From positions 1-33,685 of the IMG/VR virus record IMGVR_UViG_3300044260_000023: a stretch of DNA of 33,685 bases. One strand, 5' to 3'. The position numbers and the translations under genes were made by a program. The notes below the pieces were generated by a model. It was not told the origin of the DNA, did no database searches, and was given only the letters and a program-made list of their open reading frames with translations. This stretch comes from a virus. Its lineage: Duplodnaviria > Caudoviricetes. Below, piece by piece: positions 1 through 33,685 of this stretch. Within the stretch, counting starts at the first letter, position 1. Every line of letters starts with the position of its first letter.

Positions 1-611
1 CTGTCAATCTTCTCGCAGAATATCCAGTACTCTTCCGGAACCGCAGTGCCCGATGCTGTGCCAATCGGCACGCCACGGAACTTCACGTCCACCCAGATGG
101 GATGGAAGTTGGCACGTGCAGCAACAGCAAGGAACTGTGCTGGACTAGCCATCACGCTGTAGTGGTTCAAGCCTTCGAACGTGTAGTGCTCTGGTGCCGG
201 TAGCACCACACCCAGCCAACCTTTGCACACCCGGCTCCATTCCATCAAGGATAGGATGGGCATGGGGCTGTGCTCCAGAGAGTGGCGGCTGAATATCATG
301 TCGAATGACTTGTCCGGATAGTCAAGGAAGTTGAAGTCCATGAGCTTGACGTTGTACCCGGCATTGAAGGCCGGGATAACATCTGGCCCGAGAGCGATGC
401 CGGTGTAGTCCACTCCCCACTTCTCGAACATGGGCTGGCAAAACCCCTGACCGGCACCCACGTCGAGCACAGTCTTCACCACGGGCATGCGGGACATCCA
501 ATGGTCAATGACTTCATTCGCCAGTGCAGTGTGGCCGGGGTCTGGGGGCTGTGGATACAGGTCGCCAGCAAGCTGGTCAAGATACTTGTCAATGTGTTCG
601 TAGTTTCTCAT
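1..611 (-). CDS. Class I SAM-dependent methyltransferase (runs off window edge; not in supplied ORF track)
   Basis: Manual translation from ATG at 611: MRNYEHIDKYLDQ...VLDVGAGQG (motif I)...DYPDKSFDMIFSRHSLEH; ATGA overlap with the rfbH stop; no stop before position 1. Confidence 0.85.
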   Translation of the reverse strand, partial: MRNYEHIDKYLDQLAGDLYPQPPDPGHTALANEVIDHWMSRMPVVKTVLDVGAGQGFCQPMFEKWGVDYTGIALGPDVIPAFNAGYNVKLMDFNFLDYPDKSFDMIFSRHSLEHSPMPILSLMEWSRVCKGWLGVVLPAPEHYTFEGLNHYSVMASPAQFLAVAARANFHPIWVDVKFRGVPIGTASGTAVPEEYWIFCEKID

Positions 612-1924
612 TTCATGTGTCCTTCCACAAATTGTTCGATGGTTGATATCATGTACTCGATGTGCTCTTCCGATAAACCGGGCCAGCATCCTATCCACAG
701 GGTGTTGCGCATTATAACATCCGTGTTGATAAGCTCCTGAAACACCTTGTGTTGGATGCCTTCATACGCTGGCTGCTTCAGCAGGTTGCCACCGAACAGC
801 AGACGGGTGCCAATCTTGTGAGCTTCCAGATAGTCTACGAACTCTTTCCGTGTGAACGGTGCCGTTTCTTTGACGGTGATTGCAAACCCAAACCACGAAG
901 GATTCGCACCGGCAATGGGCCGCTGAAAGCGGAAATATTTTCTATACTTATCGAGCCGGTGACGGAGGGTTGTCCAGTTATACTGCCTGTGCTCAGTGAA
1001 GGCGGCGAGCTTGTCAAGCTGACTGACGAGCAGTGCAGCACCAAAGTCCGTTCCTTTGAGGTTATAACCAATACGGCTGTAGACGTACTTGTGGTCATAT
1101 CCATCGGGTAGACCTCCCATGTTCTTATGTTCGAACCGCAGACCACACGTGTTCTGTTGGCCCGGTTCACACCAGCAGTCACGCCCCCAATCCCTGTAGC
1201 TCTCCAGCACTTTCTTTGCCATGGGCAGGGACGTTAGAACAGCCCCGCCTTCTCCAGCAGTGATATGATGAGCCGGATAAAAAGACACAGTAGCCATGTC
1301 GCCATAAGAACCAGCGAGGCGACCATAGAAACTGCCGCCAAGGGCGTCACAGGCATCTTCAAGAAACCATAGGTGGTACTCTCGGGCGATATCAGCAAGA
1401 CTATCCAAGTCCAGCACATTACCGAGAGGGTGAGCCAAGACAATAGCTTTTGTAGTCCCTTCAACAACCGCATTTTCAATTACCTCCGGGTCTGGGAGAA
1501 ACGTATCCAAATCCACATCCACAAAAACTGGAACCAGATTATTCTGAAGGATGGGATTGAGAGTGGTGGGGAACCCGGCTGCAACGGTAATGACTTCATC
1601 GCCGGGTCTGGCTGCGTGTGTTCCAAAGACTTTATCAGTAATGGTAGTAGTTGCCAGAAGGTTTGCGCTACTACCACTGTTAGTGAGAGTGACGTTCCGA
1701 ATGGTGTCTTTGAAGTAACGACGAAGGTCTTTCTCGAACTGGACAGCGAACCGGCCTTCTGTGAAATCCATATCCAGAACTGCATCCACCAGCGACGACA
1801 AATCGTTGCCATCAATCACCTTGCCTGATACCGGTACGTAGGTCTCACCCGGCACAAACACTCTGGTAGACAGAGCCTTGTCGCCGTATTGCTTTACTCG
1901 CTCTTTGATTTGTTCTCTGTTCAT
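608..1924 (-). CDS. rfbH: CDP-4-keto-6-deoxyglucose 3-dehydrase (RfbH/DdhC, E1), PMP and [2Fe-2S] dependent
   Basis: DegT/DnrJ-like fold with SFYPAHHIT (His in place of the Schiff-base Lys), NSGSSANL, EDACDALG, and GRDCWC-x7-C...YDHKY cluster ligands typical of E1. Confidence 0.93.
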   Translation of the reverse strand: MNREQIKERVKQYGDKALSTRVFVPGETYVPVSGKVIDGNDLSSLVDAVLDMDFTEGRFAVQFEKDLRRYFKDTIRNVTLTNSGSSANLLATTTITDKVFGTHAARPGDEVITVAAGFPTTLNPILQNNLVPVFVDVDLDTFLPDPEVIENAVVEGTTKAIVLAHPLGNVLDLDSLADIAREYHLWFLEDACDALGGSFYGRLAGSYGDMATVSFYPAHHITAGEGGAVLTSLPMAKKVLESYRDWGRDCWCEPGQQNTCGLRFEHKNMGGLPDGYDHKYVYSRIGYNLKGTDFGAALLVSQLDKLAAFTEHRQYNWTTLRHRLDKYRKYFRFQRPIAGANPSWFGFAITVKETAPFTRKEFVDYLEAHKIGTRLLFGGNLLKQPAYEGIQHKVFQELINTDVIMRNTLWIGCWPGLSEEHIEYMISTIEQFVEGHMK

Positions 1925-2748
1925 GAGTACTCGTTATCCAGATATTGAATTAGAGCCTTTGCCATGGATGGAGTGCGGTACCCAAGACGGTTTATCTCGG
2001 TGCAGTCCAGAGCCGCCATGCGGGGCCGCATTGCACGCTGCTTCAGCTTGTCGGATGTGACACCTTCCACCATGCTGGACTTGCCGAACCAATCAGCCAC
2101 CATCAAGGCATACTCGTACTTGCTAATCACTTGGTCACCGGCCACATGGAAGATACCATTCTGGTTGTTTGCCAGACCGATGACGATATCTGTCAAATCT
2201 GTGGACAGGATGGGGTTCATGTACTGGTCGGTCGGAGCAAACACCTTCCGTCCACCTGTTACCGATGCTGCCACTGACTTGACGAAGTTCTTCTTGCCTT
2301 TCTCTTCACCGAACACACCGATGGTGCGGATAATCAGGGACGGGTGGTGACTGTCCACTATCATCTGCTCCACGTGGGCCTTCTGCCGACCGTAGTTCTG
2401 GATAGGGTCACGAAAGTCCTGCTCCATGTAAGGCGTGCTCTTGAACCCGTTGAACACATAGCCACTGGAGAACCATACTAGCTTGGCACCAAACATCTCA
2501 CACAGGCGCAGCACCAGCAGAGAGCCGCTGATGTTGGTCTGGTCGGTGGACTTGCTCTCACAGGCATCCACGTTGGCATTGGCCGCTGACAGGTACACCA
2601 ACTGTGGTCTCTCTTCCGAGAACACCTTGAACAGGGCATCGTAGTTGGTGATGTCCAGCAGGTCGTGATTGGTCTTCAGTGCATTGGGTAGGCGACGGGA
2701 TAGTGCAGAACCCACCAACCCACCCGAACCGATGATAAGGGTCTTCAT
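1921..2748 (-). CDS. RmlD-like NDP-4-keto-sugar reductase (extended SDR)
   Basis: MKTLIIGSGGLVG Rossmann motif, NVDACE, SSGYVFNG, YGRQK catalytic motif, DQYMNP; start reassigned to ATG 2748, which overlaps the upstream stop. Confidence 0.85.
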   Translation of the reverse strand: MKTLIIGSGGLVGSALSRRLPNALKTNHDLLDITNYDALFKVFSEERPQLVYLSAANANVDACESKSTDQTNISGSLLVLRLCEMFGAKLVWFSSGYVFNGFKSTPYMEQDFRDPIQNYGRQKAHVEQMIVDSHHPSLIIRTIGVFGEEKGKKNFVKSVAASVTGGRKVFAPTDQYMNPILSTDLTDIVIGLANNQNGIFHVAGDQVISKYEYALMVADWFGKSSMVEGVTSDKLKQRAMRPRMAALDCTEINRLGYRTPSMAKALIQYLDNEYS

Positions 2749-3692
2749 TTCTGGAACCACGTGCGGTACCATGAGTAGGTATCCCGCAGACCGTCCTCCA
2801 ATCCTATCTCCGGTGCCCATCCCAGCAGGGCCATCGCCTTGCTGTAGTCAATGTGCTGGTCGGTAATCTCATCCTGTGCCGTATCCATGACAATCGGCTC
2901 CAAGTCAATGCGGCCAGCTATCTCTGTCAGCCGGTGCACAACTTCCAGAGAGTTGTGTGGCTGTGCTCCACCGAAATTGAAAACGCTACCGGACGGTATG
3001 CTCTCGTTTTCCATTGCATCGGCCATCATGCGCAGAGCACGCACACCATCTGACACATGAATATAGTCCCTGCGCTGGAGACCGTTGGAGCGAATAGATG
3101 TGCTCCTACCGTATATGATGTCCCGGCACACACCCGGTACAATCCTGTCCCAATGGAAGTCATTGGGGCCGTACAGGTTGGCCGACCGGCTGATAACGAT
3201 AGGCAATTTGTATGCCTTGGCATAGGACTGTGCCAGCACATCAGCAGCCACCTTAGCTGCGTTGTAGGGATGGTCGGTGCCATTCAGCGGGCTGCTCTCG
3301 TTGGCATTCATGTTCTCCCCATACACCTTGTCGCTGGAGACAAACACGATGGCCCGGATGTTCTTACCCACCTGACGCACAGCTTCCAGCAGGTTGTAGG
3401 TGCCCCGTGTGGTCAGTTCGATGGTGAGCAACGGGTCACGCATGGCCGCAGTCACAATCGGCTGGGCCACCAGATGATACAGAATCAATGGGTCTTCCTG
3501 CATGATGAGCTTGCGGCACTGCTGGAAGTCCGTCACATCCATGTGGAAGTGAGACAGGTACTTGGTGCGTTCTGGGTCAGCCGGGGGTGTGTAGTTGAAT
3601 GTGGCACAGACTTCCCGCTGGGCCTTGACCAGAGCCTTGACCAGATTGCTGCCAAGGAACCCCTGACCACCGGTTACTATAGTTTCAGCCAT
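2745..3692 (-). CDS. rfbG: NDP-glucose 4,6-dehydratase, RfbG/DdhB-like
   Basis: TGGQGFLG, HLVAQPIV, SSDKVY, PYNAAK, NLYGPND; lies between rfbF and rfbH as in ddh/rfb operons. Confidence 0.78.
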   Translation of the reverse strand: MAETIVTGGQGFLGSNLVKALVKAQREVCATFNYTPPADPERTKYLSHFHMDVTDFQQCRKLIMQEDPLILYHLVAQPIVTAAMRDPLLTIELTTRGTYNLLEAVRQVGKNIRAIVFVSSDKVYGENMNANESSPLNGTDHPYNAAKVAADVLAQSYAKAYKLPIVISRSANLYGPNDFHWDRIVPGVCRDIIYGRSTSIRSNGLQRRDYIHVSDGVRALRMMADAMENESIPSGSVFNFGGAQPHNSLEVVHRLTEIAGRIDLEPIVMDTAQDEITDQHIDYSKAMALLGWAPEIGLEDGLRDTYSWYRTWFQK

Positions 3693-4119
3693 TTTTATTT
3701 TCCTCTATGTATCGTATAGCATTCATGAGAGTGGATACATTGTCTCTGGCATATCCCAACATGCGGTTACAGTGGTCACATAGAAGACCACGTACTTTTC
3801 CGCTTGTGTGGTCATGGTCAACATGGGGAGTATCCGAAAACTCATTCTCACATATTGCACATCGGTTGTCCTGAAGTTCCAGAAGAGCCTGATATTCCAC
3901 GTAGGTCAACCCATAATTACGCAACAAAGCACGCTCACGTATTCTATGCCGCACATCTGGATTTTCTGAATACCGTCGTGCCCGGATAGTCTGGCAAGAC
4001 TTGCAATACGTGCTGTACTGAAATCCAGTTTTAGTCTTTGCTCCAAACTTATAGAACTCAGTTATGGGCTTGTCGTGCAAACACTCCTTGCAAGTCTTTG
4101 TCTCTACAGTTTCAACCAT
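3685..4119 (-). CDS. Endonuclease VII-like (His-Me finger) free-standing endonuclease
   Basis: N-terminal CKEC...CKSC zinc finger; C-terminal CAIC...HVDHDHTSGKVRGLLCDHCN signature. Confidence 0.88.
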   Translation of the reverse strand: MVETVETKTCKECLHDKPITEFYKFGAKTKTGFQYSTYCKSCQTIRARRYSENPDVRHRIRERALLRNYGLTYVEYQALLELQDNRCAICENEFSDTPHVDHDHTSGKVRGLLCDHCNRMLGYARDNVSTLMNAIRYIEENKNG

Positions 4120-4871
4120 ACGGCCCCCTCTTTATCATATGTGTGTCGTATGTCTTCCAAGTCCCTCAGTGTGTCCACACAGTGCCAAAATCCTGTGTGT
4201 CGTACCGTTGTCATAAAGTTACTCGCTGCAATCAGTGGGTAGATATCCTTCTCCAGATTGCACTGGTCTCCACCGTGCAGCAGGACAGATGACAATATCT
4301 CCCACCGGAGCACGGAGAACCCACCGTTTATCCAATCGGTCTCAGACTCAACTTTCTCACCGAACTTCACCACCCGGTCTTGGTCAGTGATGATGGCTCT
4401 GCCGAACCGTCCTTCAGGATGCACCGTGGTGATACAGGCCAAATCATATGCTCCTTCGATTGCAGAGTACACCTTTCGGATGTTGACGTTGCCCAGACCA
4501 TCTCCATAAGTGAAATGGAAAGCAGTGTGGCGCAGTAGATATTCAAGTCGTGCAAGTCGGCCACCTGTCAGGGTATCTTCCCCGGTGTCCACCACACGAA
4601 CTCGGTACCCATGGTAATCGAATGACGTGTCACCCATGTTGACTGATACGTTGATGGGGTGGATGCTGTGGAAGTATCCATACACATATTCTTTCTTGTG
4701 CCCCACTGGAATGATAAAGTTGTTGACCCCCTGCATCATGTAAATGTCCATCACATGCTGGAGCAGGGGTTTGCCCCCTACGTCCAGCATGGGCTTGGGG
4801 ATGCTGGTGGTCTCCTCTGCAAGACGTGTGCCTTTACCACCAGCAAGGATAACGCAGGGAATGCTATTCAT
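4104..4871 (-). CDS. rfbF: Glucose-1-phosphate cytidylyltransferase (RfbF/DdhA)
   Basis: VILAGGKGTRLAEET..PKPM, VDTGEDTLTGGRL, TYGDG, WINGGF, HTGFWHCVDTLRD; probable start ATG 4871. Confidence 0.9.
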   Translation of the reverse strand: MNSIPCVILAGGKGTRLAEETTSIPKPMLDVGGKPLLQHVMDIYMMQGVNNFIIPVGHKKEYVYGYFHSIHPINVSVNMGDTSFDYHGYRVRVVDTGEDTLTGGRLARLEYLLRHTAFHFTYGDGLGNVNIRKVYSAIEGAYDLACITTVHPEGRFGRAIITDQDRVVKFGEKVESETDWINGGFSVLRWEILSSVLLHGGDQCNLEKDIYPLIAASNFMTTVRHTGFWHCVDTLRDLEDIRHTYDKEGAVWLKL

Positions 4872-5184
4872 GACTACCGTCAGCGTGCTTTCCCTGCTGA
4901 ATGAACTCCACACAGCAGACCGCAGTACCTATGTTGTTGCTAGTCCAGCGGCGATAAGAAGTCCACTCGAACACACCGGCTGGAGAACCGCACGTGCAGA
5001 ACAAGGTACTGCCCCGGCGACCTTCCATGTTCGGCTCACGAAACACAAAGTGCATGGACGTGGGCAGACAGGGATACCACTGGTGATGGCTGGGCAGGTA
5101 AATCTCAGACGACCGGCTCACCCACTCGCCGGTGATGGTCTGTGCATGGTTGGGGTCAGCGTGATTGCGAATAACGTGTGCCAT
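4864..5184 (-). CDS. Hypothetical protein with Cys/His cluster (FCTCG...CC...H)
   Basis: Fills the gap between the glycosyltransferase and rfbF with short overlaps at both ends. Confidence 0.6.
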   Translation of the reverse strand: MAHVIRNHADPNHAQTITGEWVSRSSEIYLPSHHQWYPCLPTSMHFVFREPNMEGRRGSTLFCTCGSPAGVFEWTSYRRWTSNNIGTAVCCVEFIQQGKHADGSHE

Positions 5185-6083
5185 TAGAAACCGCACTCCT
5201 GAAAGATTTGACCAATGCGTGCATCATAGGTGTGGGGCTGCACGGTCTTGTGAGCTTCGTGAGCAATGATGTCAGCAGTCTCGGGATGCTCTTTGGCCCA
5301 CAGCACTTTCTCTACTGCTTCATCCATCGTACCAAAGGCCAGATAGTCCACACCTTCAGTGAACCACTCGGCAAGGTCAGGCACCCGGTTGATGACCGGG
5401 CACAACTGCATTGCCATCAGTTCGAACACTCTGGCATTCAAGTCCAACAGCGATGACCAGTTCAGTCCAATCTTGGCACGCTGGTAGATGGCACGGGCTT
5501 CATCGAACACAGGCCCGTTCTCAAAGACCACCTTGATACCTTTGCTCTGGAGCCTAGCCACCCACTCCACACGCTGTGGGTAGGGCATGCCAATCATGGC
5601 AGCATCCACCGGGTCTGGAGCTTCACCGGGTATCCACACCGTGGGGTCATACGCATAGGGCAGGTAGATATCTCCCGGCTGCATGTAGACCTTCTGCATG
5701 TTGAAGAACTTGTCGCTCACCTTGCGAGTGTGGGCATAGTCCAGAACGTGTGGGTCAGTGCCCACTGCTACTGACATCACATCGGGCTTTTCTGCCCAGC
5801 GAAGGCCAGCGTCCACGTTGATAACGAAGTCTGGTCTCCAGCCATTCAACTGGTGCAGAACGTACTGGTAGTCCACCAGAGCACCCATCGGTGGGTAGGG
5901 CAGGTTCACATCGCCCGGATGCATGTACTTCACTGGCAGGTGCATGCCGTGCAACCACGGGATGAATGACCCGCTGTATGGGCCAGCCACCTTCAGTTCA
6001 ATATCCTTCCTGCGCTCCAGAGCACGTCGAAAGTACGTGCCCATGGCAAGTGGATAATTGAGATACAGCAGCAAGACTTTCAT
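5184..6083 (-). CDS. Glycosyltransferase, GT-B CgeB/Glyco_trans_1_2-like
   Basis: YLPYAYDP, IGMPYPQR, YQRAKIGLN, LNARVFELMA, IAHEAH...HTYDARI are typical of CgeB-like GTs. Confidence 0.85.
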   Translation of the reverse strand: MKVLLLYLNYPLAMGTYFRRALERRKDIELKVAGPYSGSFIPWLHGMHLPVKYMHPGDVNLPYPPMGALVDYQYVLHQLNGWRPDFVINVDAGLRWAEKPDVMSVAVGTDPHVLDYAHTRKVSDKFFNMQKVYMQPGDIYLPYAYDPTVWIPGEAPDPVDAAMIGMPYPQRVEWVARLQSKGIKVVFENGPVFDEARAIYQRAKIGLNWSSLLDLNARVFELMAMQLCPVINRVPDLAEWFTEGVDYLAFGTMDEAVEKVLWAKEHPETADIIAHEAHKTVQPHTYDARIGQIFQECGF

Positions 6084-6736
6084 TGGATGTTCCATTTTTC
6101 CTTGAACTTCTCTCTGTTACGCTCTGTCAATGCCTGACGCTCCGAGCCGTAGGAGATGGTCTGGGCACCTATGTGCTCCACCAATCCCGCTGCCATTTCC
6201 ACCAAAGACGAACCCATTGCCACAAACATCGTAGAAAGGTCAACGTCTTCATAGTCATTCGGCGCATAGCGTTCATCAAAGCCTCCGACTAAATCCCATG
6301 CGGAACGGCTGAACCCGAGACACCAGCCTTCTGCGTAGGGATATGTTTTTCCATTGAAGGTATTCCATCCGGTGTCATTCTGGTAGACCTTACCACCCAG
6401 CAGTGAGTTGGGATATATCCGCAGAGTGGACTTGGCTACCACCCCCAGATTGCCATGCACACGGACATCGTTGGACAGCAGCACCACCAAGTCACCATGG
6501 GACATGCGCACACCACGGTTGGCTGCACGCAGGAACCCTTCGTTCTCGGTGACTCGAATGACATCCAATGGGAGCAGGTCGCTCTCTTCCCACCAGTGCA
6601 ATCCTGTAACTTCTGTGGAGCCGTTATCTACCACCACTACTTCATCGAACGACCGACTGTTGTTGAAGATGTCGTAGAGTAGCTGGTGCGTCAGGTCGTA
6701 ATGGTTATACATGGTTATTACAGCAGAGATTTTCAT
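6080..6736 (-). CDS. Glycosyltransferase family 2
   Basis: MKISAVITMYN, VVVVDNGS, NEGFLRAANRG, LLSND, VGGFDERY..YEDVDL. Confidence 0.9.
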   Translation of the reverse strand: MKISAVITMYNHYDLTHQLLYDIFNNSRSFDEVVVVDNGSTEVTGLHWWEESDLLPLDVIRVTENEGFLRAANRGVRMSHGDLVVLLSNDVRVHGNLGVVAKSTLRIYPNSLLGGKVYQNDTGWNTFNGKTYPYAEGWCLGFSRSAWDLVGGFDERYAPNDYEDVDLSTMFVAMGSSLVEMAAGLVEHIGAQTISYGSERQALTERNREKFKEKWNIQ

Positions 6737-7146
6737 TTTATCTGATGGGGGCAAGTTCTACCAAACCGAACGGCAGAATTGCAATTCATGCATAGGATTC
6801 GATAGTGAGTTGGGTCATAGTTCTTGATGGCCTTGCGCATGGCAGTGGATGATGCTTCTTTCTTGAAGACACCCACCTGACCTTGAACATGGTCAATGGT
6901 TAGAAATGTGGGTTCGGTCTCACCACAGCAAACACACCGACCACCATACATCTCCAGAAATGAATTGCGGAGCTTTTCGTCCCGATTGCGATACCACACC
7001 TTGGACTTCTCTGGATTGTCTTTCTTGTATTGAATGCTCTTCTGGATAAGCGATGACCGGTTACGACGATACCTAGCATGCTGCTTTTCCAGTATGCTCT
7101 CTTTGTTCTTCTGGTAATACTGCGTATGGTATTCGTCCATCTTCAT
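6733..7146 (-). CDS. HNH endonuclease (free-standing)
   Basis: Basic helical N-terminus (YYQKNKE...), then CVCCGE..FLTIDHV...ILCMNCN...CPH; 4-nt overlaps with both neighbours. Confidence 0.85.
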   Translation of the reverse strand: MKMDEYHTQYYQKNKESILEKQHARYRRNRSSLIQKSIQYKKDNPEKSKVWYRNRDEKLRNSFLEMYGGRCVCCGETEPTFLTIDHVQGQVGVFKKEASSTAMRKAIKNYDPTHYRILCMNCNSAVRFGRTCPHQIK

Positions 7147-7373
7147 CCTAATCCTTGAAACAAGTAGAACCGTCCTTCCAGTTCTCGCTTGTAAATTAGC
7201 TTCTTGGTCTTCAGGCTCTCTTCCCATACTTCTTCGAACGTCTGGAAGTCCTGTGCTTCTTCCAGAAATGGAAAATACAAATACGGCGGGTCATCTGGGA
7301 AGGCGTATGACTTGCCATCCAGTGGCCCACCAATCAGGTTACACACATATACACGCTCATCCTCTGACCACAT
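7143..7373 (-). CDS. Hypothetical protein (LIGGPLDG motif)
   Basis: Fills the operon gap; GGPLDG is a recurrent motif in small phage proteins; start uncertain. Confidence 0.55.
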   Translation of the reverse strand: MWSEDERVYVCNLIGGPLDGKSYAFPDDPPYLYFPFLEEAQDFQTFEEVWEESLKTKKLIYKRELEGRFYLFQGLG

Positions 7374-8193
7374 CCCTGTCCATTTGATTGAACCCGGCCC
7401 AATAATCATACTGTGGCATGCCCATCATCCGTGAACGGAACGTGCTCAGACCAGCCTTGTGGGGCCGGTCGGCAGCTTCAGATGCAGTCCATGGTGTGCG
7501 CCGGGGAGTTATCTTTATATCAGGCTTGAACATGCGTACAAAATCATCCATGAATTTGTACTGGCTGACCGTCTGGGAACCGGCGATGTGCAGCACATTG
7601 GGCATGTTCACGATGCGCTCTGCATACCATGCCAGACACTCTGCGAAGTGGGGCAGATACATATAGCTGCGATGAATGAACGTGGGATAGTCGTAACGGG
7701 GTTTGTTGGTAAGCTCTGTAGATAGACGAACCCAATCGAACAGATAGGATGTACGGATTACTCGCACTACAGGGAATGTGTGACGCAGACCTTCAGCAGC
7801 GAGCTTGCTCAATGCATACGAGTTGACAGTGTGATTGGAAATTGGGTCAGTTTCCTTGTATGGCCCTCCACCTAGTCCAAGGAATGACTTGCCCGAGAAC
7901 ACGTGCTCTGTGGACAGGAAACCTACTTGTATCTTTCTCTCATCACAGGCACGGAAGATATTCAGGGCACCAGTGAAGTTGACCCGCATCACCTCATTCC
8001 AATGGCTCTTGTCTTCACAGTAATCTACGTTGGAGATACCGGCCAGATGCAGAACCACGTGGGGCTTGACTTCATCTAGCGCACGCTCCACGTCTTCATC
8101 ATCGGTGATGTCACAGAAAAGTGGGACTACCCCCCATTTATCAACGAGGAGTCGTCCCACTCTACCTGTAGAACCCGTACATGCTATCTTCAT
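7357..8193 (-). CDS. Second RmlD-like NDP-sugar reductase/epimerase
   Basis: MKIACTGSTGRVG, CDITD, HLAGISNVDYCE, STEHVFSG, YALSK. Confidence 0.85.
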   Translation of the reverse strand: MKIACTGSTGRVGRLLVDKWGVVPLFCDITDDEDVERALDEVKPHVVLHLAGISNVDYCEDKSHWNEVMRVNFTGALNIFRACDERKIQVGFLSTEHVFSGKSFLGLGGGPYKETDPISNHTVNSYALSKLAAEGLRHTFPVVRVIRTSYLFDWVRLSTELTNKPRYDYPTFIHRSYMYLPHFAECLAWYAERIVNMPNVLHIAGSQTVSQYKFMDDFVRMFKPDIKITPRRTPWTASEAADRPHKAGLSTFRSRMMGMPQYDYWAGFNQMDRDVVRG

Positions 8194-8215
8194 TTTCTGG
8201 TGGTGTCAGTAGTTG

Positions 8216-8554
8216 TTACTGGTTGGGGCCGTTCCGACGAACCGCCTTGTAAATATGCATCAGCGACAGCGGGCCGAAGAGGGCACTCAGCAACAGGACG
8301 AGCAAGTTCAGAAGTTCGTTGGCAAGCGGAGCAAAGTTCACCGGGATTTGACCGAGCAAACCGTTCAGGAAGGCCACGATGATGCCGACCACAACAGCGG
8401 TCAAGCCGGTAGCGAAGTCCGAAAGGTTGACGCCGGTGCCAGCGAGAATTTCCTTGATGCCCAGAGCGACAGCCGCAGCGACCAGTGACGTGATGAGAGC
8501 CACGACGTAGCTGGGAACAACAACACCTGACTGAAGTAACAGTGAATGTAACAT
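8216..8554 (-). CDS. Small membrane protein with about 3 TM segments (holin-like, unproven)
   Basis: Three hydrophobic stretches and a basic C-terminal tail; AAAGGAG RBS. Confidence 0.6.
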   Translation of the reverse strand: MLHSLLLQSGVVVPSYVVALITSLVAAAVALGIKEILAGTGVNLSDFATGLTAVVVGIIVAFLNGLLGQIPVNFAPLANELLNLLVLLLSALFGPLSLMHIYKAVRRNGPNQ

Positions 8555-8567
8555 TTAGTAGACTCCT

Positions 8568-8858
8568 TTACATATTTCCGGTTGTGTAGATATTGACGTT
8601 GGTTAGAGTTGCAAGTTGAAACGCTGCCTTGTAAGTACCATTATTGCAGTTGCAGCTTTTCTCTTTGATGGTGAGCAGCATCGGCACATCGCTGCGTTTC
8701 ACCCATGCCAAGTTGACGTGATTGACTGGTGAGAAGAAGTAATCGCTCCCTGAACCCTCCATAATCACACGCTTTGGATTTTCGGAGATAGTGTACTGCA
8801 AGGCCACTAAGCCTTCTTCGTTCATCACTTCTCCAGTGTCGAGTTGTCTGTATGTCAT
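8568..8858 (-). CDS. Hypothetical protein
   Basis: Co-oriented ORF directly behind a consensus promoter; CNC motif. Confidence 0.65.
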   Translation of the reverse strand: MTYRQLDTGEVMNEEGLVALQYTISENPKRVIMEGSGSDYFFSPVNHVNLAWVKRSDVPMLLTIKEKSCNCNNGTYKAAFQLATLTNVNIYTTGNM

Positions 8859-8868
8859 ACGGGGCTAC

Positions 8869-8898
8869 GTTATACTATGACTACCACGTTTCTGTCAA
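8869..8898 (-). promoter_or_regulatory. Sigma70/SigA-type promoter upstream of the glycosylation cluster
   Basis: Minus strand TTGACA-N18-TATAAC with AT-rich upstream tract; ATG 10 nt downstream, no Shine-Dalgarno. Confidence 0.65.
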
Positions 8899-8918
8899 TA
8901 GAGATTAATAAAAACAGA

Positions 8919-9215
8919 TTAGCGGTTGCTGGAGTGCACGACAGACTTCATGCGCTTGATGGACTCGGCCATGTCGAACAGGTTGCCGGGTACTTTCCCA
9001 TTGGCCCAATCAAGCTCCAGAGCATCCAAGTCCAAGGCGGGCTGCAAGGGCATGACCACCGTGGCGAACGACTTGTCCGTAGCCGGGTTGACTTTCACTT
9101 CCGGGCTAGACAGGTGGAACACCATGTGCCGGGGGTCGGTGCGGTCTACCTTTTCCAGCTTCGCTCCAAGCGACAGCATAGCAGCCGCAAAATAGATATC
9201 GGTTGTCGTCTTCAT
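8919..9215 (-). CDS. Hypothetical protein (DUF5659-like)
   Basis: N-terminal TTDIYFAAAMLSLG...VF pattern recalls this small phage family; AGGAG RBS. Confidence 0.6.
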   Translation of the reverse strand: MKTTTDIYFAAAMLSLGAKLEKVDRTDPRHMVFHLSSPEVKVNPATDKSFATVVMPLQPALDLDALELDWANGKVPGNLFDMAESIKRMKSVVHSSNR

Positions 9216-9232
9216 TCATTCTCCTGTTTGGG

Positions 9233-9742
9233 TTATTTTTCTTCCACGATGTCCAGAATGCGCTTGTCCAAATCCTGTAGTGCGGCCATGTCGGTACCAG
9301 CACGCTGGAGCTTCTTGATGATGTTGTTTAGTTCGGCCACACTCTCATGTTGCTGCTCCACCTTCTCATACAGGAAGTTGCAGGTGTCCGGGTCTTCACA
9401 GTCTTCGGACAACTGGTACAGTTCTTCCATGTATCTCCAGTATAGCTCTTCCAATTTCAGGGCCGCATTGAAGTAATCCAGCGGCACCGTGCTGAACAGG
9501 ATGGGAGGTATCTGGATATTGTTGTAGACCGGTCGAACGTTCCTCTCGGTCAGGTAGTGGTCGAAGTCTCTGGCATGCCCCAATTCTTCCTTCTCCGACT
9601 TGTGCATAAACTTGTGGAACCCGTACCATTCCTGCAAGCGAAAATCGCATCGCATCTGCTTGTAAACCAGAGCAGCAACCATTTCACGGTTCATCTGCAC
9701 CTGCAATGCATCGGCCATTCGGCTGTCCAGCAATACGCTCAT
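9233..9742 (-). CDS. ftn: Non-heme ferritin
   Basis: QMNRE..A..Y, EELGHA, ALKLE, DPDTCNFL...VEQQ ferroxidase-centre pattern; AGGAG RBS before ATG 9742. Confidence 0.88.
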   Translation of the reverse strand: MSVLLDSRMADALQVQMNREMVAALVYKQMRCDFRLQEWYGFHKFMHKSEKEELGHARDFDHYLTERNVRPVYNNIQIPPILFSTVPLDYFNAALKLEELYWRYMEELYQLSEDCEDPDTCNFLYEKVEQQHESVAELNNIIKKLQRAGTDMAALQDLDKRILDIVEEK

Positions 9743-9757
9743 GTATATCTCCTGAAT

Positions 9758-9788
9758 CAAAATACCGCACTAAGATTCTAGTGCGGTA
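9758..9788 (-). terminator. Probable intrinsic terminator after the SPFH gene
   Basis: TACCGCACTA-N6-TAGTGCGGTA 10-bp stem followed by TTTT on the minus strand. Confidence 0.6.
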
Positions 9789-9815
9789 CCTTGATGTTAG
9801 CAAACGTGACTTATA

Positions 9816-10739
9816 CTATTGACCGGTCGGGGTCGTATTCGGTAGCGGCAGGATGAACTGGTTGCCGCTGGGAACGAAGATGGTCTGCACGCCGGGGGCC
9901 AGCTTGGTGATGTACTGGTACTGGAGCAATTGCGGTGACAAGCTCTGGGTAATGAGAGTGTTAGCCTGTGCTTGGGCCTGTGCTTGCAGGACGGTGGCAT
10001 CTGCATTGCCCTTGGCAATCGCCACGTTCGCATCGCCCTGCCCCTTCGCTGTAGCCGCCGCAGTCTGGGCATCCACCTGTGCCTGTGCAAGTTTCTGCTT
10101 GGCCGTTTCCACTTGCTGCTGGGCCACCTGCTTGGCTTCAATCGCCGCATTGAATTCTGGTGAGAAGTCAAAATTCTCAATCAGGAAATTCTTGACCAGA
10201 ATGTGGTACGGTGCCGCCTGTTGCATAATCATGGTCTCTGCCTTGCTGCGAACTTCTTCACGCTTGGTGATAAGCTCTTCAGCAGTGTACCCGGCAGTCG
10301 TGGCCTTGAATGCGTTCTGAACGATGGGCGACAAGATGGTGTCTTTGAACCCCACACCGATGGTCTGGTAGACCGTAGCAGCCGATGATGGGTCGAGTGA
10401 GTAGTTGACTGCGATGGTGGCCTTGACTGCTTGCAGGTCTTTCGATGCAGCCGATGCGTCCACTTCATCTTTCTGGGTCTGAATGTTCATGCGCACGACG
10501 CCTTCAATGAAGGGCATCTTGGTATTGAACCCCGGATAGGTCACACGATTGACTGCACCCAGCCGGGTCACAACACCGACGCTGCCCGCCGGTACAGTAA
10601 AGAACCAGCCGAATGCCGCTGGTAAGAGCACCAGAACTGCGAATACTGTCAGACCAATACGACCATAGTTGATGCTGTACGAAGTGTGCATATCCCCGTA
10701 GCGGTCTTTCTCTTGCTTGGAACTAACGAACCAACCCAT
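9816..10739 (-). CDS. SPFH/prohibitin (band 7) family membrane protein
   Basis: N-terminal TM helix, VPAGSVGVVTRLG, SKDLQ, YTAEELITKRE, FSPEFNAAIEAKQVAQQ coiled coil. Confidence 0.92.
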   Translation of the reverse strand: MGWFVSSKQEKDRYGDMHTSYSINYGRIGLTVFAVLVLLPAAFGWFFTVPAGSVGVVTRLGAVNRVTYPGFNTKMPFIEGVVRMNIQTQKDEVDASAASKDLQAVKATIAVNYSLDPSSAATVYQTIGVGFKDTILSPIVQNAFKATTAGYTAEELITKREEVRSKAETMIMQQAAPYHILVKNFLIENFDFSPEFNAAIEAKQVAQQQVETAKQKLAQAQVDAQTAAATAKGQGDANVAIAKGNADATVLQAQAQAQANTLITQSLSPQLLQYQYITKLAPGVQTIFVPSGNQFILPLPNTTPTGQ

Positions 10740-10751
10740 AGTATCTTCTCC

Positions 10752-10867
10752 TTGTGAAATGAGTGTCAGGCTCTTGGGTCAACCCACACATCGCTTGCGC
10801 TTGACCGACCAGTTTAGTCGTATGGGTTCGTCACTGTCGGTTCAACCATAAGCCTGTTTCGCAATGC
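10752..10867 (-). ncRNA. Candidate structured RNA in the SPFH 5' leader, raiA-motif-like
   Basis: Stems CAGGCU/AGCCUG and GGUU/GACC; ACCGACAGU/ACUGGUCGGU; crossing helix AACCCAUAC/GUGUGGGUU; extended -10 upstream and RBS downstream. Confidence 0.6.
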
Positions 10868-10873
10868 TCTTGA

Positions 10874-10882
10874 ATCCTACCA
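10874..10882 (-). promoter_or_regulatory. Extended -10 promoter element for the RNA/SPFH transcript
   Basis: TG-G-TAGGAT on the minus strand just upstream of the structured leader; no clear -35. Confidence 0.4.
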
Positions 10883-10910
10883 CACATACGCAGAACTAGC
10901 TTAGAAGTTG

Positions 10911-11108
10911 CTAAGAGTCTTCATCCCGTCCAGAGAGCATGGCGTCTTGGTATTTGTCCTTGTAGTACCACATCTCACGCTCCAATTCAGAGTACTTCTG
11001 CTTCCACTGCTGGTTGAGCCTGTCGTTATCTCGCAGCAATTGATTCAGAATCAAGGATGTGGCTCTGGGGATGTATGGCTGTAGCAGCTTCACGATAAGT
11101 TTCAACAT
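10911..11108 (-). CDS. Small coiled-coil hypothetical protein
   Basis: MLKLIVKLLQP... start at ATG 11108, downstream of the capsid terminator. Confidence 0.55.
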   Translation of the reverse strand: MLKLIVKLLQPYIPRATSLILNQLLRDNDRLNQQWKQKYSELEREMWYYKDKYQDAMLSGRDEDS

Positions 11109-11122
11109 TGTATACCTGTAAC

Positions 11123-11154
11123 GAGAAACCCCGGCTGGAGGGCCGGGGTCTCTC
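11123..11154 (-). terminator. Intrinsic terminator after the major capsid gene
   Basis: GAGAGACCCCGGC-N6-GCCGGGGTTTCTC hairpin on the minus strand, 50 nt after the MCP stop. Confidence 0.7.
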
Positions 11155-11203
11155 ACACACTTGGAGGAACTAGGAGTTGGAACTTGGCAGAACTATTGTA
11201 CCA

Positions 11204-12403
11204 CTAAATCGTCGGGCACAACGTCACGGTGCGGCCACTGAAGATGGACTCGTACACGCCGTGGGCGCAGCGGGCCTTGACGATAAGGGCAGTCTTAGCC
11301 CAGATTTCAAACTGAATGCTGGTGCAGCCCGGAACCAAGTCACGGAACGAGAAGGGGATTTGAGTGCGCTTGTAGACAAGCGGCTCACCGTTGTGGCTCA
11401 TGCGCAGGACATACAGCTTGCTGTCGTATGTCGGGCCGAGGCTGTTACCAGTGATGGGGAAGTGACGGTCAGCAATCACCTTCATCGGGCCAATGGCGGT
11501 ATTGACTTCACCGGCGAAGTTATAGCCGGGGGTCACACGACTGCCATCAGTCTTGTAGATGAGTTGCGAACCCTGCCAGCCCAACTGGAAGTAGGCCGAC
11601 ATCAATTCCTGCACTGCTTGCGGGTGCCCAGCGATGGTATCGGGCTTGGCGCAACCTTCGGCCAAGAAGCGGTCGAACCCAATCGCAGCGAACGTACCGG
11701 ATGCAGCGAGGTCAACGCTGGAGCGAACATGCGAACCGTTGGCAGAAGTAATCTGCGTGGTCAGACCGTCGAACTGGAGACTGTTGTTCTGGCTGTTGCC
11801 GTTCACCAGCAGGTCGTCCCAGCCGTTCAGGACGAGAGTACCGGCCAGCACCATCTCTTTGGCCTTCAGGTCAGCAACCGCTTCAGCTTGGAAGGTGCCG
11901 ACATCGTTACCACCGGGCAGTCCCTCACCGAACTGGAACCCACCGACGATACGATTGATGCCGTTCCATCCTGCCGCAGCGACAGCCTGTGAGTGCATGA
12001 TGTCACTCAGCGTCAACGCCTTGTGCGCACCGATGTTCTTCAGGTTGATGGACAGGTTGGAGCCATTGTGGAAGAACTCTTCCGGGCAAGCTCCATCAGC
12101 GAACGAGATATACGCTGAACCGCTGGTGAATGCCAGTTGGTTCAGTTCACGCCATGTCTCTGCCTGAAGCGCAGTCGGAATCTCGGGCAGAGCCTTCCAC
12201 AGGCCAATCTCTTCGCACATGGTCACAAGCTCAGTCGTGTCAAGCGGCTGGGGGAACTGTGCGGAGAAGTCAACAGGGGTGGAAGCTAGGGGGTTGATGA
12301 CATCGGAGGCACGTCGCACGAACGGGTCAATGCGAGTGTTGGGTTGTCCCATCTGCCAAGCAGAGTTTGACCCACCGAGGTCAAGCATAAATTCACCGGC
12401 CAT
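11204..12403 (-). CDS. Major capsid protein (HK97 fold)
   Basis: About 400 aa directly after protease/scaffold; DLLVNGNS....QFDGL motif typical of HK97-fold MCPs; followed by a terminator; GGAG RBS favours ATG 12403. Confidence 0.85.
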   Translation of the reverse strand: MAGEFMLDLGGSNSAWQMGQPNTRIDPFVRRASDVINPLASTPVDFSAQFPQPLDTTELVTMCEEIGLWKALPEIPTALQAETWRELNQLAFTSGSAYISFADGACPEEFFHNGSNLSINLKNIGAHKALTLSDIMHSQAVAAAGWNGINRIVGGFQFGEGLPGGNDVGTFQAEAVADLKAKEMVLAGTLVLNGWDDLLVNGNSQNNSLQFDGLTTQITSANGSHVRSSVDLAASGTFAAIGFDRFLAEGCAKPDTIAGHPQAVQELMSAYFQLGWQGSQLIYKTDGSRVTPGYNFAGEVNTAIGPMKVIADRHFPITGNSLGPTYDSKLYVLRMSHNGEPLVYKRTQIPFSFRDLVPGCTSIQFEIWAKTALIVKARCAHGVYESIFSGRTVTLCPTI

Positions 12404-12428
12404 TGTAAACTCCATTTCTTGAAGTTAG

Positions 12429-12461
12429 AATGCGCCGCTAATAAATTAGCTTTACCGCATT
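12429..12461 (-). promoter_or_regulatory. Hairpin in the MCP 5' leader
   Basis: AATGCG/CGCATT and GCTAAT/ATTAGC nested stems between the scaffold stop and the MCP start. Confidence 0.35.
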
Positions 12462-12515
12462 ATTCGATTGTGGGATTGTTTTTTCTGTTTGGTATTCTGC
12501 CCCCTGTTGTGCTAG

Positions 12516-14660
12516 TTATCCAGCACCCGTGCTCTTGCGGGCGATGGCACTAATCTGGGCGAAGGGTTTCTTCTCCACAGTCAGGCCACCAAGCTCCCCA
12601 CCAGCCTGTTGCTGCATGATGGTAGCTGTGCCGGGGTTGAACGAAATGGAACGGGGCTGCGGTACGTTGCTGCGGCTCACGACGGGCTGGCCGCTACCGG
12701 CAGCAATCTGGGCCTTCAACGTGGCAATCTCCTGCATCAGCGGAGCCATAGCAGCCTGAACAGCCGCCGTGACATCACCACTGCCACCATCGCTGTACGT
12801 GACCGACCGGCGAACTGCTTCACCAAGGTTGTTCATGTACGGCTGAAGTGCTTGCAGAGCCATGTCGCCATAGACGCCCTGTGACTTCAGGGTGACGACC
12901 TGATTGATAAGAGCCTTGGCCGTAACGACCAGAGCCTTCTCCATCTTGGCCTTCGGTTTCTTCTCTTCAGCAGCCTCTTCCTCTGGAGTTTCCTTGCCAG
13001 CGTAAGCTGCCTTGACGTTGGTCACTGTACCAGCAGGAGCACCCATCTCTTTGTCACCGGAAGGACTGACACTATCTTCCTTGGATGGGACTTCGGGATA
13101 CAGTTCGTCTTCATTGAAAATATCAATCATCTCAGGACTGCCGGGAACGGGAGCACCCTGAATCTTGCCTTTCTCAACTGGTGTAGCCATTGCTTTCTCC
13201 TTCTTGGAGGCTGAATCTTCGGGCCATTCCATGCCCGCCGAATGATATAGATTGCGCAATTTGGCGAGTGCTTTACCCTTGCCGGGGCCACCGTATTTCT
13301 TGCCACGGAAACCCTTAGTCAAGGCCGCATGAGCCGCCCCTAAATGTCTGGGACTAATCTTACCGCTGGTATCCTTCACTGGCAAATGCCATGTTGAAGG
13401 CTTAGACGAGTCCTCGACGTGTAGGTAATGGGATGCCGGGTGTTCACCATCCGGTTCTTTCTTCGTCAGCGACAACCACTTACCGGGCTTGTCGTTGGCT
13501 CCAACTTCAGGTGCCCCAGAGACACCGGGTGCCTTGGAAGGATGGTTGGCTTGCATCGCCTTCCGCATGGCAACCTGATGCCCCATCATCATCTGGTCAA
13601 TGCATTCCTGCTTGAACAGACCAGTGTTGGGGTCGTAGCAATCCTGATACAGGCTGGCATCCGTCATCTTCAACGTCTTGCCTTCGCCCTGATTGCGCCC
13701 TTCAAGCTCTGGCTCTCGGGTCACACTGCCACGTTCGACGGTGCCATCACTCTTGATGGTCAGCACGTCAGCGGCCTTCGACTTGTCCACCAGAACATCG
13801 GCAAGGTCACCAATAATGGACTTGGCATCGTCGGCCTTCGTAACAATCTCATCACTCATGGAACGCTCCACTTCTGCCTCGGTGCGGGGATTGACCGGCA
13901 CTCGGGTAAAGGCAAGATGCACAAGCACACCACTCTTGTAGACTTTTCCACCAATGTTCTGCATGCACATCGGACACTGGTCAGTCAGGTTCTTGCGCTC
14001 GAATGTAAAATCCATGCCGTTGCCGACATGCTGATGCTTCAAGTCCAGAAAACCGATGCTGATACGCACCGGGTCATGCTCACTCTGGGATTTCTCCTTG
14101 GCATACAGGTCTTCACACAACGCCTTGAACACTGCACGACCAAGGTCATTGTCACTCAGGACACCGACTGCCTTCAGGACATCCCCATCTACGTACACCT
14201 TCTCAAAGATGCCGGGTACGTTGCTGCCCTGTGGCCCAGCCTTGAAGTGACTGATGGATGGATAGGGCATGCCACCACACCACGTATCTTCACAGATGGC
14301 CGACTTGAACGCTTCAGGCACCGGGATATTCTTCTCGATGCGGTCTACGAAGTCCTGAAACAGTTCATTCGACATGCTCTCGGTGAACAGGTCTGGTGCC
14401 GTATCGGATGCCACTGCACGGAAACGCATGGCCCCGCCGTGGCGGGTCTCATACGCTGCCTTCACAATGGTCATCGAGAATTCGGATAACTGGCTCTTCT
14501 GCCACTCACCCTTATCAGACTTGCGGTACCCGGCCTTCTTCAGACCAGCCCAAGCTGTCTGTGCAGCCTTCTGCTTGTCACCCTTGTACTCGTCCAGAGC
14601 ATTGTTGTAAATCTTCTCAAAGGTGTTGGCTGCTTCGCCATGTAGTGTGGAATAAGGCAT
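12516..14660 (-). CDS. ChaB domain + prohead protease + scaffold fusion
   Basis: N-terminal MPY...YNNALDEY...AAQTAWAGLK..Y.K...GEW (ChaB); ASDTAPD...H...ISIGF...LAFTRVPVNPRT (prohead protease); low-complexity C-terminus; located between portal and MCP. Confidence 0.8.
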   Translation of the reverse strand: MPYSTLHGEAANTFEKIYNNALDEYKGDKQKAAQTAWAGLKKAGYRKSDKGEWQKSQLSEFSMTIVKAAYETRHGGAMRFRAVASDTAPDLFTESMSNELFQDFVDRIEKNIPVPEAFKSAICEDTWCGGMPYPSISHFKAGPQGSNVPGIFEKVYVDGDVLKAVGVLSDNDLGRAVFKALCEDLYAKEKSQSEHDPVRISIGFLDLKHQHVGNGMDFTFERKNLTDQCPMCMQNIGGKVYKSGVLVHLAFTRVPVNPRTEAEVERSMSDEIVTKADDAKSIIGDLADVLVDKSKAADVLTIKSDGTVERGSVTREPELEGRNQGEGKTLKMTDASLYQDCYDPNTGLFKQECIDQMMMGHQVAMRKAMQANHPSKAPGVSGAPEVGANDKPGKWLSLTKKEPDGEHPASHYLHVEDSSKPSTWHLPVKDTSGKISPRHLGAAHAALTKGFRGKKYGGPGKGKALAKLRNLYHSAGMEWPEDSASKKEKAMATPVEKGKIQGAPVPGSPEMIDIFNEDELYPEVPSKEDSVSPSGDKEMGAPAGTVTNVKAAYAGKETPEEEAAEEKKPKAKMEKALVVTAKALINQVVTLKSQGVYGDMALQALQPYMNNLGEAVRRSVTYSDGGSGDVTAAVQAAMAPLMQEIATLKAQIAAGSGQPVVSRSNVPQPRSISFNPGTATIMQQQAGGELGGLTVEKKPFAQISAIARKSTGAG

Positions 14661-14666
14661 ACTGTC

Positions 14667-14969
14667 CTACTTGATAATCAAGGTTTCTGGAGCAATGAGT
14701 GTCTTCATGCCTTTCATGAATACCCAGACAATGAAACTCGTCACTACTCCAAGCACAAAGGACGCTACCAGCCCGTACCCGGAAAACAGGAACGCTGCCG
14801 AATACAGATACACTCCGCTGCACAGGTCACAGGCATGTATGTCCTTTACAAAGTTCGTGGGCACGTAGCGAGTTGGAAACTTCTGCCACACGTAGATAAG
14901 AATGCGGCCAACTACCGCAGTAACCAGCCAACTAAGCAGCGGCGGCTGGAGCAAGCTGGAAATACTCAT
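14667..14969 (-). CDS. Membrane protein with CxxC (DUF1360-like)
   Basis: Hydrophobic helices flanking ACDLCSGVY. Confidence 0.6.
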   Translation of the reverse strand: MSISSLLQPPLLSWLVTAVVGRILIYVWQKFPTRYVPTNFVKDIHACDLCSGVYLYSAAFLFSGYGLVASFVLGVVTSFIVWVFMKGMKTLIAPETLIIK

Positions 14970-15165
14970 ACTTCACCAGCGATACAACCATCATGACGTT
15001 ACCGCCACCACCCTGCCCACCACCGGTGTCCAGACCGATGCTCTGTGCTGACAGGATATCCCAGCCTTCAGCCAAGTCTTTGTTGACGGTGCCGTAGAAC
15101 TCCAGCACTGTGGTCGGGTTCACTGATGCAGTACGAATCTTGAATTCCTTAGCCTTCTTTTCCAT
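14932..15165 (-). CDS. Hypothetical protein
   Basis: Co-oriented ORF with GGAG RBS between portal and the membrane protein. Confidence 0.6.
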   Translation of the reverse strand: MEKKAKEFKIRTASVNPTTVLEFYGTVNKDLAEGWDILSAQSIGLDTGGGQGGGGNVMMVVSLVKYEYFQLAPAAAA

Positions 15166-17134
15166 TTGCATTCTCCATTTGGTCAATCGTATAGACTATG
15201 TAATCGTGCAGGTTCCTGTCCAGATTGCTAACCACTCGGGACTTCACCTGTTCGCACATATAATTGTAGTCATCGTCTGAATACCCATCAAATGCCATTT
15301 CCGGGTTTCCAGAGATGTCCATTACCACTGCATCGTACAGAACATTGTTCAGTTCTTCTGCAATGGACTTGGCAAGCAGACCATTGATGCCATCTTTCAG
15401 ACGCTTTTCCAAGTCTTTGCGCTTGGCTTCATCCTTGTAGATGTTGTTGCTCTCGAAGTCCGGGTCAGTCTGTATGATGCCTTGATTCAGACTCAACTTG
15501 GGCTTGCCAGCAGACAGTGCAATGAGAGCCTGTACAACACTCTGCTCACTGAACAGGTCTTCATCAATCAGGGACTTGGACAGAACGATGCTGTCATCCG
15601 GGTATTCGTAGATGTTGCGCAGCACGACCGGGCGCATCACATCCACCACGGACTTCACAAACGCATCCATCGTGGCATCGAAGTTCTTTGACTTGTTCAC
15701 GAACGACCGGGACGCATGTCCGGTCTGGCCTTCCCCACCCATGCTGGGTGGAACACCATGCCCCATGGCACCGGGGTTCTTCGGTGCATTCTTCGCATTG
15801 GCACCCGGCTTGGCACCACCTGTCCCGTTCATACCACCAGCCGGTAGCATCGGCTTGGCGTCCGGGGGTGGCGTCAGTGATATCGGAATGTCAATGAGAC
15901 CATCCTTTATCATCTGCATGCGTGCTTCTTCTGGGGAAAGGGAACCCCCGGTGACCATCAGGTTCAGACCCGTCATGGATGCAAGTCTGGCACGACCCAT
16001 CGCCACGTTGTGCTCATCATCATAGTCAATCCACTCGAACATCAATTCGGGAGGGAGTATATGTTCGAGGAATGCCTTGACTTTGGCCTTCAGACGTGCA
16101 ATCCCGGTGCGACGTGTTTGCGACGTTGCACGGATGGAACCCGCCAGAGTTTCACCACCACGGGAAGACGTTTGCAGACCAACATCATTGAGTGCCAGCC
16201 CATACGCCGAACACACAAGGGCGGCATATCGCAGCGTGATGTGGTCATACATGATGTCGTTCGGAACTTTCCCGAACGGAATAAAATCTACCTTATTGTT
16301 GTGCTCGTACAGCACCGGGATACGAAAAGCATCAGTAGTGTTAGCAACAAAGTTGCGGAAAGAATTAATCCAAGTCTCCGCTGAACTGGCCTCCATGTCA
16401 CCAAGGTCAAGAATGCCAGCAGGAGGTACATCAAGCAGCAGATTAGCATAGTACTTGTCTCCCCTGTTGAGCATATCCAGAGCGAAGTAAATCTTCTCTG
16501 GTGGAGCAATGCCCCACCCTTCTCGGAATATCTCGGGCCGGGGTGTCATCTGCAAGCGTGCAACTGCATGCTCTGGAAAAGCTACAGCAGTGTAACCCTG
16601 ATAGTACTGCACGACCGGGAAATTTTCATTCAACGTGGGATAGAGTGTGCCACCGTCCAGTGGCTTCAGCCACACAACACGCCCCTTGGGGTCATCCCCT
16701 TTGCGACCGATTTCAACAGCACCACCAAATGGAATATCCAGCAGGTCACCAATGACCCACTCCAGCAGTGAAGTAAAGTCACTGCCCAGATAGTAGCCAC
16801 CGTTGTTGAATAGCTTGGTGTAATAGCGAATGGTGGGGGCCAAGTCATCTTTGTCGTTGGCATCTCTGGCAGAGATAGACCAATCCAAACCGATGAGCAT
16901 GGAGATAAGAACTTCACGACAGGCAATCGCCACCGGCTGGTTCATCACCCATGCACGCCACGTATAAGCCGGGAGTGATGGGGGTCGTGCCCACGGTGGA
17001 GTCCAGCGTGTAATGAAAAGGTCTGTGATGTTGATACCACGCTGACCCGGTTCCTTGGTCGGCATGGGAACATTCACCACAGTTGTTGTTGCGGTTGGTA
17101 GTAACGCTTTTTCTTGAATTGGTTCGTCAGCCAT
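15149..17134 (-). CDS. Portal protein with C-terminal extension
   Basis: Immediately after TerL; DLLDIPFGGAVEI, LKPLDGGTL, GWGIAPPE, PPAGIL, VCSAYGL...VG, SPEEAR match HK97-type portal patterns. Confidence 0.85.
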   Translation of the reverse strand: MADEPIQEKALLPTATTTVVNVPMPTKEPGQRGINITDLFITRWTPPWARPPSLPAYTWRAWVMNQPVAIACREVLISMLIGLDWSISARDANDKDDLAPTIRYYTKLFNNGGYYLGSDFTSLLEWVIGDLLDIPFGGAVEIGRKGDDPKGRVVWLKPLDGGTLYPTLNENFPVVQYYQGYTAVAFPEHAVARLQMTPRPEIFREGWGIAPPEKIYFALDMLNRGDKYYANLLLDVPPAGILDLGDMEASSAETWINSFRNFVANTTDAFRIPVLYEHNNKVDFIPFGKVPNDIMYDHITLRYAALVCSAYGLALNDVGLQTSSRGGETLAGSIRATSQTRRTGIARLKAKVKAFLEHILPPELMFEWIDYDDEHNVAMGRARLASMTGLNLMVTGGSLSPEEARMQMIKDGLIDIPISLTPPPDAKPMLPAGGMNGTGGAKPGANAKNAPKNPGAMGHGVPPSMGGEGQTGHASRSFVNKSKNFDATMDAFVKSVVDVMRPVVLRNIYEYPDDSIVLSKSLIDEDLFSEQSVVQALIALSAGKPKLSLNQGIIQTDPDFESNNIYKDEAKRKDLEKRLKDGINGLLAKSIAEELNNVLYDAVVMDISGNPEMAFDGYSDDDYNYMCEQVKSRVVSNLDRNLHDYIVYTIDQMENANGKEG

Positions 17135-17142
17135 TGAAATTC

Positions 17143-18657
17143 CTAAATAGCCAAGAATGGCACCCGTTTCCAGATGCGATATGGGTTCAGCTTGTACATG
17201 GCACCGGTCACAGCAGTCACACGGTCGTCGTGTTCAATCTGTGTAAAACCATCCAGTTGACCAAGGAACTTGTCATTCCACTCTGCTCTCACTATCCACA
17301 TATTGCCAGCAGCGGCTTGGCCGAACCAGTATGTGGACGCAGCCAGAACACGGTCACCAACATCCTTCGCTGGTATGCCTTCCACCCGGTGAGCTTGCAG
17401 TTCCGGATACTTTTTGAATTCCTGCTTGATGACTGCAATCCAGTTCTTTCCGGATGATGCAGGTTCCTGCTCAATGTAGACCGGGATAGTGGGGCCATCG
17501 AAACGGGCTGTGTTCAGGATGGCACTCAAAACTTTCTCTTCTTCCCAATAACCCGTGACCATGTGCTCAATGCAGAATTGCGGAGCATCCTTATCTTCGA
17601 GTTTGAATTTCGATACCAGCGCACCCACGGTCTCGTCCGGGTCATCTTTGGCCCGTTTTTTCTCCGTGCCAGCCAAATCCCAGAATCGGACACGCTTCGA
17701 GATAGTATCTGGTGCGCTATCAAGTACCTTATCATTGAACCAGAACCGGTCACCTATCTTGCCACCTTCATTGGCGAACTCACCTTCAGCTTCCTGCTGA
17801 CGGAGCCACCCGGAAGGATAGGCCATAAGGATGGATGCGTAGAAGGCCGGGTCAAGATTGGCCTTGTTTTCATCAATCGAACCGTGAAAATTCTCTATAA
17901 GAATTCTATCCCCGCCCACCGAATTAGCAAGTACGTCTATGACTTCCTGCGGGATGTCACGGTTGATGAAGAACTTGTAGACCCAATGCTCTGTGCCCTT
18001 TGGTGTGGTGGTGGCCCAGCACTGCGGCTCACGCCCGATACGCACAGCAGCCACAGCGATGTTCCACGCCATGCCCGTTGGGTCACTCGCTGCTTCGTCG
18101 TACCAGAGCCAGTTGATGTTGGCACCACGTGCACCACGTGGATTATTCAATCCTTTGCAGTAGACCTTGGCTCCATTAGTGAACACCATGACGAACGGCT
18201 GATGTGGTTCCCACTCTTCCCGGCGACGATGACGCTGCTGGGGTACCACCATGTTCCATGGTATCCAGCGTTTGAACTCGGGCCATGTGCTGGTCTTGAA
18301 GTCTGCAAATACCGGGTTGATGACTGCACCACTCTCACCCTGCATGATGCGGCGCAGAGCCTTCTGTGCCCCTGCCCCACTCTTGCCAGAGCCACGACCA
18401 CCACGGAACAGGACGAACCGGGCATTGGAATCAATAAAGGCCCGCTGCTCAACAGTGGGTTCATACAGGTGCCCATCATCACGGATAAAGAATCCGTTGG
18501 GTGCTACCGGCCATGTAATTTTCTTTTCTAGTTGTGGAGCTTTTTCGAGAACTTTCTTTTCAAGCGATACCCCCCGAGACCGCATCTCTTGTAGCATTAT
18601 CAGGAGTTGTTGGTGCTCCTGTTGTGAAAGTGGCTCAAGGAGTCTGTGTGTGGGCAT
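17143..18657 (-). CDS. terL: Terminase large subunit
   Basis: Walker A GGRGSGKS, Walker B WLWYDEA, TTTP motif III, nuclease RFWDLA...IEQE...HDDRV. Confidence 0.95.
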   Translation of the reverse strand: MPTHRLLEPLSQQEHQQLLIMLQEMRSRGVSLEKKVLEKAPQLEKKITWPVAPNGFFIRDDGHLYEPTVEQRAFIDSNARFVLFRGGRGSGKSGAGAQKALRRIMQGESGAVINPVFADFKTSTWPEFKRWIPWNMVVPQQRHRRREEWEPHQPFVMVFTNGAKVYCKGLNNPRGARGANINWLWYDEAASDPTGMAWNIAVAAVRIGREPQCWATTTPKGTEHWVYKFFINRDIPQEVIDVLANSVGGDRILIENFHGSIDENKANLDPAFYASILMAYPSGWLRQQEAEGEFANEGGKIGDRFWFNDKVLDSAPDTISKRVRFWDLAGTEKKRAKDDPDETVGALVSKFKLEDKDAPQFCIEHMVTGYWEEEKVLSAILNTARFDGPTIPVYIEQEPASSGKNWIAVIKQEFKKYPELQAHRVEGIPAKDVGDRVLAASTYWFGQAAAGNMWIVRAEWNDKFLGQLDGFTQIEHDDRVTAVTGAMYKLNPYRIWKRVPFLAI

Positions 18658-19192
18658 TCATCTTGGCCTCTTCAATGACGTTTGTCTCTTCTTCTTCTGG
18701 TATTGGGTCTGTAATAGCAGAACGCTCCAGCATTTCTGCAATCGCATTCTGTAGCTGTTCGTTGGACATTTCCCCAATCTTCTCAAAGGCTTCAGCGATG
18801 CCCATGACGTTGCGGGCTTCAGCCGTGGCCTTGAAGTACAACTGGACTGCGGCATTGGAATTGTCAATGCCTTCCAGCAGGTTTTCGGATGCCTTCTTTG
18901 CCAGAGCCACCGCAGTCTCAAACTGCTGCTTCAGTAGCTCGGCCTTGGTCTGTACCAGAGCGATGTCCACCTTGGCAAGAGCCTGTTGGTTGAGCAGTGC
19001 TGCACGCCCCATCCAATCGTTGCTCTCCATCCATGATGCGATGGTGGATTCAGATGGTCTACGCCCGTCTTCAAAGTCAGGCAAGATGCCCTGTGTTCTG
19101 GTAACCACAGGGCACCCGGCTAAAAACCATGCTTCGAAACATTTCTCACGGTAGTCGTCCGTGAAGGGTGCAACTTGTTTGTTGAAACTCAT
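18635..19192 (-). CDS. Probable terminase small subunit
   Basis: Directly upstream of TerL; HTH-like PSESTIASW...W followed by helical region. Confidence 0.6.
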   Translation of the reverse strand: MSFNKQVAPFTDDYREKCFEAWFLAGCPVVTRTQGILPDFEDGRRPSESTIASWMESNDWMGRAALLNQQALAKVDIALVQTKAELLKQQFETAVALAKKASENLLEGIDNSNAAVQLYFKATAEARNVMGIAEAFEKIGEMSNEQLQNAIAEMLERSAITDPIPEEEETNVIEEAKMNAHTQTP

Positions 19193-19512
19193 GGAAGTGG
19201 TAACTCATTCAGCCGTTTGATTTCACCGGCGACCATATCTTGGAACAACGGATAATGCTTTGACCGGACGGTGCATGCACGTATCCAGCCAGCGATACGA
19301 AGTTCATAGTCCTGTGCATCCCGGCACTCTTCCAGCTTGGGTTCCTTTGCCAAGGATGTCTTCAGGTAATTGACAACCCACTCGCTGCCAATCTGCTCGA
19401 AGGACATGACCCGCAGACCGTGCTGGTCTGACAGATACATAAGACTGTCCATCTTTTGAAAATCTTCTGTTCGATTCTGTACTTCCTTCACTCTCATAAT
19501 CCTGCGACCCAT
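19189..19512 (-). CDS. Hypothetical protein
   Basis: Translationally coupled to both neighbours. Confidence 0.6.
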   Translation of the reverse strand: MGRRIMRVKEVQNRTEDFQKMDSLMYLSDQHGLRVMSFEQIGSEWVVNYLKTSLAKEPKLEECRDAQDYELRIAGWIRACTVRSKHYPLFQDMVAGEIKRLNELPLP

Positions 19513-19814
19513 TATATGTACTGTTCCTTTCTCATTGCAGTCAGGCGAAACGCACGCATGTTCTGCATTGATTTTACCTTTTCATCCGTAACCCCGCCAT
19601 CATGAAATACGTCGTGGCAGGTGTGGCACAGCGGGGCCATGTTCTTCCAATCGTCCTTGAATTCCTTGCCCCGGCTGCGGGGGATGATGTGGTTGACTTC
19701 GGTCGCCACATGATTGCACATCACGCAGCGACCGAGAAACAGGCGCATGACAAACCCAGTGGGGTCTGTTACTTCTGGTACCACTTCTGATACTGTGTTT
19801 TTGTCAGCACCCAT
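19512..19814 (-). CDS. HNH endonuclease near terminase
   Basis: CVMC..ATEVNHIIPRSRG...NMAPLCHTCH. Confidence 0.85.
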   Translation of the reverse strand: MGADKNTVSEVVPEVTDPTGFVMRLFLGRCVMCNHVATEVNHIIPRSRGKEFKDDWKNMAPLCHTCHDVFHDGGVTDEKVKSMQNMRAFRLTAMRKEQYI

Positions 19815-20092
19815 CGGGCCTTCTCCTTCAGTTCATCCCGCCACATCAGGGACGAGTATGTGGCACCCATCCCGGTCTGGCGAAAGATATCGTAGGACTT
19901 CTGCTCGTTCTCGGGACGACAGGCCCATCGCCACATGGCCTTGTATGCTGCATCCTTGGTGATGCGCTCACCGGTGCGGGGGTTCACCGGCAATGACTCG
20001 GCCAGCGTCTTCAAGCTACGGGCATCCCCCATTTCCTGCCAGTACTTCTTGAAGATTTCTTCCCCGTTGATGTATCTAGTGCGCAGTGACAT
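19769..20092 (-). CDS. Hypothetical, possibly HTH DNA-binding protein
   Basis: Basic protein with RSLKTLAE...TKDAAYKAMW; in operon. Confidence 0.55.
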   Translation of the reverse strand: MSLRTRYINGEEIFKKYWQEMGDARSLKTLAESLPVNPRTGERITKDAAYKAMWRWACRPENEQKSYDIFRQTGMGATYSSLMWRDELKEKARWVLTKTQYQKWYQK

Positions 20093-20234
20093 CCACCTTC
20101 TCCTTCTCTGCTTCCTGCTCTTTGCGAACAGGCCAATTCTCCACCGGGATAGCTTTCTCTTTCTCCCGTTTTACTCTCTCTTGTCGGCGCACAGGTGCTT
20201 GCACCGGGGTCTCAATCTTTTTACCGATACGCAT
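20076..20234 (-). CDS. Small charged hypothetical protein
   Basis: MRIGKKIETPVQAP...; GGAG RBS before ATG 20234. Confidence 0.55.
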   Translation of the reverse strand: MRIGKKIETPVQAPVRRQERVKREKEKAIPVENWPVRKEQEAEKEKVDVTAH

Positions 20235-21393
20235 TGGGGTTCTCCATAACTCTGGACACATCCAATCTGCGGTTCCAGACGATGGACAGCAATTCGGATG
20301 CATCCTTCACGCTCATAGTGTCACCCACAATCTCGGAAATGAATGCACTATCAGCCTTCCAGCCTTTGCGGGCCGGGTAAATGAATGAGTCTTGGTCTGG
20401 CTCTATGATGCACAGGCGACGTGTGGACTGTGAGAACTTCTTGTCCATGTTGAACAGTCTGCCGCCGCCCGGAGGTGCCCAGAAGTACTCCTGCAATTCT
20501 TCCAAGTTGACACCACCATAGATGCCACAATCACAGTCTTCACGTGGGGTGTTGCTAAGACCGTGGTATTCCTGACAGGTGTGGAAGTCCATGTGGTAGT
20601 GCTCCAAGTTATCGAACACATTCGCACTCTCCAGCACCACGTGACGACCTACCATGTGGTCATCGGGCCACGACACCGGATACACCGGAGACCACAGCTT
20701 GCCGGTCTCATCCATGTGCATCACTTTCAATGCGGGCATGAAGTAATCCTTCCGCTGCATTGTCATGGCATTGAAACTGGAGACCAGCTTGGTGGTCAGT
20801 GGAGAGCCGTATGCAACCTTCAGATAGGTGTCTGCGAAGTCCACCACTTCAGACCATGGCAGAGCACGCTCGTAGTGCTCCACATAAAACTGTCGCAGGT
20901 AGTGCTCTCGGACGTAGGTGGCATCTACCAATTCCACTTCCTGCAACCCGGACGCAAACAGCAATCTCGCCAGTTCATTAGGATTCACATTCCGGAAGAA
21001 CTCTGCACTCACCATGTTGGGAGTGAACACCATGTCATCTAAGAACAACAGCGACGACCAACTGCCATGACCACCAGACACCAACGACCCGGAGATTGCA
21101 TTGAATGTGATGCCCTTGGGGGGATTGGGCAGTGATGTGCTGATTGGTGCAGGTGGTGTGGGTGGTGGAAGAATGAGTCCACCGGTCTGGTGCTTCTTTT
21201 TCTTCTCTTGTTTATCAAACCATTTTTTCATTTTCTCCACGTCCTCTTCTGTTATCTGTGGTGCCGGTGTGTTTGAAAACGTCTGGAAGTTGCCATTCAT
21301 CAGAGCTTCATGCAAGTCATGCAGCACTTCCTGATATATCTTATCGAACTCATCAGCAGTGATGATGTGTGCCTTAGCCAATTGCCACCCCAT
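20221..21393 (-). CDS. Hypothetical protein with C-terminal H/C metal motif
   Basis: Long ORF; Pro-rich linker; C-terminal CQEYH...PREDCDCGIYG...GWKA; start at 21393 or TTG 21381. Confidence 0.7.
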   Translation of the reverse strand: MGWQLAKAHIITADEFDKIYQEVLHDLHEALMNGNFQTFSNTPAPQITEEDVEKMKKWFDKQEKKKKHQTGGLILPPPTPPAPISTSLPNPPKGITFNAISGSLVSGGHGSWSSLLFLDDMVFTPNMVSAEFFRNVNPNELARLLFASGLQEVELVDATYVREHYLRQFYVEHYERALPWSEVVDFADTYLKVAYGSPLTTKLVSSFNAMTMQRKDYFMPALKVMHMDETGKLWSPVYPVSWPDDHMVGRHVVLESANVFDNLEHYHMDFHTCQEYHGLSNTPREDCDCGIYGGVNLEELQEYFWAPPGGGRLFNMDKKFSQSTRRLCIIEPDQDSFIYPARKGWKADSAFISEIVGDTMSVKDASELLSIVWNRRLDVSRVMENPNAYR

Positions 21394-21772
21394 ACTGTTG
21401 GATGAACAGACGCACCTTCTCACGCACGGTGACAGTGGTCTCGTCGTAATGCCACTCCCCCTTGAACCTCCAGCGTGCCACCAATCCTGCTGCTGCATCC
21501 ACTACCTGCTTTGGGTCTTCCACATCGTGCGTAGCCATGATGAGCAATGTGGGTTTTACTTTCTGAAGGTCATCGCACAGGCGCATCAGCAACAACCGCT
21601 GACCCACCGATGACAATGCCTCACGGTATTTGAATTCAATCAGCACATAGCATGTGTCCTGATACTCCAGAATACCGTCCAAGTCGGATGGCATCTTGCC
21701 ACCACCCAAGTCCAAGTTGTGATAACTAATCAACTGCCTAGCTCTCTCGGGGTATGTAAACATCGTGTCCAT
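21374..21772 (-). CDS. PD-(D/E)XK nuclease-like protein
   Basis: PSDLDGILEY...VLIEFK...GQ; ATG 7 nt below a promoter -10. Confidence 0.65.
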   Translation of the reverse strand: MDTMFTYPERARQLISYHNLDLGGGKMPSDLDGILEYQDTCYVLIEFKYREALSSVGQRLLLMRLCDDLQKVKPTLLIMATHDVEDPKQVVDAAAGLVARWRFKGEWHYDETTVTVREKVRLFIQQYGVAIG

Positions 21773-21779
21773 AGGACAC

Positions 21780-21808
21780 AATATACAACACAGTAGCTCC
21801 AGCGTCAA
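21780..21808 (-). promoter_or_regulatory. Leftward sigma70-type promoter (leaderless transcript)
   Basis: Minus strand TTGACG-N17-TATATT-N7-ATG. Confidence 0.6.
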
Positions 21809-21860
21809 CCCACTCTGGCTGATAGTTCCAAAACACTCATGTAACTCTTATCTCCCAGCA

Positions 21861-21890
21861 TTGACTTTGCTGGCACCATTTCTGTATAAT
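21861..21890 (+). promoter_or_regulatory. Rightward sigma70-type promoter
   Basis: TTGACT-N18-TATAAT in the divergent intergenic region. Confidence 0.65.
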
Positions 21891-21960
21891 CACGAGGGGG
21901 AACGGAAAGCGAAGCGTTAAGTATTAATTATAAAAAGAATTTTTCAACTTACTTTTCAAT

Positions 21961-21990
21961 TTGAAACCCATAAACCTATTCGTATACAAT
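21961..21990 (+). promoter_or_regulatory. Second rightward promoter
   Basis: TTGAAA-N18-TACAAT preceded by an AT-rich tract. Confidence 0.5.
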
Positions 21991-22038
21991 CATGCTATAC
22001 TAAGCTGATATTTAACTAACCATACTAGAATTCGGAGG

Positions 22039-22773
22039 TTGAAATTGGTCAAAGCATTACAGTACCTTACTAAGCTATTCAATAGTGCGGAAGATGCTCT
22101 AATCAATGCAGTATCAGCCATAGTTCCTTGGTTGGTACCAATTGTCCCAGCATACCTTACGTATGCACATGCCAGTAACCCACAGGAGTTGAATTTCCCA
22201 GCATGGGTTGCATTATCAACTGGCATCGTGGTCGAGGCTCTGGGGCTTGCCAGTATGAGAACTATCTTTCTTTTCGATGAGCATAATCGCAAGTACAAAG
22301 AAGAAAAGAAGAAAGCTCCCGTCTGGACAGCCATACTCACCTATGCGTTCTACTTGATAGTGATACTGACGGTGAATGTGGTGCTGGATTGGCAGAACGG
22401 TGTGAATGCGTATCATGTGGCAGCAGTGGCATTGCTCTCATTGCTGAGTGTGCCAGCCGGTGTGTTGATTAGCATTCGTGCACAACACACAGAACGCATC
22501 GCTGGGATTGAGAAGAAGAACGAAGAGCGTAATGCCACTAGGAGACAGAACGTTTCAGAACGTTCTACACCGAAGGCAAAACGTTCTGTCAGAACACCAG
22601 CGAGTGCACAGAGAGACCATATCTGGCAAATCATGGAGCGTGAGTACCAGCAGCAACGGATTGCCAAGGGCATTGAAGTTATTCGGGAGCTAGACCTTGA
22701 CCCCGATAACGATAAAGGATACGTGAGCACGCAGCGTAAGTTATGGGCTGAAGCCCGAGGAGTGGAGCTATGA
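22039..22773 (+). CDS. Membrane protein (about 4 TM) with basic C-terminal putative DNA-binding domain
   Basis: Hydrophobic helices, charged linker, HTH-like end; GGAGG RBS next to TTG starts. Confidence 0.75.
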   Translation: MKLVKALQYLTKLFNSAEDALINAVSAIVPWLVPIVPAYLTYAHASNPQELNFPAWVALSTGIVVEALGLASMRTIFLFDEHNRKYKEEKKKAPVWTAILTYAFYLIVILTVNVVLDWQNGVNAYHVAAVALLSLLSVPAGVLISIRAQHTERIAGIEKKNEERNATRRQNVSERSTPKAKRSVRTPASAQRDHIWQIMEREYQQQRIAKGIEVIRELDLDPDNDKGYVSTQRKLWAEARGVEL

Positions 22774-22979
22774 CAGACTTGGAAGTACAGCAGCACGGAG
22801 CATTGCAGGTCATTCGTGACTTGATACTGAGTCATGGTGCGACAGAGCCGAACCTGTATGCCGCATTGGTGCTCTGCGATGAACAGCATAAGGCGTTTCT
22901 GAAGAAGGTTGGTGACGAGGCACGTGCTACCCTGACCCAAGCACCACAAGGGCCGGGAGGGGTCTTCATCGGAGACTGA
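22770..22979 (+). CDS. Hypothetical protein
   Basis: ATGA overlap and GGAG RBS. Confidence 0.6.
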   Translation: MTDLEVQQHGALQVIRDLILSHGATEPNLYAALVLCDEQHKAFLKKVGDEARATLTQAPQGPGGVFIGD

Positions 22980-22996
22980 GTTACAAGGAGTGAACT

Positions 22997-23656
22997 ATGA
23001 ACAATGGACAGCGCAAGTTGCAAGTGTTTGAGTGGTACGGGTACCAGCTTATGGCCGGGTTTGCCTACTTCGGCTGGGGTGTGTCATCGGTGTTCTCGTA
23101 CATCGGCGTTATCTCGGTGACCAACCTGCCTTGGTGGATGAAGGCGATTGCGGCTGTGTTCTCGGTCGGCGTCAACGTGGTCGAGTTCATGTTCAACCGC
23201 ATGAGCATTGAAGATGTGTTCCACCCCGAGTCGGTGGACGATGTTATCCTGACCATCTTCGGCCTGACCTGCTACGCATACGACTACTGGACGAACATGC
23301 TTGGGTTTCTTATCCTGTTCGCCCAGACAACCAACGTAATCCTTGTGTGGCACACAGACAAGACCCTGCTCATCTGGCCTTCCCTGTTCGCTCTGGGGTT
23401 CGCCTTTGGCCCGGAGCCGCTGTTCAAGCGGTTCCTGCGTGATTGCCCTGCCAAGCCGAAGAGCTACGTGGCACCCAAGCCTAGTGCCCTGCCCTACCAG
23501 CAACCGGTGCAGCGTCCGGTCACACCCGGTCAGCAATATCCTTCCAGTGTGGGCCAGCGTCCCATGCCCGGTGTTGTGAAGAAGGGCGAGTTGGAAGCGA
23601 TGTTGGATGCGGCACGCAAGCGCACCCAGCACAGGGACGGGGATGCCGAACGGTAA
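22997..23656 (+). CDS. Membrane protein with Pro/Gln-rich tail
   Basis: AAGGAG RBS; about 4 hydrophobic segments. Confidence 0.75.
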   Translation: MNNGQRKLQVFEWYGYQLMAGFAYFGWGVSSVFSYIGVISVTNLPWWMKAIAAVFSVGVNVVEFMFNRMSIEDVFHPESVDDVILTIFGLTCYAYDYWTNMLGFLILFAQTTNVILVWHTDKTLLIWPSLFALGFAFGPEPLFKRFLRDCPAKPKSYVAPKPSALPYQQPVQRPVTPGQQYPSSVGQRPMPGVVKKGELEAMLDAARKRTQHRDGDAER

Positions 23657-24149
23657 GTGTCACAGTGCAGCAACGATAGCAGCCACCTCCGCTTTTCTGA
23701 GCTACTTCGCAGCGGGGGTGGTTGTTACGTCTACCACCATCAGTGAGTACAATGAGTGGGCAGGTTATGCAGCATTCGGTGCCTTCCTTGGACTGATACT
23801 GGAGCCTGACCTAGACCAAGACAAACAAGCTGCCCCATTGGGCATCATGCGTGAGACAGGAGGTAACACCCTTGCGAAACTCTGGCAGTTCTACTGGTCG
23901 CCCTACGCCCGTGCTATTCCCCATCGTTCGCTTTGGTCTCACGGGCCTGTTATCGGTACTCTGGGTCGTGTCCTGTATTGCTTTCCCCTTTATGCCATTC
24001 CTTTACTCACATGGACTTACTTTTTTGGATTCCCAGAGAGCCAGTTCTTCGCTATTCTGGTCGGGCTATGCTGGGTTGACCTACTCCATTTCATAATGGA
24101 CTTCTGGATACCCCGGCGTTTCTTTCCGCAGAACCCCTATAGGAGATAA
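23643..24149 (+). CDS. DUF2227-like metal-binding membrane protein
   Basis: MPNGKCH...PDLD...WSPY..IPHRS.WSHGPVIGT..R...LHFIMD. Confidence 0.8.
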   Translation: MPNGKCHSAATIAATSAFLSYFAAGVVVTSTTISEYNEWAGYAAFGAFLGLILEPDLDQDKQAAPLGIMRETGGNTLAKLWQFYWSPYARAIPHRSLWSHGPVIGTLGRVLYCFPLYAIPLLTWTYFFGFPESQFFAILVGLCWVDLLHFIMDFWIPRRFFPQNPYRR

Positions 24150-24151
24150 CT

Positions 24152-24772
24152 ATGAGAAAAGATATCTTGACAGTCGTGATGGACATTGACGGTGTGATGG
24201 CAGACTATGAGCACGAATTCTGCCAAGCGTTTGGGTACGACCATCGCAATCTGGTGGACTTGGCTGCACGGTACGTGAGCCGGTATGCAGAAGCGAAGGA
24301 ATGGCTGGACGACAGGAATGTGTATAAGAACCTGCTCCCCATCTTCCCCGGTCTGGACATCAATCACTGGCTCACCGACCGCATGAGTGACCGGCGACCA
24401 CGTGCCATCGTCAAGGTGGTGACCGGGAGACCACTCAACACCAAGCGCATCACAGAAGCGTGGCTGCACAACAACGAAGTGCGCTTTGACGAACTGATAG
24501 TGGCATCGGCCATGAAGCAGAACATCATCAAAGACCTGAAGCCCGATATCATCATTGATGATATAATTGGGGTCTGCCAGCAAGCATACAACGACATACC
24601 GAACGTGCAGTGTGTTCTCATGGCCCAGCCATGGAATGAACGGGATATCTTCTTCCCCCACATCACGACACTGACCAAATTCCAAACTATTTACGAGGAC
24701 GTTGCCCGTGAAAAGTTACTTAGCGATTCTGTCGGAGTTAGGATGGCCCCATATCTATCTAATATCACCTAA
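24152..24772 (+). CDS. HAD-family 5'(3')-nucleotidase-like protein
   Basis: DIDGV motif I, VTGR motif II, IIIDD motif IV, QPWN. Confidence 0.85.
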   Translation: MRKDILTVVMDIDGVMADYEHEFCQAFGYDHRNLVDLAARYVSRYAEAKEWLDDRNVYKNLLPIFPGLDINHWLTDRMSDRRPRAIVKVVTGRPLNTKRITEAWLHNNEVRFDELIVASAMKQNIIKDLKPDIIIDDIIGVCQQAYNDIPNVQCVLMAQPWNERDIFFPHITTLTKFQTIYEDVAREKLLSDSVGVRMAPYLSNIT

Positions 24773-25115
24773 ACAATACGAACAAATAGACGGACTGAAC
24801 ATATACAGAAAAGACCCGGATGGCACAGCCTATTCGGGTTTTTCTTCTGATGTGGAGCCTGTCATTACGTTGAGACACAATCTCCGGGGGAAAGAATTGA
24901 AGAACACAATCTATCATGAGATACTGCACATTCTTTACCCTTGGCAGAAGCACTGGTGGATTGAGTGCGCCGCAGAGGTACTTGCGAGAGGTGGTGGCCG
25001 GGGTTACTATAGTGGGGTCTACAATCACACACCAGAAGACTTACCAGACAGAGTAGTGCTGCTGGAGTTGGTGCGAAAACAGGTTATCAGATTCAATCTT
25101 AGGAGAGTGCAATGA
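24702..25115 (+). CDS. HExxH zinc metallopeptidase-like protein
   Basis: NTIYHEILHILYP...E. Confidence 0.65.
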   Translation: MPVKSYLAILSELGWPHIYLISPKQYEQIDGLNIYRKDPDGTAYSGFSSDVEPVITLRHNLRGKELKNTIYHEILHILYPWQKHWWIECAAEVLARGGGRGYYSGVYNHTPEDLPDRVVLLELVRKQVIRFNLRRVQ

Positions 25116-26614
25116 CGTTACATCGAATGGGCGACACCCTTGGTCGCCCGAGTTACGTTGCCATGGTGGTCAGGCGAGTAACTTCCACCCTTCCCCGATT
25201 TGACCCGACCAAGTATGGAGTAGCAGACTACAGTTTCTACGAAGGATTGATTGACTTCAATCTTGCCAAGACCAATGGTGTGCAACGGCCTGTCATTCGT
25301 GTGGGCCAAGGCTACTATGGTCTGGACACACAATTCAAGAATAGCTCGGTCTCCAGCAAAGGTGTGTTCCCTGTACGTGACTTCTATTGGATGCTGGACA
25401 CCAAGCAGAGTGCCAACGGCCAAGCCAACACCTGTGCCAATGCCCTGAAGACCTATGGCAATCTTGATTCGGACTCAATCCTGTGGGCTGACTTCGAACT
25501 GGCTCCAGCGAATGCCAGTTTCCTGTGGGGGTTCATCAGCACACTAAAGAGCCTGATGCCCGGTCTGAAAATTGGCATCTACACCGGCTACTCGTACTGG
25601 CAGACCTACGGCTCGACCAGTGCCACGTATGGGTTCAGTCAGTACCCACTGTGGATTGCATGGCCCGTTGACCCCTATCAGGAACCTGCACCGCTGGCTC
25701 CATGGACGACCTACTACTATCACCAGTGGACGTTCGCCGGTGATGGCAAGTTCTATGGTTGCCAATCTCTGGGAGTGGATTTGGATTATCTCAATCCCAT
25801 CTACGTGAACCCGGTGCCACCCCCGCCCCCACCTGTTGTGACCGGCACTGCTGCGACCTACACGGTCATTGGCTCACCTGCCAGCCGTGTGCGCAGTGAC
25901 CCGTCATTCGGTGACAACGTGGTAGCCAACATCCTACCCGGCTCTACGGTCTATGGTGAGATGACACCAGACAACCTGTGGCTGAAGGTGGAAGGCTATA
26001 TGTACAACACGGTCGTAACAGGCACCGTGACCACACCGACACCCCCGCCTCCCCCACCCCCGTCCAATCTCGGGCTGTATCGTGTCCTGACGGACGGTGA
26101 GCTACCACCCAGCTATGATTATGGTGGTAAGAGCCGCACAGCACAACCCGGCTGGGATGGCAATGCAATGACACCAGCAACGGTCAAGCTGCACGGAGTG
26201 AATGACCCCATATCAAACTTCAGTCCAGAAGCGGCTACTCTGGTGCAGACGTTGGACACCCCACACGGGACGTTCAACTATGTGACCCGCACTTCGGCGG
26301 GCTGGGCCAATGCGGGTCAGACTTGGCCTGACAAGATGGAGCCGATTGTGTTTGAAGGCAGTCCATCGCTACCGAACTATGTGGATGTGATTGCCGTGGA
26401 TGGTAACAAGGCATACATCCGAACGTGGCATGGAGAGACAGACCCCACGACCGATGCGGGCAAGGCTGTCATCCACCGCTGGACGAACATAGACCAGAAC
26501 AACAACTTGCATGGCACCACGAACCCAGCAGGTGATGGTATCGGATACATCGTTCTGGACTATGGCAATGATGGCGCACCGTGGATTGAATTGGATAGGC
26601 TAGTCAAAGTATGA
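25112..26614 (+). CDS. GH25 muramidase (endolysin-like) with SH3-like and additional C-terminal domains
   Basis: DYSFYEG, WADFE, GIYTG...W, YPLWIA, HQWT, GVDLD; two poly-Pro linkers; RVRSDPS...WLKV SH3b-like segment. Confidence 0.85.
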   Translation: MTLHRMGDTLGRPSYVAMVVRRVTSTLPRFDPTKYGVADYSFYEGLIDFNLAKTNGVQRPVIRVGQGYYGLDTQFKNSSVSSKGVFPVRDFYWMLDTKQSANGQANTCANALKTYGNLDSDSILWADFELAPANASFLWGFISTLKSLMPGLKIGIYTGYSYWQTYGSTSATYGFSQYPLWIAWPVDPYQEPAPLAPWTTYYYHQWTFAGDGKFYGCQSLGVDLDYLNPIYVNPVPPPPPPVVTGTAATYTVIGSPASRVRSDPSFGDNVVANILPGSTVYGEMTPDNLWLKVEGYMYNTVVTGTVTTPTPPPPPPPSNLGLYRVLTDGELPPSYDYGGKSRTAQPGWDGNAMTPATVKLHGVNDPISNFSPEAATLVQTLDTPHGTFNYVTRTSAGWANAGQTWPDKMEPIVFEGSPSLPNYVDVIAVDGNKAYIRTWHGETDPTTDAGKAVIHRWTNIDQNNNLHGTTNPAGDGIGYIVLDYGNDGAPWIELDRLVKV

Positions 26615-27183
26615 AGTACATCACCTTATTGTTAGTGCTCTTCATGGTGGCGTGTGTGCCGGTAACCCCGGCACCCGTCACTCCCACTGTCACCAGCGTA
26701 CCACCCACCATCGCTCCCGTTACACCATCTGGTGACAGCCAGTTCCTACCAGACCCGGTAATGACACCGGGTGAATTGAACCCGGCAGTCTCACAGGACA
26801 CCATACAGAACACCATCTGTGTGCCGGGATACTCGGGCAGCATCCGACCCCCTGTGAGCTACACGGATGCCCTGAAGGTCAAGCAGATAGCCTTGTATGG
26901 GTACACAGACACAAACACAGCAGATTACGAAGAAGACCATTTCATTCCGCTGTCGGTCGGCGGCAACCCCACTGACCCGAAGAACCTGTGGCCGCAGCCC
27001 CGCAACACATCACCATACAATGCCGCAGTGAAGGACACGCTTGAGTACACGCTGTACAAGGACGTTTGCGCTGGCACGGTCACTCTGGCCGATGCACAGC
27101 AAGCCATTGTCACGGATTGGGTGCAAGCCTATCGCACCTATGTCAGCGGCAACTTGGGTATCTCACTAACACCGGAGCCATAA
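26611..27183 (+). CDS. Lipoprotein with HNH-like nuclease domain
   Basis: Signal peptide with lipobox MVAC, Pro/Thr linker, YEEDHFIPLSVGG....NLWPQP...KD.LE. Confidence 0.75.
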   Translation: MKYITLLLVLFMVACVPVTPAPVTPTVTSVPPTIAPVTPSGDSQFLPDPVMTPGELNPAVSQDTIQNTICVPGYSGSIRPPVSYTDALKVKQIALYGYTDTNTADYEEDHFIPLSVGGNPTDPKNLWPQPRNTSPYNAAVKDTLEYTLYKDVCAGTVTLADAQQAIVTDWVQAYRTYVSGNLGISLTPEP

Positions 27184-27186
27184 ACT

Positions 27187-27963
27187 ATGTCAACTGGTTT
27201 TGACCGTTCTCGCATTATCCTGAACCGCAAGCGTGGGTATGCCAACTACTTTGGCGACTACCTGATGCGTGACTTCATCACGCCCGCTATGCGTGCTCGG
27301 GCCGCACAGGTTACGGCGCAGGTCTGGAATGTGCCGAGTGTGCTCGACCAAGGTGCCACCCCCCACTGTGTGGGCTATGCATGGGCTACCTACGGTATTG
27401 CGTTTCCTGTCCCTGATGCATGGGACAACAGCATGGGCGAGAAGATTTACTATGCCGCCAAGGTGATTGATGGTGAGCCGGGTCAGGAAGATGGCTCTAC
27501 CACACAGTCTGGCGTGCAAGCCTTCATGCAATTCAGCCAACTGCAAAACAACAGCTATGCCTTTGCCACCAACCTACAGGACATCATCACGTGGGTTCTG
27601 GCGAATGGCCCGGTCGTTGTGGGCACCAACTGGTACAACAATATGTTCAACCCCAGCAGCAGCGGTCTGGTGACCATTGCCCCGAACGATACGGTGGCTG
27701 GTGGTCATGAGTACACGGTCAACGGCGTGGACACCATCGCTGGCCTGTTCTACCTGACGAATAGCTGGGGCACGTCATGGGCCAATGGCGGGCACTTCCT
27801 GATGGACTTCGCTACGTTCCAGCGGCTCCAGACCGAAGGTGGAGATTGCTGCACGGCGTCTGAAGTTACCGGGCAACCCACACCCACTCCGACCCCGACC
27901 CCCACTCCGGTACCCGTACCCCCGGCACCGGGCTGCTCACCTATCAGCAAACTCTTCCGATAG
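27187..27963 (+). CDS. Papain-like (C1) cysteine peptidase
   Basis: DQGATPHCVG (Gln/Cys), GGHE (His), NSWG (Asn); C-terminal (PT)n tail. Confidence 0.88.
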   Translation: MSTGFDRSRIILNRKRGYANYFGDYLMRDFITPAMRARAAQVTAQVWNVPSVLDQGATPHCVGYAWATYGIAFPVPDAWDNSMGEKIYYAAKVIDGEPGQEDGSTTQSGVQAFMQFSQLQNNSYAFATNLQDIITWVLANGPVVVGTNWYNNMFNPSSSGLVTIAPNDTVAGGHEYTVNGVDTIAGLFYLTNSWGTSWANGGHFLMDFATFQRLQTEGGDCCTASEVTGQPTPTPTPTPTPVPVPPAPGCSPISKLFR

Positions 27964-28017
27964 TCTTAGCTGGTACTAATACAGAACAGAAGATATGAAT
28001 TTATACTGGAGCCTATA

Positions 28018-28269
28018 ATGATGCCTAATCGGAGTGCCCCACCGCAGGATGTACGGGATTTAGTGGATGAGTACCACAAGAATCCAAAGACCCGTGAGCT
28101 AGTTATCAACGACAACCTGTTCATCCTGTATGAGCTTACTATCACCCCGCCAGAGAAAGAAGGTGACCCTACTCTGGTATCTCTTGGTAAGCAGCTAAAG
28201 CGTGCGTACTGGCGGGATGCGACCGGGCTGACCCCGGAACAAGTCAAATCCATACTCGGCATCAGATAG
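28018..28269 (+). CDS. Hypothetical protein
   Basis: GGAG RBS; co-oriented. Confidence 0.6.
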   Translation: MMPNRSAPPQDVRDLVDEYHKNPKTRELVINDNLFILYELTITPPEKEGDPTLVSLGKQLKRAYWRDATGLTPEQVKSILGIR

Positions 28270-28276
28270 GAGACCT

Positions 28277-28462
28277 ATGGAAGAGCAAAACAAGTTCTTA
28301 GAGATGGCAGAGCACATCGTGGCTCTGGAGCGTGCACTGAATGAGACCATGCATGAAGCCACGGACTTGGGCTGGACACCGGTAGTGTTCGTCACTCCCC
28401 GGCCCGATGGCACCCAGCATGTGCACATCCACATAGACAATCCGACCCCGACCAGTGATTGA
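28277..28462 (+). CDS. Hypothetical protein
   Basis: AGGAG RBS. Confidence 0.6.
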   Translation: MEEQNKFLEMAEHIVALERALNETMHEATDLGWTPVVFVTPRPDGTQHVHIHIDNPTPTSD

Positions 28463-28775
28463 CCCAGACGACCCCCAGCAAGTGGAAGATGCGGTCACGG
28501 AAATTCAGACCGAATATGCCAAGCATATGTTTTTTGAGATTCGGGATGCTGCTGGGTTCGTTGCCGACGAGATAATCGTGTCTGTGACCTATCCCCGGTC
28601 GGATGGGACGCCTCACTCGGTGGAAATTCACCTGAAGGTGGACAAGGCCGAATTCGAAGAGGTTTTCCTTGACATGGCGAAGAGGAGGTTGATTGAAGAT
28701 GCAAAACGACACCTTGGACTCGACGCTGATGACATCGGCCCCGTGCCAGACGACCCCGACGACGCCCCTGAGTAA
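28455..28775 (+). CDS. Acidic hypothetical protein
   Basis: Overlaps the upstream stop; D/E-rich. Confidence 0.6.
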   Translation: MIDPDDPQQVEDAVTEIQTEYAKHMFFEIRDAAGFVADEIIVSVTYPRSDGTPHSVEIHLKVDKAEFEEVFLDMAKRRLIEDAKRHLGLDADDIGPVPDDPDDAPE

Positions 28776-28938
28776 GCGAATCAAGGACGCAGAGCAGGAC
28801 GTGATGTATGCAGACATGCAAGTTCTGCTGGACATCAGCAGCCTGAAACGGTCGATTCGGAGCCGTGCGGAAAAGAAGAAGAAATTAGAAGATTTACAGA
28901 AAGAACGGGATGAAAAGAAGAGTTCTAGGAAAAAGTAG
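28729..28938 (+). CDS. Small basic coiled-coil hypothetical protein
   Basis: Lys-rich ORF filling the gap; start uncertain. Confidence 0.4.
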   Translation: MTSAPCQTTPTTPLSKRIKDAEQDVMYADMQVLLDISSLKRSIRSRAEKKKKLEDLQKERDEKKSSRKK

Positions 28939-29078
28939 GAAGTTTTGGAACGTTTTGGGAAGTTTTGGAGCCTGTATAGAACTACCGTAAAACGTTCTGA
29001 TTTACAGGTAAAACGTTTCAGAACTTCCAGAACGTTCTATCCAGAACCCCCAGAACGTTTCAGTCGTCACCAGAACCT
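28938..29078. repeat. Array of degenerate RRAACGTTYY / CCAGAAC repeats
   Basis: GGAAGTTTTGG x2, GTAAAACGTT x2, CCAGAAC x4 and five AACGTT palindromes in about 140 nt of non-coding DNA. Confidence 0.75.
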
Positions 29079-29093
29079 ATAGGAGCTTACAAA

Positions 29094-29288
29094 ATGAGAA
29101 TGACCAAGAGAAAATTCATTGAGTTAGTCGCCCTGACCGTATTTGAAGTCTTGGCCCTTGCCGTGTGTGGCATCGCCTACACCGAGACCCACCTGTTCAT
29201 CTGGCGATTGCTGGGAGTGCTGCTGGCCTTCTTCTTGGGGTTCACCGGCAGTGCCGTGGTTGACCAGATTGTGCACAGGCGCAGGTGA
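29094..29288 (+). CDS. Small membrane protein (2 TM)
   Basis: AGGAG RBS; two hydrophobic helices. Confidence 0.65.
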   Translation: MRMTKRKFIELVALTVFEVLALAVCGIAYTETHLFIWRLLGVLLAFFLGFTGSAVVDQIVHRRR

Positions 29289-29457
29289 GACTTCCAGAGC
29301 TAGACCGATTTGCTTGGTGGCTGGTGGCACTTCTCGGGGCTACCATGGCAACGGTCGGTGGTGCCTTCTTCCAACCTTCTAATCCACTTCTCATCATACT
29401 TGGCGTAAGTGTGTGTATACTCGGTACAATCCATTACACAAAAGAATAGAGGACAGC

Positions 29458-29856
29458 ATGGCAACTAAAAAGCAAGCAATCCCGGCACCCATCATTCGAC
29501 AGTCCATCAGCATGAAGACGCTCCGCAGTCTTGGAGCCTGTTTCACCCACCGGGTCATGTTCCACCGGACGTTCGGCCCTGAGCAGGTGGTTCCCTTGGA
29601 TGAACAGACGTGGTTCACCGGCAAGGTGCCCATCACCGTGGAAAATCTGGTGAAGGCTGACGATGCGGGCCTGAGCTTGGAATGGCTCATGCTTCAGGTG
29701 CTCACGGACGACGACCACTTTGAGTACGAGAATAAGGCCCGTGCGCTGCACCGCAGGTACCTGCACAGTCCACAAACGCACGAACGCTACGTGCTGGCCC
29801 TGTCCAAGCTGCGCTACAAGTACCTGACCACCAAGTGGCACCCGAGGCGGCGATAA
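29458..29856 (+). CDS. Hypothetical protein
   Basis: GAGGA RBS before ATG 29458. Confidence 0.65.
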   Translation: MATKKQAIPAPIIRQSISMKTLRSLGACFTHRVMFHRTFGPEQVVPLDEQTWFTGKVPITVENLVKADDAGLSLEWLMLQVLTDDDHFEYENKARALHRRYLHSPQTHERYVLALSKLRYKYLTTKWHPRRR

Positions 29857-29857
29857 C

Positions 29858-30064
29858 ATGGGATGCCAAGTGCGGGTTGGCGGGCTGACGTTCCTGACCA
29901 TTGTGTTTGCCGTGTTGAAACTGACCGGCGTCATTCACTGGTCGTGGTGGTGGGTCACAGCACCCATCTGGGGCTACATCCTGTTCCTGTTCGCCCTGTT
30001 CCTGATAGGTCTGGTTCTCGGGGCACTACAGGCGATTTCGGAGCACAACAGCAAATGGCGATGA
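29858..30064 (+). CDS. Small membrane protein (LKLTGVI.WSWWWV.APIW family)
   Basis: Motif common in small phage membrane proteins. Confidence 0.75.
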   Translation: MGCQVRVGGLTFLTIVFAVLKLTGVIHWSWWWVTAPIWGYILFLFALFLIGLVLGALQAISEHNSKWR

Positions 30065-30189
30065 TATTGCGGTTACTGCACTCTCCAGAGTTCTGGACGG
30101 GCGTTTCGGTCGGCGTGGCGATGACCCTGTTATTCGTGCTCGTCGGGTACGGGGTCGTTGCCAACATTATCTTCCCAAAGGATTTATGA
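30061..30189 (+). CDS. Single-TM microprotein
   Basis: ATGA-coupled at both ends; MILRLLHSPEFWTG... Confidence 0.55.
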   Translation: MILRLLHSPEFWTGVSVGVAMTLLFVLVGYGVVANIIFPKDL

Positions 30190-30407
30190 TGATAGCGAGA
30201 ATACGGTTGGCGAACAATTGGCGGCAGGTGATACAGGTGACCGCAGTGGAGCTTGACCCGGAGACCCAGAACATCTTTGTCACTCTGGTCAACGGCAAGC
30301 GTGTGGCACTCATCAACGACAGCGTGGTGTCCGTGATGGATGGCGGCAAGGAAGTGGAGTACTTCGAAGGCAAGGCGTTTGTTCCCCCAGCGGAAGGTGC
30401 CGAATGA
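30186..30407 (+). CDS. Hypothetical protein
   Basis: ATGA-coupled at both ends. Confidence 0.6.
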   Translation: MMIARIRLANNWRQVIQVTAVELDPETQNIFVTLVNGKRVALINDSVVSVMDGGKEVEYFEGKAFVPPAEGAE

Positions 30408-30574
30408 AGAAGTATCTGCGACGGTATCCGGTTGGATTTCTGGGGGCTGCGTTGTGGGGGATATCGTGGGTCTTCGGTCTCGGGATGAACAACCATCTGG
30501 GTGGGGTGCTCATGCTCATTACAGGTGGGTTGGGATATCTGCTGATGTTTGGTTCGCTGCTATTGCCAGTGTAA
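30404..30574 (+). CDS. Small 2-TM membrane protein (56 aa, not in ORF track)
   Basis: MKKYLRRYPVGFLGAALWGISWVFGLG...LLLPV*; ATGA overlap. Confidence 0.6.
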   Translation: MKKYLRRYPVGFLGAALWGISWVFGLGMNNHLGGVLMLITGGLGYLLMFGSLLLPV

Positions 30575-30646
30575 CGGGGGAGTAGATGTTGGGGGGCAAG
30601 GTTGTAAATTCCAGATTATTTTATATGGTCATTGGGGCTTGGTCGT

Positions 30647-30660
30647 AGAACACCTGTTCG
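30647..30660. promoter_or_regulatory. Candidate LexA (SOS/Cheo) box
   Basis: AGAAC-ACCT-GTTCG matches GAAC-N4-GTTC; intergenic. Confidence 0.45.
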
Positions 30661-30742
30661 GATACACGAAATATGAGAGCCAGATTAATACACATTAGCT
30701 GAACCTTAGAACCTTAACAAATGAGAATTAGATTAGAGCCTA

Positions 30743-30770
30743 TTGCATTTCATTGTATAGCTGCTATACT
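30743..30770 (+). promoter_or_regulatory. Promoter for the right-hand (early-like) region
   Basis: TTGCAT-N16-TATACT with extended -10 (TG-C-TATACT). Confidence 0.5.
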
Positions 30771-31123
30771 GTATATGCAATTGAATACAGCTCAACGCAC
30801 TGGGGGCACACACCATAGTACCATCACACGCAACAGGTACAATTTGAGCCGAGGTTCAATAGATACACTAGGCACGGTTTCACTCATATCGACTCGCACA
30901 TTTACAACTTATCAGAGCACAATAGAACATAGGAATCGGACTATGTATCATCACATCGTGTGCATACAATCGAGGGCACTGAATCATATGTGAGTGTGAT
31001 TGTATGTTGAGTGTGATAGCCGTATATAATCCAATGTTCAGAATTGTGAAACGTTACCACTAATAACAAACATGCAATGCCATAACACTACATGACACAT
31101 AGATTCATGTATATGTTATGCAT

Positions 31124-31206
31124 TGCTTATAGTGCATCTGTTGACACTGAATCAATGTGTGCACTATAAGCAGTGAATCGCACTGCACACACACACATTC
31201 TGGAGG
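31124..31206 (+). repeat. Intergenic unit 1: hairpin + (CA)n + CTGGAGG
   Basis: TGCTTATAGTGCA/TGCACTATAAGCA arms enclosing TTGACA-N18-TATAAG; CACACACACACATTCTGGAGG. Confidence 0.7.
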
Positions 31207-31211
31207 ATATG

Positions 31212-31352
31212 ATGAAACACGAAAATTATGTACCGCTGTATATTGCTGTTGGTGTCATCTACTATGCGATGTGTCATCTTGCACACGTGAATCCAATGGT
31301 GCCCGTGCATGCTATCATGCATCTGGTATACGTTGCGATTCAATCATTATAG
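31212..31352 (+). CDS. Hydrophobic microprotein (46 aa, not in ORF track)
   Basis: GGAGG RBS; MKHENYVPLYIAVGVIYY...IQSL*. Confidence 0.55.
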   Translation: MKHENYVPLYIAVGVIYYAMCHLAHVNPMVPVHAIMHLVYVAIQSL

Positions 31353-31426
31353 TGTGCACTGTAGATGATAAGCTGGGCACTGCCCGAATCAATCCATGCT
31401 AGACAAACATACTATAGGAGTCAATC

Positions 31427-31705
31427 ATGATATACACTCGCAAGCAATTTATGCAAGTTGTGCGCAAGCTGGGCACATCCTACGAAGTAGATAACAACGG
31501 AGTCACCATGCATTGCATCACACACGAATCCGCTGTGATGGTATGCACTGGACTCGCTGTTATGTCTAACGTGCGTGCATCTGTTGTGCATGGCATTGAC
31601 GTACATGTTCCGTTTAATTCAAGCGGGCACACTATCAGAGCACAGCGGGCACAATTCGACTCCGTCAACATTATCCGGATTCACACTATGGGAGATTCGT
31701 TATGA
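31427..31705 (+). CDS. Hypothetical protein
   Basis: TAGGAG RBS. Confidence 0.65.
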   Translation: MIYTRKQFMQVVRKLGTSYEVDNNGVTMHCITHESAVMVCTGLAVMSNVRASVVHGIDVHVPFNSSGHTIRAQRAQFDSVNIIRIHTMGDSL

Positions 31706-31812
31706 AACACAATGTTCGTAAGTTGCTGGGATTCGTCGTTGTTGCTGTAGTATTCACACTGGCATTCTGGAGTGTGATAGGTGTCATCGGATTCGGCATT
31801 CTAGGCAATTGA
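31702..31812 (+). CDS. Single-TM microprotein (36 aa, not in ORF track)
   Basis: ATGA overlap, GGAG RBS; MKHNVRKLLGFVVVAVVFTLAFWSVIGVIGFGILGN*. Confidence 0.6.
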   Translation: MKHNVRKLLGFVVVAVVFTLAFWSVIGVIGFGILGN

Positions 31813-31817
31813 TTGAA

Positions 31818-31906
31818 TCGTGCTACTCTTGCACACGTTGATTCAGAATCAATGTGTGCAAGCGAGTCGAGTCAATCCGGAGTCGACTGTATACACACAC
31901 TGGAGG
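31818..31906 (+). repeat. Intergenic unit 2: double hairpin + (CA)n + CTGGAGG
   Basis: TCGTGCTAC, 17-bp arms 31828-31862, GAGTCGAGTCAAT...TCGACT, ACACACACTGGAGG. Confidence 0.75.
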
Positions 31907-31913
31907 TTATAGA

Positions 31914-32270
31914 ATGTCTACCACATACCACAAGCTGGACTCGAATATCACCAACATAATTTTGACTCATGTTGGTGAGTCGAATGGCGAGTCAATTGTG
32001 CACATTCGAATCGAGGGACTCGCCTGCACTGTTGATGCAACGATTCCAGATGATAAGCGATTCGATTTTCTTGCCATGTGGATTGAAATGGATTCATATG
32101 TGACTCGCTATGCATCGGGGAATGGTCGCATGGCATTGCAATATTCATTGCATGCACAGATGACAAGGAACGCACTGCCCGAGTCATGGTTTATTGATGA
32201 ATTCGGATATCCGCATCAATACGGATTCATCCTGTTATCTGTGCAAGAGAATCGAGTGAATTTAGCTTGA
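31914..32270 (+). CDS. Hypothetical protein
   Basis: GGAGG RBS before ATG 31914. Confidence 0.7.
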   Translation: MSTTYHKLDSNITNIILTHVGESNGESIVHIRIEGLACTVDATIPDDKRFDFLAMWIEMDSYVTRYASGNGRMALQYSLHAQMTRNALPESWFIDEFGYPHQYGFILLSVQENRVNLA

Positions 32271-32271
32271 G

Positions 32272-32357
32272 TCGTGCTACATGTGCACATGTGAATTCAC
32301 GTGTGCACATGAGTCGAGTCAATTCTGAATTCGACTATATCACACACACACTGGAGG
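32272..32357 (+). repeat. Intergenic unit 3: double hairpin + (CA)n + CTGGAGG
   Basis: TCGTGCTAC, 32-nt near-palindrome 32280-32311, GAGTCGAGTCAAT...TCGACT, CACACACACACTGGAGG. Confidence 0.75.
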
Positions 32358-32365
32358 ATTATAAA

Positions 32366-33196
32366 ATGTTAGACGTTATGCAAGATGAAGAGTCAAGGAT
32401 TCATGCACTGTATCACGTGAATACCAACGTGCGCACACATGAATTCGATTATCTGAAGGTGCACCATGCAAAGAGATTCGGAGTCAATGTTCTGAATTTC
32501 AAGCACAGTGCAAACAACGATAAAATGCAAGCATTGAGTCAAGCGAAGAGTCGAGTCGTCACAACGACTGACATTCTAGCGGGCACAACATGCCCGCAAG
32601 CTGGGGATTGTAAGGCACGAGTCAATCCGGATACGATGCGACTCCAGATATACGACTCCACTAAGTATATATGCTACATGGCGAAAATTGAGTCGCAACG
32701 TCGCAACGTGTACGATGCACACAAGTACAATACAGATAAGATTCTGGAGTTGTTGCGCACACATGGCGAGTCATATGTTGCGACTCTGATATCAGATGAT
32801 TTGCAACGTCTGGGCACTGGAATTCATCGGATACATTCTGGGGGTGATATGTTCCGACCGGATTACACCAGAACATGGATTCGAGTCGCTGAAATGAATC
32901 CGGATATTCTATTTTTCGGATACACTAAGAATCACGTCGCATACGATATGCTAAACAACGTGCACTATAGCAACTTAGGATTTGCTTTTAGCTGGGGGAG
33001 TCGTCACGACTCCATGGTTCGTGATTCTGACGTTGTTGCATACGTTGCAACGACTCCAGATGAAATTGAGTCATTCGAATCCGCCGGAATTCCGGTTATC
33101 TGTCGCAATGATGAACATTCGAATCCATTCAAGTACTCGGAGGATTTTGACTATATCATGGGGATTCGGCATTCGTTTGCACTGGAGGTGCACTAA
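32366..33196 (+). CDS. Gp88-family (radical-SAM-like) phage protein
   Basis: AGTTCPQAGDC...CYMAK, RIHSGGD, W...A...P...FFGYTK; GGAGG RBS before ATG 32366. Confidence 0.75.
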   Translation: MLDVMQDEESRIHALYHVNTNVRTHEFDYLKVHHAKRFGVNVLNFKHSANNDKMQALSQAKSRVVTTTDILAGTTCPQAGDCKARVNPDTMRLQIYDSTKYICYMAKIESQRRNVYDAHKYNTDKILELLRTHGESYVATLISDDLQRLGTGIHRIHSGGDMFRPDYTRTWIRVAEMNPDILFFGYTKNHVAYDMLNNVHYSNLGFAFSWGSRHDSMVRDSDVVAYVATTPDEIESFESAGIPVICRNDEHSNPFKYSEDFDYIMGIRHSFALEVH

Positions 33197-33213
33197 CATT
33201 CTGTATTGTGCAT

Positions 33214-33286
33214 TGGTGCCATGTGTGCGATACATGGCACCATAGCAGAGTCTAGAATGTCAACATACCAGACTCCAGACTGGAGG
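33214..33286 (+). repeat. Intergenic unit 4: hairpin + ACTGGAGG
   Basis: TGGTGCCATGT-N7-ACATGGCACCA perfect 11-bp stem, later ACTGGAGG. Confidence 0.6.
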
Positions 33287-33478
33287 CATGCACACACATA
33301 CATACCATGGGCGCATGCGTGCACGCACGCAGGAGGCGCACGCACGCCAGAGCAGCCGGGGCCAACCCTTACGCAGAGTCGTAGGTCGGGCGCATTTACG
33401 GCGCATACGGGGCACCTGATTGCGGGCACCCTGTGACGCCACATATTGAGTCTGAATCATGATACTGGAGGAATCAAA

Positions 33479-33685
33479 ATGGAACAGGTCACCTATTACG
33501 AATACGAATGGCATGAAATGGAAAAGCTAATCATTGACTCACTGCGCAACGGAGTCGATGGTGATGTAACGCATGCACAGGAATTTTCCATAGTGGCTCT
33601 GGAAGAGTGGAATAATGACTCTGACCATGCGTTCGATGTGTCGCAGAAGTATGTAGACAATCCCGTGTTCTTTGGTGATGATGAT
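33479..33685 (+). CDS. Highly acidic hypothetical protein (truncated by window edge)
   Basis: CTGGAGG RBS; MEQVTYYEYEWHEMEKLIID...FFGDDD, open to the end of the window. Confidence 0.7.
   Translation, partial: MEQVTYYEYEWHEMEKLIIDSLRNGVDGDVTHAQEFSIVALEEWNNDSDHAFDVSQKYVDNPVFFGDDD

Follow-up and report, generated by a model that had tools for sequence, protein, structure and literature searches.

A gene block of an uncultured phage purged of restriction-type palindromes and saturated with GANTC

The window analysed here, a contig of 33,685 nucleotides that represents 42% of the genome of an uncultured sediment phage, ends in a cluster of small genes (30880-33685) whose DNA carries two separable layers of sequence bias: a purge of many short words and an excess of GANTC beyond this purge. 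The block contains 75 GANTC sites (26.7 per kb) compared with 10.8 expected from base composition, and it continues past the contig end, whereas the other 30.7 kb contain only 45 sites (1.5 per kb) compared with 119 expected on the same basis. Every 500-nt window of the block holds 8-21 sites, versus at most 5 in any window of the rest, and all four middle bases occur (GAGTC 26, GAATC 17, GATTC 17, GACTC 15). The initial annotation, which had drawn attention to this region, counted 14 sites in 31921-32280 and none in 1-360, and both counts are exact; the saturation that it put at roughly tenfold is real, but measures 6.8-fold over 1/256 and 18-fold over the rest of the contig. The block is also lower in GC (0.45 vs 0.53) and poor in vocabulary, with 828 distinct 5-mers in 30851-33260 versus 912-980 in 19 equal-sized windows of the rest. 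Its left edge is sharp, with a change point at 30890 (range 30810-30930). The features of the block and the contig are as follows:

1-8193, nucleotide-sugar and glycosyltransferase cluster, among virion genes
17143-18657, - strand, terminase large subunit (terL), map anchor for relatives
25112-26614, + strand, GH25 endolysin, which serves as host clue only
30586-30890, unstranded, AT-rich spacer marking the block's left edge (sequence and change point)
30880-33685, unstranded, GANTC-saturated, vocabulary-poor block
30880-33260, unstranded, purged core (word counts)
31095-31215, + strand, first copy of the repeated intergenic unit, with an inverted repeat at 31118-31178, a CA-rich run and a GGAGG site
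31212-31352, + strand, 46-aa ORF after the GGAGG site, without family
31427-31705, + strand, 92-aa ORF, without family
31702-31812, + strand, 36-aa hydrophobic ORF, without family
31795-31916, + strand, second copy of this unit, with an inverted repeat at 31828-31862 and tandem GANTC
31914-32270, + strand, 118-aa ORF, without family or usable Atlas match
32250-32368, + strand, third copy of the repeated intergenic unit, with an inverted repeat at 32280-32311 and tandem GANTC
32366-33196, + strand, gp88-family protein (PF17338, phrog_1392), 276 aa, residue pairs bent towards GANTC-compatible ones
33196-33260, unstranded, inverted repeat 3' of gp88 with 29-nt arms
33479-33685, + strand, ORF truncated by the contig end

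The repeated intergenic unit is likely a promoter/translation unit. Counts of sigma-70 promoters and terminators in the sequence matched those in shuffles; no Rfam match was found. The gp88 protein has a confident alpha/beta predicted structure, for which sequence searches retrieved no solved relative and the best fold match (E 0.012) was not significant.

The block belongs to this genome. Two further contigs, covering 30082-33259 (X1) and 30203-31561 (X2, from a different study), span its left edge without differences, and the block likewise lacks all of 29 words that are missing from the rest of the contig (0 vs 40 expected). The sharp edge and the lower GC might have suggested a chimeric assembly or the recent import of foreign DNA, and the initial annotation had named an origin in a different genome as a way in which its proposal could fail. 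The bridging contigs of two runs, the shared missing words and the occurrence of a compositional outlier at the matching map position in 15 of 21 relatives refute a chimera and make a recent import very improbable; an older import, since reshaped by selection, is still conceivable. Strain variants diverge from about 33260-33460 onward. Contig depth is not doubled over the block (11.8 vs 10.4-12.4) and so gives no sign of a long terminal repeat, as far as a flat depth in DNA that may be cellular could show one.

The GANTC excess is a DNA-level signal rather than the consequence of a protein constraint, as initially proposed. Shuffling the block with preservation of dinucleotides, trinucleotides or 4-mers leaves 11.7 (z 18), 17.2 (z 15) and 52.7 (z 6) sites, respectively, instead of 75. 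The six ORFs of the block contain 52 sites, compared with 22.6±3.0 (maximum 31 in 500) when synonymous codons are redrawn at the codon usage of the block and 9.5 when the order of codons is shuffled, so that the excess survives the codon and dinucleotide controls under which it had been expected to vanish if artefactual. ORFs (1926 nt, 52 sites) and spacers (880 nt, 23 sites) are equally dense, and the sites in ORFs occupy all three frames. Their spacing is a little more even than random (CV 0.79 vs 0.97, p 0.025, against a control that permitted overlapping sites), and they show no helical phasing at 10.5 bp (Rayleigh p 0.29).

Listing the words depleted in the block revealed that GGCC, GCNGC, CCNGG and GGNCC are all missing from the core (0, where the rate of the rest would give 38 and dinucleotide shuffling 11.9), whereas the rest of the contig contains 134, 172, 118 and 66 of them, respectively. 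The rest tolerates GGCC, GCNGC and CCSGG, which the block lacks, and the purge in the block also covers AG and CC contexts. Other absences are contig-wide (GATC, CGCG, CCWGG, GGWCC, and about 36 six-base palindromes); TTAA occurs only 8 times in the whole contig and GCWGC not at all in the core. The abundance of TGCA, CATG and TCGA also reported initially amounts to increases of only 2.8-, 2.1-, and 3.4-fold, which are gone under di- and trinucleotide shuffles. A purge-only model (maximum entropy, with forbidden words limited to contiguous 5-mers) reproduces these three words (TGCA 41 vs 42, CATG 34 vs 29, TCGA 17 vs 18). By contrast, when 200, 352, 482 or 576 of the 1024 5-mers are forbidden, the same model yields only 19, 25, 26 or 40 GANTC, respectively, versus 67 observed, and GANTC has therefore been selected for itself. 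The two alternatives first offered, a code or a by-product of purging defence targets, thus both hold, but for different words, purging explaining TGCA, CATG and TCGA and not GANTC. That GANTC is nonetheless a pure leftover of the purge, or of neutral local homogenising without any GANTC-specific protein, is very improbable and already largely refuted: such a process suffices for the three words above, for AGCT, CTAG and TTAA in the relative G012 and for GCGC in T5, but forbidding 56% of the 5-mers still leaves GANTC at 40 of 67, and its two independent word pairs, GACTC and GAATC, rank first and second among 512 5-mers in the block while being depleted in the rest (o/e 0.42 and 0.38).

This selection operated at the expense of codons and protein sequence. 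Of the positions where the proteins permit a GANTC, 52 of 81 are used in the block versus 5.3% of 529 in the rest, and Asp/Glu-Ser pairs stand at 18/74 versus 33/853. The gp88 protein offers 0.152 possible GANTC sites per residue, more than any of 149 homologues (median 0.073, maximum 0.131). About 60% of the GA steps of the block still lie outside GANTC, and the fraction inside differs according to the following base (GAG 60% and GAC 53% vs GAA 31% and GAT 27%; chi2 29, p 2e-6), a preference that matches the purge of AG and CC contexts. In a direct check for masking, three of seven block occurrences of words absent from the rest overlap a GANTC adenine (baseline 0.21), which does not separate masking from a loading site or a decoy.

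The GANTC methyltransferase that the initial annotation suggested seeking in the phage was not found: the DNA methyltransferase families PF01555, PF00145 and PF02086 are all without match in the contig, that is, in 42% of the genome. Among relatives they occur here and there (in 10, 4, and 5 of 24 records, respectively), G004 has two other methylase matches, and the GcrA family (PF07750) occurs in 0 of the 24. The nearest Atlas clusters of the endolysin are commonest in Chloroflexota, a lead to the host; a genome scan returned two uninformative short contigs, in Bacteroidales and Planctomycetales bins, and a cluster look-up only CPR bin names. GANTC is reported to be methylated at 88-99% in three Chloroflexi genomes, in two of which its methylases are placed outside restriction systems, with TTAA and GCWGC as other marks (PMC6329791). 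According to another study, methylated GANTC is more than twofold under-represented in methylase-bearing genomes (10.1101/2021.05.08.442635).

In 15 of 21 relatives the stretch of most unusual composition has the same place on the map and, in the complete ones, it stands before the replication genes on the same strand. Checked for a similarly saturated end, as initially suggested, none of them approaches this GANTC density, the best 2.8-kb window among 23 records containing 29 sites. G012 has a stronger block than the one described here, yet 0 GANTC, and the purge alone accounts for its excess of AGCT, CTAG and TTAA. Outside their blocks, all 20 relatives tested have a GANTC o/e below 1, and TTAA is under-represented there as well. 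Block strength does not correlate with palindrome avoidance (Spearman 0.17, p 0.45, n 22). When specific-word excess was assessed over all 64 palindromes, CCWGG in G009 (17 vs 5.8, -log p 3.9) did no better than the best of 86 control blocks outside G018, and GATC was weakly raised in G020 (16 vs 7.8); in G004, the 29 GANTC sites do not significantly exceed the 24.3 obtained by recoding at that phage's codon usage. Relatives do not share a CAGGTRAAAC-like motif seen at block edges. Several routes to further relatives were unproductive: gp88 gave no locus from the single protein and no word-index match, its alignment was too variable for a pattern scan, PF17338 was found in 0 of 27 relatives (controls gave no match either), and a 15-base spacer motif led to 29 unrelated loci, 0 of them GANTC-saturated. 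In close relatives terL is 70-88% identical. A metagenome scan recovered 80 terL loci, most too short to reach the block, with a weak hint of raised GANTC around terL (3.4 per kb vs about 2.4).

The reading that we favour, with a probability of roughly 0.4, is that the host, possibly one of the Chloroflexota, has a solitary GANTC methylase whose marks on the adenines of the block shield the defence targets that overlap them; that the block enters first, that it is methylated and who the host is are points that we infer. The block, a cluster of small and likely early genes, would enter the cell first and be expressed first, before any counter-defence exists, in a host population probably bearing many restriction-type systems. 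A conserved restriction-free GANTC methylase would mark both strands of progeny DNA, and a GA or TC indispensable to a protein or a ribosome site would be safest inside GANTC because the methylated adenine would make an overlapping target or half-site read as self or blocked. Targets blocked in this way may include those of type I, IIG, and III systems, BREX, and some PAMs. The rest of the genome would be protected by counter-defence made from the block and would therefore keep the usual mild avoidance of the methylated word. Masking by a solitary methylase has a precedent in Dam methylation within a PAM, reported to lower SaCas9 activity about tenfold (PMC12805903). The block as first-entering DNA fits its gene content and its T5-like purge. 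Counted against masking are the GA steps outside GANTC, the missing enrichment of TTAA and GCWGC, the lack of a matching relative, the undoubled depth, and the terminal repeat of phiCbK, which is not GANTC-rich (24 vs 31 expected) in a phage whose host methylates GANTC. T5 itself is reported to avoid host methylation (PMC10644984).

A serious rival, plausible but rather doubtful, is that a host or co-injected phage protein binds (methylated) GANTC and coats the early block as a docking lattice. Such a coat might switch on transcription of the block, shield it, hold it at the membrane, or set its timing through the state of methylation; purging would then be a separate pressure on this DNA. An excess beyond any purge model and large enough to alter proteins, the tandem GANTC within the repeated intergenic units, and the slightly even spacing all argue for it, and readers of methylated words exist (GcrA, PMC9836097; origin clusters, PMC4752239). 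On the other hand, such docking leaves the twofold more frequent conversion of GAG/GAC than of GAA/GAT unexplained, and the sites show neither helical phasing nor promoter bias, nor is there a GcrA family match in the 24 records. The GcrA-type flank, which we take to be YGAKTCK, is not in excess either (16 of 150 strands in the block vs 12 of 90). The sugar cluster, also present in G012, raises the idea that the phage DNA is hypermodified and that the early block avoids modified contexts and stays readable by host RNA polymerase, GANTC marks being a substitute protection or a block to the modifying enzyme. The words tolerated in the rest and missing from the block would agree with this, but it is improbable: the rest still avoids dozens of palindromes, needlessly if hypermodified, the sugar genes are surrounded by virion genes and their target may be the particle, and searches of the contig matched no base-modification family. 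Slightly less credible still is a methylation-timed origin or packaging site, comparable to oriC GATC clusters or P1 pac. The inverted repeats in the block spacers speak for it, as does the reported clustering of solitary-methylase words at origins (PMC4752239), with GANTC near ori (PMC9836097); but known clusters are non-coding, whereas here 52 of 75 sites lie in ORFs over at least 2.8 kb, the cumulative GC skew reaches its minimum near 28500 and has no turn within the block, and terL stands 12 kb away.

Protection or docking by GANTC marks may also exemplify a wider code, a tentative proposal, in which phages saturate first-entering DNA with the word of their host's solitary methylase, recasting early genes even at the level of residues, as 'methyl armour' or as a docking code. 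If so, the previous host would stamp the DNA as self for the next, or the word would load a dedicated reader, and it would change with the host, being GANTC here and perhaps CCWGG in G009 or GATC in G020. The order of entry and the methylome of the host could then be read generally from the sequence of an uncultured phage. Restriction-site loss from first-entering phage DNA is already known; in the open-licence papers searched we found no report of the gain of a protein-reshaping methylation word. If the marks do shield or load DNA, counter-defence would be encoded in sequence statistics and not in a gene, and solitary host methylases would carry a cost.

Among known systems, P1 pac is a cluster of methylatable GATC. 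Such packaging sites and methylase-linked origins (Dam at oriC, TTAA in Arthrobacter, CTCGAG in Nocardia; PMC4752239) resemble the block as local clusters of a likely methylated palindrome, but they are short and non-coding, whereas the block spans genes, alters proteins and coincides with a purge. The CcrM/GcrA system of Alphaproteobacteria, where GcrA reads methylated GANTC, shares the depletion of GANTC in the genome bulk with local enrichment (PMC9836097); here, however, 27 GANTC per kb run through coding DNA at the same density as in spacers, and the host clue points to Chloroflexota. The solitary methylases of Chloroflexi (Anaerolineae CL500-11; PMC6329791) would supply a writer if that lead to the host holds, although only GANTC among their marks GANTC, TTAA and GCWGC is enriched in the block. 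Conjugative plasmid leading regions are likewise first-entering DNA under defence pressure, for which the source reports neither a systematic loss of restriction targets nor a difference in 4-bp palindromes (PMC13478746); the effect in the block is far stronger and includes enrichment. The closest likeness is to the pre-early (first-step-transfer) DNA of T5 and BF23, whose small early-type genes are oddly composed and have lost CCNGG, GGNCC and other palindromes, and T5-like phages are reported to be restricted only via sites in first-entering DNA (PMC10644984). The block similarly has locally lost restriction-type palindromes that are tolerated elsewhere, and its gene content is of the same kind, small early-type genes clustered around repeated intergenic units. 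The first-entering repeat of T5 as annotated (AY543070) has undergone a purge of similar kind (CCNGG 2 vs 16.8, GGNCC 1 vs 17.5) and has a local excess of a short palindrome (53 GCGC, where the rate in the next 39.7 kb predicts 7.8). T5 has a long terminal repeat and two-step entry, whereas the likeness here is one of sequence and gene content, and the block ORFs gave no match to the A1/A2-type families of two-step injection. The block also diverges far more in composition (z 21-25 vs 2-6 in T5) and, whereas the GCGC excess of T5 follows dinucleotide content (53 vs 47 by shuffle), the gapped methylation word of the block was selected for itself.

The window is a 33.7-kb tailed-phage fragment, estimated to be 42% complete, whose genes include a terminase, a portal, a nucleotide-sugar and glycosyltransferase cluster, and a GH25 endolysin. 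Its main features are:

1-8193: nucleotide-sugar cluster among virion genes (aminotransferase, epimerases, nucleotidyltransferase, glycosyltransferases, methyltransferase)
17143-18657 (-): terL, terminase large subunit, the map anchor for relatives
30880-33685: the block (core, 30880-33260)
32366-33196 (+): gp88, PF17338-family ORF

The sugar cluster, also found in the relative G012, is broken up by endonuclease VII and HNH genes. In the head module, ferritin-like and Band 7 genes adjoin a protein of 714 aa whose N-terminus carries a ChaB domain (9233-10739 and 12516-14660).

A recount confirmed the GANTC counts of the initial annotation. The block holds 75 sites (26.7/kb) against 1.47/kb elsewhere, its left edge is sharp (~30890), and the rest of the window is itself depleted (45 observed vs 119 expected). 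The excess outlasts shuffles of the block preserving 2-, 3-, and 4-mers, which yield 11.7, 17.2, and 52.7 sites, respectively. The block is part of this genome and no chimera, since contigs from two studies bridge its edge (one over 30082-33259, possibly the window's own source, the other over 30203-31561, from a separate study) and 29 words missing from the rest are also missing here (0 vs 40 expected). The contig stops within it, at a divergence of strain variants, so that 2.8 kb is the part seen. The GANTC saturation is real and strong, and no artefact. A non-coding stretch of short direct and inverted repeats (28920-29065) lies 1.9 kb to the left, with no conserved motif in relatives.

The block is composed of two layers, a word purge and then a GANTC-specific gain. 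GATC, CGCG, CCWGG, GGWCC, and ~36 six-base palindromes are absent from the whole window, and missing short palindromes are the usual mark of hosts with many restriction systems. The block goes further, with 828 distinct 5-mers vs 912-980 in the rest, and its 2.4-kb core has no GGCC, GCNGC, CCNGG, or GGNCC (134, 172, 118, and 66 in the rest, respectively). We modelled purging alone as a maximum-entropy chain whose sole constraint was that absent or rare 5-mers were forbidden. With 482 words forbidden, it reproduced the levels of TGCA, CATG, and TCGA, whose abundance, also pointed out initially, is thus a by-product of purging; the same explanation fails for GANTC, of which the chain yields 19-40 against 67 observed. 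GACTC and GAATC, which are independent word pairs, rank 1 and 2 of 512 in the block, and outside it each is depleted. This shortfall and these ranks imply that something recognises GANTC.

The saturation reflects DNA-level selection at the proteins' expense. As initially proposed, it is no protein constraint: the six block ORFs (52 sites in 1926 nt, using all three frames) and the spacers (23 in 880 nt) are alike, and the ORFs exceed both synonymous recoding (22.6+-3.0) and codon-order shuffling (9.5). GANTC is realised at 52 of 81 protein-permitted positions, compared with 5.3% of 529 in 24 other genes. The permitted positions are themselves more frequent (0.126 per residue vs 0.072 in other genes), and gp88, with 0.152, lies above all 149 homologues (maximum 0.131). 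Asp/Glu-Ser pairs make up 18/74 in block proteins vs 33/853 elsewhere; His is up, Pro and Lys down. The gp88 family has three invariant cysteines, and its confidently predicted fold (pLDDT 89) would be a partial alpha/beta barrel, matching only barrels among solved structures, all non-significantly.

No close cultured phage was found (terL identity <32%). A terL homologue alignment search gave 59 viral loci, 27 of them traced to records, of which 23 (34-73 kb, from a 60-73-kb clade, terL identity 44-58%) were analysed whole and four of 24-30 kb left out. In 15 of the 21 records holding the stretch, which are non-independent and in which some divergence peaks may be protein-driven, the most divergent 1.5-kb genome window lies 5-16 kb upstream of terL, the position that the block occupies. 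In complete relatives this stretch is a small-gene run at the head of the strand leading to primase, helicase, and polymerase. The G012 block (L133:5850-9730, ~25850-29730 of G012; 3.9 kb, four genes, then non-coding DNA containing short direct repeats) occupies the map position of the window's block and is narrower still (726 distinct 5-mers vs 954-986), with no GANTC or GCWGC and GAC/GTC at 0.09 of expectation; purging accounts for its AGCT, CTAG, and TTAA excess. In 20/20 relatives, the rest of the genome has fewer GANTC and TTAA sites than expected; a fixed stretch of 7-12 kb has relatively more of them in 15/20 and 14/20, respectively, for the most part as a rise back towards expectation. 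Single-word excesses are at best suggestive: CCWGG in G009 (23 sites within 5 kb at 32% GC, in varied contexts, L120:14300-19300, at the block's map position), GATC in G020, and GANTC in G004 and G002. No relative matches the GANTC density of the block (maximum 29 in 2.8 kb); the window has the most extreme form of an odd region found clade-wide. The syntenic block of G004 encodes an acidic 152-aa protein (phrog_25535; L103:9618-10076) without Pfam match, whose C-terminus we take to resemble ArdA-type anti-restriction proteins. G018 (L154-L156) shows a ~twofold genome-wide CGNCG excess after codon control and near absence of AGCT, AGNCT, CTAG, CTNAG, and TGCA.

The GANTC writer is probably a host enzyme, because none of three DNA methylase families occurs in the window (42% of the genome) and relatives carry them only sporadically. 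The nearest Atlas clusters of the endolysin are commonest in Chloroflexota, which offers a lead. Three Chloroflexi genomes methylate GANTC, TTAA, and GCWGC, with methylases listed outside restriction systems in two (PMC6329791). Neither TTAA nor GCWGC is enriched in the block, which argues against a simple rule favouring every host mark. Where GANTC is methylated, it typically occurs less often than expected (10.1101/2021.05.08.442635).

We favour shielding by methylation, with a probability of roughly 0.4. Purge pressure would be strong enough to shift amino-acid composition, the previous host would methylate the GANTC adenines, and these would be the only adenines at which no overlapping site or half-site could trigger restriction. 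In systems of type I, IIG, and III, adenine methylation blocks overlapping targets; Dam methylation in the PAM also blocks SaCas9 (PMC12805903). Shielding fits because the purge coincides, the spread is even, and conversion of GAG and GAC into GANTC is twofold stronger than that of GAA and GAT. A direct masking test gave shielding no clear support, with 3/7 block occurrences of rest-absent words overlapping a GANTC adenine (baseline 0.21). Contig depth over the block shows no sign of a terminal repeat. Nearly as likely, if still tentative, is a docking lattice with GANTC as binding word for a reader protein; GcrA had no match in 24 records, and the sites show neither phasing nor a GcrA-type flank. 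An origin cluster of methylation words fits less well, as such clusters are non-coding (PMC4752239, PMC9836097).

The openly licensed literature searched held no precedent for DNA selected to be saturated with a methylation word. Restriction targets are not systematically depleted in the leading regions of plasmids (PMC13478746). The phiCbK terminal repeat (L251:1-10287) lacks a GANTC excess and has TTAA 33 vs 7 and CTAG 24 vs 31 expected; the next 25.7 kb has 7 vs 20 and 8 vs 80, respectively. In T5-like phages, restriction acts solely via sites in first-entering DNA and host methylation is avoided (PMC10644984). The annotated first-entering repeat of T5 is a composition outlier (z 2-6) that has lost CCNGG and GGNCC to a purge; in L170:1-9100, CGC/GCG are 3.5-fold up and AGA and GAG halved. 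GCGC occurs 53 times there, where the rate of the next 39.7 kb would give 7.8, an excess that follows from dinucleotides, whereas the GANTC excess of the block does not. In its purge the block resembles T5 first-step-transfer DNA, of which it would be at most a candidate case.
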